Part shown: piece by piece, positions 1 through 64,000 of the stretch
Layout: every line of letters begins with the position of its first letter
Position numbering within the stretch: the stretch's first letter is position 1
Assembly: GCA_964584335.1 (NCBI GenBank)
Contig: CAZOZN010000002.1
Location: 8,025 to 72,024 of the forward strand
Reading direction: 5' to 3'
Source of the DNA: an uncultured archaeon
GTDB taxonomy: Archaea; Aenigmatarchaeota; Aenigmatarchaeia; PWEA01; JAGHBM01
Length of the DNA stretch: 64,000 nucleotides
Position numbers and translations under genes: made by a program
The notes under the pieces: generated by a model
The model's input: only the letters and a program-made list of their open reading frames with translations
What the model was told of the DNA's origin: nothing
Database searches by the model: none

Positions 1-3000
1 GAGTTTATGTAAAGTATCGTTCCTGTACAATCTGTTATGTTTTTAGTCAAAGTAGTGGATTCATTGACGTAATCACCGCAATCCAAAACCTTCTTTACCT
101 TTATCTCGTGTTCCGAACCAAGGTTTATAGTAAAAGATGGAAGGTTGCCGGAGCCGTCCGTGATTAAGGTATAAGCAATCACAGAATTGTTGTAAACATT
201 ATAATATTCGTTTGAAAGCAATCCACTCAAGTCGTAAGTTGTCGTTACTCCGGAACCGCTCGTATTGCTGTCATTCCACTTCAATTCTCCCTGCTTCCAG
301 GTTAACAGTTCTCTTTCCAGAGTTGCCTGCGTGGAAACGGAAGTATTTAGCCATATACCTGACGAAGAATCGTTCTTGTAGTTAAAGCTGCTTGAAGTAT
401 CATTTAAGTTTATTTCTCTTGCTGTCGTGAATCCAGTATCAACAAAGTAGTCCGCGTCCGAACCCATTAATACATAATCATCACCGGAGCTGGCGCTTAT
501 TACTCCGCCGGTAATGCCTGAACCCGAACCCTTGAAAAGCCTTACTCCCGCATTCTGACCGGTTATTGTGTTGTCTGTTAAGGTGTTGTCGGAAGAACCG
601 AAAAACACTATACCCTCGTAACCGTCATCTATGATATTATTGTTCATTACTATGTTGCTGTGATTTATCCACAATCCACGCCCCCTGTAATCAGAAATAT
701 CGGAATTCCAACCGCAGTAATAAAGACTGCTGTCGTTCATCAAAAATCCTTCAGAGCTGTAAACCCAGAAGAAGAAATGAGCGCTTTCATTTCCTCCGTT
801 AACCTTTCCACCATTTGATATTATAGATTTGTCAAAAATCTCAAGATATCCCCTTGGAGTAACTTCTATTCCAATATGACCGTCTCTCGAAGCATTAATA
901 AGAAGCTTGGTGCGATTTACGTAATACCTGCCTACTATAGTTACATTGTTATTAACTATCAATGTCTCATTTGAAAGGACTGTCTTAAGGGTAGCATTGT
1001 CCTTAACTACCAAGGAACTCATATTTATGCTTCCCCTCCTGAAAACAACTTCCATATCGCTATCTATCACAAGATTCTTGTCAGTTGTTATGTTCATGTT
1101 CTCGCAAGTTAAGTTTCTGTTTATTGTCCAGTTTTCTCCGTACTTTGGAGGATAACACCTGCTCTTTGTGGTAAAGGAATATGTCTGGGAATTATTCCAC
1201 TTGTTTGAGGTATCGTTTGCGTAAACCTTCCAGGCAATTCCCGCGCCATAAGTAGAGTTGATTACCTTGGTAACGTTTGACCAGTCCTGAGTCCCACCGT
1301 TTGGGAAAGAAGACCACGTGTCGTTGTGCCAATTATCGTCGGATGAGGTAATGTTCCAAAACATTGAGTACTCAAAAATCGCACCGTTTTGGTTAACATT
1401 CCTTATATTTTTCCAATCGCCTGAAGTATTATAACAGTACCAATCAATATCTCCATTAATTGCATTAGAAAAAAATCTAAAAACTAGTTTAGAACTATCA
1501 TAGTTCCAGCAAGAAGAAGGTATTGTAAGATTATCGCTGCCGAAACCATCCTTAATTTTCAACAAGCTAAAGCTTAAGGCGCCATCGGGTTTAGTATAGT
1601 TAAAGTAATAATATGTACCAGGGCCGGAAATCGAAGTACTCCAATTTCCATCACGAGATAATGAACCATCAGGACCGTCATCGTAGTAAGAACCGGTGTA
1701 ATACAAAGCACAGTTTCCGTCAACAGGAGGATCTTCATCAGTTGAAGTTTGGTTAGTTGAATTGTCTGTCATATTTGTAAATTCTTGATAACATAAGCTT
1801 CCGCTAGATACAGCTCCGCAATCAGTCCCGTTCCAGCTACCGTTGCACAAGGAAAAAATGTAGCCGCTTAATCCGGAATCCTCCGTCCAGTTAAGTCCGA
1901 ACTTTACGGCTTCACCGGCATAGCTTGAATTAGTGTAATTATTCCAGTACTTTGGTGCAGCATTACCAACGACTCTTATCTCCTTTTCGCTGCCGTCATG
2001 GCTTATCGTAAAGCCTTCCAGTTCCCCGTTTGCGTCAGTGCTCAAAGTGTAAGCAAGAACAGAATTATTGTATACATTATAGCTTTCACTGGCATCGAGC
2101 CCGCTTATGTTGTATGTCGCAACCAAGGATGAAGAAGACGTATCGTTCCATTTTACCAAACTAACTCCCCAGTTGGTTATCTTTCTTGTAAGGTTGTGAC
2201 CGCCCGTGTCAACGGATGTGTTGACAAAAAGACCGCCGGAGTCGTGGTCATAGTTAAACCTAGAACCCGTGTCCACGAGATGGATTATTCTTTCCCGGGA
2301 AAAATTTGTCTCAACGAAAGAGTTGTTGTATGAATTCGACTCAAGTCTGTAATCTCTCATGTTCGAGTGAATGGAGCCAAGTTTTATCAGGTTGTTTGAG
2401 GAATCATAAGCAACTAAACCATTTGTATTTGACTTGATTATGTTGCCTGTCAAATAGTTATCAAGAGATTTGTATATGTAAATTCCGCTTGTGCTATAAG
2501 TTACGTTGTTGTAACTTACGTTATTTGAAGATGAAGGAGTGGAAGAAATCTTGAATATATAAATTCCTTTTGTGGCATTATATATTTCGTTATATTTTAC
2601 TATGTTGTTTTCACTGCCGTGAACTTCTATTCCATAACAAAAATTGGAACCATTAAATTCATTATTTAAAATATTATTGTAATTAGAATAAGACAACCTT
2701 AATAAGTATGAGTTAGATTCCTGACCTTTAAGTAAATTATTTTGAATAGTATTATTGTAAGATTGATAAAGACCGATTCCGTCTCCTTCTGTTCCCCTAA
2801 AAGTATTTTGAATTATAGTATTGTTTCTCGACTTTAAATAAATCTTTTGATTTCTTCCGTCATAAAAAGTATTATTCTCAACTAAACAAAAATCCGAACC
2901 AGTATCTATAATCAAAGAAATCTCATCTAAACCAGTATGTTTAACAGTATGTATAGTGTTGTTTTCAATTGTGCTGTTAGGACAGGAATCCAAATCAACG

Positions 3001-6000
3001 TTATAATTGGCATTATTGTGAATTGTATTGTTTAGAATAGTAGTGTTTCTGCCTGATTGGCATTGTATCCCATCGTAAAAATCCCTTATTTCGCAGTTCT
3101 TTATTGTATTGTAGTTTGAGCCGTCGCCTGTGTTATCCAATATAATTCCATACTCATGGGAGCCCGCACCATCGCCATCAAAGGTGTTGCCCTGACAGTC
3201 AAAAGTAACACCGTCCTTACCATTGAAATCTATACATGTTCCGTCATATTCCGCGGGTGTGGTTATCAACCTGACTTCATCCCCCGAAGAGGTGTTTCCA
3301 ACAGCCGATTCACAGTCATCACAATCGGTGCACTCAGCTATGTTTGTCACTGTGAATGTTCCTATTGAAGTAGAATTCTGGTTTCCGTAGGTGTTGTTTG
3401 CGTAGAACCTGTAACCAACCGCCTTGTTGAGACAGCCAAAAGGTATCCTCTTTGTTGTATTTGTCCAGTTGCCTGCCTGGAAAGTTGAAGTGCTTACGTT
3501 GGACCATCCGCCGGAGCAGTTGTTTGTTCCGTTCCAGCTGAAGGTATAATTTGAAAGCTCGCTTTCGTCAGTCCACTGCGAATACATCTTAACATAGGTT
3601 CCGGCGTTAGGTCCGGTAACGTTATCGCCGAAGTTCGAATAACTCGGTTTTTCCACATAAGACAGTGTGGTGTTGAAGGTGTATATTTCAGATGTGTTCC
3701 AGTTACCGGATGTGTCATTTGCCCTTACCTGCCAGGCAATCCAAGAACCGACAGTAGAATTAACTACCTTGGTAACATTGGACCAGTCTTCCGTACCGGA
3801 AAAGCCACCGCTTTCGTCGGTCCATGTATCATTCTGCCAACCCGATCCAAGACAATTTGCTCCGTTCCACGTCCCGTTACAAAAACTGAAAATGTATCCG
3901 GAAAGACCGACGTTGTCTGTCCATCTCAGACTGAATTCAACATCCTCGCCAGCTCCCGTAGAATTAGTCGAGTTGTCAAAATACTTGGGCTCCTCTGAGT
4001 CAACAACAGTGTATGTCTGCATTGGCATCGTGTAATTCCAGTTATCGCTGGTGTCATTAGCATACAAGAACCATCCAATGAGAGAGCCTGCTCCGGCAGT
4101 TGCCTGACTAGATACGTTAGACCATCCATAAGTTTTATTCTCAGTGGTGGTGAACATCAAATCGTAGTCAGAGCCTGTTCTGTTAGCATATGAAATTACC
4201 GCGTAATCCATAGAATCATATTTTTCTGCGACAAGAGTTCCCCTATTAATAGATATAGACCTGTCTCTGCCGTAAGTATACCTGTAAAGTCCCACAATAT
4301 TTCTGCAGGACCAACCACCGTCACCTTTGCAGTATCTCATTCTGTAAGGAACGGTATAGTTAACGTGAACTATGTGTATATCGTTGTTTTCATCGATAGC
4401 GATAGAGGAATAACGCCCGACATCGCCTCCTGTATCGATAGCACCACAATCCGGGCTTCCGCCAGAAATTCTACAGTACCTTAAATTGTCGTTTGTTGAA
4501 TCATAATGGCTTATATGAGAAACCCCATTAGGAGAAAGTGCTATCGACGAAAAAGAACCGTAAACATTCGTAGCATGACTGTCAGCGTCCATGCAACTAA
4601 AGCTCATACTATTAAAACCACTTTCCTCGCAATATCTCAAGTTACCGGAACTGGCATTCTGATGGCTTATTATAGAAATCAAATCTCTTCCAATGGCTAT
4701 TGAATTGTAGTAACCAACATTTCCTCCAGATTCAACGTCAGTACAGGACCAAGAGCCCCCATAAAACCTACAATATCTCAGGTCTCTGTTATCTATTTCC
4801 TGGTGTACGATTCTTACCATATCTTTATCTCCGACCGCTATAGAGCAATAGTAACCATCCTGTGTCTCCGAGTCAGGCGAAGAACAGCTCCAGGAACCCC
4901 CAGAGTTGTTGCAGTACCTTAAGTCCCTACTGGTATCATTGTAGTGACATATGTGAAGTACGTCAAATCTGTCTACTGCTATTGAAGAATGCATACCAAC
5001 AACACCTCCCGTCTCCACTGCAGTACAGCTCCAAGAGCCCCCCGAATTATTGCAGTATCTCAGGTCTCTGTTATCAGCATCATAATGGCTTATATGGTAG
5101 ACACCGTTGGAATCCACCGCAATAGAACTGTCATATCCCAAATTATTTGTAGTTTCCACCGTGCCGTTTGTCTGGTCAAAAAACTTTTCAGTATAGTTGG
5201 TCCAGGAACTCGTACCGTTCCACGAGAAAGTGTATGAATCCAGTTCCACGTCATCCTCCCAGAAGGCATAGTGCTTTACGTAATCATTTTGTTCAGGGTA
5301 TGTTCCAGCCGAAGAGTTATCACCCTCTTTTGAATATTTCGGCGGCTCGGAATCTATTGTTGTGGTTGTGGAGGTTGTTGATGTGGTGGAGGTAGTTGAA
5401 GTGGTCGATGTGGTGGAGGTGGTGGAAGTTGTTGAGGTGGAGGTTGAAGTCGAGGTTGATGTCGTGGAGGTGGTGGAGGTTGTGGACGTAGATGTTGAAG
5501 TCGAGGTTGATGTTGTTGAAGAAGCACTGCATATACATTCTTGAAACGGCTGGCAATTATTCTGTACTGGCAACTTACAATCACCAAATCTGCATCCTGA
5601 AACAGTACAGTTTGGTTGATTAACCATACTACAAGAACCGGAAGCACAATAACTCAAAGCTTGACAACTACTGTCACAGTCGTAAATTGTTGTTGTTGTT
5701 GTTGTTGTTTCTACGTCGCATACACAAAATCTCTCTGGAGCGTCATTGCATGGGTCCGTGTCAAATATACATGGCGTGCTGTCGCATGTACCACTGCAAC
5801 CCGGATAACTATCATCCGTACAATACCCCGTATCACAATTCTCATCCATTTTTTGGCAAGCTTCCGCACATTCTTTATCATCCAGAGTCCCGTAATCCCC
5901 CCCGCTTTCCGCATCACCGTACCAGCCGTAGTCGTATGGCTCCATTGTTTTTTTGTTTTTTACCGCGTTATGGAGGTCCAGACGGGATATGTTTATTTCA

Positions 6001-7784
6001 AGAGTCGAGTTGTATTCGTAGATAATTGGAAGCCCTGTGCTCCTGAGCCTTTGCTTAAGGTCCGTTACGTTGAGTGTTTCTTTTTCAAGCAAAAGAAGCG
6101 ATGCACCAGATACGTGAGGTGCTGAAAAGGAGGTTCCGGTTCCGGTTCCTGAAGGCGTGGTTATGTTTACTCCGGGAGAAAAAGAGTCAAGGGTGGGATT
6201 GACTGAAGAAAAATTTGCTATGTTGTCATTATCATCCGTGGCTCCTACGGAAAAAACCTTTGAGCCGCACGCGGGCGCTTTCATGCTCCTGTTTCCCTCG
6301 TTTCCGGCGGCGGCGACAACAAAAATCTGCTGGTCAAACGCCTGTGCGCTCATGCTAGCAACGAGGTTTGAATCGCAAAAACCGTCGTAATTTCCCGAAC
6401 CTATGGAGAAGCTTATCAAATCGGGCTCCTGGTCTATGCACCATTCAAGACCTGCAAGTACGTCCGATTCGTAGCCAAAACCGCTTCCGTTTATAACCTT
6501 TGCAACAAGTATATCCGCATCAGGTGCAATTTCATCTATTATCGAAACTACTTTTGTGCCGTGTCCGTTGTTGTCTTCGGGGTCGGTATCATTGTTAACA
6601 AAATCATAACCGTCTAAAAAATCGATGCCGGAAACGCCCGTGTCCAGAACACAGACAGTCTTTCCAGAACCTGTCAAGTTAAATTCATCTACTGACTCGT
6701 TCCATCTTATTATTGGAAGGGATTCCTCAAGCAGGAGAGAGAATTTGCTGTCTATTCTTATCTCCAATATATCAGTATTGTTTCTAAGTAATTCGAGGTC
6801 CTCTTCACTTAATTTGGTAGAAATAAAATTAATCCTGTCAAGACCCTTTGTTTTCCTGTCATAGCTTTCACTTCCTCTCAGGGAAGGTATTCTTTCATTA
6901 ATCAATTTCCAGTAGGCAGACTGGTTTCTTGCCCTTACCAAAACTCTTACCCTTTCCTTTTTTCTTAATTCTTCCTCTACTTTTCTGTCAACATCAACAT
7001 TGTACTTCACAGAAAGAAATGGATTTTCTTCCTTTACCAAGGGATTTTTAAGCTTGATTTCCTCAAAACTGTAATCAATCTCATCTATGTATAAAACCAC
7101 ATTATCAAGTTCCATCTCTATGCTGTAAGAACTGTCGGTAAGGTTTTCGACACTTAGATTGCATGTTTCCCTGCATTCGTTGTTAAAATTTACTGTAACA
7201 GAATCCAAATTAATTTCCCGTGATATCGATGAGGTAGTTTGAAGAGAAGTTGTTGTGTTTGTTAATTGTTCTGTTTCATTTTCCAAAGTCTTATTTTCTT
7301 TTATTGTATTATTTGAGAAGGTATCGTTTTGAATTATTGTCGTTTGTGTTGTTGATGTTGTAGGTATTGTTGTGTTTACAGAAGTTTCATTTTGTCTAAT
7401 TGTTGTGGTGGTGTTTTCATCTTTGTTTGTTTCATTCCCAAAAGTAGTATTATCTCCTATAATATAACCTGTTATGCCTGATTCTGTCCTTATTATTGTA
7501 TGGTTTAAAAGTAGATATCTTTTTTCTTCATTTACAAGATAAACTCTTGCGTATCCTGTATCATTTCCCCTTATGTAACCTGTCGCCTTTAAAAAAGAAA
7601 GCTTGCCCTCATCATAATTATCAGGTTCCCAGACAAAACTACTGTTACCCTCTGCAATTACATCAATTTCCTGAGACTCCGCGGCAGTATAGAGACCAGT
7701 TATGCCGCTTCTTTCATAAAAGACCAAAGGACTGAGCGCCAGAATTATAAGTGAGAATAGCAAAAATTCCCTTAAAATTTTCAT
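1..7784 (-). CDS. Giant secreted/surface multidomain protein (partial; C-terminal end runs off the window; >=2594 aa). Domains: signal peptide, S8 subtilisin-like protease, Ser/Thr linkers, Cys-rich segment, ~45-aa repeats, two parallel beta-helix regions.
   Basis: Manual minus-strand translation from ATG at 7784-7782 (SD GGAGGTG 7 nt upstream): MKILREFLLFSLIILALSPLVFY... Subtilase triad motifs read directly: VLDTGVSGID (~6625-6660), NNGHGTKVVSI (~6555-6590), GTGTGTSFSAPHVSGAS (~6095-6135). Poly-STSTS and TTTTTTT linkers (~5340-5545, 5688-5711). Repeats SIA.D..G..HI.HYD...RDLRYC.NSGGSWSC (~4250-5150). PbH1-like NNTIxNN repeats (~2400-3100 and ~500-1100). The ORF track lists no plus-strand ORFs here and no >=60-aa minus-strand ORF sharing this start. 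It is absent from the track because it has no in-window stop. Confidence 0.8.
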   Translation of the reverse strand, partial: MKILREFLLFSLIILALSPLVFYERSGITGLYTAAESQEIDVIAEGNSSFVWEPDNYDEGKLSFLKATGYIRGNDTGYARVYLVNEEKRYLLLNHTIIRTESGITGYIIGDNTTFGNETNKDENTTTTIRQNETSVNTTIPTTSTTQTTIIQNDTFSNNTIKENKTLENETEQLTNTTTSLQTTSSISREINLDSVTVNFNNECRETCNLSVENLTDSSYSIEMELDNVVLYIDEIDYSFEEIKLKNPLVKEENPFLSVKYNVDVDRKVEEELRKKERVRVLVRARNQSAYWKLINERIPSLRGSESYDRKTKGLDRINFISTKLSEEDLELLRNNTDILEIRIDSKFSLLLEESLPIIRWNESVDEFNLTGSGKTVCVLDTGVSGIDFLDGYDFVNNDTDPEDNNGHGTKVVSIIDEIAPDADILVAKVINGSGFGYESDVLAGLEWCIDQEPDLISFSIGSGNYDGFCDSNLVASMSAQAFDQQIFVVAAAGNEGNRSMKAPACGSKVFSVGATDDNDNIANFSSVNPTLDSFSPGVNITTPSGTGTGTSFSAPHVSGASLLLLEKETLNVTDLKQRLRSTGLPIIYEYNSTLEINISRLDLHNAVKNKKTMEPYDYGWYGDAESGGDYGTLDDKECAEACQKMDENCDTGYCTDDSYPGCSGTCDSTPCIFDTDPCNDAPERFCVCDVETTTTTTTIYDCDSSCQALSYCASGSCSMVNQPNCTVSGCRFGDCKLPVQNNCQPFQECICSASSTTSTSTSTSTSTTSTTSTTSTSTSTSTSTTSTTSTTSTTSTTSTTSTTSTTTTIDSEPPKYSKEGDNSSAGTYPEQNDYVKHYAFWEDDVELDSYTFSWNGTSSWTNYTEKFFDQTNGTVETTNNLGYDSSIAVDSNGVYHISHYDADNRDLRYCNNSGGSWSCTAVETGGVVGMHSSIAVDRFDVLHICHYNDTSRDLRYCNNSGGSWSCSSPDSETQDGYYCSIAVGDKDMVRIVHQEIDNRDLRYCRFYGGSWSCTDVESGGNVGYYNSIAIGRDLISIISHQNASSGNLRYCEESGFNSMSFSCMDADSHATNVYGSFSSIALSPNGVSHISHYDSTNDNLRYCRISGGSPDCGAIDTGGDVGRYSSIAIDENNDIHIVHVNYTVPYRMRYCKGDGGWSCRNIVGLYRYTYGRDRSISINRGTLVAEKYDSMDYAVISYANRTGSDYDLMFTTTENKTYGWSNVSSQATAGAGSLIGWFLYANDTSDNWNYTMPMQTYTVVDSEEPKYFDNSTNSTGAGEDVEFSLRWTDNVGLSGYIFSFCNGTWNGANCLGSGWQNDTWTDESGGFSGTEDWSNVTKVVNSTVGSWIAWQVRANDTSGNWNTSEIYTFNTTLSYVEKPSYSNFGDNVTGPNAGTYVKMYSQWTDESELSNYTFSWNGTNNCSGGWSNVSTSTFQAGNWTNTTKRIPFGCLNKAVGYRFYANNTYGNQNSTSIGTFTVTNIAECTDCDDCESAVGNTSSGDEVRLITTPAEYDGTCIDFNGKDGVTFDCQGNTFDGDGAGSHEYGIILDNTGDGSNYNTIKNCEIRDFYDGIQCQSGRNTTILNNTIHNNANYNVDLDSCPNSTIENNTIHTVKHTGLDEISLIIDTGSDFCLVENNTFYDGRNQKIYLKSRNNTIIQNTFRGTEGDGIGLYQSYNNTIQNNLLKGQESNSYLLRLSYSNYNNILNNEFNGSNFCYGIEVHGSENNIVKYNEIYNATKGIYIFKISSTPSSSNNVSYNNVTYSTSGIYIYKSLDNYLTGNIIKSNTNGLVAYDSSNNLIKLGSIHSNMRDYRLESNSYNNSFVETNFSRERIIHLVDTGSRFNYDHDSGGLFVNTSVDTGGHNLTRKITNWGVSLVKWNDTSSSSLVATYNISGLDASESYNVYNNSVLAYTLSTDANGELEGFTISHDGSEKEIRVVGNAAPKYWNNYTNSSYAGEAVKFGLNWTEDSGLSGYIFSLCNGSWNGTDCGAVSSGSLCYQEFTNMTDNSTNQTSTDEDPPVDGNCALYYTGSYYDDGPDGSLSRDGNWSTSISGPGTYYYFNYTKPDGALSFSLLKIKDGFGSDNLTIPSSCWNYDSSKLVFRFFSNAINGDIDWYCYNTSGDWKNIRNVNQNGAIFEYSMFWNITSSDDNWHNDTWSSFPNGGTQDWSNVTKVINSTYGAGIAWKVYANDTSNKWNNSQTYSFTTKSRCYPPKYGENWTINRNLTCENMNITTDKNLVIDSDMEVVFRRGSINMSSLVVKDNATLKTVLSNETLIVNNNVTIVGRYYVNRTKLLINASRDGHIGIEVTPRGYLEIFDKSIISNGGKVNGGNESAHFFFWVYSSEGFLMNDSSLYYCGWNSDISDYRGRGLWINHSNIVMNNNIIDDGYEGIVFFGSSDNTLTDNTITGQNAGVRLFKGSGSGITGGVISASSGDDYVLMGSDADYFVDTGFTTAREINLNDTSSSFNYKNDSSSGIWLNTSVSTQATLERELLTWKQGELKWNDSNTSGSGVTTTYDLSGLLSNEYYNVYNNSVIAYTLITDGSGNLPSFTINLGSEHEIKVKKVLDCGDYVNESTTLTKNITDCTGTILYIN

Positions 7785-7993
7785 TTCTTTGCACCTCCGT
7801 TGAGGTAGCAAAGCTTTGCTATGCCCAGCTTTCTTATCTTTATCTTTCCAGAGCCCTCCAGCCTGTAAACATACTTGGTAACCGTGTGCCTGTGGGCTCC
7901 TATCGCATCCGCAAGGTCAAGTATCATCGTGCCTTCTGGATGCTTCTTGAGGTATTTTAGTATCTTTTTTTCTATTTCTTCCATTAAAAACAC
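7781..7993 (-). CDS. Small winged-helix (wHTH) DNA-binding transcriptional regulator; its stop overlaps the giant gene start (ATGA).
   Basis: 70 aa; ...ILDLADAIGAHRHTVTKYVYRLEGSGKIKIRKLG is a typical HTH recognition helix plus wing. TGA stop at 7783-7781 overlaps ATG 7784-7782 of the downstream giant gene. Confidence 0.6.
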   Translation of the reverse strand: MFLMEEIEKKILKYLKKHPEGTMILDLADAIGAHRHTVTKYVYRLEGSGKIKIRKLGIAKLCYLNGGAKK

Positions 7994-8229
7994 TATCTGG
8001 TTAATATTTGGAATGGGGGTGAGGGTGTCCCAATTTTTGGTAGACCTAAATGGTGGACCTATAAATTGTACATATATGTATAATTATATTACCATGTCGA
8101 TGTTTAAATAGAACATACGAACTGTCGAAAAAACATTAACAAAAAAACTCTATTTTAATTTTCATTGACTCTAAGACCTTTATAAAGAAAAACCGACAGC
8201 TTTTTAAATAATATAATACCATTTATTTT

Positions 8230-8622
8230 ATGGGTGTTAAATTGGGTGACAAGAATCAGGGGAAAATTCTTGTTTCTGAAGACTTGCTCAAGGTAAGAAA
8301 CCTGATAGGAGCACCAAGAAAAATAAGAGTTAGGGATAACAGAGAAGAAGTTCTTACACAGCTTAAGGAGCTGGGCTATAAGATAGAAACAATTGAAAAA
8401 AACAAGAAAAGAAACAAAAAGAGCATAACACCCAAAAGAAAAAAGCAGATTTTGTTCATACTAAAAGACAAGAAATTGACTTCTAGAAAAGTTGGTAAAA
8501 TACTCGGTATGTCGAGAAGCAGGGCAAACGAATACCTCAAGTTCATGGAGGAAGAAGGTATTTTAGTGGGCGAAAAGAAAGGAAGGAAAAAATATTATAC
8601 AATAAAATTGGTGACAAAATGA
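8230..8622 (+). CDS. Lys-rich DNA-binding protein with C-terminal wHTH; overlaps the downstream MinD/ParA gene by 4 nt.
   Basis: 130 aa; C-terminal LTSRKVGKILGMSRSRANEYLKFMEEEGILVGEKKGRKKYY is a wHTH; ATGA overlap at 8619-8622. Confidence 0.5.
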   Translation: MGVKLGDKNQGKILVSEDLLKVRNLIGAPRKIRVRDNREEVLTQLKELGYKIETIEKNKKRNKKSITPKRKKQILFILKDKKLTSRKVGKILGMSRSRANEYLKFMEEEGILVGEKKGRKKYYTIKLVTK

Positions 8623-9368
8623 AGGAAGTTATAGGAATTGTATCGGGCAAGGGTGGCGTAGGAAAAACCACAACAACAGTTAACCTCGGGATGGCAATGC
8701 ACAAACTCGGGGAAAATGTTATAGTAGTTGACGGTGACATAAAGAATCCCAACTTTGGAATGCATCTTGGTGTCTTTGACTACCATGTTACTTTAAACGA
8801 GGCAATGGAAAAAAATATCCCTGTTTTTGAGGCCCTTCATATACATGAAACCGGTCTAAGGTTCATACCCTCTCATATATCTTTGCACTACCTTAACACC
8901 AATCCAGAAAAAATTAAAAACAAGTTTGACCGTCTTGATTCAAAAATACTTATAGACTCCCCGCCGGGACTCGACAAAAGTGCCCTGTCAGTGTTGGAGG
9001 CATGTGACAGCATAATAGCAGTGACCAGACCGCATCTTCCTGACTTGACAGACTGCATGAAGACAGTAGAAGTTGCAAGAGATATGGGGAAAGATATAAA
9101 AGGAATAGTTATAAACTCGATGAGATACGAAGACTACGAAATACCAAGCGAAGAAATAGAGGCGATAACAGGCCTTCCTATAATACAAAAAATACCGTGG
9201 GATGAAAATGTTCTAAAAAGCCTTGCAAGAAAAAAACCTATTGTTGATTTGAGAGATATATCGCCAGCAGCAATAAGCTACTACCAGCTGGCTTCAAAAA
9301 TAACTAACATAGAATATAAAAAACCGCTTTTCCTGGATTTCAGAAGGTTTTTCGCCAGGAGATTATGA
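8619..9368 (+). CDS. MinD/ParA-family P-loop ATPase (deviant Walker A).
   Basis: GIVSGKGGVGKTTTTVNLG deviant Walker A; VVDGD Walker A' region; ~250 aa, typical of archaeal MinD/ParA. Confidence 0.8.
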   Translation: MKEVIGIVSGKGGVGKTTTTVNLGMAMHKLGENVIVVDGDIKNPNFGMHLGVFDYHVTLNEAMEKNIPVFEALHIHETGLRFIPSHISLHYLNTNPEKIKNKFDRLDSKILIDSPPGLDKSALSVLEACDSIIAVTRPHLPDLTDCMKTVEVARDMGKDIKGIVINSMRYEDYEIPSEEIEAITGLPIIQKIPWDENVLKSLARKKPIVDLRDISPAAISYYQLASKITNIEYKKPLFLDFRRFFARRL

Positions 9369-9384
9369 ATAACGGCATTAATTA

Positions 9385-9393
9385 TTTATATAT
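9385..9393 (+). promoter_or_regulatory. Candidate archaeal TATA box (TTTATATAT) upstream of tuf; SD GGAGGTG at 9441-9447.
   Basis: AT-rich TATA-like octamer about 60 nt upstream of the ATG at 9454; a strong SD precedes the start. Confidence 0.3.
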
Positions 9394-9453
9394 GTATTTT
9401 TACAAAAATTAACACATCTAATCATTTAGATAAAAAATATGGAGGTGTAAAGA

Positions 9454-10722
9454 ATGGCAGCAGACAAACCTCACTTAAATTTGGTAACTATTGGTCACAT
9501 AGACCATGGTAAGAGTACTCTTATTGGTAGACTTCTTTGGGATACCAAAAACCTACCAGAAGAGCAAATGAGAAAATTAAAAGACTTGGCAAAAGAACTA
9601 AAGAAAGAGACTTTCGAATTTGCTTTCGCTATGGATAGACTTAAGGAAGAAAGAGAAAGGGGGGTTACAATAGACGTTATGCATACGAGGTTCGATACAA
9701 ACAAGTATTATTTCACGGTGATAGATGCACCGGGACACAGGGACTTCGTAAAGAACATGATTACAGGAACTTCCCAGGCAGATGCCGCTATTTTGGCTGT
9801 TTCTGCAAAAGAAGGTCCCCAAGAACAGACAAAAGAACACGTTTACCTGGCAAAGGTTTTAGGAGTAAACCAAATGATAGTGGCTGTAAATAAGATGGAC
9901 ACCGTAGAATATGCAGAAAAAAGGTACAAAGAAGTAAGCGAAGAAGTAACAAAGATACTAAAGACAATAGGATACGATGCAAGTAAGATACCATTCATAC
10001 CTGTATCGGCATACAAGGGAGACAACATAGCAAGCAAATCAGAGAACATGAGTTGGTACGGTGGCAAGACTCTATTGGAAGCTTTGGACGACATAACAGA
10101 ACCAGAAAAACCAGTCGACAAGCCTTTGAGATTGCCTATACAGGACGTTTACTCAATAACCGGTGTTGGTGCTGTTCCAGTCGGAAGAGTGGAAACAGGA
10201 ACAATAAACAAAGGCGATAAGATTCTTTTCTTGCCGTCAAACGTTACCGGTGAAGTAAAATCAATAGAGATGCATCACGAAGAAGTACCAAAGGCAAACC
10301 CAGGAGACAATATAGGATTTAACGTAAGGGGTGTAGACAAGAAAGCTGTGAAAAGAGGAGATGTAGTTTGTCATCCAGACAAACCAGCTACAATAGCAAA
10401 GGAATTTAAAGCACAGATAATCGTGTTAAACCATCCTAACGTAATAGCAAAAGGTTACACACCAGTATTCCATTGCCACACGTCGCAGATAGCATGCAAG
10501 ATAATGGAAATTGAAAAGAAAATAAATCCGAAGACCGGTGAGACAATAGAAGAAAACCCGGACTTCATAAAAACAGGTGACGCGGCAATAGTAAAGGTTG
10601 TACCAAACAAACCTATGGTAGTAGAGAGCAACAAAGAGTTCCCAGAATTGAGCAGATTTGCTATAAGAGACATGGGACAGACAGTTGCAGCCGGTGTTTG
10701 TATAGAAGTAACAGCAGCTTAA
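9454..10722 (+). CDS. tuf: Translation elongation factor EF-1 alpha (aEF1A).
   Basis: [10 protein letters not shown] (G1), DAPGHRDF (G3), NKMD (G4); 422 aa; followed by rps10 as in archaeal tuf-rps10 operons. Confidence 0.95.
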
Positions 10723-10753
10723 AGGGTTTAAACCCTTTACTCTCTTTTTTTTT
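10723..10753 (+). terminator. Perfect 14-nt palindrome AGGGTTTAAACCCT immediately after the tuf stop, followed by a T9 run.
   Basis: Hairpin plus oligo-T read directly at 10723-10736 and 10745-10753. Archaeal termination commonly occurs at oligo-T tracts. Confidence 0.45.
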
Positions 10754-10838
10754 ATTTTAAACTTCATTTTAACGAAAAAATAAACTATTTAAATGTGACT
10801 GTATAACTATTCTCTTAGAAAAATGTTAAAATAGGTAT

Positions 10839-11168
10839 ATGGTGAAAATAATGCAAAAAGCAAGGATAAAATTGGCAGGCACGAACCCTGATGACTTGAA
10901 TAAGGTATGCAACCAAATAAAGGAGATAACAGACAAATTCGGGGTATCTATGAGAGGACCCATTTACCTTCCCACAAAAAAGCTTGTAATACCTACAATG
11001 AAACAAAAAAAGACAGGAACCGGACACGGAAACGCAACCTGGGACAAATGGGAAATGAGAATACACAAAAGGCTTATAGATGTCGGAGCAAACCAAAGAG
11101 CGCTGCGTTACATAATGAGGATAAATATACCTGATAATATAAACATAGCGATAGAACTTACAAACTGA
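10839..11168 (+). CDS. rps10: Ribosomal protein uS10.
   Basis: [13 protein letters not shown]...[14 protein letters not shown]...[11 protein letters not shown] matches the S10 fold; position after tuf. Confidence 0.9.
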
Positions 11169-11170
11169 TT

Positions 11171-11764
11171 CTAAAACCCTGATAAAGAAAGTACATAATA
11201 AAAAAGCGCCACTATAAAACCTGTCAAAATAGTTTTTAAACCGTATATTATTTTATTTTCCTTTGCTATTTTTGCCATAAAAATACCCATATAAAACAAA
11301 ATTATACCGCCAAATAAAAATGATATGTAATAAGAATATTGATTAAATACAAAAAATGGAGAAGTTATAATTAATCCGGAAATAAGCGGAGACAGCCCAT
11401 TTGAAAGGGAAACTAAAAATACGTTTTTTTTCATCTTGTTATGTATATCTGTTCCCTTCAAACCCTTCATCATGTGTTTTTCAATATTAAAAAAAGAATC
11501 CCTGAACTCCGACTTTTCAGAAAGATAAGCACTCCAGCTTCCTGAAACAAACATAGCAAAGCTAGCTCCTATAGATGGAAGTATTATAATTCTGGGGTCA
11601 TTGGTACCAACCAATAAGTTGGCTATTATTATAGCCAGAACTGCCAAGGTGCCGTCAAAAGAGTTTACAACCATGTATCTTCTGACTATTCTATTACTTT
11701 TTATTAGATTATTTATCTCTTTAATCATCTTATCAGTTCTTGGTCTTTTTAAGAACTGCAGCAT
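11171..11764 (-). CDS. Integral membrane protein, probable VIT1/CCC1-family (COG1814-like) Fe/Mn transporter. True start probably at the internal Met near 11728.
   Basis: RRYMVVNSFDGTLAVLAIIIANL resembles the VIT-family signature helix; 4-5 TM helices; adjacent to DUF211, a known COG1814/COG1888 pairing. Confidence 0.4.
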   Translation of the reverse strand: MLQFLKRPRTDKMIKEINNLIKSNRIVRRYMVVNSFDGTLAVLAIIIANLLVGTNDPRIIILPSIGASFAMFVSGSWSAYLSEKSEFRDSFFNIEKHMMKGLKGTDIHNKMKKNVFLVSLSNGLSPLISGLIITSPFFVFNQYSYYISFLFGGIILFYMGIFMAKIAKENKIIYGLKTILTGFIVALFYYVLSLSGF

Positions 11765-12008
11765 CTATACTATGAACAACTGCGCCGAGTTTTTCTATTC
11801 TTTTTCTCAATTTATCAAAGTTAACATTTTTTCCGTTAACAACTATTTTCAATGTTTCAGTTTCCCTGTCTATTTCCAAAACAGAAATCTCAAGGCTTTC
11901 TATACTACTCTCCTTTGAAAGTATTTCCCTTCCGAGTTTTAGAATATCAGGTTCGTGGGGTTTTAGTACATCAAGAACAACAGATTTGAGGTTATTCAAT
12001 AAAATCAC
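11733..12008 (-). CDS. DUF211/COG1888-family small archaeal protein.
   Basis: LDVLKPHEP...IDRETETLKIVVNGKNVNFDKLRKRIEKLGAVVHSIDAAV matches the conserved DUF211 pattern (LDvlKPh ... IHSIDeV). Confidence 0.5.
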   Translation of the reverse strand: MILLNNLKSVVLDVLKPHEPDILKLGREILSKESSIESLEISVLEIDRETETLKIVVNGKNVNFDKLRKRIEKLGAVVHSIDAAVLKKTKN

Positions 12009-12064
12009 CTATTTTATTTTTATTATATAGATATAAAAATAAAGAACCTAATAAATAAACATTT

Positions 12065-12194
12065 GCTGGGATGGCCGAGCGGACCAAGGCGCTAGCCTGG
12101 AAAGCTAGTATGCTTCGGCATGCGAGGGTTCGAAAGTGTATATTTTCTTTTATCAAAAGAGAAAATAATGCTGTAATTCCCTCTCCCAGCGCCA
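12065..12194 (+). tRNA. tRNA-Ser(GGA) with a ~43-nt intron in the T-loop region (about position 59/60); encoded CCA.
   Basis: Acceptor GCTGGGA/TCCCAGC, discriminator G, class-II D-arm GCC-GAGCGGACCAAG-GGC, anticodon stem CTAGC/GCTAG, loop CTGGAAA, variable hairpin ATGC-TTCG-GCAT, T-stem GAGGG. T-loop TTCGAA(A) is then interrupted by 12136-12178 before CCCTC. Confidence 0.75.
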
Positions 12195-12411
12195 TTTGAC
12201 TTCTTCCAAAACATTTAAATACATTACATTACAAGATTAAAAGTCTCTCAACGCGATGGATTAGTATAATGAAACACCGCATTCTTGAAAAAGGGCCAAA
12301 GAAAAGGTCGTGAAAAAGCTTAAATAACAATAGTATATAATATTCATATCCGTTTTTAACGGGTTGGGTGATTGATACGACCAAGTTAAGTATCCAATCA
12401 AAGGTGAATAA

Positions 12412-13362
12412 ATGCCACACACACATAAACCAAGAGATGGAAGTTTACAATATTGGCCAAGAAAGAAGTCAAAAAGGATATATCCCAATATTTCTAATTA
12501 TCCGAATGTTAAGGAAGCTAAACCTCTTGCTTTTGCCGGATATAAAGTCGGTATGACAAGAGTTTTCTTTAAGGACAATAAAAAAGGCTCTCCGACATAT
12601 GGACAAACTATTTCTCACCCCGTTACTGTTATTGAAACACCTTCTATCTTCGTTCTCGGTTTGCGAGCTTATTCTAATGATTCAGGTGTCATAAGCGAAT
12701 TATATGCAAAAGATATACCAAAAGAAATTAAAAAGAAAATCAACATCAAAAAAAATAAAACAAAAGAATTAGAAGATTTTGACGATTTAAGACTAATTGT
12801 ATGCACACAGCCGAACAAAACAGGAATAGGTAAAAAGAAGCCCGAAATATTTGAGATAGGAGTTGGCGGAGAAAAGGAAGATAAAAAGAAATTTGCAATG
12901 GAAAAAATCGGCAAGGAACTAAAAATAAGTGAAGTATTTAGCGAGGGTGAATATATAGACAGCTTGTCTGTTACCAAAGGAAAAGGATTTCAAGGTGTCG
13001 TTAAAAGATATGGTGTCAAGCTTAGAGGCAGAAAGGACGAAAAACATCACAGACAGATAGGAGTAATAGGAACAGAAGGAGTTGCAAGAGTTATATATAC
13101 TGTTCCCCAGCCCGGTCAGGTAGGTTTTCACAGAAGAACAGAATTCAACAAAAAAATATATAAAATAGGGGAAGATCCTAAAGAAATAAACCCAAATGGC
13201 GGTTTTCTAAATTATGGATTAGTAAAAGATAACTATATACTAATAAAAGGTTCGGTTTCCGGGCCAAAAAAGAGATTGATATTGCTAAGAGCTCCTGTTA
13301 GAGCAAATAAGAAAGGTTATCCAATTGAAATAGAAAAAATGGATAAAACAAGTCAGCAGTGA
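12412..13362 (+). CDS. rpl3: Ribosomal protein uL3 (with Lys-rich insertion).
   Basis: N- and C-terminal L3 motifs (FAGYKVGMTRVF...; GKGFQGVVKRYG); first gene of the L3-L4-L23-L2 block. Confidence 0.9.
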   Translation: MPHTHKPRDGSLQYWPRKKSKRIYPNISNYPNVKEAKPLAFAGYKVGMTRVFFKDNKKGSPTYGQTISHPVTVIETPSIFVLGLRAYSNDSGVISELYAKDIPKEIKKKINIKKNKTKELEDFDDLRLIVCTQPNKTGIGKKKPEIFEIGVGGEKEDKKKFAMEKIGKELKISEVFSEGEYIDSLSVTKGKGFQGVVKRYGVKLRGRKDEKHHRQIGVIGTEGVARVIYTVPQPGQVGFHRRTEFNKKIYKIGEDPKEINPNGGFLNYGLVKDNYILIKGSVSGPKKRLILLRAPVRANKKGYPIEIEKMDKTSQQ

Positions 13363-13616
13363 TTTTTATGATAAAAGATTTTTTAAAACCAAATTTGAAG
13401 AAAATTATAATTTTTATTATACTTTTAGTTTTAGGTTTTATTCTAAATCAATTAGACATTTCTTTTTTCATACTAGATCCAATTACAACAATAATAAAAG
13501 GAGTACCCTGTGCTGGAGGATATTGTTCTGAATTGCCTCTTGGTTTTATAACTCTAATACTTTTTTACATTTTATCATGTCTAATAGCATATTTCTTAAG
13601 AGGTAGAAAGAAATGA
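13359..13616 (+). CDS. Small two-TM membrane protein inserted between rpl3 and rpl4 (GTG start overlapping the L3 stop; stop overlapping the L4 start).
   Basis: 85 aa, two hydrophobic helices, CAGGYCSE motif. Exactly fills the L3-L4 gap with 4-nt overlaps on both sides. Confidence 0.45.
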   Translation: MIFMIKDFLKPNLKKIIIFIILLVLGFILNQLDISFFILDPITTIIKGVPCAGGYCSELPLGFITLILFYILSCLIAYFLRGRKK

Positions 13617-14410
13617 AAGCTAATGTTTTGAATTTGGAAGGAAAAAAAGAGGGTACGGTAGACTTGCCTGATTTGTTCTTGACTGATTACAGACCCGATT
13701 TGATTAAAAGGGCTGTATTGGCCGCCAGAGCTAACAGAAGACAAAAATACGGCTCGGATAAAATGGCAGGAAACAGAACATCAGCACACTATCATGGTTT
13801 AACAAGCAAAGACCCCAGCCAAAAAATGATGCAAAGGGATATGGCAAGAATACCAAGAGAGCACGGTGACACAGCAAGGTTTATGAGAGGAAGGCTGGTG
13901 CCTCAAACTGTCGGTGGTAGGAGAGCACATCCCCCAAAGACAGAAAGAAATTGGAGCAAAAAAATAAACAAAAAAGAAAGGCTTCTCGCAATAAGAAGTG
14001 CGATAGCCGCAACAAACAAAAAAGATATAGTAAAAAAGAGGAACCATTTGTTTGATTGTGAGCTTCCGATAGTAATTATAGACTCTGTCGAGAGCATCAA
14101 GAAACCAAAAGAAGTTATAGAAATGATGAAAAAAATCGGTCTTGAAGATGAAATAAAAAGAACCAAAGAAAAAAAGAAAAGGTCCGGAAAATCAAAACTA
14201 AGAAGAGGTAAGAAAAAGAACAAAATAGGCCCGCTTATAGTAATAAAAGATGATAAGGGAATCGTTAACGCGTGCAAAAATATACAAGGCATGGAAGCAA
14301 TAAAACTTAAAGAATTGAATTCTGAGTTACTTTCTCCCGGAGCTCATGGCATAAGATTGACTATATGGTCAAAAACTGCATTTGAAGAGCTTAAAAAATA
14401 CAATAAATAG
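13613..14410 (+). CDS. rpl4: Ribosomal protein uL4.
   Basis: L4 N-terminal core (VLNLEGKKEGTVDLPDLF, ...QKYGSDKMAGNRTSAHYHG); conserved position. Confidence 0.9.
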   Translation: MKANVLNLEGKKEGTVDLPDLFLTDYRPDLIKRAVLAARANRRQKYGSDKMAGNRTSAHYHGLTSKDPSQKMMQRDMARIPREHGDTARFMRGRLVPQTVGGRRAHPPKTERNWSKKINKKERLLAIRSAIAATNKKDIVKKRNHLFDCELPIVIIDSVESIKKPKEVIEMMKKIGLEDEIKRTKEKKKRSGKSKLRRGKKKNKIGPLIVIKDDKGIVNACKNIQGMEAIKLKELNSELLSPGAHGIRLTIWSKTAFEELKKYNK

Positions 14411-14412
14411 GT

Positions 14413-14721
14413 GTGAAAATGGCTAAAAAGGATGATAAAAAAGAGGACAAAAAATTACTCGTAGACCCTTGGAAGATAGTAATAGCTCCGCACCTGAGTG
14501 AAAAAAATATAGGATTGGTGGAATCGGAAAACAAATTAGTCTTCATAGTTAACGAAAAATCAAACAAAAAACAGATAAAATGGGCTGTAGAAAAATTATT
14601 TGATGTAAAAGTAGATAACGTCAATGTTTTGAACGATATGAAGAATAGAAAAAAAGCATTTGTTAAATTAACAAAAGACTACATAGCACTTGACGTTGCA
14701 ACAAAACTAGGAATGTTGTGA
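14413..14721 (+). CDS. rpl23: Ribosomal protein uL23.
   Basis: PWKIVIAPHLSEKN...VFIVNEKSNKKQIKWAVEKLFDVKV is typical of L23. Confidence 0.9.
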   Translation: MKMAKKDDKKEDKKLLVDPWKIVIAPHLSEKNIGLVESENKLVFIVNEKSNKKQIKWAVEKLFDVKVDNVNVLNDMKNRKKAFVKLTKDYIALDVATKLGML

Positions 14722-14725
14722 TAAT

Positions 14726-15403
14726 ATGGGTAAGATAAGAGCACAGAAGAAGGGAAAAAGTAAGAGATATAGAGTCCCTAAAGGAAGGTATAAAAATCAA
14801 TCAAAATACAAAGAAGGGAAAGGAAAAATAATAGATATTGTTCATTCGATAAGAAGGCCAATGTTAAAGGTGGAAAAAGAAGGTGATACCTTTTTTATGA
14901 TAGCACCCGAGGATGTTTCTGTCGGAGATGAGATAGAAATAGGAAAAGATGCAAAAGCAAGAAAGGGTAATGTTCTTCCTTTAAAGGATATACCGGAAGG
15001 CACTCCTATATTTAACATAGAAAAATTCCCAGGAGATAACGGCTCTTTTATAAGAAGCAGCGGTGGTTTCGGCATAATAACCAGCAAAGATAAGAAATGT
15101 ATTGTAAAGTTTCCATCCAAAAAAACAAGATCATTTAACTTAAACTGTAAGGCAACAGTTGGCGTTGTAGCAGGAAGCGGGAGGGTTGAAAAACCCATAC
15201 TGAGAGCGGGCACAATGCACAAAATAATGAAATCAAAAGGAAAATTATATCCAATAACCTCTGGAACAGCTATGAACCCTGTAGACCATCCTTTTGGTGG
15301 TAAGACCAGACCCGGAATACCAAAGACAACATCCAGAAACGCACCGCCTGGAGCAAAGGTCGGTTCAATAGCAGCAAAAAGAACAGGAAAGAGGAGAAGG
15401 TGA
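14726..15403 (+). CDS. rpl2: Ribosomal protein uL2.
   Basis: L2 C-terminal signature SGTAMNPVDHPFGGKTRPG. Confidence 0.9.
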   Translation: MGKIRAQKKGKSKRYRVPKGRYKNQSKYKEGKGKIIDIVHSIRRPMLKVEKEGDTFFMIAPEDVSVGDEIEIGKDAKARKGNVLPLKDIPEGTPIFNIEKFPGDNGSFIRSSGGFGIITSKDKKCIVKFPSKKTRSFNLNCKATVGVVAGSGRVEKPILRAGTMHKIMKSKGKLYPITSGTAMNPVDHPFGGKTRPGIPKTTSRNAPPGAKVGSIAAKRTGKRRR

Positions 15404-15407
15404 TAAA

Positions 15408-15788
15408 ATGGTTAAGAAATTTATGTTCAGGGGAAAGACAATTGAAGAAATAAAGAAAATGGACTTGAAAGAATTTTCAAAGTATCTAAGCTCTAGAAAA
15501 AGAAGAAGTTTGGAAAGAGGATTCACTCACGAACAAAAAACATTAATTAAGAAAATTGAAAAGGGTAAAAATTTCATAAAGACCCATAGAAGAGATATGA
15601 TAATAATACCTCAAATGTTGGATAAAAAAATAAGCGTTTATAACGGAAAAGAATTTGTAACACTGGAAATAACCCCGGAAATGTTAGGATATTACTTGGG
15701 AGAATTCGTAAGAACAAGAAAAGAAACTAAACACTCTTCTCCTGGTATGGGAGCGACAAGAAGCTCTAAGTTTGTACCTTTGAAGTGA
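15408..15788 (+). CDS. rps19: Ribosomal protein uS19.
   Basis: FRGKTIEE...GKEFVTLEITPEMLGYYLGEFVRTRK...HSSPGMGATRSS is the S19 signature. Confidence 0.9.
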   Translation: MVKKFMFRGKTIEEIKKMDLKEFSKYLSSRKRRSLERGFTHEQKTLIKKIEKGKNFIKTHRRDMIIIPQMLDKKISVYNGKEFVTLEITPEMLGYYLGEFVRTRKETKHSSPGMGATRSSKFVPLK

Positions 15789-15792
15789 TAAT

Positions 15793-16203
15793 ATGGTTAA
15801 GTATCCTGTAAAAGCTGAAAAAGGAGAAGTAAAGGCAGCTGGTATAGGTCTCCCCATATCAACAAAAAGAAGTATTATGGTATGCAAAAAAATAAACAAG
15901 CTTGAGTTAGAAAAAGCAAAGAATTTTTTAGAGGATATGATAAGCGGGAAAAGAGAAATAGAAAGAAAGCATTTCACAAAAACTTGCAAGGAAATATTGA
16001 AAATACTTGAAAGCGGGGAAAAGAATGCAAAATACAGCGGTATGGAATATCCTCTAATAAAAACAATATGTGCTGAAAAGGGCGCTAAGAGACTCAGGAT
16101 GAAAAGAAGAAGGTCTTTCGGTTCAAGCATAAAAAACACAAACATAAAGTTAATCCTAAAAGAGGGCAAGAAAAAAACCAAAAAAGAAGGTGCTAAGAAA
16201 TGA
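15793..16203 (+). CDS. rpl22: Ribosomal protein uL22.
   Basis: AKAAGIGLPISTKRSIMVCKKINKLELEKAKNFLEDMI is L22-like; operon position. Confidence 0.85.
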   Translation: MVKYPVKAEKGEVKAAGIGLPISTKRSIMVCKKINKLELEKAKNFLEDMISGKREIERKHFTKTCKEILKILESGEKNAKYSGMEYPLIKTICAEKGAKRLRMKRRRSFGSSIKNTNIKLILKEGKKKTKKEGAKK

Positions 16204-16958
16204 GTATAAAAAACAAGTTCATATTTAACAACACAAAAAAACCGAAAATAGAAAAGTTCCTTTGCAAGGAATTCGAAAGATATGGTTACTCTCATTCCAC
16301 TATAAGAAAAACACATACAGGAATGAATATAACAATATACGCAAACAAACCCGGACTGATAATAGGAAGGGGTGGGGAAAATATTAATAAAGTATCGGAC
16401 AAGCTCAAAGAAAAATTCAATTTTGAAAACATAAAGATAGACGTTCAGGAAATAGATAAACCTTACATGAATTCAAAAATAGTTGCAGAGGAAATTAAAA
16501 ATGCACTAGAAAGGGGTGTAAACAACAGAAGAATAGGCAACATAATGCTAAGAAAGGTAATAGAAAGCGGTGCCATAGGATGTGAAATAAGATTAAGCGG
16601 CAAACTCGGTTCCGCAAAATCAAGAGTCCAAAGATTCTACAAAGGTTATCTAAAATACTCAGGAGATACTGCAAAAAACTTTGTAGACTACGCAAAAGTA
16701 AGTGCAGTTACAAAAGCAGGTTCAATAGGGATAAAGGTCAGGATAATGAAAGATTACCCGGAGGCAAAAATAAGAGAAATAAAAGAAGTGAAAAAGAAAG
16801 AAGAGAAAAAAGATTTAAAATGCCCGTATTGTGGTAAGGTTTACGAAAAAGAAAGAAGTCTGAAGATACATATAGGACAGAAACACTCAGAAGAAGATAA
16901 ACCAAAAAAAGAAGATAAAAAAGAAAAGGTAGATAAAAATGACGATTCTAAGAAGTAA
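16200..16958 (+). CDS. rps3: Ribosomal protein uS3 (KH domain) with C-terminal Lys/Glu-rich extension carrying a classical C2H2 zinc finger.
   Basis: KH motif GLIIGRGGENINKV; C-terminal CPYCGKVYEKERSLKIHIGQKH fits C-x2-C-x12-H-x4-H. Confidence 0.9.
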   Translation: MSIKNKFIFNNTKKPKIEKFLCKEFERYGYSHSTIRKTHTGMNITIYANKPGLIIGRGGENINKVSDKLKEKFNFENIKIDVQEIDKPYMNSKIVAEEIKNALERGVNNRRIGNIMLRKVIESGAIGCEIRLSGKLGSAKSRVQRFYKGYLKYSGDTAKNFVDYAKVSAVTKAGSIGIKVRIMKDYPEAKIREIKEVKKKEEKKDLKCPYCGKVYEKERSLKIHIGQKHSEEDKPKKEDKKEKVDKNDDSKK

Positions 16959-17151
16959 AGAAGTTAGGAAAATGACAGACAAAGAGATAGACAAAAAGGT
17001 AGAGGAGCTTAACCTGGAACTTTCCAAAAAGAAAGCTCAGATAATAGTGGGTGGTGCTCCTGAAAACACTGGCAGAATAAGAGAAATCAAAAAAACTATT
17101 GCCAGGATATTAACAATAAAAAAAGAAAAAAAGGTGATAAAAAATCAGTGA
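16939..17151 (+). CDS. rpl29: Ribosomal protein uL29.
   Basis: ILRSKEVRKMTDKEIDKKVEELNLELSKKKAQ is L29-like; operon position. Confidence 0.85.
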   Translation: MTILRSKEVRKMTDKEIDKKVEELNLELSKKKAQIIVGGAPENTGRIREIKKTIARILTIKKEKKVIKNQ

Positions 17152-17152
17152 A

Positions 17153-17452
17153 ATGTGTCCAAATTGCGGACTCCCGAAAGACCTTTGTATATGTGAGACA
17201 CTAGCAAAAGAGGAAAAAAAATTAAATGTCTATGTTGATAGGAGAAGATACGGAAAAGCTATGACTGTAATAGAAAACGTATCAAACGACATGAATCCAG
17301 GAGAAATATTAACAAAACTCAAAAAAAGACTTGCTTGTGGGGGCACATACAAAAACGGGAAAATAGAACTACAAGGAAATCACATAAGAAAAATGGAAAA
17401 CCTATTGACGAAACTTGGTTTTTCAAAAAAGCAACTTGAAATAAAAAATTAA
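17153..17452 (+). CDS. sui1: Translation initiation factor SUI1 (aSUI1/eIF1).
   Basis: Cys-rich N-terminus and SUI1 core RRYGKAMTVIENV...LACGGTYKNGKIELQGNH; conserved position after L29 in archaea. Confidence 0.85.
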   Translation: MCPNCGLPKDLCICETLAKEEKKLNVYVDRRRYGKAMTVIENVSNDMNPGEILTKLKKRLACGGTYKNGKIELQGNHIRKMENLLTKLGFSKKQLEIKN

Positions 17453-17718
17453 TGATGATAACAAAAAAGAACATAAAAAAACACGAGATAATCGGTCTTG
17501 AAGTAGAGGTATTAAAAAGCAAAAACAAATCACAAGAAAAAATGAAAGGTCTTGTGGTTGATGAAACAAAAAAAACCATAAAAGTAGATACAAAAAAAGA
17601 GGAAAAAACGATACCTAAACAGGATACCGTTTTCATGTTCAAGAAAAACAAAAAGGTAATCAAAGTAAACGGAAACGATATAATGTTCAGACCAGAAGAA
17701 AGAATAAGAAAATGTTAA
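17452..17718 (+). CDS. rnp1: RNase P protein component Rpp29 (Pop4-like).
   Basis: IGLEVEVLKSKNKSQEKMKGLVVDETKKTIKV...IPKQDTVFMF matches the Rpp29 Sm-like core; canonical position between SUI1 and S17. Confidence 0.6.
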   Translation: MMITKKNIKKHEIIGLEVEVLKSKNKSQEKMKGLVVDETKKTIKVDTKKEEKTIPKQDTVFMFKKNKKVIKVNGNDIMFRPEERIRKC

Positions 17719-17719
17719 G

Positions 17720-18055
17720 GTGAATAAAATGAATGAAATAGGACTAAGCGTAAATGCACCAAAAGATAAATGCAACAGTAGAAAATGCCCATTCCATGGA
17801 ACCCTGCCTGTAAGGGGAAGGGTCTTTAATGGCATTGTGATTAGTGATAAGTCTAAAGATACTGTAATCGTAGAGTGGGATTATTTCAATTTTATACCAA
17901 AATACGAAAGATATGAAAGAAAAAAGACAAGAATACTCGCGCACAATCCGTCTTGTATAAACGCGAAAAAAGGAGATTCTGTTACAATTGCAGAATGCAG
18001 ACCGATTAGCAAGAAAAAGAACTTTGTTGTAGTTGAGAAAGAGGTGAAAAAATGA
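17720..18055 (+). CDS. rps17: Ribosomal protein uS17.
   Basis: CPFHGTLPVRGRVFNGIVISDKSKDTVIVE is an S17 OB fold. Confidence 0.9.
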   Translation: MNKMNEIGLSVNAPKDKCNSRKCPFHGTLPVRGRVFNGIVISDKSKDTVIVEWDYFNFIPKYERYERKKTRILAHNPSCINAKKGDSVTIAECRPISKKKNFVVVEKEVKK

Positions 18056-18450
18056 AGGCAACGGGTTCTAGAATAACCAAGGGAATAAATAACGGTGCAA
18101 TTATAAAGTGCATAGATAACAGCGGAGCGAAATTACTTAAGGTTTTTGCTGTAAAGGGTTATAAAGGTCGTAAGAGAAGACAACCAAAGGCCGGTGTCGG
18201 AGACATCGTTTTGTGTTCAGTAAAAAAAGGTACACCAAAAATAAGACAGGAAACCCCGACTGCAGTAATAGTAAGACAAAAAAAGGAAATAAAAAGGCCG
18301 GACGGGACTGTTATAAAATTTGAAGATAATGCTGCCATATTGGTAGGTGAAAAAAAGGAGCCAAGAGGTTCTGAAATAAAGGGTCCTATAGCAAAAGAAG
18401 TCGTAAAAAGATTTCCGCCTATAGGGAAAATAGCAAGAATAGTGATTTAA
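18052..18450 (+). CDS. rpl14: Ribosomal protein uL14.
   Basis: CIDNSGAKLLKVFAV...GDIVLCSVKKG is the L14 signature. Confidence 0.9.
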   Translation: MKATGSRITKGINNGAIIKCIDNSGAKLLKVFAVKGYKGRKRRQPKAGVGDIVLCSVKKGTPKIRQETPTAVIVRQKKEIKRPDGTVIKFEDNAAILVGEKKEPRGSEIKGPIAKEVVKRFPPIGKIARIVI

Positions 18451-18975
18451 ATGAAAACAACTCAGCCAAGAAAACAAAGAAAAAGATTGTACAACATGCC
18501 AATTCATCAAAGGCATAAATTGATAAATGTTGGTCTGAGTGAAAATCTAAGAAAGAAATTCAACAGAAGAAATATGGCAATAAGAAAAGGAGATAAGGTA
18601 GAAGTAATGAGAGGGGAATTCAAGGGAACAAAAAGTATCGTAAATAAAGTTGACCTTAGAAACTTAAAAATAATATTAGATGAAGTCAAGAGAAGCAAGA
18701 CCGACGGAACCGAAGTAAGAATACCGGTTCATCCATCAAATTTAAGATTAATAGAACCAGACATGACAGACAAAAAAAGACAGAAAGTAGTAAAAAGAGT
18801 TAAAGGAGAATTCGAAGTTAAAAAACCCAAACCAAAGAAGAAAAAGGAAAAGAAAGAAGTAAAGAAAAAAGATGAAGGTATTAAATGCCCGGTTTGTGGT
18901 AAGAAGTTTGAAAACAAGAAAGATTTGAATACTCACGTAGAGAAAGATCATAAACAATTCAGAAAAGGTGAATAA
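18451..18975 (+). CDS. rpl24: Ribosomal protein uL24 (KOW) with C-terminal Lys-rich extension carrying a classical C2H2 zinc finger.
   Basis: KOW region IRKGDKVEVMRGEFKGTKSIVNKVD; C-terminal KCPVCGKKFENKKDLNTHVEKDH fits C-x2-C-x12-H-x4-H. Confidence 0.85.
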   Translation: MKTTQPRKQRKRLYNMPIHQRHKLINVGLSENLRKKFNRRNMAIRKGDKVEVMRGEFKGTKSIVNKVDLRNLKIILDEVKRSKTDGTEVRIPVHPSNLRLIEPDMTDKKRQKVVKRVKGEFEVKKPKPKKKKEKKEVKKKDEGIKCPVCGKKFENKKDLNTHVEKDHKQFRKGE

Positions 18976-19668
18976 ATGCATCAAAAAAGATTATCAGCAC
19001 CAAAAAGTTACCCAATAAAAAGAAAATTAAATAAAAGGTTCTTGGTATGTCCTAGACCGGGCCCTCATCCAAAAAACAACTGTATAACTCTTTTATCGGT
19101 TTTAAGAGACATGCTTGAGTACTGTGAAAACTCCAGAGAGGCCAGATATACAATAAAATTGGGTAAAGTAATGGTAGACGGAAAAACTAGAAAAGACCTG
19201 AAATATCCTGTAGGAATTTTCGACATAATAACATTACCCGAAATAAAGGAGAGCTACATCGTTGTATCGGGAGAAAAATATCTTAAATTATTGAAAACTG
19301 ATAAAAAATCAAAAATTTGCAGAATAGAAAACAAGACAAAGATAAAGGGAGGTAAGACTCAGCTAAATCTTCATGATGGTAAAAATTTAATAGTAGATAA
19401 AGACCGGTACAAGACTAAAGATTCTTTGGTTTTGGAATTACCAAACTTAAAAATAGAGAAACATCTAAAGAGAAAAGAAAATTCATTGTGTCTTATAATA
19501 AAAGGAAGTAACATGGGTAAGATTGGGAAAATTAAAGATATTAAAAAAACACCGGGTTCAAAACCTAACATGGCTTCCATAGAGATTAATCAGAAAACGG
19601 TTGATATACCGGAAAAATTTGTTTTTGTTATAGGAGAAAAAACCCCCGAAATAAAGATAAGTGATTAG
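18976..19668 (+). CDS. rps4e: Ribosomal protein eS4.
   Basis: HQKRLSAPKSYPIKRK...FLVCPRPGPHP is the eS4 N-terminus. Confidence 0.9.
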   Translation: MHQKRLSAPKSYPIKRKLNKRFLVCPRPGPHPKNNCITLLSVLRDMLEYCENSREARYTIKLGKVMVDGKTRKDLKYPVGIFDIITLPEIKESYIVVSGEKYLKLLKTDKKSKICRIENKTKIKGGKTQLNLHDGKNLIVDKDRYKTKDSLVLELPNLKIEKHLKRKENSLCLIIKGSNMGKIGKIKDIKKTPGSKPNMASIEINQKTVDIPEKFVFVIGEKTPEIKISD

Positions 19669-20179
19669 TATGAAAGAAAATCCAATGAGAAAAATCACAA
19701 TAGAGAAAGTCACCTTAAATATAGGCATAGGTGAATCTGGAGAAAAACTTGAAAAAGCGAAAAAATTACTTGAAAACTTCACTGGGAAAAAGGTAGTGTT
19801 AACAAAAGCAAAAAAAAGAAACACTTTCGGTTCATCAAAGGGAAAGAAAATAGGAGCAAAAGTAACTCTGAGAGATGAGAAAGCGATAGAAATACTTAAG
19901 AAAGTTTTGGAAGCAAAAGAAATGAAGCTAAAAGAAAGGTGTTTCGATAAAAACGGTAATTTCTCTTTCGGAATACACGAACATATAGACATACCGGGTG
20001 TGAAATACGACCCCAAGATAGGGATATATGGAATGGATATATGCGTTACGCTTCAGAGACCGGGTTTCAGCATAAAAAGAAAGAAAATAAACAAAAAAAT
20101 CGGAAAAACCCACAAGATAAAAAAAGAAGATGCAATGGATTTCGCTAATAAAAAACTAGGAATTGACGTGATAAAATGA
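19661..20179 (+). CDS. rpl5: Ribosomal protein uL5.
   Basis: [24 protein letters not shown] is the L5 N-terminus; operon position. Confidence 0.9.
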
Positions 20180-20328
20180 AAAATGATGATATCAAAAAAA
20201 ATAAACCAAAATCAAGGAAATGTGCAAGATGTGGGAGGCACGGAGCACTAATAAGAAAATATGGCCTTTGCTATTGCAGGCACTGCTTCAGAGAAATAGC
20301 AGAAGAAATTGGGTTTAAAAAATATTAA
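20176..20328 (+). CDS. rps14: Ribosomal protein uS14 (Zn-type, ~50 aa); below the ORF-track length cut-off.
   Basis: Manual translation: [50 protein letters not shown] with the C-x2-C...C-x2-C S14 Zn motif; ATGA overlap with the L5 stop. Confidence 0.8.
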
Positions 20329-20340
20329 AGGTGATAAAGA

Positions 20341-20715
20341 ATGCGCCATGACAATCTAGCAGACTTTTTTTCAGCAATGAAGAACGCTGAAATGGTAGGT
20401 AAAGGTATATGTTTTGCACCTGTATCGGGTTTAATAAAAAATGTACTCGAAGTAATAAAGAATAATAATTATATAAAAGATTTTAATCAAGAAGGCAAGA
20501 GATTTAAAATAGAACTCAACCATAAGATAAATGACTGTAATGTAATAAAACCTAGATTCTCTTTCAAGAAGGACGAACTCAAAAAATGGGAAAAAAGATT
20601 CCTGCCATCTACAGATTTTGGTATAATAATTGTAACAACACCTAAAGGAGTCATGACTCACGAAAAAGCAAGGAAAGAAAATATAGGAGGAAAACTGCTT
20701 GGTTACGTGTACTAG
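20341..20715 (+). CDS. rps8: Ribosomal protein uS8.
   Basis: DNLADFFSAMKNAEMVGK...GIIIVTTPKGVMTHEKARKENIGGKLLGYVY is S8. Confidence 0.9.
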   Translation: MRHDNLADFFSAMKNAEMVGKGICFAPVSGLIKNVLEVIKNNNYIKDFNQEGKRFKIELNHKINDCNVIKPRFSFKKDELKKWEKRFLPSTDFGIIIVTTPKGVMTHEKARKENIGGKLLGYVY

Positions 20716-21264
20716 GTGAATATAATGAAAAAAGAAATGAACATACCCAAAGGAATTGAAACAGAATTAAAAGAAGACTTATTAACAGTTAAAGGTGGGA
20801 ATGGTGAAATAACAAAAAAATTCTATTATCCGAAACTTGAAATCAAAAAATCGGGAGATAAAATAATAATAAAGTCAAAAGACGAAAAAAAGAAGACAAA
20901 GGCGATAATAGGAACATGGTCATCCATTATAGAAAATATGTTCAAAGGGGTTGAGAGATTTTACGAATATAAAATGAAAATATCTCATGTTCATTTTCCA
21001 ATGAACGTTTCTGTTGAAGGAAATAAAGTCATAATTAAGAACTTCCTTGGTCAGAAAAATGATAGATATGCAAAGATAGTAGAAGGTGTTGAAGTAAAGA
21101 TAAACGGCGAAGACGTGATAATAAAAGGTATAGATAAAGAAAAAGTTGGTCAAACGGCTGCTAACATAGAAAAATCAACAAGTTTAAAAACAAGAAGAGA
21201 TAGAAGAGTTTTTTCTGATGGTATATATATAACACTAAAAGACAGGGGTGAAGAAGATGAATAA
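20716..21264 (+). CDS. rpl6: Ribosomal protein uL6.
   Basis: Two-domain L6 pattern (LTVKGGNGEITKK...; SHVHFPMNVSVEGNKVIIKNFLGQK). Confidence 0.9.
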   Translation: MNIMKKEMNIPKGIETELKEDLLTVKGGNGEITKKFYYPKLEIKKSGDKIIIKSKDEKKKTKAIIGTWSSIIENMFKGVERFYEYKMKISHVHFPMNVSVEGNKVIIKNFLGQKNDRYAKIVEGVEVKINGEDVIIKGIDKEKVGQTAANIEKSTSLKTRRDRRVFSDGIYITLKDRGEEDE

Positions 21265-21598
21265 AAAATACAGAAGGCATCCTGAACTTAAAAAACTCGG
21301 AGAAAAATGGAGAAAACCGAAGACCAGAACAAACAAAATAAGAAGAAAACTAAAAGGCAAAAAACCGATGCCTTTGATAGGTAGCGGATCACCTAAAAAA
21401 GAAAGAAATAGGCACCCTTCTGGTTTATTTGAAATAAGAGTGTCAAATCCAAAGGAACTTGATGAAGTAGACAAAAAAACAGAATGTGTTAGAATATCCG
21501 GCAGTGTTGGTAATAAAAAGAAAATTATTATAACAAAAGAAGCGAATAAAATGGGAATAAAAGTTTTGAATCCTAAATTGAGGGTGGTTAATAAATGA
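21248..21598 (+). CDS. rpl32e: Ribosomal protein eL32.
   Basis: KKYRRHPELKKLGEKWRKPKTRTNKIRRKLKGK is the eL32 N-terminus; canonical position. Confidence 0.85.
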   Translation: MKKMNKKYRRHPELKKLGEKWRKPKTRTNKIRRKLKGKKPMPLIGSGSPKKERNRHPSGLFEIRVSNPKELDEVDKKTECVRISGSVGNKKKIIITKEANKMGIKVLNPKLRVVNK

Positions 21599-21780
21599 TA
21601 AGTCTAGCTAAAAAAAGCGAGAATTGTCCTTTATGTGGCAATTTGGGTAAAAATTTTGATGTAGAAAAGGATAGTCTAAAAAATTGTCCTATATGCGGGA
21701 CAGTATTTAATGAATTTGGAATAATATTGACTCAAGAAATGGACGATGAAATGTTAAAAAACAGAATAGAAAACAACTAA
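21595..21780 (+). CDS. Small zinc-ribbon protein (CPLCG...CPICG) inserted between rpl32e and rpl19e.
   Basis: 61 aa with two CxxC pairs; ATGA overlap with the L32e stop; ends 10 nt before L19e. Confidence 0.4.
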   Translation: MISLAKKSENCPLCGNLGKNFDVEKDSLKNCPICGTVFNEFGIILTQEMDDEMLKNRIENN

Positions 21781-21789
21781 TGTGTTACT

Positions 21790-22248
21790 ATGGATATAAA
21801 AAACAAGACCAAAATGGCAGCAAGCATACTGAAATGTGGAATTAAAAAAGTTTGGATAGACCCGAACGAAATGGAAGAGGTGTCTAAAGCCATAACAAAG
21901 GCGGATATAAGAAATCTAATAAAAAAGGGTATAATTAAAAAAAGGTCGCTTAACGAACAAAGCAGAGGCAGGGCAAGGAAGATATTAAGGCAAAAAAAAC
22001 TAGGTAGAAGAAAAGGAAGAGGAAAAAAGAAAGGAAAGAAACTCTCAAAGACTACAAAAAAGAAGGAATGGATAAAAACAATAAGACCGCTCAGAAAAAA
22101 GCTAAAAGAACTAAGAGACTCTGGTAGTATAGACAAAAACCAATATAGAAAACTCTATTTAATGGCAAAGGGTGGCAGGTTCAAAAACAAATCAAATTTA
22201 AATCTTTACATAAAAAACAACATTGGAGTCAAACAAGAAAATAAGTGA
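21790..22248 (+). CDS. rpl19e: Ribosomal protein eL19.
   Basis: AASILKCGIKKVWIDPNEMEEVSKAITKADIRNLIKKGIIKKR is eL19. Confidence 0.9.
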   Translation: MDIKNKTKMAASILKCGIKKVWIDPNEMEEVSKAITKADIRNLIKKGIIKKRSLNEQSRGRARKILRQKKLGRRKGRGKKKGKKLSKTTKKKEWIKTIRPLRKKLKELRDSGSIDKNQYRKLYLMAKGGRFKNKSNLNLYIKNNIGVKQENK

Positions 22249-22744
22249 TTTTATGAGAAAAAAATACAAAATGCCCCACAAAAGAAGAAGACTAAAGAGA
22301 ACTAACTATAAATTAAGACTTGGTCTGCTCAAGAGCAGTAAAAGCAGGCTTGTTATAAGAAAATCAAACAAGCATATAATGGGGCAAATAGTAAAATATG
22401 AAAAAAACGGAGACAAAACAATAATCTCAGCTCATAGTATTATGTTGAAAAAGCTTGGATGGGAAAAAAACTGCAGTAATGTTCCAGCTGCCTACCTGAC
22501 AGGTTTTTTCTTGGGAAAGAAAGCAAAAGAAAAAAATATAAACGAGGCTGTCTTGGATTTGGGGCTTCAAAATAACACAAAAGGTAATAGAATATATGCC
22601 TTCCTAAAGGGAGCTCTAGATGCCGGGTTGAAAATAAATCATTCAAAGGATGTAATACCAAAAGAAGAAAGAATATCAGGTGAACACATAAACAAAGATA
22701 TAGTAAAAGAATTCGAGGCATTAAAGAATAAAATAATAAAGTGA
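22223..22744 (+). CDS. rpl18: Ribosomal protein uL18 (true start possibly ATG ~22253).
   Basis: RRRLKRTNYKLRLGLLKSSKSRLVIRKSNKHIMGQIV is the archaeal L18 N-terminus. Confidence 0.85.
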   Translation: MESNKKISDFMRKKYKMPHKRRRLKRTNYKLRLGLLKSSKSRLVIRKSNKHIMGQIVKYEKNGDKTIISAHSIMLKKLGWEKNCSNVPAAYLTGFFLGKKAKEKNINEAVLDLGLQNNTKGNRIYAFLKGALDAGLKINHSKDVIPKEERISGEHINKDIVKEFEALKNKIIK

Positions 22745-23430
22745 TTTTTATGAAGAGGAAAAAAGAAAATAGAGAATCTTACACAAACATAGAAGAATGG
22801 GTTCCTAAGACGAAGTTAGGTAAAGACGTAATAGAAGGCAAAGTAACTTCAATGGAACAAATATTTGAAGAAGGAAGAAAAATTATGGAGCCTGAAATAG
22901 TAGACTTTTTACTGCCAGGCATAGAACACGAACTAATATTGATAGGAGGTAGTCCGGGTAAAGGCGGTGGAAAAAGAAGAACACCAGGAAAAAGAACCGC
23001 AAGAATGCACAAAAGTGGAAGAAGGTTCAGCAACACATGCCTTGTCGTAGCAGGAAACAAAGACGGTTTTGTAGGAATCGGTATAGATAAAGCACCGGAC
23101 TTCAGGGAAGCTCTTAATAAGGCTCTAAATAAAGCAAAAATAAACATAATACCCATAAAAAGAGGTTGCGGTAGCTGGGAATGTGGCTGTAAAACCGAAC
23201 ACTCAATACCATTTGAAGTAAGAGGTAAACAGGGCAGTTCAATAGCTTTATTAAAACCTGCACCAAAAGGTCTTGGGTTATGTGTATCAGACAGTGTAAA
23301 GAAAGTTATGATACTAGCAGGAATAAAAGATTTGTGGATAAAATCATATGGAAAGACAAGAACAAGGACAAATTTCATAAAAGCTGTTTTTAATGCATTA
23401 AAGAAAATAAACACAATAAAATCGGATTGA
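22741..23430 (+). CDS. rps5: Ribosomal protein uS5.
   Basis: S5 dsRBD plus C-terminal domain (VVAGNKDGFVGIGIDKAPDFREAL...). Confidence 0.9.
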   Translation: MIFMKRKKENRESYTNIEEWVPKTKLGKDVIEGKVTSMEQIFEEGRKIMEPEIVDFLLPGIEHELILIGGSPGKGGGKRRTPGKRTARMHKSGRRFSNTCLVVAGNKDGFVGIGIDKAPDFREALNKALNKAKINIIPIKRGCGSWECGCKTEHSIPFEVRGKQGSSIALLKPAPKGLGLCVSDSVKKVMILAGIKDLWIKSYGKTRTRTNFIKAVFNALKKINTIKSD

Positions 23431-23434
23431 TAAT

Positions 23435-23878
23435 ATGTTGGCAATAATAAGAATAAGGGGTAATGTAGGAGTAAAAAAAGATATAAGGGACACTTTAGAA
23501 ATGCTTAATCTTAAAAAAGTAAACACATGCACAATAATACCAGAAACGCCAAATTACTTAGGCATGCTTAAAAAAGTTAAAGACTTCGTTACCTGGGGAA
23601 CAGTTTCAAAGGATAACTTGAAAAAACTCATTGAGAAGAGAGGGTTTAGCAAGAAAAACGAGAAAATAACAGAAGAATTTCTTAAAGAAAACAAATTAAA
23701 AATAGAAGAAATTATTGAAAATTTTGATAAAAACAAAAAAGAGAAAACAATAAAGCCTTATTTTAGATTAACGCCTCCAAGCAAAGGATTTAAAAAATCT
23801 ATAAAGCAGCATTATCCAAAAGGAGCGCTTGGTAACAGAAAAGAAGAGATAAATGAACTTTTAAAAAAGATGATGTGA
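23435..23878 (+). CDS. rpl30: Ribosomal protein uL30.
   Basis: LAIIRIRGNVGVKKDIRDTLEMLNLKKVNTC is L30 ferredoxin-like. Confidence 0.85.
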   Translation: MLAIIRIRGNVGVKKDIRDTLEMLNLKKVNTCTIIPETPNYLGMLKKVKDFVTWGTVSKDNLKKLIEKRGFSKKNEKITEEFLKENKLKIEEIIENFDKNKKEKTIKPYFRLTPPSKGFKKSIKQHYPKGALGNRKEEINELLKKMM

Positions 23879-23882
23879 TTTT

Positions 23883-24323
23883 ATGGGTAAAAAAAGAACA
23901 AAAAAAATGAGGGGTAAGAAAACTTTCGGATACGGCAGCAAGAAAAAACATAGAGGAGCAGGAAGCCGTGGTGGAAGAGGAATGGCAGGAATTTTCAAGC
24001 ACAAAAAATTAAAGATTATAAAAGAAAACCCGGAACATTATGGCAAAAAGGGTTTCAAGAAAAAAAACAAAAGGTCCATAAAATCAATAAACCTAAAGAA
24101 AATTGACGAAATGTCCAGAAAACTTGATAAGAATAAAATAGACCTTTCTGAAATGGGTTACGACAAAGTTTTAGGAAGTGGAAAAATTACTAAAAAACTT
24201 GAGATAAAAGCTAATTTCTTCTCAAAGAAAGCAATGGAAAAAATAGAGAACGCGGGTGGAAAAATTATAGAACCTTCCAAAAAGGAAGAAAACAAAGAAA
24301 AAAAGAACGAATCAAAAAAATAA
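23883..24323 (+). CDS. rpl15: Ribosomal protein uL15.
   Basis: KKHRGAGSRGGRGMAG is the L15 glycine-rich motif. Confidence 0.85.
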   Translation: MGKKRTKKMRGKKTFGYGSKKKHRGAGSRGGRGMAGIFKHKKLKIIKENPEHYGKKGFKKKNKRSIKSINLKKIDEMSRKLDKNKIDLSEMGYDKVLGSGKITKKLEIKANFFSKKAMEKIENAGGKIIEPSKKEENKEKKNESKK

Positions 24324-24425
24324 TTCCTTAACTAAAAACAAAAGCTATTTATTTATTAAAATTTTTTCTTACATTAAAGGATTTATAAATCTTTCGAACA
24401 AAATATAAAGGTTGTGTGATTAAAA

Positions 24426-25805
24426 ATGGGAATAGACTATATAGGACTGATGAGGTTTTTGCCTGGTGTTCAGAAGCCAGATAAAAGACTAAACTTCAAG
24501 CAAAAACTAAAATGGACCGGTTTAATACTGGTGCTGTTCTTTGTAATGAGTCAGATAATAGTATGGGGAGTAGACGTAAATGCAGTACAACATTTCATGT
24601 TCTTAGAAACTGTTCTTGGTTCAAGCATGGGTTCTTTGGTTACTCTTGGTATAGGTCCCATAGTAACCGCATCTATAATTCTGCAACTTTTGGTAGGAAG
24701 CGGTATACTTAACTGGGATACTCACACAAAAGAAGGAAAAATGAGATTTATGGGAACACAGAAAATATTAGCAATATTCTTCTGTTTCTTTGAAGCCATA
24801 GCTTTTGTAGTGTTTGGTGCAATACCAGCAGCAGGAGGTCAGTTTGTGATGTTAGCTTTAATACTACAGTTAGCAGCTGGTGGAATACTAGTTATGTTGA
24901 TGGACGAAGTTGTTTCAAAGTGGGGTATAGGTTCCGGTGTATCTTTATTCATTGCAGCAGGTGTATCAAAGACCATAATAATAAGAACACTGAGCTTCAT
25001 CGGTGAAGGAAGCCCCGTAGGTGCGATACCATCAGCCATAATAAGCGCAATGGCAGGAAGGCCGGAAGCATCTTTGATAAGTCTTATACCATTATTTTTC
25101 ACGATAATAGTATTCATTATAGTCGGTTATGCTCAACTCATGAAAGTAGAGATACCTTTGACAATGGGCCGGGTTAGAGGTTTTGGATACAGACATCCTT
25201 TAAAGTTCATATACGCATCAAATATTCCTGTAATATTGACCTCAGCGCTTCTTGCAAACATGGAAATATTCTCAAGAATGCTGCATAGTAGGGGATTCTC
25301 ACTTTTAGGCACTTTTGATGCAGAAGGACAGATAATAGGGGGACTTATATACTACTTATCTCCCCCAAGGTCTAACACAATATCAAATATTGTAGTTTCC
25401 ACTATTTCAGGAGTATCAATACCGCCGGCGGCATTTACATGGATAACATACACTCTCTTTATGGTTATAGGCTCAATAATATTCTCTGTATTCTGGATAT
25501 CAACCACGGGCATGGACTCAAAGAGTGTGGCAAAACAGTTACACGGTATGGGATTGGGTATACCTGGTTTCAGAAGAGATATTAGAATAATAGAGAAAAT
25601 ATTGGACAGATACATACTTGCATTGTCCATAATGGGTGGTATTTTCGTAGGTCTTTTAGCATCTTTCGCAGATTTTGCGGGGGCATTCGGGTCAGGTACA
25701 GGTATACTTCTTACCGTAATGATAATATTCAATTTCTATGAACAGATAACTCAACAACACATGGAGGATATGAATCCTTCTGTTAGAAAATTCCTAGGAA
25801 AATAA
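24426..25805 (+). CDS. secY: Preprotein translocase SecY.
   Basis: 10-TM profile; conserved SecY segments (TLGIGPIVTASIILQLL, plug and hinge regions); end of the ribosomal operon. Confidence 0.95.
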   Translation: MGIDYIGLMRFLPGVQKPDKRLNFKQKLKWTGLILVLFFVMSQIIVWGVDVNAVQHFMFLETVLGSSMGSLVTLGIGPIVTASIILQLLVGSGILNWDTHTKEGKMRFMGTQKILAIFFCFFEAIAFVVFGAIPAAGGQFVMLALILQLAAGGILVMLMDEVVSKWGIGSGVSLFIAAGVSKTIIIRTLSFIGEGSPVGAIPSAIISAMAGRPEASLISLIPLFFTIIVFIIVGYAQLMKVEIPLTMGRVRGFGYRHPLKFIYASNIPVILTSALLANMEIFSRMLHSRGFSLLGTFDAEGQIIGGLIYYLSPPRSNTISNIVVSTISGVSIPPAAFTWITYTLFMVIGSIIFSVFWISTTGMDSKSVAKQLHGMGLGIPGFRRDIRIIEKILDRYILALSIMGGIFVGLLASFADFAGAFGSGTGILLTVMIIFNFYEQITQQHMEDMNPSVRKFLGK

Positions 25806-25808
25806 AAT

Positions 25809-26627
25809 TTATTTCTTCTTTTTCTTGGTCTTCTTCTTTTTATGTTTTCTTTTTGAAACTTTTTTACTTATCGATAAGTAAAAGTTTACTTGAGAAGAAT
25901 AGGAAAACAATCCAGTATAACTAGTAAACAAGATTTGTACCAGGGAAAAAATAAAAATTTCTCTACCAGTAAAATATGAATACAATGCTTCTGGAACAGA
26001 ACCGATAAAACTAATTAAAAGCATAAACATAATCAAAACAATCCAAAAAACAAAAGTTACTGATTTGTTCACTTTTATTAGGTCAAAGCTCTTCTTTAAA
26101 GAATCCAAAGGATTCTTTTTCTCCAACAAGCAAACCACTGGAGACAAGAAAATAAAGAAACCTATTATAAATAAACTAATAAGACCGATTATTATACCAA
26201 AAATTACAGAAAAATTATTCGAAAGACCAAACAAAGCAGGCAAAAAGAACAGCCCAACAAAAAATAAAAATGAAATTAACATTATAGCTAAAATTAAAAT
26301 TTGAGTTATCAAGAAAGGAAAATACCTCTCCTTGGCTGCCTTATAAGATTTACCTAGATTAAAGTATTTCATATTTTTAAAATATTTTGAAGAATTGTGA
26401 AAATAAAAAACAGCCAAGAAATTACTAACAAAAAAAGAAACAATCCATAAAGGAACAAAAATATACATCAATGACTTGAATTCGGAAAAAGTAAGCGCAC
26501 CGTTTCCAGGAGGAGCAAAAAACAAAGTAGGCAAAGTTACAAAAAAATTGTAAACAAAAATTATAGAAAAAATCCTATAATTTAATGGATATCTAAATGC
26601 TCTACCAAAAATCTTTCCAAAATCCAT
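25809..26627 (-). CDS. Polytopic membrane protein with poly-Lys C-terminus, unknown function.
   Basis: 272 aa, >=6 hydrophobic helices, KRKHKKKKTKKKKK tail. Occupies the position where adk is usually found after secY. Confidence 0.4.
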   Translation of the reverse strand: MDFGKIFGRAFRYPLNYRIFSIIFVYNFFVTLPTLFFAPPGNGALTFSEFKSLMYIFVPLWIVSFFVSNFLAVFYFHNSSKYFKNMKYFNLGKSYKAAKERYFPFLITQILILAIMLISFLFFVGLFFLPALFGLSNNFSVIFGIIIGLISLFIIGFFIFLSPVVCLLEKKNPLDSLKKSFDLIKVNKSVTFVFWIVLIMFMLLISFIGSVPEALYSYFTGREIFIFSLVQILFTSYTGLFSYSSQVNFYLSISKKVSKRKHKKKKTKKKKK

Positions 26628-26696
26628 ATTTATTATTTAAAATATTTTTATATAAAGTTAAAATCTTTTTAAAGATAAAAAAATAAAGGGTTAAGT

Positions 26697-27338
26697 ATGA
26701 TTGAATTAGTAAATCCGATGATAACTGTCTTAGTTATAAGCATTACTGTATCGTTAATTTTATCTCTAATTTACAAATTTTTAACAGACCAAAAAGAGCT
26801 AAAAAAATTAAACGAAGATATAAAGGAAATGAACTCAGAACTGAAGGAAGCACAAAAGAACAAAAACCAGAAAGAACTGATGAAACTACAAAGCAAAATG
26901 ATGGAACTCAACAGCAAAAAAATGAAAAGTAGTATGAAACCGATGATGCTATCCTTTATTGTAATTATACCAATATTCGTTTTTCTGCTACCATCATTAT
27001 ATGGAGATTTAAACGTAGAACTTGACGAATCTTTAAGCGGGACCATAGAATTTGATGGAACTCAAAAGAATGTTAGGATAATGGAAGAAGATCCGATAAA
27101 GATAAAAATAGACGGAGAGGAAATAACAAAAGAAGAAGCATTTGAGTTAAAAAATGAGGAATTTCTTTTCAAAGATTATGACGATGGCAAAAAAACCGTA
27201 TCATTCAAAAGGGTTATAATTGAGCTTCCTTTTTCTATGCCTATTTGGGGGTCTAAAATTGGATGGCTGGGTTGGTATATACTGGTTTCCCTGTCAATGA
27301 CAACAATATTCAGGAAAGCGCTTGGTGTGGTGCAGTAA
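26697..27338 (+). CDS. DUF106-family archaeal Oxa1/YidC-like membrane protein with an inserted soluble segment.
   Basis: TM1, then a K/E coiled coil, then TM2 (MMLSFIVIIPIFVFL), then a final TM with the conserved GW...YIL motif (IGWLGWYILVSLS). Canonical neighbour of secY in archaea. Confidence 0.5.
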   Translation: MIELVNPMITVLVISITVSLILSLIYKFLTDQKELKKLNEDIKEMNSELKEAQKNKNQKELMKLQSKMMELNSKKMKSSMKPMMLSFIVIIPIFVFLLPSLYGDLNVELDESLSGTIEFDGTQKNVRIMEEDPIKIKIDGEEITKEEAFELKNEEFLFKDYDDGKKTVSFKRVIIELPFSMPIWGSKIGWLGWYILVSLSMTTIFRKALGVVQ

Positions 27339-27370
27339 AAACTTAAATTAATAAAAACTACTTATTCATT

Positions 27371-28321
27371 ATGATTGAAAAGTCTACTGAGATATCAAAC
27401 CCAGATTTCGGAAATTACCCCGGAGAAAGAAAAACAATAGAAATAATAAATAATGGTATAGTTGTTCTAGACAAGCCATCAGGACCCACTTCTCATCAAG
27501 TAGCTTCATGGGTTAAAAATATATTGAAAATAAAAAAGGTAGGTCACTCGGGTACTCTAGACCCTAAGGTTACGGGCGTTTTAGTTCTAACTCTAGGAAA
27601 AGCTACAAAAATGATACCTGCTTTAATGGGATTAGACAAGGAATATGTTTCCATAATGCATCTTCACGAAAATGTTTCAAGAAAAGACCTTGAAGAAACA
27701 GTCAAAAAATTCACGGGAAAAATAAAACAAAAACCACCTAAAAGAAGTGCGGTAAAAAGAAGAAGAAGAGTGAGAGAAATATACGACATTAAAATATTAG
27801 AAAGAAAGGAAAACGACGTTTTATTGGATATTAAATGCCAAAAAGGCACTTACGTAAGAAAATTAATACACGACATGGGCAAAGATTTAGGAAAGGGGGC
27901 GCACATGAAAGAGCTAAGAAGAATAAAGGTCGGCCCATTTGATGAAAGTTCATGCGTAAATCTTCAGGAGCTAAAAGATTCTTTTGTTCTGTGGGAAGAG
28001 GAAAAAGAAAATAAAATAAGGGAAATTATAAAACCGGTCGAATTCGGTGCAGAACACCTTAAAAAAATAATAGTAAGAGACAGTGCAGTAAACGCTCTTT
28101 GCAACGGAGCACCTCTTGCTGTTGGAGGTATATGCAAACTTGATGAAAAAATAAAAAAAGGAGACATGGTTGCTGTACTAACACTCAAAGGGGAATTGAT
28201 AGCTCTGGGTTATTCGAAAATGGACTCGGAAGAAATAAAGAATTCTAAAAGGGGAATAGCGACAAGCACTGATAGGGTAATCATGAAAATTGATTTATAC
28301 CCGAAAATGTGGAAGAAATGA
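27371..28321 (+). CDS. cbf5: H/ACA RNP pseudouridine synthase Cbf5 (TruB family, PUA domain).
   Basis: VVLDKPSGPTSHQV...KVGHSGTLDPKVTGVLVL is the TruB catalytic motif with the catalytic Asp; C-terminal PUA-like region. Confidence 0.85.
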   Translation: MIEKSTEISNPDFGNYPGERKTIEIINNGIVVLDKPSGPTSHQVASWVKNILKIKKVGHSGTLDPKVTGVLVLTLGKATKMIPALMGLDKEYVSIMHLHENVSRKDLEETVKKFTGKIKQKPPKRSAVKRRRRVREIYDIKILERKENDVLLDIKCQKGTYVRKLIHDMGKDLGKGAHMKELRRIKVGPFDESSCVNLQELKDSFVLWEEEKENKIREIIKPVEFGAEHLKKIIVRDSAVNALCNGAPLAVGGICKLDEKIKKGDMVAVLTLKGELIALGYSKMDSEEIKNSKRGIATSTDRVIMKIDLYPKMWKK

Positions 28322-28328
28322 TATAATA

Positions 28329-29489
28329 TCAATCGAGTTCGTTGTAAATTCTCAAGAATACCCCATTGGTCCATCCGAATCCTGTCTCCACGGGATACCT
28401 GCCTCTGTTGCCAACATCTCCCTTTACCACATCATATTTTTCCCAGAACTTGCCGGTATCAAGAAATACCTTTCTATTCATATCAAGCCATTTAAATCCT
28501 ATTCTCTCTGCATCATCCCTGAAACCATAGTTCAAAAGACCCTTGACAACTATCCAATGGAGAGGTGCCCATCCATTAGGGTAATCCCACTGTCTGATAC
28601 CAATAAGTCTTTTCTTCTGAGTGGCGGCAAGACCTCCTGTATATTCAAATTTTTTCAATTCTTTAACCGTTTCTTTTGACTGTTTTTTTGTAGCCAGCCC
28701 GGCCCATAAAGGAAAGAAACCGGCAAGTGAATAAAAATTACTCTGCTTAACATCTTTGTAATTATAATCAAAGAAAAATCCTTTATTGCGATTCCACATG
28801 AGACTTCTCATGACCCTTTTTCTCTTTTCTGCAAGTTTAGAGAAATTCTTGCTTTTCTTTTTATTGCCTAAAATGTCGTGAATATGTTCCAGGTCTCTTT
28901 CGTACTTGTAAAGACACGAATTCAAATCAACAGGCAAAAAATCCTTGCATTTTCCGCCAAAACGTGAGGTCATGTCCCAGCCTGATTCATGTTCTGAGAC
29001 TGTATTAGAAGAATACCTATCACAATATCTAGAAAGACCTTTGTAAACAAGATGTGCTTTCCACTTTTCCTCAGAATATTGCCAATAACCTTTTAATTCA
29101 TTCTCAGCAGTAACAGAAACTCTTTTAAGCCATTTTTTGTCCTTAGTCTTTTCGAAAACTTCTAAAATCATTGAAGTGAGAAAGGGTGCCTGAGAAATGA
29201 GAGTGTTGTAATACCTATTTCTGGAGGGAATAAAACCCATTTTATTGAAAAGGTATTCAAAATTATTTATCATTCCTTCGGCTAATTTTTCTTTTCCCGA
29301 GTCAACAAGGCCTAGAATTATAAAATAACTGTCCCAGTAAAACTGGTCCTTGTCGAATTTTATATGATTGGGTGCAACGAATGGGTTTGGCAGGCCCAGA
29401 TGAAAACCGGAATCCTTTTTAAATTTGAAAGTAGATTTGCTCCAATAATCGTCTATATAATCAAAACATTTCTTATAGTCATAAGGCAT
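28329..29489 (-). CDS. Glycoside hydrolase family 37 alpha,alpha-trehalase.
   Basis: Trehalase signature-2-like QWDYPNGWAPLHW and signature-1-like FYWDSYFIILGL; 386 aa; no signal peptide. Confidence 0.75.
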   Translation of the reverse strand: MPYDYKKCFDYIDDYWSKSTFKFKKDSGFHLGLPNPFVAPNHIKFDKDQFYWDSYFIILGLVDSGKEKLAEGMINNFEYLFNKMGFIPSRNRYYNTLISQAPFLTSMILEVFEKTKDKKWLKRVSVTAENELKGYWQYSEEKWKAHLVYKGLSRYCDRYSSNTVSEHESGWDMTSRFGGKCKDFLPVDLNSCLYKYERDLEHIHDILGNKKKSKNFSKLAEKRKRVMRSLMWNRNKGFFFDYNYKDVKQSNFYSLAGFFPLWAGLATKKQSKETVKELKKFEYTGGLAATQKKRLIGIRQWDYPNGWAPLHWIVVKGLLNYGFRDDAERIGFKWLDMNRKVFLDTGKFWEKYDVVKGDVGNRGRYPVETGFGWTNGVFLRIYNELD

Positions 29490-29610
29490 AATATTTTTAA
29501 AGTTTTTATATAAAAATAAGCTTTAAATACCTTTGTTTATTAATTTTAAAGGTTAAAAAGATGGTAAACAACAAAAGTAAAACTTTAATGTTTTATCACA
29601 AAGTGATAGA

Positions 29611-29775
29611 ATGACCATAAGCAAGGAACTTTTGGATATACTGGCCTGCCCTAAATGCAAGGGTGAAATAAAGCTAGAAAAAGACTATATAATATGTGAA
29701 AAATGCAGGCTTAAATTCAATATACTGAAAGGAGATATCCCTGACATGTTAATAGAAGATGCTGAAAAGTTTTAA
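29611..29775 (+). CDS. Trm112-like (UPF0434) small zinc-ribbon protein, 54 aa (below the ORF-track cut-off).
   Basis: Manual translation: MTISKELLDILACPKCKGEIKLEKDYIICEKCRLKFNILKGDIPDMLIEDAEKF, the classical Trm112 pattern (LLDILACPxCKG...CxxC...GIPDML). Confidence 0.5.
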   Translation: MTISKELLDILACPKCKGEIKLEKDYIICEKCRLKFNILKGDIPDMLIEDAEKF

Positions 29776-29828
29776 ATCAAAAAAACCATCAAAAATATAA
29801 GCCTAAAAAATATAAACCCCGTATAGAT

Positions 29829-30049
29829 GCTGGGGTGGCCGAGCCAGGCTAAAGGCGCTGGAGTTCTATACAACGGCGAGACTTGAGTACCTGGTATTGT
29901 CCATCAATCTGGGAATGATCAAATGGCTTGAATCTGACTATGGCGGAGATGATGATGGATGGCTAAGATATCCAGTTCCACGAAAGATGATGTTGATTTT
30001 TTCGCATCAGTTGAATGGAGCGGGGGTTCGAATCCCTCCCCCAGCGCCA
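29829..30049 (+). tRNA. Class-II (Ser-type: 3-bp D-stem, discriminator G) tRNA gene of 221 nt with ~130 nt of intronic insertion. Probably more than one intron. Anticodon not resolved by eye (candidates include TGA).
   Basis: Acceptor GCTGGGG/CCCCAGC with G discriminator and CCA; D-arm GCC-GAGCCAGGCTAAA-GGC; 5' anticodon-stem half CTGGA (29858-29862) and its complement TCCAG at 29971-29975; T-arm GGGGG-TTCGAAT-CCCTC at 30022-30038. Confidence 0.6.
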
Positions 30050-30068
30050 AAAAAACAGAGGTAATATA

Positions 30069-30578
30069 ATGAGAAAGAACAAGAGTCGAGTAAAAGAAGG
30101 TAAAGAGAAGAAAGAGAGAAAAAGCGAGAACTTGTTAGAGATAGTAAGATTAATGGCAACTGACTTAAACGGAAAGATAAAAATAAGAGATTCGTTGAGA
30201 AAGATAAAAGGAATAAACTTTGCAACAACCAAATTAATTTGTCAGAAAGCAGGCATAAATCCGGATAAAATTACAGGAAAGATAACGGATGAAGAAAAAA
30301 AGAAAATAGAAGAATTTATAAAAAATCCGGAAAAATTTGGAATTCCTGATTACATGTTTAATTTAAGAAACAACCCGGACACGGGAAAAAGCGAACACTT
30401 GACAGGAGCGGACTTGCAGATAAAATTAAGAAACACAATAAACCAAAAAAAGAAATTGGGTTCTTATGTGGGACTGAGACATAGAGAAGGTCTTCCTGTG
30501 AGAGGACAAAGAACAAAATCAAGTTTTAGAAAAAGTAAAAGTGTCGGAGTTTCAAGGCAGAGACTTAAGCAGAAATAG
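30069..30578 (+). CDS. rps13: Ribosomal protein uS13. The ORF-track start at 30015 lies inside the tRNA; the ATG at 30069 with SD GAGGT is preferred.
   Basis: LLEIVRLMATDLNGKIKIRDSLRKIKGINFATTKLICQKAGI is the S13 N-terminus; Lys/Arg-rich C-terminus. Confidence 0.9.
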   Translation: MRKNKSRVKEGKEKKERKSENLLEIVRLMATDLNGKIKIRDSLRKIKGINFATTKLICQKAGINPDKITGKITDEEKKKIEEFIKNPEKFGIPDYMFNLRNNPDTGKSEHLTGADLQIKLRNTINQKKKLGSYVGLRHREGLPVRGQRTKSSFRKSKSVGVSRQRLKQK

Positions 30579-30586
30579 GTGATTAA

Positions 30587-31063
30587 ATGGGAGATCCCAG
30601 AAAAAAAAGGAAGAAGTATGAAAAACCACTTAGGCCTTGGGATAAAAAAAGGATAGAAGAAGAATTAGAATTAATAAGAAGGTACGGTCTTAGAAGAAAA
30701 AACGAAATCTACAGAACAGAAAGCATATTAAGAAGCTTTAGAAGACACGCAAGAAACCTTGCAGCAAACAAAAACGAAAAACAAGAAAAAGAACTTATAG
30801 AAAAACTTAACAACCTGGGTCTAATAGAAAAAGATTCTACATTAGATGATGTGCTTGAGTTAAAACTGGAAGACATACTTGAAAGGAGACTTCAGACAAT
30901 GCTATTCAAAAAAGGTCTTGTAAAGACTCCAAAACAGGCGAGGCAGTTTATAGTTCATGGCCATGTTAAAGTCGATAAGGTTAAGATAAAATGGCCTTCT
31001 TATATTTTACCAAAAAAATTCGAAAAAAACATAAAAATAAACATAGGTGTTGAAAATGACTGA
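30587..31063 (+). CDS. rps4: Ribosomal protein uS4.
   Basis: [42 protein letters not shown] plus C-terminal S4 domain. Confidence 0.9.
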
Positions 31064-31442
31064 GAGAGTTGGTATAGCGCATATATATTCATCTAAAAAC
31101 AATACAATTATTCATATTACAGATATAACCGGAGCAGAGACTATAGCAAGGATATCTGGGGGCGTGGTAACAAAGAACGACAGAGAAAAGGGTAACCCAT
31201 TCCCTGCCTTGATAGCAGCAAAAAGAGTTGCAGAAGAAGCTAAAAACAAAGGAATAACAAAATTAAATGTAAAGGTAAGGGCTCCTGGAGGTCACAAATC
31301 AAAAAACCCAAGCAAGGGAGCACAACCAGCAATAAGAGCCCTAGTAAGATCCGGCTTTAGGATAGGTGATATAGAAGATGTCACACCATTACCCCATGAC
31401 AGCACTAGAAAAAAAGGTGGTAGAAGGGGTAGGAGGTTATAA
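31047..31442 (+). CDS. rps11: Ribosomal protein uS11.
   Basis: [31 protein letters not shown]...[14 protein letters not shown] is S11. Confidence 0.9.
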
Positions 31443-31443
31443 G

Positions 31444-32043
31444 ATGAAGATAAAGATAACCAAAAAAAACAATGAAAAAATAGAATTTGAAATTGATAAA
31501 GCAACGCCAGCATTTGCAAATGCACTAAGAAGGGTAATGATGATGGAAGTCCCTGTTCTCGCTATAGATGATGCGAGCTTTAGAAAAAATAATTCACCTT
31601 TATTCGACGAAGTGATTGGACACAGGCTTGGTTTAATACCTTTAAAATTTAAGCCAAGGACGCTGAACAAAATGGGCGATTGTAGCTGTAACGGGGAAGG
31701 TTGTATAAACTGTCAGGTAGTTTTTGTTTTAGACAAAAAAGGTCCTTGTACTGTATACAGCAAAGACCTTAAGAGCACAAACCCAGAAGTAAAACCGCTA
31801 TATGAAAAAATTCCAATAACAAAATTAGGGGAAAACCAAGAACTAAATTTAGAGGCAGTGGCAACCATGGGAACTGGAAAAGAGCACGTAAAATGGAAAG
31901 CATCAAATACTTTTTACAGTTACGATAAAGACAAGTTTAATTTCACAGTTGAAACAATGTCGGGCCTAAGCCCAAAAGAAATAGTAATACAGGGAACAGA
32001 AATATTAGAGAATAAAGCAAAAGAATTAATTAAGTTACTGTAG
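31444..32043 (+). CDS. rpoD: DNA-directed RNA polymerase subunit D (Rpo3). Start taken at ATG 31444 after SD AGGAGGT rather than the ORF-track 31378.
   Basis: ATPAFANALRRVMMMEVPVLAIDDASFRKNNSPLFDEVIGHRLGLIPLKF is the RpoD dimerisation domain; Cys cluster CSCNGEGCINC; canonical S11-rpoD order. Confidence 0.85.
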   Translation: MKIKITKKNNEKIEFEIDKATPAFANALRRVMMMEVPVLAIDDASFRKNNSPLFDEVIGHRLGLIPLKFKPRTLNKMGDCSCNGEGCINCQVVFVLDKKGPCTVYSKDLKSTNPEVKPLYEKIPITKLGENQELNLEAVATMGTGKEHVKWKASNTFYSYDKDKFNFTVETMSGLSPKEIVIQGTEILENKAKELIKLL

Positions 32044-32193
32044 CGGGGGTACCCAAGAAAGCTTTTTGCTTTGGGAATGGTCAAAGGGGCTAGAAGTTAT
32101 GGTCAAGCTTAGGATTGATTTGTTCGACGCTAGGTAAATAGGAAACCTAGTGACTTAGTGTCTTCATGAGTTCGAATCTCATCCCCCGCACCA
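32043..32193 (+). tRNA. Leu-type tRNA (discriminator A, 3-bp D-stem, long variable region) of 151 nt with ~65 nt of extra sequence. Likely an 18-nt insertion in the D-loop plus anticodon-region intron(s). Anticodon not resolved.
   Basis: Acceptor GCGGGGG/CCCCCGC, A, CCA; D-stem CCC...GGG with a loop containing hairpin AAAGC-TTTTT-GCTTT; T-arm TGAG-TTCGAAT-CTCA at 32167-32182; duplicated ATGGTCAAG segments at 32077-32086 and 32099-32107. Confidence 0.5.
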
Positions 32194-32210
32194 AAAAAGA
32201 GGAATGTTAA

Positions 32211-32549
32211 ATGAAAAAAAATACCAGAATTAAAAAATTGATAGAAAAAACATCAGAAAAAGATGAAAAGATTTGGAAAGATATAGCCAGGAGGCTATCA
32301 AAACCGAGAAGAAATATGGCTGAAGTTAATATAAACAAAATAAAAAGATTTGCAAAAGAAAAAGAGACAATAGTGGTTCCTGGTAAAGTTCTTGGTTACG
32401 GTAATTTAGACAAAAAAGTTGAAATAGCTGCATTTTCATTTTCAAAAACTGCCGAAGAAAAGATAAAGAAAAAAGGCGGGAACTGCATTAAAATAGAGGA
32501 TTTTCTAAAAAATAAACCTAAAGGAGTAAAAGTGAGATTGATGGGGTGA
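32211..32549 (+). CDS. rpl18e: Ribosomal protein eL18 (L18e).
   Basis: IWKDIARRLSKPRRNMAEVNINKIKRFAKEKETIVVPGKVLGYGNL is L18e; conserved rpoD-L18e-L13-S9-rpoN order. Confidence 0.85.
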   Translation: MKKNTRIKKLIEKTSEKDEKIWKDIARRLSKPRRNMAEVNINKIKRFAKEKETIVVPGKVLGYGNLDKKVEIAAFSFSKTAEEKIKKKGGNCIKIEDFLKNKPKGVKVRLMG

Positions 32550-32553
32550 AGAA

Positions 32554-32961
32554 ATGGATAACTTTATAATAGATGCAAAGGACCAAGTACTAGGAAGATT
32601 ATCATCTTCTGTAGCAAAGAAATTACTAAATGGAGAAAGAATAATAATAATAAACAGCAAGAAAACTATAGTTAGCGGTAAGCCGAATATAATAATGAAA
32701 GATTTCGTCACAAAAAGAGAAAGAGGCGACCCATTTCACGGTCCATTCTATCCAAAAACTCCAAACGGAATTCTAAGAAGGTCGATAAGAGGCATGATAC
32801 CCTATAAGAAAACTAAAGGAAGGGAAGCTTTAAAAAGACTTAAAATTTATGAGGATAATCCAAAAAAACTTGAAGGTAAAAAAATACAAAAAACAAGAAA
32901 AGATTTGGATTGCAAATACATGACACTAGAAGAAATATCAAAAAAACTAAAAGGTAAGTAA
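32554..32961 (+). CDS. rpl13: Ribosomal protein uL13.
   Basis: IIDAKDQVLGRLSSSVAKKLLNGERIIIINSKK is the L13 N-terminus. Confidence 0.9.
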   Translation: MDNFIIDAKDQVLGRLSSSVAKKLLNGERIIIINSKKTIVSGKPNIIMKDFVTKRERGDPFHGPFYPKTPNGILRRSIRGMIPYKKTKGREALKRLKIYEDNPKKLEGKKIQKTRKDLDCKYMTLEEISKKLKGK

Positions 32962-32962
32962 A

Positions 32963-33370
32963 ATGACCAAAAAAAATAAGCCGACAATAGGAAAAAGAAA
33001 AGAAGCCGTAGCAAAAGCATTTGTAGAAAAAGGTAACGGAAAGATAAAAGTAAACGGTAAATTATTAGAAAACATGAGACCAGAAATAGTAATGTTAATG
33101 ATAAAAGAGCCACTAATGATAGCTGGAGATTTGTCTAAAAAAGTAAATATAAATGTAAGTGTTAGTGGTGGAGGAATAATAGGACAAGCAGAAGCTGTAA
33201 GGCAGGCAATAGCAAACGGTTTAATAAAGTTCGGCGGGAAAAAATACAAGAAAATATTTGAAGATTATGACAGGCACTTGATAGTTAAGGATTCAAGAAG
33301 AACAGAACCTCATAAACCATCAAGGTCTTCGCAGGGACCAAGAAGACATAAACAAAGGAGTAAAAGGTGA
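32963..33370 (+). CDS. rps9: Ribosomal protein uS9.
   Basis: C-terminal ...[24 protein letters not shown] is the S9 signature. Confidence 0.9.
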
Positions 33371-33374
33371 TGTT

Positions 33375-33569
33375 ATGATTATACCAGTTAGATGTGTAAG
33401 TTGCGGTAAACCCATAGGCCACTTATGGGAAGAATTTAAAAAAGAAGTTGAGAGCGGAAAAGACCCAAAAAAAGTACTCGACAAGCTAGGTGTTGAAAGA
33501 TATTGTTGTAGAAGTTCTTTTATAACAAACGTTGATTTGATTGATTATATGTTGGAATCGAACGAATAG
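33375..33569 (+). CDS. rpoN: RNA polymerase subunit N (Rpo10).
   Basis: [21 protein letters not shown]...ERYCCR is the Rpo10 Zn motif. Confidence 0.85.
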
Positions 33570-33606
33570 TTAGTTTTATATTTGGCTGAAACAAAAATTA
33601 ATTGGT

Positions 33607-35004
33607 GTGAGGGTGTACAAAAAAGCTGTTTTTTACTTGGGAATAGCATTAATATTTTCAATATTTATTTCTCCATTTTCACTTGCAGATATAAATGTCG
33701 ATTTGAAGACCGACAACCTTTACCTTTCTCCTGGTTCCTATCTGTTACAAATAGAAGGAGAGGAGGGTGAAGACTACGGAGTAACTTCAATAGGTCCTTA
33801 CAGAAGCTGGGTGTTATTCGAGAATGACTACGTCTCAACAAAAAATGGAAAAGGAGAAGTAAATTTTTCAATATATTTGCCTGAAAAAGCAAAGGCGGGT
33901 TCTTATAAATTTCCTATACTAGTTTACAAAATGTCTAACAGCTCGGTATACTCCATAGAAAATTACAAGCTTATAATAGAAGAAAAAACAGAAGCAAAAA
34001 TAATGGATTTAGAAATAAACAAAGACTCTTTCAGTCCTGGAGATAAAATAAAAATAAACACAACATTGAAAAACACAGGAACGTCCGACCTTGAAGAATT
34101 GAATTTATTAATAGAATATCAGGGACCTGATTTTTATGAGAAAGAAGAAAAAACGTTTTCTCTGTACGTAGAAGAAGAAAAAAGTTTTGATGAAGACTTT
34201 GAAACATCTATAAATCAAAACCCGGGAGAATATAAGATATTAACTACTATGTCTAAGTTTGGTAAAAAATTGGACTCAAAAACAAGAATATTTGAAATAC
34301 AAGAAATCGGTAAAATAAAGAAAACCCATGAATCATCTTGGAGAGTATTGCAAGAATCAGGAGAATTTAGACTAGAAAACACAGGAAATATAGAAAAAGA
34401 AGAAGAAATACAGATGGAAATAACAAAACCATGGGATTGGTTTATATTCTTCTCAGAAATGCCAGTCATAAAAGACGAAGGAACAAAGATGTCTTACTCT
34501 TGGAAAATGAGTTTAAAACCGGGAGAATCAAAGAACATAAGTTATAACATTCATTATTGGCCATTCGTAATAATAGCAATAGTTCTTATATACGGAATTT
34601 ATTTAGCATCAAAACAAATAAGAAAACCGAACATAAAAAAACATTCTATAGAAACCAAAGTTTTAGACGATGACAGAAAAGAAATAATGGTTGCAATAGA
34701 AATAAAGACTTGCGGAAAGAAGATGAAAGATGTCGTAATAAAGGACAGGATACCGCCGATGGGTAATGTAATTAAAAAATATTTCAAAACCATAAAACCC
34801 ACAGTAAGTAAACAAGATAACGGCACAATTTTAAGATGGAAAATAAAGAACCTAGAAAAAAATGAAAATATAATACTAACATATAAATTCAGGACATCAA
34901 TTGGAACCACTGATTATATAAAATTGCCAAAAGCTGTTCTAAGTGCTAAAATAAACAAAGTATATACGGAATATTTCTCAAATTCTCTTAAAATAAAAGA
35001 ATGA
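33607..35004 (+). CDS. Secreted/membrane-anchored protein with signal peptide, CARDB-like beta-sandwich segment and a mid-protein TM helix; GTG start.
   Basis: N-terminal hydrophobic signal (AVFYLGIALIFSIFISPFSLA); KIKINTTLKNTGTSDLEELNLLIEY is CARDB-like; TM WPFVIIAIVLIYGIYLA; Lys-rich tail. Confidence 0.45.
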   Translation: MRVYKKAVFYLGIALIFSIFISPFSLADINVDLKTDNLYLSPGSYLLQIEGEEGEDYGVTSIGPYRSWVLFENDYVSTKNGKGEVNFSIYLPEKAKAGSYKFPILVYKMSNSSVYSIENYKLIIEEKTEAKIMDLEINKDSFSPGDKIKINTTLKNTGTSDLEELNLLIEYQGPDFYEKEEKTFSLYVEEEKSFDEDFETSINQNPGEYKILTTMSKFGKKLDSKTRIFEIQEIGKIKKTHESSWRVLQESGEFRLENTGNIEKEEEIQMEITKPWDWFIFFSEMPVIKDEGTKMSYSWKMSLKPGESKNISYNIHYWPFVIIAIVLIYGIYLASKQIRKPNIKKHSIETKVLDDDRKEIMVAIEIKTCGKKMKDVVIKDRIPPMGNVIKKYFKTIKPTVSKQDNGTILRWKIKNLEKNENIILTYKFRTSIGTTDYIKLPKAVLSAKINKVYTEYFSNSLKIKE

Positions 35005-35040
35005 AATTTTTATATACTTTAATGTTAAATTATTCTTAAT

Positions 35041-35163
35041 CCCCGGATAGCTCAGCGGTAGAGCGGTCGGCTGTAGACTCATACTAAAAGTATTAGTTGA
35101 ATAGCAATCGTTCAAAAAGCAGGAACCGACAGGTCCTGTGTTCGAATCACAGTCCGGGGACCA
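35041..35163 (+). tRNA. tRNA-Tyr(GTA) with a 47-nt intron at the canonical anticodon-loop position (37/38); encoded CCA.
   Basis: Acceptor CCCCGGA/TCCGGGG, discriminator A; D-arm GCTC-AGCGGTA-GAGC; anticodon stem GTCGG, loop CTGTAG|intron|A, 3' stem CCGAC; T-arm CTGTG-TTCGAAT-CACAG. Confidence 0.75.
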
Positions 35164-35318
35164 AAATTATAATTATAAATAACTACAAAAAAGTAAAAAA
35201 TCGACTGTTTTCTTTATGACGAAATCTGAGAGGTGCCCAATAAAGGCTCTAGATGGTAAATAAGAGTATATTTAAACTAACCGAAAGCTTTTTAAAGGTT
35301 TTCATACTAATAGTAGAC

Positions 35319-35433
<115 letters not shown>

Positions 35434-35548
35434 ATCAATAAATCATGTTCACTTGGGGTCGATAAGATTTTAATGAAAAAAATTAGCCTGTTAGAATTAC
35501 CTATTTAAAGCTTTATAACTAACATTTAGAGTTAACTATTAAAAATTT

Positions 35549-35647
35549 GCCCCGGTAGTGTAGCGGTCTAGCATACGGCCCTGTCGGGACCCTCAGTAAA
35601 GTTGCGGTAAGGCTGTGACCCGGGTTCGAATCCCGGCTGGGGCGCCA
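35549..35647 (+). tRNA. Class-I tRNA (99 nt) with a ~23-nt intron in the anticodon loop; best model is tRNA-Asp(GTC).
   Basis: Acceptor GCCCCGG/CTGGGGC (one G-U), G, CCA; D-arm GTGT-AGCGGTCTAGC-ATAC; candidate anticodon stem CGGCC, loop CTGTCG|intron 35587-35609|A, GGCTG; variable TGAC; T-arm CCGGG-TTCGAAT-CCCGG. Confidence 0.5.
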
Positions 35648-35653
35648 AAGATT

Positions 35654-35742
35654 GGGCCTATAGCTCAGCCTGGTAGAGCACCGGCCTTTTAACATTAGAG
35701 GAAAGCCGGGTGTCGAGGGTTCGAATCCCTCTGGGCCCGCCA
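35654..35742 (+). tRNA. tRNA-Lys(TTT) with a 12-nt intron at 37/38.
   Basis: Acceptor GGGCCTA/TGGGCCC, G, CCA; D-arm GCTC-AGCCTGGTA-GAGC; anticodon stem CCGGC, loop CTTTTA|ACATTAGAGGAA|A, GCCGG; variable GTGTC; T-arm GAGGG-TTCGAAT-CCCTC. Confidence 0.65.
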
Positions 35743-35761
35743 GAAGTCTTTAACAGTTGGT

Positions 35762-36049
35762 GTGAAAATGTCAAAAAGTGAAAAAAATAAAATCGAAAAG
35801 GAAGAAAGCACTGAAAAAGAATTCAAACTAACAGACCATTTTCTAGTACCTAAACATGAAATAATAACAAAGGAAGGAAAAGAAAAAATACTTGATAAGT
35901 TAAACGTAAGTGAAAAACAAATACCTGTAATACTAAAATCTGATCCAATAGTAAAAGAAATAAAAGCAAAACCCGGCGACATGATAAGAATAACAAGAAA
36001 AAGCCAGGTTTCCGGTCAAATAGAATATTACAGAATTGTTTCGAAGTAG
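35762..36049 (+). CDS. rpoH: RNA polymerase subunit H (Rpo5).
   Basis: HFLVPKHEIITKEGKEKILDKLNVSEKQIPVILKSDPIVKEIKAKPGDMIRITRKS matches the RpoH consensus; first gene of the rpoH-B-A operon. Confidence 0.8.
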   Translation: MKMSKSEKNKIEKEESTEKEFKLTDHFLVPKHEIITKEGKEKILDKLNVSEKQIPVILKSDPIVKEIKAKPGDMIRITRKSQVSGQIEYYRIVSK

Positions 36050-36056
36050 TGATTTT

Positions 36057-37529
36057 ATGGAAAATTTTAAAATTCTATTAAAAAAGTTTGTAGAAGAAAG
36101 AGGTCTAGTTAAATTTCAGATAGAAAGCTATAACAATTTCGTAGAAAGCAAGCTTCAAAAAATATTTGATGAAATAGGAGAAATAAAACCAGAAAGTGAT
36201 AGGTTAAGGGAATTTAAGGTAAAGCTAGGTTCGGTAAGGCTTGGCGTACCAAGTGTAAAAGAATCAGACGGGTCAATGAGAGAAATACTTCCAGCAGAAG
36301 CAAGGCTTAGAAATCTGACATATTCTGCTCCGCTTTTCCTAGAAATGACACCTGTAATCGGAAATAACGAACAGGAAACAAGCGAAGTAAAAATAGGTAA
36401 CATACCAATAATGCTAAAAAGTAACTTATGCCCGTTAAAAAAAATGAACAGAGAGGAATTAATTAAAGCCAAGGAAGACCCAGATGAACCAGGCGGGTAC
36501 TTTATAATAAACGGAACTGAAAGAGTATTAACATTAATAGAAGAAATTACACCCAACAAAGTTATTCTAGAAATGAAAAAAGGAGAGGCGAACGGGAGAA
36601 TAACAAGCGAAAGAAGGGGTTGGGGACAAAAACACAATCTTATTAGAAAAAAAGACGGTATACTAGAAATATCCTTTGCTAGCCTAAAAGGATTTTCTCT
36701 TATAGTTTTACTAAGAGCTTTGGGTCTTAGCAGCGACAAAGAGATAATAGAAACAATAAATGCAAAAGAAGAATACAATGAAGAACTTTATGTTAATATA
36801 TATGAAACAGACATAAGTAGCACCGAAGAAGCACTTGAATATATAGGAAAGAAAATGAAAGTTTTTCAAAAAGAATATAGAAAAGAAAGAGCTGAACAAA
36901 TAATAGATAAATATTTACTTCCTCATATAGGTCAGGAACCCGAAGATAGAATAAAGAAGTCAAAATATTTATCAAGAATAGGTTTAAATCTCATAAAGCT
37001 TGCCCACGGTGAAATAGAAGAAGATGATATAGACCATTACAGCAACAAAAGACTAAAAACTGCCGGAGATTTAATGGAAATACTTATAAGAAGCATACTT
37101 TTAGGTAAGTGGGGATTAATAGAAAGGATAAATTATAACTATAAAAAAATTGCAAAGAGAGGTAAAATACCTTCTGTATCCACGGTTGTAGAAAGTAACG
37201 TATTGACTAGCCAAATAAACTCATCATTGGCTACAGGAATGTGGGTAGGAGGAAGAACCGGTGTTAGCCAGAGACTGGAAAGAACAAATTTCACTAGGTC
37301 TTTGGCACACTTAAGAAACATAATATCACCTCTATCAACGACACAAGAACATTTTAAGGCAAGAGAATTGCATTCAACACACTGGGGCAGAATCGATCCA
37401 TCGGAAACCCCAGAAGGTCCTACAATAGGATTGAGAAAATACATGGCAATGATGGCAGAAATAACAAATGGCATCGACCCTGAAAAAAGTGAATTGATAA
37501 TTAAAAATTTAAAAACAAAAATAAGTTGA
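36057..37529 (+). CDS. rpoB2: RNA polymerase subunit B'' (N-terminal part of split Rpo2). The ORF-track start 36036 is a TTG overlapping rpoH; ATG 36057 is preferred.
   Basis: Conserved Rpo2 N-terminal regions (GYFIINGTERVL, ...). Confidence 0.9.
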   Translation: MENFKILLKKFVEERGLVKFQIESYNNFVESKLQKIFDEIGEIKPESDRLREFKVKLGSVRLGVPSVKESDGSMREILPAEARLRNLTYSAPLFLEMTPVIGNNEQETSEVKIGNIPIMLKSNLCPLKKMNREELIKAKEDPDEPGGYFIINGTERVLTLIEEITPNKVILEMKKGEANGRITSERRGWGQKHNLIRKKDGILEISFASLKGFSLIVLLRALGLSSDKEIIETINAKEEYNEELYVNIYETDISSTEEALEYIGKKMKVFQKEYRKERAEQIIDKYLLPHIGQEPEDRIKKSKYLSRIGLNLIKLAHGEIEEDDIDHYSNKRLKTAGDLMEILIRSILLGKWGLIERINYNYKKIAKRGKIPSVSTVVESNVLTSQINSSLATGMWVGGRTGVSQRLERTNFTRSLAHLRNIISPLSTTQEHFKARELHSTHWGRIDPSETPEGPTIGLRKYMAMMAEITNGIDPEKSELIIKNLKTKIS

Positions 37530-37534
37530 TATCT

Positions 37535-39325
37535 ATGACTAATGTATTTTTAAACTGGTCTTTAATTGGTGAAGTAAAAACCCCAAAGAGTCTTGTGAAT
37601 GAGATAAGAAAAAAAAGAAGAACTGGGAAAATATCAAAAGAAGTTAACGTATCTTACGACGAAGAACTTGATGAAGTAATAATAAATAACAGTGGCGGCA
37701 GAATTAGAAGACCGTTAATAGTAGTAAAAAACGGCACATCTTTGTTGAAGAAGAGTCATTTAAAGGACCTAGAATCAGGTAAAATAACATTTGAAGATTT
37801 GATTAAGAATGGTATAATAGAATATCTTGACTGTGACGAAGAAGAAGACTCTTACATAGCACTTTGGCCAGAGGACTTAACAAAAGAACACACACATCTT
37901 GAAATAAATCCACTTATAATGTTTGGCTTATCTTCTTCCTTAATACCCTACGGAGAATATGACCGTGGTGACAGGGTAAATTTTGGTGCAAAAATGATTG
38001 GTCAAAGTCTAGGATTTTATAGTTCAAGTTTTAGAAAAAGAACAGACACAAAATCAAACATACTGCTTTACCCGCAAGTTCCTCTTGTAACTTCATCTAC
38101 TTACGATATATTTGACTTAGACAAACACCCATCAGGACAAAATGTTGTAATAGCACTTCTGACATACGGCGGTTACAACATAGAAGACGCTGTAATAGTA
38201 AACAAGGGGAGTATAGAAAGAGGTCTTGGGAGGTCTTTCTTCTTCCGCACATACAATATAGAAGAAACAAGGTACGGAGGAGGTCAAATAGACGAGATAA
38301 AGATACCAGAAAAAGATGTAAGGGGTTACAGGTCAGAGAGTGCATATTCTATGTTATCGGAGGATGGTTTAATACATCCAGAAAGAAACGTAGCGGATGG
38401 AAGTGTTCTTGTAGGAAAAACTTCACCTCTAAGATTTCTTAACAGAGGAGAATTCTTAACTGGAATACAAAACAGAAGAGAAACCTCACTCGTATTGAGA
38501 CATGGAGAAAAAGGAAAGGTAGATAAAGTTTTAATATCAGAAACAAACAATGGTGACAAAACGGTAAAGGTTACTGTTAGAGATTTGAGAGTACCTGAAC
38601 TGGGAGATAAATTTGCATCAAGGCATGGTCAGAAAGGAGTTATAGGTTTAATAAGACCTGAAGAAGATATGCCTTTCACATCAGGAGGAATAACACCAGA
38701 TATAATAATGAATCCTCATTCAATTCCATCGAGGCTTACGGTAGGGCAGCTTCTGGAAATGATATCAGGAAAAGTGGCCGCACTAGAAGGCAGGAAAACA
38801 AACGCTACAATGTTTAATGGAGAAAAAGAAGAAGACCTGAGAAAAACACTGAAAAAAGCTGGATTCAAGGAAGATGGAAAAGAAATATTATACAACGGTA
38901 TTACCGGAGAAAAGATGGAAGTAGAGATATATGTAGGTATGATATACTATCAAAAACTTGAACATATGGTAGCAAACAAAATACATGCCAGGTCAAGAGG
39001 TCCGGTAACGCTTCTAACAAAACAACCCACAGAAGGTAGAGCCAACGAGGGTGGTCTGAGATTCGGAGAAATGGAAAAAGACTGTCTGATGGCACACGGA
39101 ACTCCTCTACTTTTGAAGGAAAGATTTTCATCAGACGACTCGATAATACCTGTATGTGAAAAATGCGGAGGCGTAGCTGTTTATGATTGGAGAAAAAACA
39201 AACACTTCTGTCCCCTATGCAAGAAAACCAAGATAAAAGAAATAAAAATGAGTTATGCTTTCAAGCTTATGTTAGATGAATTAAAATCTCTTATGATAAT
39301 GCCAAAATTATATGTAGGTGAATAA
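37535..39325 (+). CDS. rpoB1: RNA polymerase subunit B' (C-terminal part of split Rpo2). ATG 37535 is preferred over the overlapping TTG at 37526.
   Basis: GDKFASRHGQKGVIG, GGQRFGEME-like LRFGEMEKDCL, C-terminal Zn ribbon CEKCG...CPLC. Confidence 0.9.
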   Translation: MTNVFLNWSLIGEVKTPKSLVNEIRKKRRTGKISKEVNVSYDEELDEVIINNSGGRIRRPLIVVKNGTSLLKKSHLKDLESGKITFEDLIKNGIIEYLDCDEEEDSYIALWPEDLTKEHTHLEINPLIMFGLSSSLIPYGEYDRGDRVNFGAKMIGQSLGFYSSSFRKRTDTKSNILLYPQVPLVTSSTYDIFDLDKHPSGQNVVIALLTYGGYNIEDAVIVNKGSIERGLGRSFFFRTYNIEETRYGGGQIDEIKIPEKDVRGYRSESAYSMLSEDGLIHPERNVADGSVLVGKTSPLRFLNRGEFLTGIQNRRETSLVLRHGEKGKVDKVLISETNNGDKTVKVTVRDLRVPELGDKFASRHGQKGVIGLIRPEEDMPFTSGGITPDIIMNPHSIPSRLTVGQLLEMISGKVAALEGRKTNATMFNGEKEEDLRKTLKKAGFKEDGKEILYNGITGEKMEVEIYVGMIYYQKLEHMVANKIHARSRGPVTLLTKQPTEGRANEGGLRFGEMEKDCLMAHGTPLLLKERFSSDDSIIPVCEKCGGVAVYDWRKNKHFCPLCKKTKIKEIKMSYAFKLMLDELKSLMIMPKLYVGE

Positions 39326-39326
39326 A

Positions 39327-41855
39327 ATGATAGAAAAGGTAAAAGCAATTGGATTTGGTCTTCTGTCCCCTAAAGTATTGAGAAAAATATCTACGGTAGA
39401 AATAAACAGATACGACCTTTACGACAGAGACGGCTATCCTGTAGAAGGAGGTATAATGGACTCAAGGCTTGGTGTTGTAGACCCTGGAATGAGATGCAAG
39501 ATATGCGGCGGCGGTGTAGGAACTTGTATGGGACATTTTGGTTATATAGAATTAGCAAGACCTGTTATTCATGTGAGATATGTAAAAACTATTTACAAAT
39601 TACTAAGAGCAACCTGCCAGGATTGTGGAAGGGTTCTAGAGTCAAAAGAAGATGTAAAACTAAGAAAAAGACCTCTTTATGAACTTTATTTGGCAAAGAA
39701 AAAGAAATGCCCGCATTGCGGAGCAGAACAGGAACCAATAAGGCTAAACAAGCCATATAATTTTACAATAGACAAGAAACCACTCACGCCTCTTAGAATA
39801 AGAGAATGGATGGAAAAAATAAACGATAAAGACCTAAAGCTTTTAGATATGAACGGGGGGAGGCCAGAATGGCTTATAATTACAATTCTACCAGTACCTC
39901 CGGTAACAGTAAGACCTTCAATAACACTTGAAACTGGAGAAAGGTCGGAAGACGATTTGACACATAAGCTAGTTGATATTATAAGAATAAACGGAAGGTT
40001 AAAAGACAACATAACAATAGGTGCTCCTGATTTCATAATAGACGATTTGTGGGAGTTGCTTCAATATCATGTATCAACTTTATTCAACAACAATCTTTCA
40101 GGCGTGCCTCAAGCAAGGCATAGAAGTGGAAGAGCACTCAGGACACTATCACAAAGACTAAAAGGAAAAGAAGGCAGGTTCAGGAATAATCTATCTGGGA
40201 AAAGAGTTAACTTTTCTTCAAGGACTGTAATATCTCCGGACCCAAACATAAGTATAAACGAAGTGGGGGTTCCAATAAAAATAGCAAAGGAACTTACAGT
40301 ACCGATAACTGTAAATGACAGAAACATTTCCACTCTAAGAGCTATGATAAGAAGAGGTCCTGATGCTATAGACGGAGCTAATTATGTAGTAAGGCCTGAC
40401 AAAAGAAAGAAGAAAATAACAAGTGAAAATTGCGATGAGATAGCAGAGGAAATAGAAAAAGGCTATATTGTAGAGAGGCATTTGAAGGATGGTGATGTTG
40501 TAATATTTAACAGACAACCATCTTTGCACAGAATGAGTATAATGGCACATAAAGTCAGGTTAACTCCATGGAGAACGTTTACATTGAACCTGTGTGATTG
40601 TGCACCTTATAACGCAGACTTTGACGGAGATGAAATGAACCTTCATGTACCGCAAACCGTAGAAGCTTCAACAGAGGCAGAAATGTTGATGCTCGCAGAA
40701 AAAAATATAAGAAGTCCCAGATTCGGTGGCCCTATAATAGGATGTATAGAAGACCATGTATCGGGAAATTACATGCTTACCAAAAAATCAACAAAAATAA
40801 ACAAAGAAGATGCAATACAATTACTCTCAAACATAGGAGTAGAAGTAAAAATTAAAAAAGAAATATCAGGAAAAGAATTGTTCAGCCATCTTTTACCAAA
40901 AGACCTTAACATAAAATTCAAGAGCAACGGTTGTAAAGGTTGTGATAAGTGTGAAAAAGAGAAATGCCCCTACGACCTTTTTGTTTCAATAAAAAATGGT
41001 AAACTAAAAACAGGTGTAATAGATTCAAAGTCGTTAGGAAAAGAAAAGGGATTGCTTTTAGACTACATAGAAAGAAATTATGGAAGCGAAGAAACAAGAA
41101 TTTTCTTGGACAGGGTTTCCAAATTAGGAATAACTTTCCTAATGAGCAAAGGATTTACTATAGGTATATCAGACCAAGATATACCAAAAGAAGCAAAGAA
41201 AAAAATAAACAAAGTTGTTAAGGATGTAGAAAAAGAATGTATGGATTTAATAGAAAAATACAGAAAAAAAGAATTAGAACACTTGCCTGGACAAACTCTT
41301 AAAGAAAGTCTTGAAACTTACATCATGAAAGCATTAAGAAAGGTTGTAGACAAGGCTTCCGATGTAATATCAGACACTCTCTCTGAAAACTGCGCTGTTA
41401 TAATGGCAAAATCAGGAGCAAGAGGCAGCATGTTGAATCTTACTCAGCTGGCAGGTTGTATAGGACAACAAACGCTTCAAGGAGAAAGAATACACAGGGG
41501 ATATAAAAAGAGAACCCTGCCTCACTTCAAGAAAGGAGAACTTTCTCCGCAATCAAGAGGATTCGTGCCAACATCATTCAAAGACGGTTTAAATCCGTTC
41601 GAATTTTTCTTTAATGCAATGAATGGAAGAGAAGGTCTTATGGATAAATCACTTAGAACAAGAAAATCTGGTTACATGGAAAGAAGACTCGTTAACGCTC
41701 TGCAGGACTTGAAGATAGAATATGACTACACAGTAAGAGACGATTGGGGAAGAATAGTACAGTTCCATGTAGCAGAAGATGGTTTGGATCCCTCAAAAAC
41801 AGAATGGGGTTCATTAAATATAAGAAAAATAATTGAATCTGAGATGGGTGATTAA
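39327..41855 (+). CDS. rpoA1: RNA polymerase subunit A' (Rpo1 N-terminal). ATG 39327 is preferred over the overlapping GTG at 39318.
   Basis: Zn-binding N-terminus (CKICGGGVGTCMGHFGYIEL), catalytic YNADFDGDEMNLHVPQ. Confidence 0.9.
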   Translation: MIEKVKAIGFGLLSPKVLRKISTVEINRYDLYDRDGYPVEGGIMDSRLGVVDPGMRCKICGGGVGTCMGHFGYIELARPVIHVRYVKTIYKLLRATCQDCGRVLESKEDVKLRKRPLYELYLAKKKKCPHCGAEQEPIRLNKPYNFTIDKKPLTPLRIREWMEKINDKDLKLLDMNGGRPEWLIITILPVPPVTVRPSITLETGERSEDDLTHKLVDIIRINGRLKDNITIGAPDFIIDDLWELLQYHVSTLFNNNLSGVPQARHRSGRALRTLSQRLKGKEGRFRNNLSGKRVNFSSRTVISPDPNISINEVGVPIKIAKELTVPITVNDRNISTLRAMIRRGPDAIDGANYVVRPDKRKKKITSENCDEIAEEIEKGYIVERHLKDGDVVIFNRQPSLHRMSIMAHKVRLTPWRTFTLNLCDCAPYNADFDGDEMNLHVPQTVEASTEAEMLMLAEKNIRSPRFGGPIIGCIEDHVSGNYMLTKKSTKINKEDAIQLLSNIGVEVKIKKEISGKELFSHLLPKDLNIKFKSNGCKGCDKCEKEKCPYDLFVSIKNGKLKTGVIDSKSLGKEKGLLLDYIERNYGSEETRIFLDRVSKLGITFLMSKGFTIGISDQDIPKEAKKKINKVVKDVEKECMDLIEKYRKKELEHLPGQTLKESLETYIMKALRKVVDKASDVISDTLSENCAVIMAKSGARGSMLNLTQLAGCIGQQTLQGERIHRGYKKRTLPHFKKGELSPQSRGFVPTSFKDGLNPFEFFFNAMNGREGLMDKSLRTRKSGYMERRLVNALQDLKIEYDYTVRDDWGRIVQFHVAEDGLDPSKTEWGSLNIRKIIESEMGD

Positions 41856-42995
41856 ATGAATTATAAAGAAATCATATCAAAATCTATTTTATCTGAAAAA
41901 ATGAAAGAAGAAACAGAAAGTTATTTCAATGAATATAAACCAACTGAAAAACAAGCAAAAGATATAATGGAGAAAATAGAAAAAAACTACAAAAAAATGA
42001 AATATGTTCCAGGAGAGGCGGTTGGTATTATAGCAGCACAATCGATATCAGAACCTGCCACTCAGATGACTATGCGTACATACCACACGGCTGGTTCTGT
42101 GGTTAAACAGGTTTCTTTGGGTCTTCCCAGATTAATAGAAATAGTAGATGCCAGAAGGGAAGCCAAAACACCTATAATGCAAATATACCTAAAAGAAGAA
42201 AACAATACAAAGGAAAACGCTAAAAAAATAGCAAAAAAGATAAAGGAAACCAAAATCAAAAGCATAATAATAGAAGACATAATAGATTTGGTAAATTTGG
42301 TAATAGAAATAAAGGTTGATGATAAAAAATTAAAAGACTTGGAAATAGAATTAGAAGAAATAAAGAACATAATAAACAAGAAAATAAAAAATTACGAAGT
42401 AAATATAGAAAAGAATAAAATAGAGTTAAAGTCGAAAAAAGAAAACGTAACGATAAAAGACCTTCAAAAAACTAAGCTTAAATTATTTGACATAAGATTA
42501 AGAGGAATATCAGGCATAGAACAGGCAATGGTAACGAAAGAAAGTAGTGAATGGGTAATAACTACCATAGGCTCAAATATTAAGAAAACTATAAAGATAG
42601 AAGGAATAGATAAAGGAAGATTATATTCAAATAATATAAAAGAAATAGAAAAACTTTTTGGAATAGAGGCCGCAAGAAATGCAATAATAAAAGAATCCTG
42701 CGATACACTTGCAGACCAAGGTTTGTCAGTTGACCCCAGACATATCATACTTGTTGGTGATATCATGACTATAACAGGAAAGATAATGGCAATAGGAAGA
42801 TACGGTATAGCAGGAAATAAAAGGTCTGTCTTGGCAAGAGCTAACTTCGAGACTACAGTAAAGCATTTGACAGAAGCTGCGGTTAGTGGTAATATAGATC
42901 ACATGGATTCAATAATAGAAAACATACTAATAAACCAAGTACCTCCTATAGGAACCTGCATATGCGACACTACATTTAAATCTAAAAAGAGTTGA
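41856..42995 (+). CDS. rpoA2: RNA polymerase subunit A'' (Rpo1 C-terminal) with Lys-rich insertion.
   Basis: [28 protein letters not shown] (trigger-loop region), C-terminal GIAG...VSG motifs. Confidence 0.85.
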
Positions 42996-42999
42996 TTTT

Positions 43000-43248
43000 A
43001 TGGACAAAATAAATGAAAATGAAATAAAAAAATTTATAAAGGAAAGGGAGTATCTGTGCGGTTATAAGCAGGCAAAAAAGGCGCTAAAAGACGGTAAAGC
43101 GGAAAAAATAATAATTGCAGGTAAGAGTATCGGTAAAGAGGAATTTAAAGATTCTTTAATATTCGAAGGTAATTCTAAACAACTTGGGATAGCATGCAAC
43201 AAACCATTCAGCATTTCAGTATTAACAATTTTAAAAGAAAGTAGATAA
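43000..43248 (+). CDS. rpl30e: Ribosomal protein eL30 (short form).
   Basis: L7Ae/L30e-like fold signature (KAEKIIIAGKSI...); conserved position after rpoA2. Confidence 0.65.
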   Translation: MDKINENEIKKFIKEREYLCGYKQAKKALKDGKAEKIIIAGKSIGKEEFKDSLIFEGNSKQLGIACNKPFSISVLTILKESR

Positions 43249-43249
43249 T

Positions 43250-43654
43250 ATGATAAAAAGTTTCGACATGCAAACAATTGGTCTAATAAACACTTTTGAA
43301 AAAAATACAAAAGTATCTGTACTTGATTGTATATTCGATGAAAAGAATATATATTTTCTTGTGGAGTTTGGCAAAGCCGGTAAAGCTATAGGAAAAAATG
43401 GAAAAAACATAAAAAAAATGCAAAATAGCTTAAAAAAGCAAATAAAGGTATTCGAGTATAACAAAAAACCAAAAAAGTTCATAGAGAACATGATACCAAA
43501 CAGCTCAGTAGAAATAAAAGATTCAGCAAAAGCATCGGTAAAAATAGACCCAAAAGAAAAAGGAAAAATAATAGGAAGAATGGGTTGTAATATAAACAAA
43601 ATAAGAGAACTATTGAAAAGAAATTCAGAAATAAAGACACTTGAAATAAAGTAA
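43250..43654 (+). CDS. nusA: Archaeal NusA-like transcription termination factor (two KH domains).
   Basis: Two KH GxxG motifs (AIGKNGKNIKKM; IIGRMGCNINKI); canonical position after L30e. Confidence 0.7.
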   Translation: MIKSFDMQTIGLINTFEKNTKVSVLDCIFDEKNIYFLVEFGKAGKAIGKNGKNIKKMQNSLKKQIKVFEYNKKPKKFIENMIPNSSVEIKDSAKASVKIDPKEKGKIIGRMGCNINKIRELLKRNSEIKTLEIK

Positions 43655-43694
43655 TATTTTAATATATTCTTATAAAAATAGTATAGAAATAATT

Positions 43695-43853
43695 GGGCCC
43701 ATAGCTCAGCCTGGTAGAGCACTCGGCTCTTAACCGAGTTGTCGAGGGTTCGAATGAGCCTTTCTTCAAAAGAAAGCCTCAAGGGAAAGAACTTGGAAAA
43801 CTCTCTGAGTTTTCCCATGCTTAAATCCTAAGAAAATCCCTCTGGGCCCGCCA
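43695..43853 (+). tRNA. tRNA-Lys(CTT) with an ~82-nt intron in the T-loop (about 59/60).
   Basis: Acceptor GGGCCCA/TGGGCCC, G, CCA; D-arm GCTC-AGCCTGGTA-GAGC; anticodon stem CTCGG, loop CTCTTAA, CCGAG; variable TTGTC; T-stem GAGGG; T-loop TTCGAA(T) interrupted by 43756-43837 before CCCTC. Confidence 0.75.
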
Positions 43854-43857
43854 TTTT

Positions 43858-44400
43858 TCAAAATTCAAACTCTTCTAGCTGACAATTGCATATATCAAGG
43901 TTCCATATTTCTTGGTCAGAAAGTTTCTTTAAAAAACCAATTATTATCTTAATTGGTTCACCATGTGAAACCAAGAGAACATTTTCATAATTCGAATTCT
44001 TCAAATGCTCTAGGAAAGAAAAAACTCTTTCTTTTTCTTCATGGAAAGATTCACCATCTCCAATTTTCATATCGAAAACATCTTCCTCAACAGATTTAAT
44101 AAACTTACTGTATGGTTTTCCTTCCATACCCGTATTTCTATCATCCAATCTGGCATCGACTTTAATTGGAGAATCATGATAAATATTGATAAAATCTGCG
44201 GTTTCTCTTGTTCTGGGCAAACGAGATACAAAAATAACATCTATCTTTTTTTCTTTTAATTTCTCAGCAACATCTTTTGCCTGAGATATGCCAAGTTTTG
44301 TTAAGTGAACGTCTTTAGATGGGTCAGAATTAACCAAATCCTTTTCTGCGTTATAATTGGTCTGGCCATGTCTTACAAAATACAATTTCATCAGAAACAC
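43858..44400 (-). CDS. Histidine phosphatase superfamily (phosphoglycerate-mutase-like) protein.
   Basis: N-terminal LYFVRHGQTNYN (RHG catalytic motif); central SRLPRTRETAD; later SHGEPIK (second His). Confidence 0.7.
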   Translation of the reverse strand: MFLMKLYFVRHGQTNYNAEKDLVNSDPSKDVHLTKLGISQAKDVAEKLKEKKIDVIFVSRLPRTRETADFINIYHDSPIKVDARLDDRNTGMEGKPYSKFIKSVEEDVFDMKIGDGESFHEEKERVFSFLEHLKNSNYENVLLVSHGEPIKIIIGFLKKLSDQEIWNLDICNCQLEEFEF

Positions 44401-44685
44401 TTAAATCAAAGTAACATTTTCAACTTCAACCGATGCCACTCCTTTGATATCAGAAACAACGTTCTCTATATCATCAGTACCCTGTCCTTCTGCATCTGGT
44501 CTTACAACCATTACTCTAAGAGCTTTCAAGCCAAATCCTATGTTTATTTCTTCCATATCCTCAACAGGAAGCTTATCTTTTATAGAAGTTTTTAAACTAT
44601 CAATTTCAACTTCGGGTCCTTCTGTATTGACTTTTAAAGATATTGCGACTTTACCCATAAAATCATTCTCTTCTCTCTTTTCCAA
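44401..44685 (-). CDS. Translation elongation factor EF-1 beta (aEF1B).
   Basis: ~90 aa; [43 protein letters not shown] matches the aEF-1beta guanine-exchange fold consensus. Confidence 0.75.
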
Positions 44686-44848
44686 GTCTTTTAGTTCTCC
44701 AGTTTTCCTTATTTATTTTGGTTGATTTTCCAAAACCGCAGGCTGAACAAAAGCCTTTCCTTCTGTTGAAAGAATGCTTTCCACATCTTCTACATCTTAT
44801 ATGGGTTTTCCTTTGATGTTTACCAAAAGAAGGAGTTCCCTTAGTCAT
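44663..44848 (-). CDS. rpl37e: Ribosomal protein eL37 (start at internal ATG 44848 of the 82-aa ORF-track entry).
   Basis: [39 protein letters not shown] is the canonical L37e N-terminus and C4 Zn ribbon. Confidence 0.85.
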
Positions 44849-44867
44849 AAAATCACAATATAAGTTT

Positions 44868-45092
44868 TTACTCTGGGGATATAAAGAGTATGTTGTCTCC
44901 TCGTATAACAATGGTACCTAGTTTCGTAGTTTTATCACTGTTTCTTTTTTCTGCATCCTCAAGCCATAGGTTAAGGTGCAAATCAAAGGCGTTTAAAACT
45001 CCTATTATTTCTTCGCCGTTTTTTAGGCTTAAAATTACTCTTTTACCTTTAGCATTGTTTAATGCATCCAGTGGTCTGCTATCGTCTGTCAT
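44868..45092 (-). CDS. Sm-like archaeal protein (SmAP/LSm).
   Basis: Sm1/Sm2 motifs: [30 protein letters not shown] ... [13 protein letters not shown]; classic Sm-L37e gene pair. Confidence 0.8.
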
Positions 45093-45160
45093 ACTCTCTT
45101 TTTAATATTTAATATATTTAAAGTTTTTTCCACAAAGATATTTAAATTAAGGAGTTTAAA

Positions 45161-45547
45161 GTGATAACTATGAAAATACAAGGAAGAAGCAGAAGGACTT
45201 CGACAGGAGCACTTTATCACAGTCATAAAAAGAAGAAAAAATACGAGTCAGGAAGAGAATTACTTAGAACCAAATTGGAAGAAAGGGTAAGAAAAATAAA
45301 CTTAGATTCAAGAGGCAATACAAAAAAACTGAGATTAATGTCTTTTAAGGATGCAAATGTATCAGACCCCAAGGAAAACAAAACATATCTTTTGCCGGTA
45401 AAGAACGTATTAGAAAATCCTGCAGATTCCCATCTTGTAAGAAGAAACATAATAACAAAAGGAGCAATAATAGAGACTGAAAAAGGTAAAGCAAGAGTAA
45501 CATCAAGACCTTCTCAAGATGGAACAGTAAATGCAGTTCTTATATGA
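45161..45547 (+). CDS. rps8e: Ribosomal protein eS8.
   Basis: SRRTSTGALYHSHKKKKKYESGRE...ITKGAIIETEKGKARVTSRPSQDGTVNAVLI matches the eS8 consensus. Confidence 0.85.
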   Translation: MITMKIQGRSRRTSTGALYHSHKKKKKYESGRELLRTKLEERVRKINLDSRGNTKKLRLMSFKDANVSDPKENKTYLLPVKNVLENPADSHLVRRNIITKGAIIETEKGKARVTSRPSQDGTVNAVLI

Positions 45548-45580
45548 TTTTTCTAAAGAGTAATTTATATTAGTATAGTA

Positions 45581-46288
45581 TTGACTATACTAAACATGAT
45601 AAAAGGAGTTATCTTTGATTTGGATAATACTTTAATAGACTTCATGAAAATGAAAAAAATTTGTTCTGAGGAAGCGATAACAGCAATGATAGACGCCGGT
45701 CTTCCCTTAAAAAAAGAAGAAGGCATAAAAATATTATTCGACCTTTACAAAAAATATGGAATTGAAAACCAAAAAATATTTCAAGAGTTCTTAAAAAAAA
45801 CAATAGGAAGAATAGACAAGAAAATTCTTGCAAACGGAATATCAGCATACAGAAAAGTAAAGATTGGTTTCATAAAACCTTATCCTAATGTAGTTCCTGT
45901 ATTAATAGAACTAAAGAGGAGAGGAATAAAAATTGGAATATTATCAGATGCCCCAGAACTTCAGGGCTGGATTAGGTTAGCTGATATGAAGATAATTCAT
46001 TTCTTCGACTTAGTACTGACTTTGGGAGAAACAAAAAAACTAAAACCATCAAAAAAACCATTTGAAATGGCACTAAGTAAACTTAAAATAAAGCCAAAAG
46101 AGACACTTTTCGTGGGAGAAAATCCAGAAAGAGATATAAAAGGGGCCAAGTCAGTTGAAATGATTACTGCGCTGGCTCTTTATGGTCTTGACTATAAAAA
46201 AAAGTATAAAAAAATAAAGGCAGATTATGAAATAAAAGACGTAAAAGAAGTAATTAAAATAGTCGATTTGTATGAAAACAAAGATTAA
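45581..46288 (+). CDS. HAD-superfamily hydrolase (phosphatase).
   Basis: Motif I VIFDLDNTLIDF, motif II ILSDA-region, motif III/IV ...FVGENPERDIKGAK (K and DD-like). Confidence 0.7.
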   Translation: MTILNMIKGVIFDLDNTLIDFMKMKKICSEEAITAMIDAGLPLKKEEGIKILFDLYKKYGIENQKIFQEFLKKTIGRIDKKILANGISAYRKVKIGFIKPYPNVVPVLIELKRRGIKIGILSDAPELQGWIRLADMKIIHFFDLVLTLGETKKLKPSKKPFEMALSKLKIKPKETLFVGENPERDIKGAKSVEMITALALYGLDYKKKYKKIKADYEIKDVKEVIKIVDLYENKD

Positions 46289-46541
46289 CGTTTATGGAAA
46301 GGTTCAGGGTGTTTTTTTTAGGTATAACACAAAAAAGGCAGCAGAAAAACTAGGGATAAAAGGCTGGGTAAGAAACATTAAAGATGGTAGCGTGGAAATA
46401 ATAGCAGAAGGAGAAAAAGAAAAAATAAAAGAATTTACAGAATGGATTAAAAAAAGCCCTGGTTCTTCTGTAGTGAAAAAAATAGACATAAAAGAAGAAA
46501 AAACAAAAGAAAAGTTTTCCGGTTTTAGCATCCGCCTGTAG
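46272..46541 (+). CDS. acyP: Acylphosphatase.
   Basis: VYGKVQGVFFRYNTKKAAEKLGIKGWVRNIKDGSVEIIAEGEKEKI is the acylphosphatase signature (V.G.VQGV.FR / GWVRN..DGSVE). Confidence 0.75.
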   Translation: MKTKINVYGKVQGVFFRYNTKKAAEKLGIKGWVRNIKDGSVEIIAEGEKEKIKEFTEWIKKSPGSSVVKKIDIKEEKTKEKFSGFSIRL

Positions 46542-47628
46542 ATGAAGCGCTTCCGCTGCCCGATCCTATTGGACCAATTCCAGGATCTTCTGTCAGGTCG
46601 CTCAAAGTCTGGTCACATTCTTCAGGTGGATTTGTAAATGCTGAACATATTGTGTTCTTTATTGCCTCTGCAGATCTACCGACGCTTACAGTTTTTCCAT
46701 TTACAACGAAAGTAGGAGAACCTCTAACACCGTACTCCTCATTCAAATCACTTTCTACTGGGAACTGAGGAAATCTTCCTCCTGACCAGGTATTTTCATC
46801 ATTGTAAAGACCTGTTATATTGTATTCATTATCAGTACTTTGTATACAGGTTTCTAGCTTTGATTTATCCACACCTGATTCGCTGATGCAACTTTCATAA
46901 TCATCTGTCTCTACAAAACATCTAAGATAGTCGCTAAACTTATCTTTCTGTTCTTTCTGTATGCAATACATCCTCAAATTCTCATCCAATTCCTCCTTGC
47001 CGTGCATCGCATAATCTACAAAGTTTAACATAACGTCAGCTTTATCGCCTAACAATTCTATAACCGGTATATAAGCCTTCATGAATTGAAGACCGTAAGG
47101 ACAATAAGACATTACAAAAGCCTGCGCCTTGGGTTCATCTGTTTTTGGAATATCTTCCTGTTGCTGTTGTTCCTCTTGCTGCTGTTCTTCCAAAGCCATC
47201 TCAACTTCAGTAATATTCACTGCTTGAGGGAAAAATATCTCCGCATTCTTTGTAACATAAGAATCAACGTTCTGTGTCTGTGAACCGCTTTTTACTTCAA
47301 TAACTACTTTGTAAAGCCCTAGTTCTTCTTTTACTTCCTTAACGCTTATTTCTACTCCCGGACCAACCATATTTTCCTGTACAAAAGATAAGGCTCTATC
47401 TGACGCGTCTTCAGGGCTTAAGGCTCCCTCGAAATCATCACCGCCAACTATGTTAGAACCACTGCCAATTCCCGTGGCCAATACAATGGCGAGTATTACA
47501 CATAGAGCAACAGAAGCTATTGAAACAGACTTCCATACGCTTTTTACGTACTTCTGTTCCGATTTTGTTTCCTTTTTGTCTTTAAAATTGTCCTCTTCGT
47601 GTTTTCCGCTTTTCTTTTCTTCAGACAT
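46525..47628 (-). CDS. Membrane-anchored extracytoplasmic thioredoxin-fold (DsbA-like) protein with a degenerate active site (CPYG, single Cys).
   Basis: N-terminal K/E-rich region then TM (VSIASVALCVILAIVLATGIG); FVMSYCPYGLQF and RGSPTFVVNGK resemble Trx/DsbA motifs; poly-Q/E linker; C-terminal GSGSGSASS. Confidence 0.4.
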   Translation of the reverse strand: MSEEKKSGKHEEDNFKDKKETKSEQKYVKSVWKSVSIASVALCVILAIVLATGIGSGSNIVGGDDFEGALSPEDASDRALSFVQENMVGPGVEISVKEVKEELGLYKVVIEVKSGSQTQNVDSYVTKNAEIFFPQAVNITEVEMALEEQQQEEQQQQEDIPKTDEPKAQAFVMSYCPYGLQFMKAYIPVIELLGDKADVMLNFVDYAMHGKEELDENLRMYCIQKEQKDKFSDYLRCFVETDDYESCISESGVDKSKLETCIQSTDNEYNITGLYNDENTWSGGRFPQFPVESDLNEEYGVRGSPTFVVNGKTVSVGRSAEAIKNTICSAFTNPPEECDQTLSDLTEDPGIGPIGSGSGSASSTGGC

Positions 47629-47688
47629 AAACCATATTAATAGCGTAATATATTTAAATGTTAAAAATGACCATTTAATTTTGATATA

Positions 47689-48837
47689 ATGAAATCAAGT
47701 ATGATACTTTGCAGGTTTGGAGAGAGTGTGCTTAAAGCGGATTATACAAGAAGATATTTCGAAAACAAGCTTTTATCAAACATATCAAAAGAATTTAAGA
47801 AAAAAGATATAGAGTTTTCAGTAAAAAGGGAACCGGGGAGACTTTTCATAAAGACAAAAAAAATAGATAAATCGTGCGATATACTAAAAAAGACATTCGG
47901 CATTACAAGTGTTTCTCCAGTAAAGGAAATTAAAATAAAAAGCGATATAGAGAAGATTGTAAAATACTCGGAGAAAATAGCAAGAGATTTAATCAAAAAA
48001 GACAATACTTTCGCAGTAAGGGCAAGAAGAACAGGTAATGATGCATTTACAAGCAAGATGATAGAAAGGAAGGTAGGTTCCAGGATAATAGAAAAAACTG
48101 GTGCGAAGGTGGACCTTGATAAACCGGATAAAATACTATATATTGAAGTAAGACAAAACAAAGCCTATTTTTTTACAGAAAGAATAAAATGTCCGGGAGG
48201 TCTTCCTTTAGGAACACAAGGGAATGTGGTAGTTCTTTTTTCGGGCGGAATAGACTCGGCGGTAGCTTCCTGGATGTTAATGAAAAGAGGATGTAGGATA
48301 TTCCCTCTGTATATAGACCCTTCTCCTTATGTAGAAGGCAAAAAAAGTTTAATCAGAGCAGAAAAGGTCTTGGAAGATTTAAAAAAGTGGTCTGTTGGTC
48401 AAAATATTGAACTGAAAAAAGTAAAAACTGGTAAAATAATGGATTGTTTTACAGAAAAATGCAAGCTTAATCTTACATGCTTGTTATGTAAGAGACTTAT
48501 GTACAGAATAGCTGAAATTTTTTGCAAAAAGAAAAAAGCGAAAGCAATAGTGACTGGAGAAAACTTGGGACAGGTTGCATCTCAAACACTTGACAACATA
48601 AACGTTTTAAATCAGGCCGTTTCACTCCCTATTCTAAGACCACTTATAGGTATGGACAAAACAGAAATAATAAAAATTGCAAGAAATATAGGAACATACG
48701 ACTCATCTACAATAAAAACTTCCGGTTGTTCTGCAGTTCCAGAATCTCCGAGAACAAAAGGCAGGATAGAAGAAGTTTTAAAAGAAGAAGAAAAAATAGA
48801 CATTAAAAAAAAGATGGAAGAATTATTAAAAATGTAA
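47689..48837 (+). CDS. thiI: tRNA 4-thiouridine synthase / sulfurtransferase ThiI (THUMP plus PP-loop).
   Basis: PP-loop VVVLFSGGIDSAVASWMLMKRGCRIFPLYID; N-terminal ferredoxin-like/THUMP region. Confidence 0.8.
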   Translation: MKSSMILCRFGESVLKADYTRRYFENKLLSNISKEFKKKDIEFSVKREPGRLFIKTKKIDKSCDILKKTFGITSVSPVKEIKIKSDIEKIVKYSEKIARDLIKKDNTFAVRARRTGNDAFTSKMIERKVGSRIIEKTGAKVDLDKPDKILYIEVRQNKAYFFTERIKCPGGLPLGTQGNVVVLFSGGIDSAVASWMLMKRGCRIFPLYIDPSPYVEGKKSLIRAEKVLEDLKKWSVGQNIELKKVKTGKIMDCFTEKCKLNLTCLLCKRLMYRIAEIFCKKKKAKAIVTGENLGQVASQTLDNINVLNQAVSLPILRPLIGMDKTEIIKIARNIGTYDSSTIKTSGCSAVPESPRTKGRIEEVLKEEEKIDIKKKMEELLKM

Positions 48838-48869
48838 ACTTTTTAATATAACAAAAAACAATCTAACAT

Positions 48870-49268
48870 GTGTGTGTTATGGGTGTTAAAATACCTAATT
48901 CTGAACTAGTAAAAAGAATTATCTTTTATTCAATGAAAAAAAGGGGTGTAATACATTCACAAGATGAATTATCAGAGATTGTGAAGAGAGAACTAAAAAA
49001 AATAAACAAAAAATTTACAATAACCCCGCACAGGGTAAGAAAAATTGCACTTCAGATAGAAAATATGGAAATAAAGGTTAAAACAAAAAAAAGCAAGAAA
49101 AGCAAACCAAAAAAATGTCCTGTTTGTGAAAACAAGTTAAAGCCAATATATGCAAAAAATCTTCTCAACAAAAGAATAACTGTTGGTTTTAGGTGTAAAG
49201 TTTGTGGTTATCACGCCGACGAAAAATTTTTTGCGCCAATGAAGTATGAATTCAAGTTAATCAATTAA
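48870..49268 (+). CDS. Hypothetical protein with C-terminal zinc ribbon (CPVC...CKVCG).
   Basis: 132 aa; K-rich linker then C-x2-C-x~30-C-x2-C. Confidence 0.35.
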   Translation: MCVMGVKIPNSELVKRIIFYSMKKRGVIHSQDELSEIVKRELKKINKKFTITPHRVRKIALQIENMEIKVKTKKSKKSKPKKCPVCENKLKPIYAKNLLNKRITVGFRCKVCGYHADEKFFAPMKYEFKLIN

Positions 49269-50169
49269 TAGTATTCAATAATTCGCAAGCCTTACACACA
49301 GAACGAGAAGTTGGTTCACCGCACTTTGAGCAATACCTTATCTCTGAAGAATTCTTAAAATTTTTCTCTATCGGAGGTATTATCTTGTCCATATGCCTGA
49401 TTATATTATGTTTTGTACCGGGGTATTTTTCTTCAATTTCATTTAAAAATTTTTTTACGTCAAATCTGACGCTTTCTTTAGAATTCGGGCAGTGTGAATG
49501 GTAAAATTCTATACCATTAAGATAGCAATAAAGAGCGCTTTCTTTTTCCGGTATCTCCCTAAGAGGCTTTATCCTAGTAACAAAACCTTTCTTCTTGGTG
49601 GGCGGTTTTGGTCCAAGCCTTATAAGCCTGCCTACATCACCCTTTAGATTGTTTATTAAAAAACTTTGTATCTCGTCGTCTAAGTTATGCCCTGTTGCTA
49701 GTTTTGTAGCACCCATTTCTCTTGCTTTCTTGTTTATTATAAACCTTCTTAAAACTCCGCAGTATGTGCAGGCACGGGCATCTATTTTAACAATATCATC
49801 CATATTCTTTCCAAATTCTTCCCTGAAAGAACATACAGTCAATTCAACACCTATCATATTTGATAATTTTTTTAGAGATTTTATGCTTATATCCCTATAA
49901 CCCTTTATACCCTCGTCAATTGTAATTGCATTTACCTTTATGTCAGGCCTTTTTCCGAAGATTTTTTTAATTAAATAAAGAGTAAGAGATGAATCCTTAC
50001 CTCCAGAAACGGCAACAAAAATATTATCATTCTTTACTATAAGATTATTTTTTCTTATGGTCGCCTTTACTTTTGATTCAAGCTGTTTTGAAAAATGACT
50101 TTTACACCAAGCCCTGCCCTCGTACTTTCTATAAATTACTGCATCATTTCCACAGGAATAACACCTCAT
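49261..50169 (-). CDS. PP-loop ATPase of the TtuA/NcsA (Ncs6/Ctu1-like) tRNA 2-thiolation family.
   Basis: N-terminal CxxC Zn finger (CYSCGNDA...WCKSH), PP-loop VAVSGGKDSS, central CTYCG, C-terminal CSKCG...CKAC; ~300 aa. Confidence 0.8.
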   Translation of the reverse strand: MRCYSCGNDAVIYRKYEGRAWCKSHFSKQLESKVKATIRKNNLIVKNDNIFVAVSGGKDSSLTLYLIKKIFGKRPDIKVNAITIDEGIKGYRDISIKSLKKLSNMIGVELTVCSFREEFGKNMDDIVKIDARACTYCGVLRRFIINKKAREMGATKLATGHNLDDEIQSFLINNLKGDVGRLIRLGPKPPTKKKGFVTRIKPLREIPEKESALYCYLNGIEFYHSHCPNSKESVRFDVKKFLNEIEEKYPGTKHNIIRHMDKIIPPIEKNFKNSSEIRYCSKCGEPTSRSVCKACELLNTIN

Positions 50170-50771
50170 CTTTCACCATCCCATTCTGCAAAGAACTCTT
50201 CCAAAAAATCTCTCATGTACTTGTCTCTTTCCTCTGCCATTCTAATTGCAGTATTAGTATTCAGACTGTCTTTTATTTTTAGAAGTTTTTCATAGAAATG
50301 ATTTATAGCAGTATCACTTTCTCCGGTATAAACATCAGATATCTCCTTGCCTGGTATATGAACAGGCCTGTTCTTACAGCCAGTGTAAACCATGGTCCTG
50401 ACTATCCCCATAGCACCAAGAACGTCAAGTCTGTCGGCATCCTGAAGTATTTTTGCTTCCAAAGTGTCTACTTTCTTTCCCTTGCTAAATCTATGATTTT
50501 TTATACAGTAAACAACTTTTTCCCTCTTTTCATAATCAGAAAGTAGTTTTTCTGCTATCCTAGAGCTGACTATTTCATGATTCTTTCTATCCTCGTATAT
50601 TCCAACATCATGTAAAAGCGCGGCAAGCTTGAGAACTTCCATATCTGCACCTTCCTTCTCGCCTATCTTAACACAAAGATTGTAAACTCTTTGTACATGG
50701 TCCCATCCATGTGCAATATCATTTTTATCCATATATTTCTTGGCAATTTTGCTTATCTCTTTTAAATCCAT
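50166..50771 (-). CDS. HD-domain metal-dependent phosphohydrolase (ORF-track GTG start at 50780; ATG 50771 equally possible).
   Basis: H..HV (HGWDHVQRV), LLHDVG (HD motif), ...DADRLDVLG (distal D). Confidence 0.7.
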   Translation of the reverse strand: MDLKEISKIAKKYMDKNDIAHGWDHVQRVYNLCVKIGEKEGADMEVLKLAALLHDVGIYEDRKNHEIVSSRIAEKLLSDYEKREKVVYCIKNHRFSKGKKVDTLEAKILQDADRLDVLGAMGIVRTMVYTGCKNRPVHIPGKEISDVYTGESDTAINHFYEKLLKIKDSLNTNTAIRMAEERDKYMRDFLEEFFAEWDGER

Positions 50772-50772
50772 T

Positions 50773-50970
50773 CTAACCACGCGAAATTATTTCTATTACC
50801 TCAATATCATCTTTATCTCTTAATTTTTCTTCAACGGGAACAAACAATCCGTTTCTTTTTACTAAAACAGATTCTGTTATTATTCCCATCTCTTTAAGAA
50901 GTTCTTCTATAGTATCTTTCTCAGTCTTAAATTTTTTGGTTTTGTTTTTAATTTTAACTTTAATAATCAT
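50773..50970 (-). CDS. ThiS/MoaD-like beta-grasp small protein (sulfur-carrier-like) ending in -SRG rather than -GG.
   Basis: 65 aa; ...VLVKRNGLFVPVEEKLRDKDDIEVIEIISRG* follows the ThiS/MoaD pattern (vNG..vp...L.dGDeIeii..vsGG) except for the terminal dipeptide. Confidence 0.5.
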   Translation of the reverse strand: MIIKVKIKNKTKKFKTEKDTIEELLKEMGIITESVLVKRNGLFVPVEEKLRDKDDIEVIEIISRG

Positions 50971-51029
50971 ATTATTTATAGAAAGAGGAGACTTTTATGT
51001 ATTGCTCCAAAAAATACATTATATTAAAT

Positions 51030-51190
51030 GCTGAGGTGGGAGAGCGGTTTAATCCGGTTGGCTCGAGACCAACTGCATCTTTGATGCACGCAGGTTCAAA
51101 ACAGACCCTTTAGAAAAGTGTCTGTACTTCCAAAAATGTTTGGAAATCTACGATTTCCCAATTGGAACGAGAATCCTGCCCTCAGCGCCA
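51030..51190 (+). tRNA. tRNA-Ser(CGA) with a ~73-nt intron in the T-loop (about 59/60).
   Basis: Acceptor GCTGAGG/CCTCAGC, discriminator G, CCA; class-II D-arm GGA-GAGCGGTTTAA-TCC; anticodon stem GTTGG, loop CTCGAGA, CCAAC; variable hairpin TGCATC-TTTG-ATGCA; T-stem GCAGG; T-loop TTCAAA(A) interrupted by 51102-51174 before CCTGC. Confidence 0.7.
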
Positions 51191-51204
51191 AAAAAGGTTT
51201 TAAA

Positions 51205-51636
51205 ATGAGAAAAACTCCAAAAGTCACAGTAGACATAATTTTAGAGAAGGAAGACAAGATAATACTAGTAAAAAGAGGTATAGAGCCTTGGAAAGGTAAG
51301 CTTGCCTTGCCGGGTGGTCATGTAGAATACGAAGAAAACGTTGAAAATGCAGCAATAAGAGAAACAAAAGAAGAAACAAACCTTAATGTAGAAGTTAAAG
51401 ACATACTTGGAGTATACTCAGAATCAAAGAGGGACCCAAGATACCATGCAATATCAACAGTATTCATAGGTAAAATTATCAATGGTAATTTAGAAGCAGG
51501 TTCTGATGCGAATGATGCAAATTTTTACAATATAAAAAAAATTAAAAAAGAAGATATGTCATTTGACCATTGGAAAATAATAAAAGACTATTTAAAATGG
51601 AAAGAAAATAAAGGCACATATTGGTCTTCGAAATAA
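51205..51636 (+). CDS. NUDIX hydrolase. Start taken at ATG 51205; the ORF-track start 51118 lies inside the tRNA.
   Basis: NUDIX box GGHVEYEENVENAAIRETKEETNL (G-x5-E-x7-REUxEExGU). Confidence 0.75.
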   Translation: MRKTPKVTVDIILEKEDKIILVKRGIEPWKGKLALPGGHVEYEENVENAAIRETKEETNLNVEVKDILGVYSESKRDPRYHAISTVFIGKIINGNLEAGSDANDANFYNIKKIKKEDMSFDHWKIIKDYLKWKENKGTYWSSK

Positions 51637-51666
51637 ATTTAAGTATGCTTTTATAAAATTGTCTTT

Positions 51667-51867
51667 ATGAAGTGTCCAAACAAAGAAATAAACCTTGAAG
51701 AATGTAACTGCAGTTACCCCGGTTGCAGCAGAAAGGGCATTTGCTGTGAGTGTATAAGATACCATAGAAAAATGAGAGAAATCCCAGCATGTTTGTTTCC
51801 AGACGATGTAGAAAAAACATTTGACAGGTCAATAGACAAATTTATTGAGACGCAAAAGCGATGGTAG
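51667..51867 (+). CDS. Small Cys-rich (putative metal-binding) protein; its 3' end overlaps the tRNA-Gly 5' end by 10 nt.
   Basis: 66 aa; [21 protein letters not shown] cluster of 7 Cys plus His. Confidence 0.3.
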
Positions 51868-51931
51868 TCTAATGGTAGGACACCACCCTGCCACGGTGGT
51901 AATCCGGGTTCAAATCCCGGCCTTCGCACCA
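51858..51931 (+). tRNA. tRNA-Gly(GCC), no intron.
   Basis: Acceptor GCGATGG/CCTTCGC (one T-T mismatch), A, CCA; D-arm GTCT-AATGGTA-GGAC; anticodon stem CCACC, loop CTGCCAC, GGTGG; T-arm CCGGG-TTCAAAT-CCCGG. Confidence 0.8.
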
Positions 51932-51947
51932 ATATAATATTCTGGTT

Positions 51948-52412
51948 TTGTTTATGTTCACTAAAAAAATTTATTCTGCTTGGGAAGAAAAACAGATTGA
52001 AAAATACAAAGAAATGAGAGATTTGATTCCCAAAGATTTTAATCTGGCATTGGACGTCGGTGTAGGTCCCGGTTGGTTTGAAGAATTCTTTGGTATGAAT
52101 ATCCTGGGAATTGACATTGACAAAAACTCTGCTGCTGATATAATAGCAAGCGGTGATTTTATTCCAATCAGGGAAAATTCCTTTGATTTTGTTATATGTT
52201 TGGATACTATTCATTTGGTTGGAGGAGAAGAAATTAAAAGAGTTCTTAAGCCCCGGGGTTACTTGTTATTATCACACTTCATAAACAAAGACAACGAAAA
52301 CGAGATAGAAAAAAAGCTTTTAAATATGTTCAAAGAATTTAAATTACTGAAAAGAAAAATAGTAGGTAACAAAGAAAAAGACCTTGCAATTTTGTTTGGG
52401 CCTGTGGTCTAG
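51948..52412 (+). CDS. Small class-I SAM-dependent methyltransferase; its last 15 nt overlap the downstream tRNA.
   Basis: Motif I ALDVGVGPGWF; acidic residue after beta2 (LGIDID); motif-IV-like FDFVICLD. Confidence 0.6.
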   Translation: MFMFTKKIYSAWEEKQIEKYKEMRDLIPKDFNLALDVGVGPGWFEEFFGMNILGIDIDKNSAADIIASGDFIPIRENSFDFVICLDTIHLVGGEEIKRVLKPRGYLLLSHFINKDNENEIEKKLLNMFKEFKLLKRKIVGNKEKDLAILFGPVV

Positions 52413-52571
52413 TGGCTATAGATTGACGTGCATTTTTGTGCGTTTCAGCCAGGACGCCACCTTGACGTAAGCTTTTGCAAAAAGCTTAAGCAAAATAAAA
52501 GCTTTCAAAATGGTGGATATCCCCGGTTCGAGAAAGACCCTTAAGGAAAGAGAATCCGGGCGGGCCCACCA
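52398..52571 (+). tRNA. Intron-rich tRNA (174 nt), apparently three introns: D-arm/anticodon junction, anticodon loop, T-loop. Candidate identity tRNA-Val(GAC).
   Basis: Acceptor GGGCCTG/CGGGCCC (one G-U), A, CCA; D-arm GTCT-AGTGGCTAT-AGAT; candidate anticodon stem CCACC (52449-52453)/GGTGG (52512-52516) with loop start TTGACG; duplicated TTGACGT at 52424-52430 and 52456-52462; T-stem CCCGG; T-loop TTCGA interrupted by ~22 nt before CCGGG. Confidence 0.5.
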
Positions 52572-52581
52572 CTTCTTTTTA

Positions 52582-53790
52582 CTAGAACTTTAGCTTAAAT
52601 GAATATATTAAAAGAGCTAGAGAAATAAAAGAACCGAGTAGAAAAACATACCTTAAGCCAAAAAAATCCGCTATTAATCCAGCCACTATAGGGCTTATGC
52701 CCCTGCCTAAATTGCTTAATGAGCCAATCATTCCTGTCATTTCACCGATGTTCTTTTTTGGCATGAGCTCAGTAGTCCTGCCCAGCAGAGGAGGTAATAC
52801 AACAGAAAATCCTAAAAATGAAAGAAGAAAAGCAATTAAAAAAAGAAAAGCTAAATTTTCAACAAAAAACATAAGAAAGAAAAAAACAAAAGAGAAAAAC
52901 AAACCCTTCATTAGAATAATTCTCTTTCCAAACTTATCAGCTAAAACAGAAAAATATCCTTCAGATAAGCGGGGTAAGAAAAATAAGGAAAAAAGCAACC
53001 CGATTTGAATCGGAGTCGCGCCTAGTTTACTAGAAAAAAGAGGCAAAAGCATAAACAAAAAGGATATGCAAAAATATATAAAAAATGAAAGTACCGAGAA
53101 TTTTATCAATTCTTTGTTTTTTGAAAAATCTATAATTTCCTTCTTGAATATCTTATCCTTTATTATAATTTCTTTAGTGGAAGACCAAAAACCCTTTATT
53201 TTTTTATCCTTTATTGAAAAAGATACCAACAAGCCGAAAAAAGAAAAAACAGTTATAAACCATATAATAGAGAAACCAAATTTCATGAACAAGAAACCAC
53301 TCAAAGCAGAACCTATAACCAGAGATAATACCCAGCTTATATCAAAAAAACCTAAAGATTCTGATGTTTTCTTTTTTGGAGAATGCTGTCTTACAAGTGC
53401 CTCAGTATTAAGCCATATGGAAGATGATAAAAAAGAGTGATAGAATCTAAAAAGAACGAAATGTAAAAAATTCTTTAGTGAAAGCAATATATAACCCATA
53501 GGAAGATAGAGAAAAAGAGTAATTATTATCATAAACCTTTTTGAAACCTTGTCTGATAGTTCCCCCAAAGGCAAGAACCAAAAAAAACAGAGAATATAAA
53601 CAAGACCCATTATTATACCTATTTCTGTATAATTGCTCAGTATGCTATCTAAATATAATGGGAAAAAAGGACTTACTATAGACCATCCCAGATAATAAAC
53701 AAAAATCAAAAAACCAATAATTTTCACAGAACTAGGCAGACTAGAAAGTTCAGAGAATACAGAAATTAATTTTATGTGCCTGTGTCTCAT
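52582..53790 (-). CDS. Major facilitator superfamily (MFS) transporter.
   Basis: 402 aa, ~12 TM helices in two 6-TM halves; MFS-like loop motifs (GxLaDrxGrR-like LSDKVSKRF). Confidence 0.7.
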   Translation of the reverse strand: MRHRHIKLISVFSELSSLPSSVKIIGFLIFVYYLGWSIVSPFFPLYLDSILSNYTEIGIIMGLVYILCFFWFLPLGELSDKVSKRFMIIITLFLYLPMGYILLSLKNFLHFVLFRFYHSFLSSSIWLNTEALVRQHSPKKKTSESLGFFDISWVLSLVIGSALSGFLFMKFGFSIIWFITVFSFFGLLVSFSIKDKKIKGFWSSTKEIIIKDKIFKKEIIDFSKNKELIKFSVLSFFIYFCISFLFMLLPLFSSKLGATPIQIGLLFSLFFLPRLSEGYFSVLADKFGKRIILMKGLFFSFVFFFLMFFVENLAFLFLIAFLLSFLGFSVVLPPLLGRTTELMPKKNIGEMTGMIGSLSNLGRGISPIVAGLIADFFGLRYVFLLGSFISLALLIYSFKLKF

Positions 53791-53892
53791 AAGATAACTG
53801 GGTTTTTAATCAAATAAATAAGTCAAAGAATATTTCTCAGAATATACCTAAAGCTAGATAATAAAAATATAAGAAAAGGAAAATTGGGGGTT

Positions 53893-54840
53893 TTAAGGTG
53901 ATTCTGCTCCTTCTACTGTTACTGTTGTGTGTACGTCTTCAAAGTATCCGTATCTTAACGTAACTGTTACTGGTATGTCTGTCCTTGTGCTGAAATCTTT
54001 AGGATCTAAGTCACAACTGTACGTGAAAGATTGTCCTCTTCTAAGTGTCTGGTCTGTTGGAGTATCGTATGCATCACAATCTGAACCTGAAGCACCGTCA
54101 ACTCCATCCGCATTTATTTCCAATTCAATTATATCCATTTCATCAGATGTTATGTCCAAAGTGCTCATATCATGGTCAGGGTCTATCAGACTTCCTCTCT
54201 CAAGCAAATCAACTGTTATCCTAAAATCTATTGTATCGTCTGCTGGATCGTCCACTACTACTGGTGTTCTTGCAACAATTTCAACAGCAAGAGGACCTTT
54301 TGTTACTTCTGTAGTTACTGGTGGTAAATTTAGCATGTTTCTTTCTCTTAGTCTCTTGTATTCTTCCTTTGTCAAAACTGGTATGGTTGCAGATGCAATC
54401 GTTTCATAATTATACATTAATCTTGCTCTGGGGGTGTACTTGAATACAACTCCCTCTGGTATTCCCGTTGGAGTCTGTAATTCCCATTCAACATCAGCTA
54501 TCTCTCCTGGAATGTCTGCAAGTGTATCAGGCTGTTCAAGCTCTGCTGCAACTTCCTGTGAAAAGTCAGTTGTTCCTGGGTCCCATACGTCCTCATCTAT
54601 ATCATATAAATGAGCCCATACGTCTTCTGCCATAGAACCTCCGACATTTTCGACTTCCATATACAATTCAACATCTTCATTTTCAGATTCATAGTCAGGG
54701 AAGTCAGAGCTGAACTCGTGTATTACAACTCCACCAGCGGTGCTTGTTATTTGTTCATTTCCCATTATTCCTTCTAATCCTACACATCCGCTGGAAAATA
54801 AAACGGTTGCAACCAAGACCAATATTAAAGCTTTTTTCAT
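53893..54840 (-). CDS. Secreted lipobox-bearing protein (signal peptide ...LFSSGC), CARDB-like; paralogue of 54855-55739 and 56567-57547.
   Basis: MKKALILVLVATVLFSSGC; VELYMEVENVGGSMAED beta-sandwich-like; shared EEYKRLRER motif with paralogues. Confidence 0.5.
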   Translation of the reverse strand: MKKALILVLVATVLFSSGCVGLEGIMGNEQITSTAGGVVIHEFSSDFPDYESENEDVELYMEVENVGGSMAEDVWAHLYDIDEDVWDPGTTDFSQEVAAELEQPDTLADIPGEIADVEWELQTPTGIPEGVVFKYTPRARLMYNYETIASATIPVLTKEEYKRLRERNMLNLPPVTTEVTKGPLAVEIVARTPVVVDDPADDTIDFRITVDLLERGSLIDPDHDMSTLDITSDEMDIIELEINADGVDGASGSDCDAYDTPTDQTLRRGQSFTYSCDLDPKDFSTRTDIPVTVTLRYGYFEDVHTTVTVEGAESP

Positions 54841-54854
54841 TATATTATTCCTCC

Positions 54855-55739
54855 TTAATTTGGTTTTACTTCGATATTAATAGTTTTGTAGTAGTTATAT
54901 ATATAATTTGCCTCGGCCTTAAATTGTCCTTTTTCCCTTACATCGACCGAGCCAACCGTAAATTTGCATGTGGCCTTCTTTGTCCTGCCGTTCTTAAACT
55001 TGAGTGGCGTGTTTAAAATCATCTGCCCTCCCCCAGCAGTAAAATCGTTGCACTGAGGGTTTATCAAGAAATCAGGGTATTCGATAACTAAATCAGTTCC
55101 TGAAATCTCTTCTTCCGGCATACCGCTTCCCCTGTTTATTAACTGTACGTAAAAATATAATTCCAAACCCTCGTACAGCGGCTGGGGTTTTGATATAGAC
55201 AAATCTATTTCAACTGGTGTCTTGGTCTTATAATAGTAAAGATTTATCTCTCCTGTTCTTCCCTGTCTTTCAAGTCTGCCGTATTCTTCTTCTGTCATTG
55301 CTATGACATCGTACATAGAAGAAGCCTTGGATTTGTAATTAACCCTGTACCTTAAAGTTTCCCTTTGACTTGAATGTATTTCATCAGAAAGGTCTAGCTT
55401 CCACTCCCAATTTTCCATATCGCCCTCTTCCATCTCGATTATATATTCGCTGGTAGCACCTAAAGAAGTAAAATCAACCAAATCTGTCATCTCGACATTT
55501 ATATCCTCTAGAGTCGTGTTTCCAGAGTTATACAAGTCAAAATACAATATGGTGCTCTTACCTTCATAAACCACATTAGGTATTGCTTCAACATCTACAT
55601 CTAAATCCTCATATTGATTATATTTTGGCTCATCGGGTCCCATATCAAGTCCCAATTGAGAAAAAACATCACCGCCTGTTATACAACCAGAAGTAAGTAA
55701 TACTAAAGATAAAAACAAAATTAGAAAGTAACTCTTCAT
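54855..55739 (-). CDS. Secreted lipobox-bearing protein (signal peptide ...LLTSGC), CARDB-like; paralogue.
   Basis: MKSYFLILFLSLVLLTSGC; STILYFDLYNSGNTTLEDINVEMTD; EEEYGRLERQGR motif. Confidence 0.5.
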   Translation of the reverse strand: MKSYFLILFLSLVLLTSGCITGGDVFSQLGLDMGPDEPKYNQYEDLDVDVEAIPNVVYEGKSTILYFDLYNSGNTTLEDINVEMTDLVDFTSLGATSEYIIEMEEGDMENWEWKLDLSDEIHSSQRETLRYRVNYKSKASSMYDVIAMTEEEYGRLERQGRTGEINLYYYKTKTPVEIDLSISKPQPLYEGLELYFYVQLINRGSGMPEEEISGTDLVIEYPDFLINPQCNDFTAGGGQMILNTPLKFKNGRTKKATCKFTVGSVDVREKGQFKAEANYIYNYYKTINIEVKPN

Positions 55740-55778
55740 AACTAAATTATAGAAAGTGTTCTTTTTAAATGTTCTGCA

Positions 55779-56132
55779 TTAACCCATCCCGAAAGGTTCT
55801 ACACAGCCACAAGCTCTCGCGACTTTCCTTATGTTATCTTTATCACTACAATCAAATTTTGAAAAATCTTTTTTTTCTATTGAAGAATAAGAACAACAAA
55901 GTTCGTAAGGTATCTCGTCTCCCTTGCAATTAGTCCTTGCCCAGGAAACACATAAAGAATTAAAGTCCTGTTTTTGCCTGTATATATCCAAGCCCGGTGA
56001 AAAGGTACCCATAAAGAAAATAAAAGTCGCAGCGAGAAAAACACCACCTGATATAATTATAATTAATTTTTCCGAGGTGATTATAACTCCCTTCATGTTA
56101 ACCACTATAACAAAAGAAAAATAAAAGAACAA
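55779..56132 (-). CDS. Pilin-like small secreted protein with class-III (type IV prepilin-like) signal peptide and Cys-rich C-terminal domain. Start probably at the internal Met near 56096.
   Basis: MKG|VIITSEKLIIIISGGVFLAATFIFFMGTF then C.SWARTNC ... ARACGCVEPFG; paralogous to 56144-56512. Confidence 0.4.
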   Translation of the reverse strand: MFFYFSFVIVVNMKGVIITSEKLIIIISGGVFLAATFIFFMGTFSPGLDIYRQKQDFNSLCVSWARTNCKGDEIPYELCCSYSSIEKKDFSKFDCSDKDNIRKVARACGCVEPFGMG

Positions 56133-56143
56133 AATGGGTTATG

Positions 56144-56512
56144 CTAGTATGTAAAGTCACGACCAAATGGTTTTAGACAGTTACAGGCTTCAGCGACTAC
56201 TTCGTACCTAGTATCTATACTAGTATCTGGTACATAACCGACACCAGTCATGTTGTGGTAAGCTTTTGCTACATTATCAGGCATTCCTAGACTATCAGTA
56301 CTTTCCACACATCCAGCTGTACCTATAGTACAATTATCACAATTAGATAAGGCCCAGCTTTGGCACTTAGAGTTAAAGTTCTGCTGTAATGTCTGCTGTT
56401 GTGCTGTGGGTCCGAAAGCACCCATAAACCAAGCAACTGCTGCTAGTAACACTATTATTGCCACTGCTAACATAACCAAAGTGTTTATTGGTATTGAAAC
56501 TCCTTTTTCCAT
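56144..56512 (-). CDS. Pilin-like small secreted protein with class-III signal peptide and Cys-rich C-terminal domain.
   Basis: MEKG|VSIPINTLVMLAVAIIVLLAAVAWFMGAF (K-G then ~25 hydrophobic residues); C.SWALSNC ... AEACNCLKPFG. Confidence 0.45.
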   Translation of the reverse strand: MEKGVSIPINTLVMLAVAIIVLLAAVAWFMGAFGPTAQQQTLQQNFNSKCQSWALSNCDNCTIGTAGCVESTDSLGMPDNVAKAYHNMTGVGYVPDTSIDTRYEVVAEACNCLKPFGRDFTY

Positions 56513-56566
56513 TTTTATCTCCTTTTTATTAATTTATTTAACTTATTTAAATACTTTTTTCATTTC

Positions 56567-57547
56567 TTAATCCATAGTATATGTTGGTTTTATTGTAACC
56601 ATCCTTTCCTCATATAGAGGATAAACATAATCCTCTAATTTTGCGACAGCCTTGTATGTCTTTATATCACTAATATCAGCAGATTGTAAGTCACATCTTA
56701 TAGGAGGAGATACTCCTTTTATTAAAGGTATGGGTGCATCGTTAACTATTTCTGTGTCACTGACCACGTTTATCCAATTTACAGGATGGCATGAGTTAAC
56801 AGTAAGACCGTTATCAAATTCAACACTAAACACACCAGAAGGAACTTCTTCATACATACCACTTCCTTCATCATGAATTCTGATTATTGCTGGTATAACT
56901 AAGTTTTCATCCACTGGTTGTTGGGTTTCAAAAAGCATTTCTATTTTTAATGGTCCTCTTGACTGTGTCTGAACTGGAGTAATTGATATTTTCTCTCCAG
57001 CCCTATTTGCATTTATTAATCTATCATGGTCAATAACGGCTATATCCGAGGTCGTGTAGGAATCATATTCATATTCAACCTTAAAACGTATTGGACACTT
57101 CCCTTCCATTCTCCCCAGGTCTTCGTTAGTAGGTGCCTTGAATTGCCATTCAACAAGTTCGGCGCCTCCTCCAGGATAAATTGTAGCACCTCCTATATCA
57201 TTGCTTATATCCACTTCATCACATCTACCCCAGTCATAAACAGTTGCATATACATCTTCAGCGGCTTTTGCGCCCTCATCTGTGAGTCCTATATTGGTTA
57301 CTATAAAAGAAATCGTGAAAGTAGAATCTGTAGTTTCAGTAGATGCAGAAACGGGCGGATTAGGTATTACCTCTATATCTTCTACCACAATAACATCAGT
57401 AGGAGCTTTTACTGTTTCAGTCTCAACTATACCAAGAGATTCGAAAACAGATTGCATACCGCCTCCCTCAACACAACCTGAAACAAAAATAACAGGAGAT
57501 AAAATAAAAACAATACTCAAAACAGACAAAATTTCCTTTAAACTCAT
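56567..57547 (-). CDS. Secreted lipobox-bearing protein (signal peptide ...IFVSGC), CARDB-like; paralogue.
   Basis: LSVLSIVFILSPVIFVSGC; TFTISFIVTNIGLTDEGAKAAEDVYATVYD; DHDRLINANRAGE motif. Confidence 0.5.
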   Translation of the reverse strand: MSLKEILSVLSIVFILSPVIFVSGCVEGGGMQSVFESLGIVETETVKAPTDVIVVEDIEVIPNPPVSASTETTDSTFTISFIVTNIGLTDEGAKAAEDVYATVYDWGRCDEVDISNDIGGATIYPGGGAELVEWQFKAPTNEDLGRMEGKCPIRFKVEYEYDSYTTSDIAVIDHDRLINANRAGEKISITPVQTQSRGPLKIEMLFETQQPVDENLVIPAIIRIHDEGSGMYEEVPSGVFSVEFDNGLTVNSCHPVNWINVVSDTEIVNDAPIPLIKGVSPPIRCDLQSADISDIKTYKAVAKLEDYVYPLYEERMVTIKPTYTMD

Positions 57548-57593
57548 TTCACCACCTTTAATTTTTAATTTTTTGAATATAAAAGTTTCTTAT

Positions 57594-60191
57594 TTATTTT
57601 ACACATTTTCCGTTGCTACATCCATTTGGACAATTATGTAAGTTTCTTGTTGCACTGCCACCTTCACAAACAGCTTCAGCAAGATTAGTTGCAGAATCCA
57701 AACAATCTCCACCAGAACTTTCCATACAACAATCATTATAAGTCGTATCTCCCTCAGTAGCTCTGGATTTTCTATAATAGTTATAACCACCATCATAATC
57801 CGTACAGTTAACGTCAACATAATTATTACTGTTACACTTTCCATTACTGCAACCATTCATACAATTGTAATTATGACTTGATACAGAATCTCCATCACAA
57901 TCCCACTCGGTCAACTGATCACCACTACATGAATCAGTATGTCCTATACCATCGGTTCCTGTTGCAGTTCCTTTGTTAAAGTGGTCTGGGCCGTTATCGC
58001 TATCCGTGCAAGATGATCCCCCGTCTCCACTATCTCCATCATCACCTTCAGAGGGTTCCCTACAATCTACCATATTCCAAGAACCACATAAACTTGAACA
58101 AGCACTGTTTCCACTACCGCACTCATAAATTCTAAGAGTTTTCATCTGCCCACTAGTTGGATCTTGACATATACATTCCATATAAGACCCAAAACTAACT
58201 TTCATTTTATTTTCAATTTTATCAACATAAGTATAATTAACCAAACCAGTCAATGCAAAAGTTTTCTGCTCTACGTCTATATTAGGTATCCTTGATATAC
58301 ATATAGCCTTTACAGGTTTTCCTATTGTTTCGTTTCCGTCCATGTACTCAGCCAAGCCTCTTAACTTCAAATCATTATCATCTCCAAGACTTGGTTCACA
58401 ATAAGTATCTTCTGTTCCCTCTATATCGCTAACATCAACTCTTGCATATTTTATATTATCAACATAACCATTAGCTACATTTTCCAAATAAAGCATAACC
58501 GGAACTTCCTCCAAATCATCTCTTACCGGCATGTTGTTTCTCATTAAAGCAATACCAAGTCTTACAGGACCACCAGTATCTTCTGTAACTTGTTCCTTTA
58601 CATCCAATTTGCCGTTTCTATCAAGCCTATAATAATAAGATTTATTCATTATCATTACATCTACAAGACCTTCAACACTCAAGTCATAACTTATATTTAC
58701 ACCGTAAGAAACATAATTACCACTAACAAGATTATCAATATTATATCTAAGAACTATTTCACGCATCTCTCCTGGTATTAATTTAGGTAAAGGACAACTT
58801 GGATTTGCTGTATTTCCATCTTCACATGTCATACTAACCGTACCAGCAAGAATCCTTTCCTCTTCCAAAGTACCCTGTGTATAGTATGGTTCTATTGGCG
58901 TTATACTTATATCATAAGCACTCCTGTCACCTTTATTTTCTATCCTACCAATAATCAAAACCTCGCCGGGTTTTTCTATATTTTCGTTACCGAAAATTTG
59001 TAAATCGGTTACCTCAACTGCTTTTATACTTCTCTTGGTATAAGTTTTTGGTTTATAATCCTGATAACATGCTATAGGATTAGCAAGACAAGAATAACCA
59101 TATCCTAATGTTCCCAAAGGAGACCCTAGATTTTCCATTATAGGTCCCGCTATCTGGTCTATGTTATAATCAATTGTAGGCCACCAGTCACCAAAAACAG
59201 CTTCTCCCATTATATCAGGGTAAGCTATTGCTGTGCTTGCAAGAGCAACAACAAGTATTGGTACGCCTATGAAAGTTTTTGCCTTGTCCACGGGGACGGA
59301 AGCGAGTATTCCCAAACCAACAACTGATGAGAATATTACAAAACCAACAAGACTGCTAGTGCCTGACTGTCCTAAGAACGAAACTGAACTAAGTGCAAGA
59401 CCGCCTCCACCAAGAGCGCCCAGTATTATACCATTTACGTTTCTACCCAACAAAAAACCAATACCCACCGAAACCGCAGCCATGACAATCCCGATTCCAA
59501 TAGTGAAAAACTTAGTTAAATCAACAGATATGTCAGGAGCTGTAATAGAAAGTAAAAAAACTACCAAAGTAACAAAAACAAGGATAATAACAAGATACAT
59601 AAAAAATTTTCCAATCTGACCAGCGTCTTTCTCCCCGGCAGATCTTCTAACACCTTCACTTAATCTTTCCCCAACTTCGTAAAATTTTTGAAGCATTTTT
59701 GCTGAGACATCATTTCTACCCTGAACATCAACGGATGGTATAGTTATGAAAAATCCTGAAGCAATTAAAATAAGAGACCAAAACAAAGTCGGATTGCTTG
59801 AGCTAATATCTGAAAATATGTATCCGAATGTGATTACCATTAAAATTCCTAAAATCATTTTCAAAACAGAAAGACCGACTTCCTCGTCTGAAGAAACGCT
59901 ATCAGAAGGCGAGCTCATTATTCCAACAGAAAGAACAAATAATGGTATAAACTTCAAAAACGGGAGAGGACCAAACATCAATAATGTCCCCAAGCTCAAA
60001 AAGATGAAACCACAAGACCTGAAAAAAGCCCTTACATAACCTATATACTCAAATGAATCAATGTTAAAAACAGAAGTGGGTTTTTCAGGATGATAACCTC
60101 CCTGATCTAACAAACCCGGTTTTTCAGCATGACAAATAGGACAAGGATAGCTACTTATTTCCTCTCCGCAGTTGAAACATCTCTTTGTCAT
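57594..60191 (-). CDS. Large polytopic membrane protein: N-terminal cytoplasmic Zn ribbon, ~8 TM helices, large extracytoplasmic CARDB-like domain, Cys-rich C-terminus with duplicated C(x)NGCSNGKC motif.
   Basis: 865 aa; CFNCGEEISSYPCPIC; multiple long hydrophobic segments (residues ~60-330); C-terminal YNCMNGCSNGKC and HNCPNGCSNGKC; 36 Cys in the last ~230 aa. Confidence 0.55.
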   Translation of the reverse strand: MTKRCFNCGEEISSYPCPICHAEKPGLLDQGGYHPEKPTSVFNIDSFEYIGYVRAFFRSCGFIFLSLGTLLMFGPLPFLKFIPLFVLSVGIMSSPSDSVSSDEEVGLSVLKMILGILMVITFGYIFSDISSSNPTLFWSLILIASGFFITIPSVDVQGRNDVSAKMLQKFYEVGERLSEGVRRSAGEKDAGQIGKFFMYLVIILVFVTLVVFLLSITAPDISVDLTKFFTIGIGIVMAAVSVGIGFLLGRNVNGIILGALGGGGLALSSVSFLGQSGTSSLVGFVIFSSVVGLGILASVPVDKAKTFIGVPILVVALASTAIAYPDIMGEAVFGDWWPTIDYNIDQIAGPIMENLGSPLGTLGYGYSCLANPIACYQDYKPKTYTKRSIKAVEVTDLQIFGNENIEKPGEVLIIGRIENKGDRSAYDISITPIEPYYTQGTLEEERILAGTVSMTCEDGNTANPSCPLPKLIPGEMREIVLRYNIDNLVSGNYVSYGVNISYDLSVEGLVDVMIMNKSYYYRLDRNGKLDVKEQVTEDTGGPVRLGIALMRNNMPVRDDLEEVPVMLYLENVANGYVDNIKYARVDVSDIEGTEDTYCEPSLGDDNDLKLRGLAEYMDGNETIGKPVKAICISRIPNIDVEQKTFALTGLVNYTYVDKIENKMKVSFGSYMECICQDPTSGQMKTLRIYECGSGNSACSSLCGSWNMVDCREPSEGDDGDSGDGGSSCTDSDNGPDHFNKGTATGTDGIGHTDSCSGDQLTEWDCDGDSVSSHNYNCMNGCSNGKCNSNNYVDVNCTDYDGGYNYYRKSRATEGDTTYNDCCMESSGGDCLDSATNLAEAVCEGGSATRNLHNCPNGCSNGKCVK

Positions 60192-60198
60192 ATTATCA

Positions 60199-61575
60199 CT
60201 AAATTTTACTCAAGCCGAAAAATATTATTCCCACTCCTATTAGTGTTGCCCCCAGCTGGTTTGTGTATGGGCCCAAGACCAAAGATACCAAAAGACCTAA
60301 AACCAAAGATGTTACAATAGGAGTTATAGATGAATGCAAAATGCCCACACTAGTACCTTCCAAGCCTTTCTTATCTGGATAAAAATCATACCCAGATCCT
60401 ATAAAACCGCACGAATTGCATGCAATTTTACCATCGGCGTCATATCTTAAATTATGGGAACCGCATTTGGGGCATTTTCCTCCACTTGGTTTTTCTCGAT
60501 TTGTTGTCTTTTTATCTTTTTCCTCATCTTTTTTCCTTTGAGACTCTATTTTTTTCTCCGTCATATCGAAAAACTTACCTGATTGTTCCAAAGCTTTTTC
60601 TTTCTCTAACTTTTTCTCAGTTTGTTCAAAAAACTTTCCGGTATCTTTCAGAGCTTGATCATACTCATTTCTCTGTAAATCAAGCAATTTTTTTCTTGCT
60701 CTTTCATTTTCTTTTTCAGTCCTTTCAAACCAATCACCGGCCTCTTTGTAAGCAGCCGGTATTTTTTTCTTTTCTCTTCGTGTAGAAACTCCACTATCCT
60801 TTCTCCTAATTAATTTACCAATACTAGGTTTTTCATATTTTTTTGAACTATATTTTTTCAATAGATCTTTGGATACATTAGGAGGTTTATTCATATCCCC
60901 GACAGACTTAGATTCAACTCTTTTTCTGTGTCTTTCCTTTTCAGCCTCTCTTTCCAACAAAAATTTATTCAATATCTCGTACTGTTCCTCGGTTATCTTG
61001 CCTTCGTCAGCAAAAACTCTTATAAGCAGCCTTAAACTACTAAAATCTTCAAGTTGTGAATTAGAAATAATATTTTTTAATTTTACAACGGCTTTTGAAC
61101 CCAAGACTTTTTTCTTTCTAAGTGCTTCTTCTTTTTTATTCAAAAATTCAAACAAATAATTTATATCATTATTACTAAGACCGGGTGATTTGGATATTAT
61201 ATCATTTAACAACTGGTCTCTGTCTACGTTTCCTTTGTTGATTTTTTTAACATGTTTCTTAACAAAATTCCCGGGTCTTGTATCCTGATATGCTTCGGCT
61301 TCATAAGCTACCCATCTCATAGCCTTGTTTAATTCACTTCTCAGCTTTTCAAGCTCATAATCACTAAATTTATCAATATTATTTGTTATTTTCTCTCTGC
61401 AATATTTCAATTTGTTCATGTCTTTATTAGAAACGGCACTCTTTATCTGCTTTGATATGTGTTTATATTCGCTTCCCATTCCTTCACCTGAGGGTGCTCT
61501 TTTTATATTTAAGTTATTGGATTTCCTATTTTTAAGCTTTTTTTCTTTTATAACAATTCCTTTGTTTTTAATCAA
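60199..61575 (-). CDS. Tail-anchored membrane protein: long K/E-rich coiled-coil cytoplasmic region with three G(K/D)(F/W)FE.TEK repeats, a Zn ribbon (CPKCG...CNSCG), and two C-terminal TM helices.
   Basis: 458 aa; repeats GDWFERTEKENERARKK / GKFFEQTEKKLEKEKA / GKFFDMTEKKIESQRKK; C-terminal ITPIVTSLVLGLLVSLVLG and LIGVGIIFFGL. Confidence 0.5.
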   Translation of the reverse strand: MIKNKGIVIKEKKLKNRKSNNLNIKRAPSGEGMGSEYKHISKQIKSAVSNKDMNKLKYCREKITNNIDKFSDYELEKLRSELNKAMRWVAYEAEAYQDTRPGNFVKKHVKKINKGNVDRDQLLNDIISKSPGLSNNDINYLFEFLNKKEEALRKKKVLGSKAVVKLKNIISNSQLEDFSSLRLLIRVFADEGKITEEQYEILNKFLLEREAEKERHRKRVESKSVGDMNKPPNVSKDLLKKYSSKKYEKPSIGKLIRRKDSGVSTRREKKKIPAAYKEAGDWFERTEKENERARKKLLDLQRNEYDQALKDTGKFFEQTEKKLEKEKALEQSGKFFDMTEKKIESQRKKDEEKDKKTTNREKPSGGKCPKCGSHNLRYDADGKIACNSCGFIGSGYDFYPDKKGLEGTSVGILHSSITPIVTSLVLGLLVSLVLGPYTNQLGATLIGVGIIFFGLSKI

Positions 61576-61615
61576 AGATAATCTTAATCACAGATATTGC
61601 TCCAATTTTTATATT

Positions 61616-62803
61616 TCATAAATCAACATGGAAATCTGATATAGTGTAGCCACCGCTTCCTGTTACCGAGAATATTACCTTGTTTTCACCAACCCCTGCA
61701 TAGTTCTTAGGAAGCCTCAAGCTTATGGTATTTCCCTCGTCAAGAACACCCTGCACAACAAGAGAATGTTTGTCTCCGTCAGGATTTTCTACAGTAGCTA
61801 CAAGAGAAGTTGGTGTTTCAAATATTTTCTCTATCTTGAATTTTATTTCTCCCGGTAATCTTCTATGTTGAGAACCGGTCAAGTAGAAATTCATTTCAAG
61901 TTCTTCCGAAGCCTCTCTATCCCAGAATATAATTATTTCCGCATCTCTTGCTGTAAATTCGGTTCCCCTTTCAGAAGACATTTCAATCAAGTTATCTCCT
62001 TCTCTTATTATGTCTTCAAAATCAATCCACTGTATAAACCTGGGTGTATCGCTGAAAACATTTACCCCATTAACATTAACAAAAAGTTTTCCGTCACCTT
62101 CTATTTCGTCAAAATTAATTATAATTCTTCCCAGATTTACCGGTGTTTCTTTTTCGCCTACATAAAAATTGAAACTTTGTGATACTGTTCCAACAAAGTC
62201 ACTCTTCAGCTCAAGGTTCCTTAACTTATATACAGTGGGAGCCCACATTCTCCAGCCGCTGGACTCCGAAGTAACCAAAAATTCATTATCTTCTGAGAAA
62301 AAACTAATATCAATAGGTATTTCAAAACTTTCTCCGGTTTTAAGTGGCTCTGAGAAAATCTCTTTACCGTTTAAACCAAAAATCAATCTTCCGTAAAGAT
62401 TTGTATCGTATACTTCTCCCAAAAGAGAAACAGATTTCATCTTGTTCAAATCATCCTCGGTGAGAGAAAATATTTTATTATATTCTTTCGATTCGAGTAT
62501 GCCGTTTTTAACTGTCAACTCATCCTCTTGTATAAAAGATTTCTTCTCTGTTACATAACTTATTTTGAAGGGTTTTCTCATAAGATATATGTGCCTCAAA
62601 TCTTCAACTTCTCTGGTACCCACAAAATCATCTTCCGGTAGATTTATTTCGGGCTCGCTGACAGAACGATTGCTTCTCTCCGGAGGCACAAACCTGTAAC
62701 TTGGACCAACAAGAAAATTACCACCATCCATCATCATGTAAAAACTAAAAAAAAGCAAGATACCTACTATAAAAACCTTTGTAAAATACGGGATTTTTCC
62801 CAT
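61616..62803 (-). CDS. N-terminally anchored (signal-anchor TM) extracytoplasmic protein, unknown function.
   Basis: 395 aa; TM VFIVGILLFFSFYMM then an acidic beta-rich domain. Confidence 0.5.
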   Translation of the reverse strand: MGKIPYFTKVFIVGILLFFSFYMMMDGGNFLVGPSYRFVPPERSNRSVSEPEINLPEDDFVGTREVEDLRHIYLMRKPFKISYVTEKKSFIQEDELTVKNGILESKEYNKIFSLTEDDLNKMKSVSLLGEVYDTNLYGRLIFGLNGKEIFSEPLKTGESFEIPIDISFFSEDNEFLVTSESSGWRMWAPTVYKLRNLELKSDFVGTVSQSFNFYVGEKETPVNLGRIIINFDEIEGDGKLFVNVNGVNVFSDTPRFIQWIDFEDIIREGDNLIEMSSERGTEFTARDAEIIIFWDREASEELEMNFYLTGSQHRRLPGEIKFKIEKIFETPTSLVATVENPDGDKHSLVVQGVLDEGNTISLRLPKNYAGVGENKVIFSVTGSGGYTISDFHVDL

Positions 62804-62862
62804 GGGGGCGCCTCCTTTATTCTATTTATTTTATAGTACCGTCGTATAAATATATAGGCCAA

Positions 62863-63906
62863 ATGAAGCTGTTAAATGGTGAAATAATGAAGATACTTAA
62901 AAAAGACTTAAAGAAAGGTCTGGTAAAAGTTAAAATAGAAACACCGGATGACGCATGGAAATTAGAAAGTTTACTTGAAGAAGAGGATTTGATTAGTGCA
63001 AAATCTCCAAGAAGTATCGAAATATTAAGAGGCGACAAAAAAGAAAAGGCAGGCAAAAAATTGTTTTTTATCAAAATTTCTCTTGAAAAAAAAGAATTTC
63101 ACGAATACTCAGGTAAGCTAAGACTTACTGGAAAAATAATAGAAGGTCCTGATAATACACTGGGTTCTTATCACACGATAACAGCAGAAGAAGGAAAAAT
63201 AATAAACATAGAAAAAAACTGGAAAAAATGGCAGATAGAAAAGCTTAAAAAATCTTTGATAAAACAACCAAGATTATTGATATGCATAATGGATGAAAGA
63301 AAATCATCTTTTTTTGAAGTAACTGATAAAATAAAAAAAATATCTGACATAAATAACGAAAAACCGGGCAAGCAATTTGGTGAAAGTGACTCAAAAAAAT
63401 ATTTTAAAGAGATAATTAATTTCTTAAAAAACAAAAAAGATTATGAGAAGATTATACTGGCAGGTCCCGGATTTACAAAAGAAGACCTTTATAAAGAAAT
63501 AGATGGAAAAAACATAGAAATTAAAAAAAACATAAGTGTTGCATCTTGTTCACATGCAGGTGAAAACGGATTACAGGAAATAATAAAAAAAGGTGTTATA
63601 GATAAAATAACCAGAGAATCTAGGATTAGCTTTGAAACAAGAATAGTGGAAGATTTTTTTGATGAATTAAGTAAGGAAAATTCAATTGTTACTTACGGCA
63701 AGAACGAAGTAAAGGAGGCTGTTGAAATGGGTGCGGTAGAAAAACTTCTTGTATCCGAAAAAGAACTGAAAAAACACGAGAAACTAATGGATGAAGCCGA
63801 AAGAAAAGGAGCAGAAATATTGATAATATCAGAAGAACACGAATCAGGACAAAAATTATCCAGGCTGGGTGGTATAGCTGCCTTTCTAAGATTTAAAATA
63901 AATTAA
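62863..63906 (+). CDS. pelA: Pelota/Dom34-like mRNA surveillance factor (eRF1-fold).
   Basis: N-terminal Sm-like domain (VKVKIETPDDAWKLESLLEEEDLISAKS), central ILAGPGFTKEDL, C-terminal eRF1 domain 3 (LLVSEKELKK...AEILIISEEHESGQKLSRLGGIAAFLRFKI). Confidence 0.8.
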   Translation: MKLLNGEIMKILKKDLKKGLVKVKIETPDDAWKLESLLEEEDLISAKSPRSIEILRGDKKEKAGKKLFFIKISLEKKEFHEYSGKLRLTGKIIEGPDNTLGSYHTITAEEGKIINIEKNWKKWQIEKLKKSLIKQPRLLICIMDERKSSFFEVTDKIKKISDINNEKPGKQFGESDSKKYFKEIINFLKNKKDYEKIILAGPGFTKEDLYKEIDGKNIEIKKNISVASCSHAGENGLQEIIKKGVIDKITRESRISFETRIVEDFFDELSKENSIVTYGKNEVKEAVEMGAVEKLLVSEKELKKHEKLMDEAERKGAEILIISEEHESGQKLSRLGGIAAFLRFKIN

Positions 63907-64000
63907 AATTCTATGTATAGTTTACCGTCTTTCTTTCTTACTATACCCTTTATTACACCCCTTCCTTCATAGCCAGCGTGCCTACACAAGCCGCTTATCT
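63903..64000 (-). CDS. 3' end of a minus-strand CDS running off the right window edge (C-terminus ...GYEGRGVIKGIVRKKDGKLYIEF*); function undetermined.
   Basis: Open frame on the minus strand from the window edge to TAA (complement of 63903-63905), convergent with pelota. Not in the ORF track because it is truncated. Confidence 0.3.
   Translation of the reverse strand, partial: ISGLCRHAGYEGRGVIKGIVRKKDGKLYIEF

Follow-up and report, generated by a model that had tools for sequence, protein, structure and literature searches.

The tRNA gene described here lies in the 64,000-nucleotide stretch of DNA that we analyzed (the window), which has a GC content of 35% and carries genes for EF-1α, SecY and RNA polymerase with a split B subunit (B''/B'). 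The best named relatives of its EF-1α are from Ca. Aenigmatarchaeota MAGs, with up to 80% identity, and on this basis the host is assigned to Aenigmatarchaeota. As summarized in Table 1, the locus comprises a methyltransferase ORF followed by a tRNA-Val(GAC) gene that runs from G1 to an encoded CCA, exactly within the limits proposed in the preliminary description. Its exons and introns alternate in the order GGGCCTGTGGTCTAGTGGCTAT / AGATTG…CAGCCAG / GACGCCACCTTGACG / TAAGC…TCAAAA / TGGTGGATATCCCCGGTTCGAG / AAAGACCCTTAAGGAAAGAGAA / TCCGGGCGGGCCCACCA. The overlap of the methyltransferase ORF with the 5′ end of the tRNA gene, which had been marked for inspection, is real: the last five codons of the ORF (GPVV*) coincide with the opening 15 nt of the tRNA gene, the stop codon being the TAG of GGTCTAGTGG (52410-52412), and an ORF ending in GPVV* inside the tRNA gene recurs at the homologous loci L012, L015 and L019. 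Downstream of the CCA, a T5 run is likely to serve as an archaeal transcription stop, judging from its sequence and position; T-rich tracts were found 3′ of the orthologues as well.

Table 1. Features of the tRNA-Val(GAC) locus and other tRNA genes of the window
Feature	Positions	Strand	Length (nt)	Description
SAM-dependent methyltransferase ORF (Methyltransf_11)	51954..52412	+		directly upstream, overlapping the tRNA gene
tRNA-Val(GAC) gene	52398-52571	+	174	three introns
Exon 1	52398..52419	+	22	acceptor 5′ strand GGGCCTG, U8 G9, D-stem 5′ strand GTCT, D-loop AGTGGCTA, U22
Intron 1	52420-52452	+	33	position 22/23, D-stem 3′ strand; BHB scan
Exon 2	52453..52467	+	15	GAC (23-25), G26, anticodon stem CCACC, loop UUGACG
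Anticodon GAC (Val)	52464-52466			
Intron 2	52468-52510	+	43	canonical position 37/38; BHB scan
Exon 3	52511..52532	+	22	U38, anticodon stem GGTGG, variable loop ATATC, T-stem CCCGG, T-loop UUCGAG (54-59)
Intron 3	52533-52554	+	22	T-loop, position 59/60; fits relaxed hBH only
Exon 4	52555..52571	+	17	U60, T-stem CCGGG, acceptor 3′ strand CGGGCCC, discriminator A73, encoded CCA
T5 run	52576..52580	+	5	5 nt past the CCA; from sequence
tRNA-Ser(GGA)	12065-12194			one intron, T-loop 59/60
tRNA-Ser(UGA)	29829-30049			three introns
tRNA-Leu(UAG)	32043-32193			three introns
tRNA-Tyr(GUA)	35041-35160			one intron
tRNA-Asp(GUC)	35549-35647			one intron
tRNA-Lys(UUU)	35654-35742			one intron
tRNA-Lys(CUU)	43695-43853			one intron, T-loop 59/60
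tRNA-Ser(CGA)	51030-51190			one intron, T-loop 59/60
tRNA-Gly(GCC)	51858-51931			no intron

The acceptor stem (GGGCCTG/CGGGCCC) and the T-stem (CCCGG/CCGGG) are plain in the unspliced gene, as had been recognized from the outset, and the 5′ half of the D-arm is present too. The anticodon arm, CCACC-UUGACGU-GGUGG, appears after 43 nt are taken out, and in silico removal of all three introns yielded a 76-nt cloverleaf that ARAGORN called tRNA-Val(gac), which bears out the anticodon that had been put forward as a possibility. The unspliced gene, by contrast, received no ARAGORN call in the window, though the program gave three other tRNAs there, and it had no Rfam tRNA match at the gathering score, nor at E<=10 on the local region. 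The four exons are collinear within the 174 nt, and the gene is therefore neither split nor permuted; with lengths of 22-43 nt and no Rfam intron match at E<=10, the introns do not qualify as self-splicing group I or group II elements.

The extra sequence amounts to 98 nt in three blocks (33+43+22). An estimate of about 100 nt, distributed after the D-arm, within the anticodon loop and in the T-loop, thus held for the amount and for the two latter places, but the first block lies inside the D-arm (22/23) rather than after it. Splice motifs were located by examining every pair of last exon base and last intron base in the gene for a bulge-helix-bulge (BHB) motif, in which each strand of a central helix of 4 bp is followed on its 3′ side by a bulge of 3 nt that is cut after its second base. 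A BHB was counted as strict if the central helix was paired at 4/4 positions and neither outer helix was shorter than 2 bp. Only six pairs in the whole gene satisfied the strict definition, and the cloverleaf-restoring junctions of introns 1 and 2 are among them. At intron 1 the core is 3-4-3, with the helix GGCT(18-20a)/AGCC paired at 4/4 positions, bulges AUA and AGG, and outer helices of 2 bp, and the intron carries an internal hairpin. Homologues of this intron in L012 and in the Aenigmatarchaeota loci L003, L005 and L008 keep the helix, with a compensatory replacement of G-C by A-U in the outer one. Intron 2 forms a strict hBHBh′ motif, with the helix UUGA/UCAA (4/4), bulges CGU and AAU, and outer helices of 5 bp (the anticodon stem) and 9 bp (the intron helix). 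Its H′/bulge sequence TCAA-AA|T is common to L012, L013 and L016, while the outer helix is wholly different yet still paired (AAGCTTTTG/TAAAAGCTT in the window versus GGCGGAATT/AATTCCGTT in L012). In the relaxed hBH motif of intron 3 the T-stem is the outer helix, the 3′ bulge is the 3-nt AAU, and three of the four central pairs form (U54·G, U55-A and C56-G, with a G57xA mismatch); the 5′ site sits in a loop with no outer helix (h′) beyond it. The same register is found in L012, L014, L004 and L013 and in the three other T-loop introns of the window. Among the homologues, the outer helices of the BHB motifs covary and the central helix and bulges are retained. An archaeal BHB-type motif is present at every intron of the gene: strict at intron 2, with a 3-4-3 core at intron 1, and relaxed at intron 3.

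A duplicated heptamer, TTGACGT, had been placed at 52424 and 52456 and read as a repeat flanking the BHB splice sites, a reading that did not survive closer inspection. The copies actually occupy 52423-52429 and 52462-52468. The first falls within intron 1, at 4-10 nt beyond its 5′ splice site, where its TT is a small bulge and its GACG begins the internal hairpin. The second makes up the anticodon loop, and just one of the two copies reaches a splice site. A repeated 7-mer occurred in 46% of shuffles of the gene, and the window holds ten copies of TTGACGT versus 5.2 expected. At the corresponding site the homologous introns read TTGACAC in L012 and CCGACGC in L003, L005 and L008. Being a repeat at chance level and not conserved, TTGACGT is not a junction motif.

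The junctions, the deletion tests and the orthologues all confirmed the presence of three introns, as initially proposed. A simpler fold with a single intron had been named as one finding that would refute this reading, and that challenge failed, since none of the 2,739 single-deletion models gave a tRNA call. The models combining removal of intron 2 with one further deletion gave no call either (0/2,739). Because no tested model with one or two deletions gives a tRNA, all three removals are needed. The gene therefore belongs to the three-intron class, in that its three introns do not overlap, each is required, and the junctions are unique; removal at the bulge sites restores the cloverleaf, as evidenced by the 76-nt product, the agreement of both noncanonical junctions with the intron-poor orthologues, and covariation.

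An unbiased search of all BHB-like deletion combinations scored by ARAGORN was also tried and was dropped as an arbiter for being too permissive: it put a spurious 81-nt "Lys(ctt)" solution of the Val gene level with the true one, and the same kind of search returned 13,079 ARAGORN calls for the Ser(UGA) gene. For this reason the junctions were settled by the orthologues, and ARAGORN was kept only as a sanity check. This bears on the alternative that there are three introns with other junctions, namely intron 1 at 21/22 or 26/27, or intron 3 at 58/59. A junction at 21/22 would give G22 and a U13·G22 pair, and one at 58/59 would give the T-loop UUCGAAU, which is equally legal; ARAGORN accepts all of these variants as well. 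The minimum free energy (MFE) fold, moreover, pairs GUCU at positions 10-13 with GGAC at 52452-52455 instead of forming the intron 1 motif. In the nearest-neighbor model the intron 1 BHB conformer had -42.5 kcal/mol versus -58.6 for the MFE fold, in a constraint run that did not enforce the pairs, and energies of this type penalize 3-nt bulges, even those of the textbook intron 2. None of the alternative junctions, on the other hand, offers a 3-4-3 BHB in the scan or by hand checks. The 26/27 junction, where intron 1 had been placed earlier, was rejected on this ground, and it would produce a D-arm unlike that of any orthologue. The two ambiguities left by the sequence itself (G22 versus U22, and A59 versus G59) were decided by intron-poor orthologues in favor of U22 (GGCTATGACG) and of the T-loop UUCGAGU (TTCGAGT, with G59), and all five homologues with an unambiguous intron 1 junction have U22. 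We thus regard other junctions as most unlikely, and keep 22/23, 37/38 and 59/60.

Relatives of the gene were sought in two ways. The exact pattern "Val D-arm, 15-45 nt gap, GACG-stem-YTGACG" was matched at six loci among species-representative genomes, of which three are from two unclassified archaeal MAGs and the others from two Ca. Aenigmatarchaeota MAGs and one Nitrososphaeria MAG, and at six more in metagenomes; since the pattern demanded an intron in the D-region, these numbers cannot be used to estimate how frequent such genes are. Syntenic orthologues were located via homologues of the upstream methyltransferase. Among them, L015 and L019 have only a 13-nt canonical intron and L018 only a single D-loop intron; L016 has introns at 15/16 and 37/38, L014 (the complete 832,879-bp genome CP070662.1) at 15/16, 37/38 and 59/60, and L012, like the window, at 22/23, 37/38 and 59/60. 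The nonsyntenic genes L002/L007, L004 and L013 combine a D-region intron with introns at 37/38 and 59/60. One further candidate, L017, was set aside: its methyltransferase homologue is 37% identical, synteny is absent, and no tRNA-Val follows. Rfam called L015 and L019 tRNAs, with 54.6 and 54.5 bits, respectively.

The intron-poor orthologues contain GGCTATGACG, TTCGAGTCCGGG and GGTTCGAGTCCGG, which are the junctions predicted for the window gene (…GGCTAT|GACG… and …TTCGAG|TCCGGG). Exon 1 differs from its counterparts in L015 and L019, both without an intron here, only at acceptor position 6 (T in the window, C in the two loci) and, for L019, at one D-loop base, and the T-loop UUCGAGU of the spliced product is that of L015, L016 and L019, all of which lack intron 3. 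Compared with L012, its closest relative, the window gene is identical at 75 of 76 exon positions, the sole change being U6·G to C6-G, while for the introns the figure is 60 of 107 aligned columns (about 56%) and the flanking DNA is 67-74% identical. In L014, G7-C66 is replaced by A7-U66, a compensatory change. Across eleven spliced homologues 94% of the cloverleaf cells are paired, and eleven pairs have changed on both sides, a number reached in none of 500 shuffles; shifting the partners by one to three columns makes the signal collapse. These comparisons indicated purifying selection on the exons.

The same data bear on whether the gene is a decaying pseudogene, in which the D-arm and T-loop inserts are disabling and another gene supplies tRNA-Val(GAC). 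In favor of this, standard tRNA finders miss the gene, the motif of intron 3 is a relaxed one, and our view is confined to 64 kb of the genome. A pseudogene, however, would hardly keep exons 75/76 identical to those of L012 while introns and flanks diverged, or preserve its stems through compensatory changes. Every insert, furthermore, is located exactly where a BHB-type motif can form; L012 and L014 have kept the three-insert layout, which recurs independently in L002/L004/L007 and L013; and the encoded CCA, A73 and the T-run are all intact. The pattern of conservation is that predicted for a working gene with working splice motifs, unlike a pseudogene, and we consider decay very unlikely. 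The sequence comparisons argue strongly for a functional tRNA-Val(GAC) gene in this member of the Aenigmatarchaeota (DPANN), one that very probably produces a 174-nt precursor with three protein-spliced introns.

How the precursor would be matured can be proposed from the established archaeal pathway, in which EndA cleaves at BHB motifs and RtcB ligates the exons (PMC4090602, PMC5829648, PMC3239211); by analogy with it, the gene's transcription, cleavage and ligation and the order in which the introns leave would follow the same scheme. EndA would cut each intron at two 3-nt bulges flanking a 4-bp helix. For intron 2 this would be a textbook strict BHB on the anticodon stem. For intron 1, the D-loop bases G18 G19 C20 U20a are predicted to pair with AGCC close to the 3′ end of the intron, and for intron 3 the T-loop bases U54 U55 C56 with GAG near its 3′ end, beside the T-stem, which would provide a proper bulge at the 3′ site and a mere loop at the 5′ site (relaxed hBH). 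An RtcB-type ligase would then join the four exons into the 76-nt tRNA, and the ends would be matured by RNase P and 3′ trimming, with the CCA already encoded. Since introns 1 and 3 both pair with elbow bases (G18/G19 and U54-C56), the precursor would presumably be unable to take the L shape before they leave. This sequestration of the elbow also counts against the idea that the canonical intron alone is removed and that the mature RNA retains the D and T inserts as expansion segments. Moreover, each insert has a BHB-type motif, and insert length ranges from 0 to 96 nt among close relatives with unchanged exons. We found no point in favor of retained segments, whose likelihood is vanishingly small, and hold to the removal of all three introns.

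The relaxed hBH motif of intron 3 would require an enzyme of broad specificity, by analogy with characterized endonucleases; the strict α4 and α′2 enzymes would not be expected to cut it. There is precedent among the DPANN archaea: in ARMAN-2, the archaeon's own ε2 EndA cuts a 13-nt intron at 59/60 in vitro, and there too the motif is a relaxed hBH (PMC3239211). The DPANN endonucleases are of α4, (αβ)2 and ε2 types, and in this superphylum a greater number of disrupted tRNA genes has been associated with α4 enzymes that carry an L3 loop (PMC5829648). A crude tblastn search with an approximate Methanocaldococcus jannaschii query, covering 64 kb of the genome, gave no EndA match in the window or the loci. 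We predict that the splicing endonuclease of the lineage accepts relaxed hBH substrates.

Each component of this architecture has been described before. Positions 22/23, 37/38 and 59/60 are all catalogued sites of archaeal tRNA introns (PMC4090602), and three introns per gene is the published maximum in Archaea (PMC8450103, PMC4033280, PMC3239211). Because all three positions and the three-intron maximum are published, the Val gene is of a kind already known; it is mechanistically ordinary for Archaea and implies no new mechanism. The statement that three-intron tRNAs are rare needs qualifying accordingly: they are an established class (PMC8450103, PMC4033280), and three lie in this window. 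The closest parallels are in the Thermoproteales (Pyrobaculum, Thermofilum and Caldivirga), which have up to three BHB introns per gene (PMC8450103; Sugahara 2007/2008, as cited in PMC4033280). There, too, one canonical and two noncanonical introns occur together in a gene, related introns are found in different tRNA genes, and ordinary tRNA finders fail. Those organisms, however, are crenarchaea with an (αβ)2 endonuclease, whereas the present gene comes from a low-GC (35%) DPANN archaeon with a split rpoB. Intron 3 resembles that of the pre-tRNA-Cys(GCA) of ARMAN-2 (Ca. Micrarchaeum acidiphilum) in its 59/60 position, relaxed hBH motif, similar size and superphylum (PMC3239211), but the latter is a different tRNA, one for which a three-intron layout has not been described, and ε2 EndA is reported solely from the Micrarchaeum/Mancarchaeum lineage (PMC5829648). 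The pre-tRNA-Glu(UUC) of Methanopyrus kandleri likewise combines a noncanonical D-region intron with one at 37/38 (PMC5829648). It has two introns, however, and its D-loop motif is relaxed (HBh′), whereas in the window Val gene it is the T-loop intron that is relaxed, with a 3-4-3 core retained in the D-arm intron. Three BHB-dependent introns with the same distribution over three arms are also found in a red alga, a eukaryote in which they originated independently.

The Val gene is mainly of interest as part of a very intron-rich and fast-changing DPANN tRNA set, of a kind for which we found no report in this phylum; our literature search returned no paper on tRNA introns in Aenigmatarchaeota. 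A census by hand, checked with a BHB script and with ARAGORN on the spliced sequences, gave 10 tRNA genes in the window (Table 1), 9 of them interrupted, with 15 introns in total and three genes of three introns each; in Tyr, Asp and Lys(UUU), with one intron apiece, the assignment was instead made by eye from length and sequence. A dedicated scan for 59/60 introns found exactly four in the window and further ones at the Aenigmatarchaeota locus L005 and at L012, L014, L015 and L017. The 5′ parts of the L014 Val T-loop intron and of the Lys(CUU) intron in the window agree at 42 of 45 positions (score of 73 versus 13±2 for shuffles), and intron 3 of the window Val gene matches the Ser(CGA) intron at 14 of 16 positions at the same offset (0/500 shuffles). 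Judged from these similarities, a family of T-loop (59/60) introns with relaxed hBH motifs appears to move between different tRNA genes. Like introns in different tRNAs of Thermoproteales have been described as intron transposition (Fujishima 2010, as cited in PMC4033280). The 15/16 introns of the window Leu gene and of the L014 Val gene are built alike, with a hairpin followed by a mimic of the 3′ strand of the host D-stem (TGGG for CCCA and GGAC for GTCT, respectively) and then by AA|T.

At the Val locus itself there are one, two or three introns, and those of the D-region sit at 15/16, at about 19/20 or at 22/23. Intron gain and loss among these close relatives is very fast, and an orthologous locus with one, two and three introns provides a natural series for the gain and loss of BHB introns. 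The three-intron architecture and the apparent spread of introns are hereby extended from the Thermoproteales to a DPANN phylum. We tentatively entertain, at somewhat less than even chances, the further suggestion that this Aenigmatarchaeota lineage has independently acquired a tRNA-intron load that matches the Thermoproteales record, whose published extreme is Pyrobaculum calidifontis with 71 introns in 46 genes (PMC8450103). Such a load could have been driven by the movement of the T-loop intron family, by the rapid turnover at loci such as Val, and by replacement of the 5′ exon, as suggested by relics upstream of L014 and L018. If true, the lineage must possess a broad-specificity endonuclease, of a type not yet characterized in the phylum.

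ARAGORN and Rfam both miss the Val gene and at least four other tRNA genes of the window, and Rfam is partial on Lys(CUU). Because the finders miss them, genomes of this lineage would seem to be without tRNA-Val(GAC), tRNA-Ser(UGA, GGA and CGA) and tRNA-Leu(UAG), and such apparent gaps are open to misreading as genome incompleteness or host dependence.

Three further tRNA genes in the window, Ser(GGA), Lys(CUU) and Ser(CGA), were each found to carry one T-loop intron, and a relaxed 3′ junction beside the T-stem, …GARAA|T, was common to the introns of all three. Their coordinates are collected in the table below. In the Rfam search, tRNA-Lys(CUU) gave only a partial match (33 bits), and the exons of Ser(CGA) were 93% identical between the window and the syntenic locus L012. 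When the T-loop intron of tRNA-Val at L014 (4653-4725), the syntenic locus in the complete genome CP070662.1, was compared with the Lys(CUU) intron of the window, 42 of 45 positions in the 5′ part were identical, while intron 3 of the window tRNA-Val(GAC) (52533-52554) matched the Ser(CGA) intron at 14 of 16 positions at an equal offset. In both comparisons, none of 500 shuffles reached the observed similarity. Judged from their sequences, T-loop introns of different tRNA genes are related, and this similarity suggests that they have been spreading from one tRNA gene to another, like the intron spread among tRNA genes reported in Thermoproteales.

Five of the intron-bearing tRNA genes of the window and their introns
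Feature	Intron position	Coordinates	Strand	Remarks
tRNA-Ser(UGA)		29829-30049	+	221 nt, three introns
tRNA-Ser(UGA) intron	30/31	29862-29880	+	strict BHB
tRNA-Ser(UGA) intron	37/38	29888-29969	+	82 nt
tRNA-Ser(UGA) insert	variable arm	29987-30015 or 29981-30010	+	~29-30 nt, ambiguous boundary
tRNA-Leu(UAG)		32043-32193	+	151 nt, three introns
tRNA-Leu(UAG) intron	15/16	32058-32077	+	helix CCCA/TGGG
tRNA-Leu(UAG) intron	30/31	32094-32106	+	13 nt
tRNA-Leu(UAG) intron	37/38	32114-32144	+	
tRNA-Ser(GGA)		12065-12194	+	
tRNA-Ser(GGA) intron	59/60	12135-12177	+	
tRNA-Lys(CUU)		43695-43853	+	
tRNA-Lys(CUU) intron	59/60	43755-43836	+	
tRNA-Ser(CGA)		51030-51190	+	
tRNA-Ser(CGA) intron	59/60	51101-51173	+	

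Two other genes of the window, tRNA-Ser(UGA) and tRNA-Leu(UAG), contain three introns each. Neither was detected by ARAGORN or Rfam in the unspliced window sequence, and the spliced sequences were identified by ARAGORN as tRNA-Ser(tga) and tRNA-Leu(tag), respectively. At the neighbouring tRNA-Gly locus, the occurrence of introns also seems to differ, since the window tRNA-Gly(GCC) (51858-51931) is intron-less, whereas its orthologue at L012 (616-742; Rfam, 46 bits) spans 127 nt and a tRNA, putatively its counterpart, in the corresponding place at the syntenic locus L015 (85-223) has a 56-nt T-loop intron.

Upstream of the tRNA-Val gene of L014 (4530-4737), which has an intron at 15/16 and none at 22/23, positions 4471-4487 read ATAGATTGACACGCACT, identical at 16 of 17 positions to the junction of exon 1 and intron 1 at L012 (0 of 1,000 shuffles); this stretch is followed by a TTTAAATA box about 30 nt before the tRNA. 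At another syntenic locus, L018, GTGGGTCTAAG (about 858-868), similar to the 5′ end of the tRNA, lies at the end of the methyltransferase ORF, about 20 nt upstream of the actual tRNA. Both stretches look like remnants of a replaced 5′ exon.

The methyltransferase ORF overlaps tRNA-Val by 15 nt in the window (52398-52412), and this overlap is conserved at L012 (1245-1259), L015 (717-731) and L019 (589-603). The overlapping ORF terminates in …GPVV*, with its TAG stop at tRNA positions 13-15, and cleavage by RNase P at the tRNA 5′ end would strip the stop codon from any co-transcript. At L014, L016 and L018, the ORF ends upstream with a stop codon of its own.

Intron-bearing tRNA genes were also mislabelled by ARAGORN. 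Window positions 35654-35742 (+) were called Arg(ccg), and the anticodon arm, CCGGC-CTTTTAA-[12 nt]-GCCGG, reads by eye as Lys(UUU); L015 717-805 and L019 589-677 were both called Ser(tga) and are Val(GAC) orthologues. The longest NUDIX ORF (51118-51636, +), with a GTG at 51118, starts inside the tRNA-Ser(CGA) gene, as does the 166-aa gene call at locus L001, and the true NUDIX start is likely the ATG at 51206.

Follow-up and report, generated by a model that had tools for sequence, protein, structure and literature searches.

Eight consecutive, co-oriented genes on the minus strand (62803-53893) of the 64,000-nucleotide stretch of DNA analysed here (the window), from a tiny, symbiotic-type DPANN archaeon near Aenigmarchaeota, each code for a membrane or secreted protein and are separated by intergenic gaps of 7-54 nt. 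We tentatively read them as an operon, specific to Aenigmarchaeota, whose products would form a membrane-anchored envelope complex of several subunits and into which pilin genes were inserted in one sub-lineage, and not as a self-contained pilus machine. The original prediction had described a closely spaced gene set with membrane or secretion features in every product: all eight reading frames (g1 to g8 in order of transcription) are present within the predicted limits, and hydropathy and motifs agree with the features assigned to each protein. Shine-Dalgarno-like GGAGG/GGTG motifs lie upstream of g1, g4, g5 and g8, and a T-rich tract 3' of g8 is a putative terminator. Codon adaptation proved uninformative as a proxy for expression: the cluster genes have CAI values of 0.66-0.76 and the ribosomal genes of 0.74 +/- 0.04, and high expression is not indicated.

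The order g1-g2-g3-g4(x1-2)-pilin(x1-3)-g7-g8 recurs in about ten independent related contigs (L001, L003, L006, L007, L008/9, L010, L011, L012 and L013), and the gene set proved co-conserved when its co-occurrence was checked in related genomes, in line with the operon-like cell-surface cluster proposed at the outset. L007, a contig with masked runs of N, yielded neither g7 nor g8; their place is taken by large paralogues with a class III signal. The core g1...g3-g4-g7-g8 is kept, despite insertions, in the most distant lineage (L014 and L016), where the cluster has no pilin genes and g7 follows immediately on g4; the cluster can thus do without the pilins. In close relatives the wider neighbourhood (MFS, NUDIX, HD and TtuA) is also syntenic, so that part of the gene-order conservation is phylogenetic inertia. 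The synteny of these flanking housekeeping genes, together with the absence of a functional domain linking the eight genes, would suit the view that they share no common function and are unrelated surface and membrane proteins left adjacent by slow rearrangement in a small, streamlined genome. This is very unlikely in our judgement, given an unbroken co-oriented series of eight membrane or secreted proteins at such short distances, a fusion of g2 with g3, four paralogous ectodomains inside one cluster, and survival of the core at about 30% identity in spite of insertions. A gene with an MJ0043_C domain, located 3' of g8 in five relatives (75-86% identical) and absent from the window, was considered as a component and judged to be a neighbouring housekeeping gene.

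The product of g2 (60199-61575, 458 aa; the start is ambiguous between TTG at 61575 and an ATG 32 codons downstream) is a K/E-rich, cytoplasmic, coiled-coil-like protein of variable length. It carries a CxxC...CxxC ribbon at residues 365-392 (nt 60400-60483), of which residues 367-390 give a sub-threshold match to the TFIIB-type Zn ribbon (E 3.4e-4, 20.6 bits against a cut-off of 29) that recurs in g2 orthologues. The C-terminal hydrophobic segments (residues 412-458) form a two-helix membrane hairpin (nt 60202-60342) with the conserved pattern HSSxT..IFGS.FG.LGT..IG.GIIFLGLSK(I/L) directly before the stop. Conservation is limited to the last ~100 aa, and orthologues range from 239 to 834 aa. 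Hydropathy and motifs agree with the predicted tail-anchored coiled-coil/Zn-ribbon protein, save that the anchor is a conserved hairpin of two helices, not a single one.

Hydropathy and motifs divide the product of g3 (57594-60191, 865 aa), with about nine TM segments and 31 Cys, into four parts, all on the minus strand: a non-conserved N-terminal CxxC-x8-CxxC knuckle (nt 60132-60179); a Gly/Pro-rich domain with the roughly nine TM helices (nt ~59211-60029); a conserved juxtamembrane motif with a two-beta-sandwich ectodomain homologous to g4, g7 and g8 (nt ~58152-59210); and, at the C-terminus, a variable module of Cys-rich repeats (nt 57597-58151). The original prediction was of a polytopic protein carrying a cytoplasmic Zn ribbon and a huge Cys-rich ectodomain. 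The polytopic character was confirmed; the knuckle is not conserved, other orthologues bearing different N-terminal Zn ribbons, and the Cys-rich stretch comprises only the C-terminal ~185 aa and is missing in two of the six homologues. A search against 5.8e9 proteins gave only six matches, and the alignment of the six homologues contains the invariant motifs AYPDxMG, WWPxIDY and EQxTEDTGGPVR. In the AlphaFold2 model (pLDDT 57.5) the ectodomain, at 60-84, consists of Ig/MG-like sandwiches, and the TM domain, at below 55, is modelled unreliably.

The L011 orthologue of g3 has the g2 module fused at its N-terminus (g2 HMM E 1.6e-8). The two genes are apparently fused in L012 as well, where a separate g2 gene is missing and g3 has an N-terminal Zn-ribbon extension. 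Owing to the membrane hairpin of g2, the topology stays consistent in such a fusion. In L014 g3 is split between TM4 and TM5.

The TM domain of g3, for which neither g3 nor its orthologues gave a Pfam match, may be a channel or transporter. In that case the cluster could encode an uptake or transport complex, in which the lipoproteins and g1 capture host substrate and pass it to g3; glycans or lipids, which Aenigmarchaeota cannot make, are examples of such substrates. We regard an uptake function as unlikely, since the cluster has no ATP-binding cassette or other energising subunit, the TM helices contain no conserved charged or polar residues in the six-homologue alignment, the lipoproteins have Ig/MG-like sandwich folds and not the periplasmic-binding-protein fold, and the adjoining MFS gene is a separate, generic transporter. 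An identity of g3 as GT-C glycosyltransferase was likewise rejected: it needed the invariant D102/E104 to lie in the first extracellular loop, and this loop is probably cytoplasmic because the nine TM segments run from N-in to C-out.

Paralogy ties g3 to the lipobox proteins encoded by g4 (56567-57547, 326 aa), g7 (54855-55739, 294 aa) and g8 (53893-54840, 315 aa; at 21% D+E the most acidic member). All three have a lipobox of the form [LVI][ASTG][GAS]C after the signal peptide (FVSGC, LTSGC and FSSGC, respectively), which predicts lipidation, and in 108 sequences of the family the G-C pair is conserved to at least 90%. The ectodomain of g4 is a two-beta-sandwich structure paralogous to g7, g8 and the ectodomain of g3, and HMMs built from g7 or g4 orthologues alone match the g3 ectodomains of other genomes (E 1e-6 to 3.5e-12). 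In some relatives g4 is duplicated, and the L005 orthologue has an additional C-terminal CARDB domain (50.2 bits). The match of g7, whose orthologues are 42-55% identical, to CARDB (PF07705) is sub-threshold (16.6 bits against 22.7), and none of the 108 family members has CARDB at E<=0.001. The family, which is without a Pfam model, amounts to 978 representative clusters at E<=1e-3; those members whose names were checked all come from Aenigmarchaeota or an unclassified 'archaeon', and occasional members are fused to LamG, sialidase-lectin or Big_5 modules.

With a single N-terminal TM segment (residues 7-25, by hydropathy) and three beta jelly-roll domains of CBM or galactose-binding-like type, resembling CBM, BcsB-CBD and PNGase-F domains, g1 (61616-62803, 395 aa), an extracytoplasmic protein, is encoded by the best conserved gene of the cluster. 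Identity to its orthologues is 60-66%, comparable to the 58-67% of the housekeeping protein Pelota, and is about 32% in the distant L014 and L016 lineages. Such Pelota-like constraint fits a part of a machine and not a variable adhesin. The fold matches obtained for the cluster are to generic beta-sandwich and jelly-roll domains without functional specificity, which is a weak point of reading the cluster as a complex.

The frequency of N-glycosylation sequons differs between the cluster and its neighbours. Sequons are depleted in the lipoprotein family (0.62x, 163 against 263 expected) and reach 0.43x of expectation in the pilins, 0.79x in g3 and about 1.1-1.2x in g1; in the neighbouring giant proteins they are enriched to 2-3.5x. 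The depletion is a statistical hint, drawn from sequence composition, to where the lipoproteins may be located. An exposed, fast-evolving adhesin is a poorer fit to the conserved core and its scarce sequons than is a machine or scaffold close to the membrane. The giant protease at 3-7784, which combines a subtilase with NosD/beta-helix domains, is 46 kb away from the cluster and unlinked to it; its proposed tie to the cluster had no other basis than that both involve surface proteins, and was not upheld. A second, different giant gene is found just past the right end of the window. The giant neighbour has Thr-rich linkers and the C-terminal TM segment of a type I membrane protein, and it also bears on the question whether the cluster encodes the S-layer itself, that is, lattice-forming surface proteins. 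Acidic, extracytoplasmic, Ig-like multi-domain proteins that are conserved lineage-wide would be in keeping with an S-layer, and S-layer genes have been reported, without detail, in Aenigmarchaeota (PMC8407114). Nevertheless, we hold this to be most improbable: the lipoproteins are small (~300 aa), lipid-anchored and poor in sequons (0.62x), four paralogous subunits with a 9-TM protein are not an S-layer architecture, the CAI is not raised, and the adjoining giant type I membrane protein (sequons 2.4-3.5x) is a far better candidate. Sequon density and CAI are indirect indicators of the large, abundant, heavily N-glycosylated lattice protein expected in an S-layer.

Between g4 and g7 lie the two pilin-like genes of the original prediction, and signal motif, family alignment and sub-threshold matches to Pilin_N make them credible class III (type IV) pilins. 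Both products have the basic N-terminus, the [K/R]-G/A site and the ~20-30 uninterrupted hydrophobic residues of this class. In g5 (56144-56512, 122 aa) the signal reads MEKG, then VSIPINTLVMLAVAIIVLLAAVAWFMGAF, and precedes a small globular domain with four invariant Cys; in g6 it reads MKG, then VIITSEKLIIIISGG, the motif being also given as MKG, then VIITSEKLIIIISGGVFLAATFIFFMG. In both, about 25 hydrophobic residues follow the MEKG-V and MKG-V boundaries. The start of g6 (55779-56096) is placed by the family alignment at the ATG at 56096 (105 aa) and not at the TTG at 56132. Across the pilin family (n=34) the ~30 N-terminal residues are nearly invariant, with K3, G4 and the ensuing helix at least 90% conserved. 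Pilin_N (PF07790) is the commonest family match, found in 29 of the 34 members and always sub-threshold (best E 0.0076; for g5 E 0.012, with 16.9 bits against a cut-off of 25.2), and none of the 33 homologues of g5 has a Pfam family. g6 is about 31-33% identical to g5 and can be aligned with the family, whose conserved Cys and C-terminal ACGC.EPFG motif it shares. Probably, g5 is the major pilin and g6 a minor pilin or variant. These pilins are ordinary in kind; the core of five unknown families is the interesting part of the cluster.

Searches of Pfam, NCBIfam and PDB sequences with all eight proteins yielded nothing above threshold. In the Pfam and NCBIfam scans of the eight proteins and of orthologues with extra domains, the cluster families matched only below threshold (Zn-ribbon, Pilin_N, CARDB), and profiles made from the alignments of g3, g1 and the pilins gave no PDB match below E 0.26. 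The components are thus unannotated, as anticipated, and no homologue in a characterised, unrelated pathway turned up. The expected lack of pilus ATPase and platform genes was also confirmed: no P-loop or T2SSE ATPase (PilB/FlaI/VirB11 family), no platform protein and no prepilin peptidase or peptidase A24 signal was detected in the cluster proteins or the scanned ORFs of the window. The ORFs scanned are chiefly those outside the stretches at ~13-24 kb and ~36-43 kb, which were read as the ribosomal-protein and RNA-polymerase operons from ORF sizes and a few scanned members and not gene by gene. The sole P-loop protein among the scanned ORFs is a ParA/MinD-like gene (8619-9368), 45 kb off. For T2SSF (PF00482; the PilC/TadC/FlaJ platform), g3 and its orthologues gave no match at E<=1.

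These results bear on whether the cluster is a self-contained, new pilus or appendage system, with g3 as a non-homologous platform and g1, g2 and the lipoproteins as assembly or alignment subunits for a g5/g6 filament. On the one hand, pilin genes lie inside the operon at most loci, in one to three tandem copies, and in L007 five large class-III-signal paralogues and another small pilin adjoin the cluster. Coupling to a cytoplasmic motor is conceivable for a polytopic protein whose partner is a cytoplasmic Zn-ribbon protein, and S-layer-like Ig proteins and additional membrane proteins are frequent in published archaeal T4P loci (PMC4858521). On the other hand, NTPase, T2SSF/TadC and peptidase A24 are missing from the cluster and the scanned window, the core persists in L014 and L016 with no pilins in the cluster, and the TM domain of g3 is without the large cytoplasmic domains of PilC and FlaJ. 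An autonomous pilus system therefore seems distinctly unlikely, and the original idea of an appendage-building machine was not upheld, the cluster having no NTPase, no TadC/FlaJ-like platform and no prepilin peptidase.

In the envelope complex that we prefer, g3 would be the membrane scaffold, with its roughly nine Gly-rich TM helices, and g2 would dock onto it by way of its hairpin and supply an arm of Zn ribbon and coiled coil in the cytoplasm. The two-sandwich ectodomain of g3 and its lipid-anchored paralogues g4, g7 and g8 may build a hetero-oligomeric, membrane-proximal array on the outer face. Anchored by its N-terminal helix, g1 would probably bind glycan through its three CBM-like jelly rolls, whether this glycan belongs to a partner cell or to the heavily glycosylated giant protein of the cell's own surface. 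We infer that the complex probably sits at the membrane surface, below the glycoprotein canopy, where it would serve the envelope as a structural base or as a module for anchoring or contact. A class III signal peptidase would process g5 and g6, and FlaI/FlaJ-type machinery from another part of the genome would polymerise them; pilus assembly would not be powered by the cluster itself. Homologues of FlaG, FlaI and FlaJ have been reported in most Aenigmarchaeota MAGs (PMC8407114), and archaeal pilin genes are commonly sited outside ATPase/TadC loci (PMC4858521).

A more specific proposal, which we put forward as doubtful, is that the five-family core (g1, g2-g3, g4, g7, g8) is an unrecognised envelope machine, universal in Aenigmarchaeota and restricted to them, in which a cytoplasmic Zn-ribbon/coiled-coil arm is coupled to a crown that binds glycans and to a hetero-oligomeric ring of lipid-anchored, Ig-like subunits; it might be a site of docking or contact, or else a route by which host material is acquired, and the pilins would be a secondary addition that gives reach or attachment. 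The means by which DPANN archaea fasten onto their hosts and draw material from them is a major open question, and the envelope structures seen in cryo-ET mostly lack known proteins. The cluster offers a concrete, lineage-wide set of candidates, with about ten loci, a lipoprotein family of ~1,000 clusters and a g1 conserved like a translation factor. Should the core prove to be only a structural envelope scaffold, it would still be a useful marker and annotation for Aenigmarchaeota genomes.

Among known systems, archaeal T4P loci (Makarova et al. 2016, PMC4858521) resemble the cluster in several respects: their small class III pilins have conserved cysteines and are duplicated in tandem, secreted Ig-like proteins and membrane proteins without an assigned role are encoded alongside, and sequence evolution is fast enough to defeat family models. 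They differ in having a VirB11/FlaI-type ATPase, a TadC/FlaJ platform and a FlaK/PibD peptidase, none of which occurs in the cluster or the scanned ORFs of the window; moreover, the core of the cluster persists without pilin genes in a distant lineage, and neither lipobox anchoring nor paralogy between a g3-like protein and lipoproteins is described for them. The arCOG01314 predicted secretion or membrane-remodelling complex (Makarova et al. 2015, PMC5898192) is likewise a computational prediction with several Ig-like extracellular families and multi-TM proteins. Its defining members, however, are an anchored protein of DUF4350/GldG-like type, a MoxR/GvpN AAA+ ATPase, vWA proteins and COG4743/pfam07760 proteins. 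None of them was detected in the cluster, nor any DUF4350/GldG-like, MoxR AAA+ ATPase or vWA Pfam family in the orthologous loci, and on gene content we rejected the view that the two are the same system.

The likeness to BcsB, the periplasmic 'crown' of bacterial cellulose synthase, is confined to single jelly rolls of g1 (TM-score ~0.25, 8-11% identity). BcsB has a CBD-FD-CBD-FD order with flavodoxin-like domains and a C-terminal anchor, whereas g1 is anchored N-terminally, and the Pfam scans revealed no BcsA-type glycosyltransferase or GT2 gene near the cluster. The archaellum stator proteins FlaF and FlaG and the S-layer stalk SlaB are monotopic, N-anchored beta-sandwich proteins of the pseudo-periplasm, through which a membrane machine is held to the glycoprotein layer at the surface. 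Their likeness to g1 is one of concept, and no match in sequence or fold was obtained; g1, with three jelly rolls, is much larger, and the cluster lacks archaellum genes. Finally, cryo-ET of another DPANN archaeon has revealed an unidentified barrel-shaped docking platform (PMC11329633), and if the core is indeed an envelope machine, its role would be comparable to that of this platform.

The eight minus-strand genes at 62803-53893, here g1 to g8 in order of transcription, were confirmed as eight co-oriented ORFs separated by spacers of 7-54 nt, and their membrane and secretion features match those in the original prediction, which had proposed a novel attachment or appendage system. Four of the genes, g1, g4, g5 and g8, have a Shine-Dalgarno-like motif in front, a T-rich tract lies 3' of g8 ahead of the next gene, an MFS transporter, and g1 diverges from the housekeeping gene Pelota across a 59-bp spacer. 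The g1 protein has a single N-terminal transmembrane (TM) segment; in the K/E-rich g2, hydrophobic segments at the C-terminus follow a CxxC...CxxC ribbon; g3 (865 aa) combines about nine TM segments with an ectodomain of ~540 aa; the signal peptides of g4, g7 and g8 terminate in VSGC, TSGC and SSGC, respectively; and the N-termini of g5 and g6 are of class III type. Some details had to be revised: g6 begins at the ATG at 56096, the membrane anchor of g2 exists but is a two-helix hairpin and not a single tail anchor, the N-terminal Zn knuckle of g3 is real but confined to this genome, and the Cys-rich part of g3 is a variable C-terminal add-on module.

Pfam-A and NCBIfam scans gave no above-threshold match for any of the eight proteins, and profiles from the g3, g1 and pilin (g5, g6) alignments reached a best E of 0.26 against the PDB. 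Among 5.8 billion proteins, only six homologues of g3 were found, together with 22 of g1 and 33 of g5, and none of these relatives carries a precomputed Pfam domain. A protein identical to g3 is already in the databases, on a contig of 270,512 bp. The named closest relatives of the cluster proteins are annotated without exception as Candidatus Aenigmarchaeota/Aenigmatarchaeota or as unclassified 'archaeon' MAGs.

The genomic surroundings are those of a core chromosomal region of low GC (about 0.33-0.40) with a 5S rRNA and several intron-bearing tRNAs; ribosomal-protein and RNA-polymerase operons appear to be present, judging from ORF sizes, order and scanned members (EF-1alpha, L3, S8e), and SecY was assigned by position and size only. 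The 5S rRNA (35319-35434) stands alone between long intron-containing tRNAs (35041-35742); Rfam recovered a 120-nt tRNA at 35041-35160 that ARAGORN missed, in addition to tRNA-Asp (99 nt) and tRNA-Arg (89 nt), and a weak tRNA match (33.4 bits, 43695-43762) overlaps the ORF at 43231-43818. Amid the translation genes lies a trehalase / MGH1-like glycoside hydrolase (28329-29489, minus strand; Pfam Trehalase, E 4.6e-91), which is noteworthy in a reduced DPANN-type genome. Two sizeable ORFs lack a clear family: an acidic one of 367 aa (46525-47628, minus strand) without Pfam match, and one of 465 aa (33607-35004, plus strand) whose sole Pfam signal is a weak, sub-threshold MG2 (macroglobulin).

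The ectodomain of g3 is homologous to all three lipoproteins g4, g7 and g8, with which it can be aligned across ~290 positions. When HMMs were built from g7 or g4 orthologues alone, they recognised g3 ectodomains from other genomes (E 1e-6 to 3.5e-12), and the reciprocal searches succeed too. A profile of the four paralogues, run against 1.84 billion representatives, recovered 978 clusters at E<=1e-3 (316 at E<=1e-10), mainly of 290-330 aa. Membership of a Pfam family was found in 0 of the 108 aligned members, a few of which carry extra LamG, sialidase-lectin, Big_5 or CARDB-like modules. The Gly-Cys of the lipobox and a Cys pair further along the sequence are conserved in at least 90% of them. 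Large as it is, the family has no Pfam model, and it is lineage-specific as far as names exist.

Related contexts were retrieved by exact look-up and by scanning genome and metagenome collections for patterns, mapped by BLAST and family HMMs, and scored for whole or partial gene order as the length of each contig allowed. The order Pelota (opposite strand)-g1-g2-g3-g4 (one to two copies)-pilin (one to three copies)-g7-g8 recurs in the loci L001 (=L002, L005), L003 (=L004), L006, L008/L009, L010, L011, L012 and L013, and partially in L007. The g1 protein is exceptionally conserved, with 60-66% identity to most orthologues, compared with 58-67% for Pelota, and contains long invariant motifs. The soda-lake contigs L014 and L016 represent the most distant lineage found (g1 identity ~32%), and they retain the core g1...g3-g4-g7-g8 despite unrelated cytoplasmic genes inserted after g1. 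No pilin gene lies between their g4 and g7, where the gap is just 10 bp, and because the core persists there without pilins, the pilins are an addition to an older five-family core.

It could be argued that the genes are mere syntenic neighbours. Close relatives are also syntenic over the wider neighbourhood, and gene order by itself is therefore not decisive. Three further observations point to a functional unit: in L011 the g2 module (Zn ribbon and hairpin) is fused onto the N-terminus of g3 (g2 HMM E 1.6e-8), and L012 apparently shows the same fusion, with no separate g2 and a Zn-ribbon extension on g3; the g3 of L014 is broken into two parts, with the division falling between TM4 and TM5; and the g3 ectodomain is homologous to the lipoproteins. 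We regard mere neighbourhood as very improbable.

The architecture of g3 is plastic (L014:14050-18885, L016:15380-18721, L011:124-2760, L012:8960-12019); that of L016 has ~480 aa of extra N-terminal sequence, including CarboxypepD_reg-like repeats that precede the first TM without a signal peptide. The spacer between g8 and the MFS gene (53791-53892) is only 102 nt long. Five relatives carry an extra gene there, of 408-411 aa, 75-86% identical among them and annotated as PF27218 (MJ0043_C) (L003:16161-17387, L001:15333-16568, L009:10111-11334, L011:6350-7570, L012:15731-16951), of which tblastn across the 64 kb found no copy. In L007, a complete MAG (CP070662.1), g7 and g8 were not detected, and the locus has masked N runs. 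Next to the cluster, at L007:15229-22504 (minus strand, opposite to the cluster), lie four paralogous large proteins (399-529 aa), a 504-aa protein and a 101-aa pilin-like protein, with class III-type N-termini throughout; given the masked runs, this arrangement may reflect a mis-assembly or an inversion.

The 34 members of the pilin family share an almost unchanging N-terminus, M(K)KG|VSIPINTLVMLAVAIIVLLAAVAWFMGAF, and four invariant Cys; the remainder is ~50% identical. Pilin_N is the commonest Pfam match (29 of the 34), every time below threshold, and we accept g5 and g6 by their motif as putative class III signal (type IV pilin-like) proteins. Pilin orthologues in L011:3808-4299 and L012:13224-13685 are extended at the C-terminus by a poly-Thr linker and a small Cys-knot module. 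Sub-threshold Pfam matches of conotoxin or ion-channel-toxin type come from several family members, and these proteins may represent modular pilins whose tip is adhesive or toxin-like. As had been foreseen, pilus machinery is missing: ATPase, TadC/FlaJ platform and prepilin peptidase are absent from the cluster and from the scanned ORFs of the window. Archaeal pilin genes are often sited outside machinery loci (PMC4858521), and most Aenigmarchaeota MAGs are reported with FlaG, FlaI and FlaJ homologues (PMC8407114). A self-contained pilus machine is quite unlikely, and the earlier interpretation stands as to an eight-gene surface cluster but finds no support as to an appendage-building machine.

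N-glycosylation sequons (N-x-S/T), counted against a composition-based expectation, occur at 0.62x in the lipoprotein family (163 observed, 263 expected), 0.43x in the pilins, 0.79x in g3 orthologues and 1.1-1.2x in the g1 family, and at 2.4-3.5x in the giant proteins beside Pelota. From these statistics the cluster proteins look membrane-proximal or buried. A giant gene convergent with Pelota is found in every related locus (871 to over 5000 aa; L001:3-4592, L003:1-6477, L014:1-8922, L016:1-8911, L007:2535-5150); in the window, its last 32 codons (about 63905-64000, minus strand), which agree with the conserved C-terminus, run off the right end. The L007 giant is a type I membrane protein very rich in sequons; its Thr-rich linkers and C-terminal TM are followed by a conserved cytoplasmic tail of ~90 aa, which ends in ...GYEGxGxIEGxVRxKxxxxYIEF. 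Such strong conservation of a cytoplasmic tail is unusual. We regard the giant as a possible S-layer protein or major surface glycoprotein, and as likelier than the cluster proteins to make up the exposed glycoprotein coat; that the cluster itself is the S-layer proper is highly improbable. The 'giant protease' that had been tied to the cluster showed no link to it: this subtilase giant (3-7784, minus strand, at least 2594 aa, running off the left end) combines a subtilase S8 domain (residues 372-584) with NosD / right-handed beta-helix repeats (about 1626-1834), has about 2.1x the expected sequons (117 vs 56) and a GC of 0.40-0.44, above the rest of the window.

The best-supported reading, which we hold tentatively, is a lineage-specific multi-subunit envelope complex. 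In it g3 would serve as membrane scaffold, on which the g2 hairpin would dock, bringing a cytoplasmic Zn-ribbon and coiled-coil arm, while the g3 ectodomain and its lipid-anchored paralogues g4, g7 and g8 would form a hetero-oligomeric array. The predicted g3 model is weak overall (pLDDT 57.5), and its TM part (<55) was not used; the ectodomain (60-84) is modelled as Ig/MG-like sandwiches, whose fold matches (transglutaminase barrels, alpha-2-macroglobulin MG, integrin calf and Gram-positive pilus Ig domains) are all generic. For g1, a model from 22 homologues (pLDDT 84.7) predicts three beta jelly-roll domains behind an N-terminal helix and a disordered linker, and g1 would be a conserved anchored subunit, probably glycan-binding. 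The pilins would be co-expressed passengers, their assembly falling to machinery whose genes lie elsewhere. Such a complex could be a base that anchors the surface coat or pili, could mediate contact between cells or could serve in uptake. As a rival to this reading, an uptake complex is considered unlikely. There is an appreciable though lesser likelihood that the core represents an envelope machine of a new kind. The cluster is a concrete, conserved and testable candidate for a DPANN envelope or contact apparatus.

We rate the cluster as belonging among pilin-associated archaeal surface gene clusters. Its nearest described counterparts are the diverse archaeal T4P loci that include S-layer-like and membrane proteins as accessories (PMC4858521), from which it differs in lacking all three defining machinery genes and in having a core independent of pilins. 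The likeness of g1 to BcsB is limited to single domains. With the computationally predicted arCOG01314 complex (PMC5898192), none of whose marker families occurs here, the cluster shares the theme of several Ig-like families combined with membrane proteins.

Follow-up and report, generated by a model that had tools for sequence, protein, structure and literature searches.

Tandem pilin-like genes of an Aenigmatarchaeota genome belong to a widespread DPANN family with a predicted helical, disulfide-rich head

Two adjacent genes, hereafter pilA and pilB, encode small paralogous proteins with pilin-like N-termini and a cysteine-rich C-terminal head (Table 1). Both open reading frames lie on the minus strand within positions 55779-56512 of the window, by which we mean the whole 64,000-nucleotide stretch of DNA that was analysed. 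We consider it probable that the two products act as pilin-like subunits of the type IV kind, cleaved behind a glycine and assembled by a T2SSE/T2SSF machine encoded elsewhere in the genome, with pilA as a main structural subunit, pilB as a variant and the surrounding CARDB cluster as an envelope partner.

Table 1 Features of the pilA/pilB region and the surrounding gene cluster in the window.
Feature	Position	Strand	Description
g395	61616..62803	minus	395 aa; N-terminal membrane anchor, Cys-free ectodomain
g458zn	60199..61575	minus	lysine/glutamate-rich; CxxC...CxxC zinc ribbon, C-terminal TM helices
g865	57594..60191	minus	865-aa membrane protein; N-terminal Zn-ribbon, ~9 TM helices (55-324)
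g326	56567..57547	minus	326 aa; signal peptide, SGC lipobox-like motif, CARDB-type beta-sandwich family
TATA-box-like element TTTAAATA	56544..56551	minus	32-39 nt upstream of pilA ATG; archaeal type, putative function
GGAG	56519..56522		7-10 nt upstream of pilA ATG; from sequence
pilA-like gene	56144..56512	minus	122-aa pilin-like protein; from ORF and sequence
T-rich run ttttgttcttttatttttcttttgtt	56109..56134	minus	26 nt, between pilA stop and pilB start; from sequence
pilB-like gene	55779..56096	minus	105-aa divergent pilA paralogue; ATG at 56096, stop at 55779
g294	54855..55739	minus	294-aa lipoprotein-like CARDB-family paralogue
g315	53893..54840	minus	315-aa lipoprotein-like CARDB-family paralogue

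The pilA-like protein begins with MEKGVSIPINTLVMLAVAIIVLLAAVAWFMGAF (longer stretch, MEKGVSIPINTLVMLAVAIIVLLAAVAWFMGAFGPT) and consists of the leader MEKG, a hydrophobic helix that extends to ~F33 and a head containing six cysteines. The pilB-like protein (MKGVIITSEKLIIIISGGVFLAATFIFFMGTF, also given as MKGVIITSEKLIIIISGGVFLAATFIFFMGTFSPG) has the leader MKG, an altered helix (VIITSEKLIIIISGG...) and seven cysteines, which include the six core positions of the family. A start of pilB at TTG 56132, taken from a mechanical list of open reading frames, was rejected as too long because an independent gene call on an identical contig from a public run yields 105 aa. A BLASTP alignment spans both proteins from end to end, with 30% identity over 116 columns (E 1e-15), bearing out the tandem paralogy proposed in the initial annotation of this DNA. 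The C-terminal module that it had described as common to both proteins (C.SWA..NC ... A.AC.C..PFG) was likewise confirmed, four of its cysteines being invariant in 34 homologues. None of the window proteins has a name or accession on record.

Sequence elements flanking the two genes are consistent with pilA being separately promoted and strongly expressed, with partial read-through. These are the TATA-like box, the GGAG and the T-rich run that separates pilA from pilB, the last of which could act as an archaeal oligo-T terminator or attenuator.

A word-seeded search identified 33 homologues with E values down to 1e-29, all of them 'hypothetical' and without a Pfam domain. When a family profile was run against 1.84 billion cluster representatives, 766 of them matched at E <= 1e-3 and 108 at E <= 1e-10; almost all of the matching proteins are 90-130 aa long and aligned end to end. 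Hence, both the pair and the shared module are far beyond what chance would produce. The pilB protein itself (P0036 in our family set) matches the family profile at E 7e-29. A 16-sequence subset of the family was used for the metagenome scan. The motif and cysteine statistics given below were derived from an alignment of 150 members, with K and G counted over 143 sequences. All named relatives of the cluster proteins are assigned to uncultured DPANN archaea, Candidatus Aenigmatarchaeota among them.

The family is unannotated, with neither a Pfam nor an NCBIfam model, and no description of it was found in two surveys of type IV filaments in archaea or in further papers retrieved by searching. 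Pfam and NCBIfam searches with pilA, pilB and six neighbours gave sub-threshold matches only, NCBIfam returning nothing for the pilins. The closest model is Pilin_N (PF07790), matched by pilA with 16.9 bits (E 0.012), below the gathering threshold of 25.2 bits, and not matched by pilB. The same model recurs over the N-terminal segment in 27 of 34 family members, in every case below threshold (best E 0.0076), a signal that is weak yet recurs consistently and may be read as pointing to kinship with the euryarchaeal PilA-type pilins.

The N-terminal motif is strongly conserved across the family. A lysine occupies position -2 in 141 of 143 sequences and a glycine position -1 in 135 (alanine in a further five), followed by I, V, M or L at +1, proline at +4 (134/146) and asparagine at +6 (121 members). 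The resulting motif around the predicted cleavage position (marked by an arrow) reads G↓[IV]S[LI]P[IV]N. The leader that precedes the glycine varies from 3 to 75 residues across the 150 members and carries a net positive charge. For archaeal signal peptidase III, a review of archaeal secretion reports that residues -2, -1 and +1 matter most, that a positively charged residue at -2 is a specific trait of archaeal substrates, and that the Glu at +5 is often absent (PMC3387779). The family, with its K at -2, G at -1 and hydrophobic +1, fits these published determinants of archaeal prepilin peptidase substrates exactly (PMC3387779). Both ME-K-G↓V of pilA and M-K-G↓V of pilB have the class III residues at -2, -1 and +1 (as defined in PMC3387779), with cleavage of pilA predicted after G4. 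The DUF361/Class_IIIsignal type, found on EppA substrates of Methanococcus and defined by a Gln at +1 (QxSxExxxL; PMC2910488), was ruled out, given the I/V/M/L at +1 and the lack of a corresponding Pfam match.

Directly after the K-G of pilA follows a hydrophobic segment of ~28 residues, with the hydropathy peak at 12-30. A hydrophobic helix of at least ~20 residues directly behind the cleavage site is what class III pilin-like substrates call for; the corresponding segment of pilB contains E and K at +7/+8 and is otherwise hydrophobic. The initial annotation had described ~25 uncharged residues in each protein; this holds for pilA, which has 29 after KG, but not for pilB, in view of this charged pair. 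The N-terminal segment of pilB is 35% identical to that of pilA. Among close orthologues, residues 3-33 are on average 94.6% identical, compared to 43.3% for the remainder of the protein. A near-constant N-terminal segment attached to a variable head is what one would expect if the helices were those of pilins, packed together in the core of a filament.

Further evidence comes from the genomic context of relatives. In other DPANN contigs, among them L009-L012, L015, L016, L019, L020 and L024, long rows of genes read in one direction have family members at their 3' end, just upstream of the chromatin gene alba, and in L009, L012 and L020 rows of class-III-like proteins adjoin them. A further example is L027, an extended version of L015. 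Its row begins with a 751-aa T2SSE ATPase (E 2.7e-14, above threshold), a 116-aa open reading frame and a 689-aa membrane platform protein, which has a full-length, sub-threshold T2SSF match and 182 homologues, many carrying PF00482 and named TadB. Several tiny open reading frames follow, then six proteins that have class-III-like N-termini and range from 143 to 826 aa, two of which contain 38 and 58 cysteines, and finally two family members of 95 and 107 aa and Alba. The same layout occurs in L026, on the complete MAG chromosome CP070662.1. In other pilus rows, one class-III-like protein of 538 aa contains a PKD domain, and some pilus-row proteins end in the Cys-rich repeat also seen in g865. 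The pilus-row proteins of L013 gave no Pfam matches. Since operons with a T2SSE ATPase and a platform protein are closed by relatives of pilA and pilB, we read the family as providing the small pilin for type IV filaments in DPANN archaea. Together with the K-G consensus and the recurrent sub-threshold Pilin_N matches, these operons lend indirect support to the class III, pilin-like reading of the pilA and pilB N-termini made in the initial annotation.

The T2SSE/T2SSF association is present for these relatives (L026, L027) and absent in the window itself. No assembly ATPase, platform protein or A24 peptidase was detected among the 30 further open reading frames checked in the 64-kb window, nor any further class-III-like open reading frame. 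A search for GxGDxK peptidase candidates in the window and 27 related loci (418 kb) returned one soluble false positive and no candidate, and the literature on Aenigmarchaeota prepilin peptidases provided nothing usable. A T2SSE ATPase of 736 aa (E 1e-16) and a platform homologue of 698 aa are encoded together on another contig from the same sequencing run as the window's contig. This second contig, which corresponds to an NCBI contig of 383,829 bp, has a similar GC content and is likely to derive from the same genome as the window. Archaea are known to have pilin loci that stand alone, apart from the machinery (bioRxiv 10.64898/2026.04.22.720090).

We propose that the short positive leader (MEKG or MKG) would keep the precursor in the membrane until an archaeal prepilin peptidase cleaves after the Gly. 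The ~28-residue hydrophobic N-terminal helix would then provide the polymerisation scaffold and form the filament core, with the T2SSE ATPase and T2SSF platform encoded elsewhere in the genome building the filament and the small helical head, with its three putative disulfides, forming the filament surface. With its canonical helix, pilA is most likely a major structural subunit, and pilB, whose helix diverges, most likely serves as a minor or variant subunit.

In the window, pilA and pilB are part of a cluster with the order g395, g458zn, g865, g326, pilA, pilB, g294, g315, with intergenic gaps of 7-54 nt. This order recurs beside Pelota in at least seven loci (L002, L003/L004, L005, L006, L007, L008, L013), at protein identities of 35% to 65% and with one to three pilin copies; the cluster is conserved in Aenigmatarchaeota. 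Both locus types can occur within a single genome, as in MAG RS_12_33 (L006 and L012) and on CP070662.1 (L013 and L026), where the pilus-type operon runs head-on into the window-type cluster. The window also encodes split RNA polymerase subunits, ribosomal proteins, EF-1alpha, Pelota and archaeal tRNA-modification enzymes, with GC values of ~0.31-0.44 across its length.

The best conserved cluster protein is g395, with 52-65% identity to its orthologues and a distant homologue in L018. The Zn-ribbon protein g458zn is probably cytoplasmic and probably starts at the ATG at 61479; in L003 it is fused to a g865 homologue. Three proteins, g326, g294 and g315, are distant paralogues (tblastn and synteny), with CARDB matched in 10 of 23 members of their family (best E 3e-13). 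They share an invariant SGC after an h-region of normal length, unlike pilA and pilB. The ectodomain of g865 (~390-670) is related to g326 and shares the motifs of all three proteins, while its C-terminal part is repeated and Cys-rich (31 Cys in the whole protein). Six homologues of g865 were found. Its AlphaFold2 model is of low confidence (pLDDT 57.5), and the top Foldseek matches were the soluble domain of archaeal STT3/AglB, with TM-scores of 0.13-0.22, alongside generic tandem beta-sandwich proteins. Assignment of g865 as an oligosaccharyltransferase was rejected in view of these low TM-scores and a sequence-profile search that retrieved no STT3, leaving a structural resemblance only.

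The conserved cluster may constitute a cell-envelope partner module that serves in anchoring or adhesion. It also leaves room for a second reading, which we consider rather unlikely yet worth weighing, in which pilA and pilB are class III proteins that form no long pilus. After cleavage, the conserved helix would instead stay in or near the membrane and nucleate a short oligomeric stalk that organises the CARDB proteins and g865 into a surface complex peculiar to Aenigmatarchaeota, similar to a bindosome or pseudopilus. The gene order maintained in at least seven loci is in keeping with such an assembly, as is the observation that all cluster products are membrane or extracytoplasmic proteins. 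Furthermore, the cluster-type pilin helix is far more constant across genomes than the operon-type helix, which suggests an additional conserved partner and is what leaves room for this reading. There is precedent in the Sulfolobus bindosome, where class III signals are also present on sugar-binding proteins that do not form filaments and where no pili could be seen for BasABC, which are small and pilin-like (PMC2910488). In both cases, small class-III-signal proteins may serve to organise an assembly on the cell surface and not a long pilus. However, the Bas genes adjoin their own ATPase and platform (BasEF), whereas the cluster has neither; the partners here are CARDB lipoprotein-like and not substrate-binding proteins, and no sequence relationship between the two systems was found. 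Co-localisation is moreover no proof of physical interaction, the same protein family is present in canonical pilus-type operons elsewhere, and true major pilins just as typically have N-terminal helices that hardly vary.

A more radical version would have the entire cluster (g395, the Zn-ribbon protein, g865, the three CARDB proteins and one to three helical, disulfide-rich pilins) encode an undescribed surface organelle, with the pilins polymerising or docking on a dedicated membrane base other than T2SSE/T2SSF. While such an organelle could serve in host attachment, we regard it as an unlikely explanation.

The head of pilA contains C50, C58, C61, C68, C110 and C112. In the 150-member alignment, the number of cysteines in the mature part is even in 143 members and equals six in 85. 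Six core cysteines form fixed columns in an alignment of 34 sequences, of which pilA alone is without the third and fourth, having gained two others nearby. Three further lineages have lost one cysteine and gained one elsewhere. Such compensated loss and gain is the pattern that disulfide partners show, and these data fit extracellular disulfides in the family heads, of which three are predicted.

An AlphaFold2 model of pilA, calculated from the 34-sequence alignment, has a mean pLDDT of 80.9. It consists of a single 46-residue helix (9-54, pLDDT ~90) and short helices at 79-89 and 103-109, with no sheet, and suggests a pilin-like 'lollipop' with a small all-helical head. A Foldseek comparison of the model to the PDB gave no match at E <= 0.001 and nothing below E 5. 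The family profile, searched against PDB sequences, retrieved no solved pilin, the best hit being a chance match to a membrane helix. The typical head of an archaeal pilin or archaellin is an Ig-like beta-sandwich, whereas the modelled pilA head contains helices only. Hence the view that a Cys-rich head is atypical for archaeal pilins is supported, and extends to an all-helical model without PDB match.

Comparison to the euryarchaeal PilA-type pilins, exemplified by Haloferax volcanii PilA1-6 (Pilin_N, PF07790, formerly DUF1628), reveals both the common ground and the differences. Shared features are the short charged leader with a basic -2 and small -1 residue, a V-S-x-P-I-type mature N-terminus and a long, highly conserved hydrophobic helix, as well as the presence of several paralogues per genome, with genes often located apart from the ATPase/platform locus. 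The window family differs in scoring below the Pfam threshold, in its DPANN lineage and in the embedding of the window copies in a CARDB-lipoprotein cluster. It also differs in the head: a Cys-poor beta-sandwich in the PilA-type pilins, and here a domain of ~70 residues for which the model shows helices and three disulfides are predicted. A helices-only globular part is compatible with filament assembly: ComGC, the major pilin of bacterial competence pili, has a purely helical pilin fold (PMC7212644). The likeness of this small protein to the pilA model is one of analogy and not homology, as ComGC is bacterial, undergoes PilD-type processing, does not contain the six-Cys pattern and has no sequence or Foldseek similarity to pilA.

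Some family members (P0009, P0013, P0016, P0019, P0023, P0034) carry a C-terminal Thr-rich linker followed by a knottin/Cys-knot-like module, and a few give weak conotoxin or knottin model matches in their C-terminal extensions. The appended linker and module suggest that the C-terminus is exposed on the surface. This combination of a pilin module with a functional module is reminiscent of Streptococcus sanguinis PilB (PMC8179133), although the window proteins have no extension and the modules appended in other members are tiny.

The Cys-rich, presumably surface-exposed heads had led to the proposal of disulfide-stabilised tip adhesins, that is, minor pilins placed on a pilus made from another major subunit. 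The divergent helix of pilB, as often found in minor pilins, and the additional knottin-like modules of some family members agree with this. Nevertheless, the proposal is not supported by the present analysis and we consider it improbable. No other candidate for the major pilin was seen, as the pilus-type operons otherwise contain only larger class-III-like proteins and tiny open reading frames. The head is only ~70 residues in size and contains no recognisable binding domain. A canonical helix that is almost invariant and the occurrence in tandem arrays are characteristic of major pilins and archaellins. A structural subunit is more likely than a tip adhesin because of the small size of the proteins, the near-invariant helix, the tandem copies and the promoter-like signals of pilA itself. 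The larger class-III-like proteins, with PKD domains or many cysteines, are better candidates for minor pilins or adhesins.

A Sec (class I) signal on either protein is unlikely, since the uncharged stretch of ~28 residues starts right after the K-G and the sole small-x-small sequence (A-F-G) precedes a Pro, matching neither an h-region of ~7-15 residues nor a cleavage site. A lipobox is also absent from pilA and pilB, with no Cys before residue 49/50. It is thus very improbable that the two are small Cys-rich proteins unrelated to pili, either retained by an uncleaved signal anchor or released through Sec as toxin- or bacteriocin-like peptides or envelope proteins: while no pilin model is matched above threshold, a few members weakly resemble conotoxins or knottins and the window and 27 loci yielded no peptidase, a stretch this long after an almost invariant K-G exceeds any Sec h-region, a small-x-small site followed by a permissive +1 residue is absent near the end of the stretch, 95% identity beside 43% in the rest of the protein would not be expected of a mere anchor, and relatives occur in operons with a T2SSE ATPase and T2SSF-like platform.

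With assembly into a type IV filament as the favoured role of pilA and pilB, the findings bear on how DPANN archaea attach to other cells. These archaea live attached to host cells, with the mode of attachment largely unknown, and no DPANN pilin has been structurally characterised so far. The family provides a concrete and widespread candidate for the main fibre subunit of DPANN archaea, with 766 representative clusters and a location beside ATPase/platform operons. While archaeal type IV pilins as such are known, what appears to be new is a predicted helical three-disulfide head and a subfamily locked into a conserved cluster that does not encode the machinery. Such a head is a design not reported for archaeal pilins and would imply oxidative folding outside these cells. 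The conserved CARDB companion cluster is a testable candidate for an anchoring or adhesion module. A profile of the family, whose members are all 'hypothetical' at present, would improve the annotation of pilins in metagenomes. The pilA/pilB family members are good candidates for the attachment fibre of these tiny symbiotic archaea.

Directly downstream of the operon-type pilin-like genes, alba is found on many unrelated contigs (related loci L009-L012, L015/L027, L016, L019, L020 and L024). In the region 11082-11932 of L020, the 77-aa alba frame begins at an internal position, and the ORF ahead of it, of 176 aa, contains a LAGLIDADG-like motif (LGGVFDAEGN). Together, the internal start and the preceding ORF suggest an intein or homing-endonuclease insertion at this alba. 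In DPANN pilus-type operons, four to six consecutive tiny ORFs of 47-74 aa always come after the gene for the platform protein; they may themselves encode very short pilin-like proteins.

Several members of the pilin-like family (homologues P0009, P0013, P0016, P0019, P0023 and P0034) have a linker rich in Thr together with a C-terminal module that contains six Cys and is knottin-like; this module is weakly matched by the Pfam families Conotoxin and Toxin_12. These proteins look like modular pilins.

In related loci with the window-type cluster (L002, L003 and L005), the homologue of the lipoprotein-like g315 is directly followed by a gene encoding a 407-408-aa protein with an MJ0043_C domain, with an MFS transporter coming next in L002. 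In contrast, the window has its MFS gene straight after g315 (53791-53892 lying between), without the MJ0043_C-domain gene. At the start of the window, ORFs seem to be lacking and GC is higher; both are explained by a reading frame that stays free of stops for more than 2,600 codons and extends beyond this boundary. Across Pelota, on its other side, related loci encode proteins of 2,760-3,387 aa that contain repeats of the CarboxypepD_reg type. The window also contains a 5S rRNA and three tRNA matches; the latter span 86-120 nt versus a model of 71 positions, the excess probably reflecting introns or a long variable arm.

Coordinates of features in the window and related loci
Feature	Locus	Position	Strand
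g865	window	57594-60191	-
Stop-free frame	window	3-7916	-
5S rRNA and tRNA matches	window	35041-35739	
Tiny-ORF run after platform gene	L026	12090-13218	
Tiny-ORF run after platform gene	L027	9638-10291	
Tiny-ORF run after platform gene	L028	4340-5083	
Pilin-like member with knottin-like module (example)	L003	10001-10456	
MJ0043_C-domain gene	L002	12970-14196	
MJ0043_C-domain gene	L003	12502-13725	
MJ0043_C-domain gene	L005	12309-13535	
Cys-rich module of a class-III-like protein	L012	634-1056	
Cys-rich module of a class-III-like protein	L012	2704-3126	

The membrane protein g865 has an invariant motif, AYPD[IV]MG.A.FG.WWP.I[DE], located directly C-terminal to the last TM helix. One homologue is labelled 'MFS transporter' by NCBI, which is probably wrong. 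The top Foldseek matches for the low-confidence g865 model are to the soluble domain of STT3/AglB, the archaeal oligosaccharyltransferase (E 5e-5, with a TM-score of only 0.13-0.22); STT3 was not found by a g865 sequence profile search. The C-terminal end of g865 (residues 724-865) consists of a repeated Cys-rich module, C..G..L.E..C.G.....NC.NGCSNGKC. The same module terminates two class-III-like proteins (33-34% identity, E 4e-14) of L012, a pilus-type row on another Aenigmatarchaeota contig, thus linking the window-type cluster and the pilus-type row.
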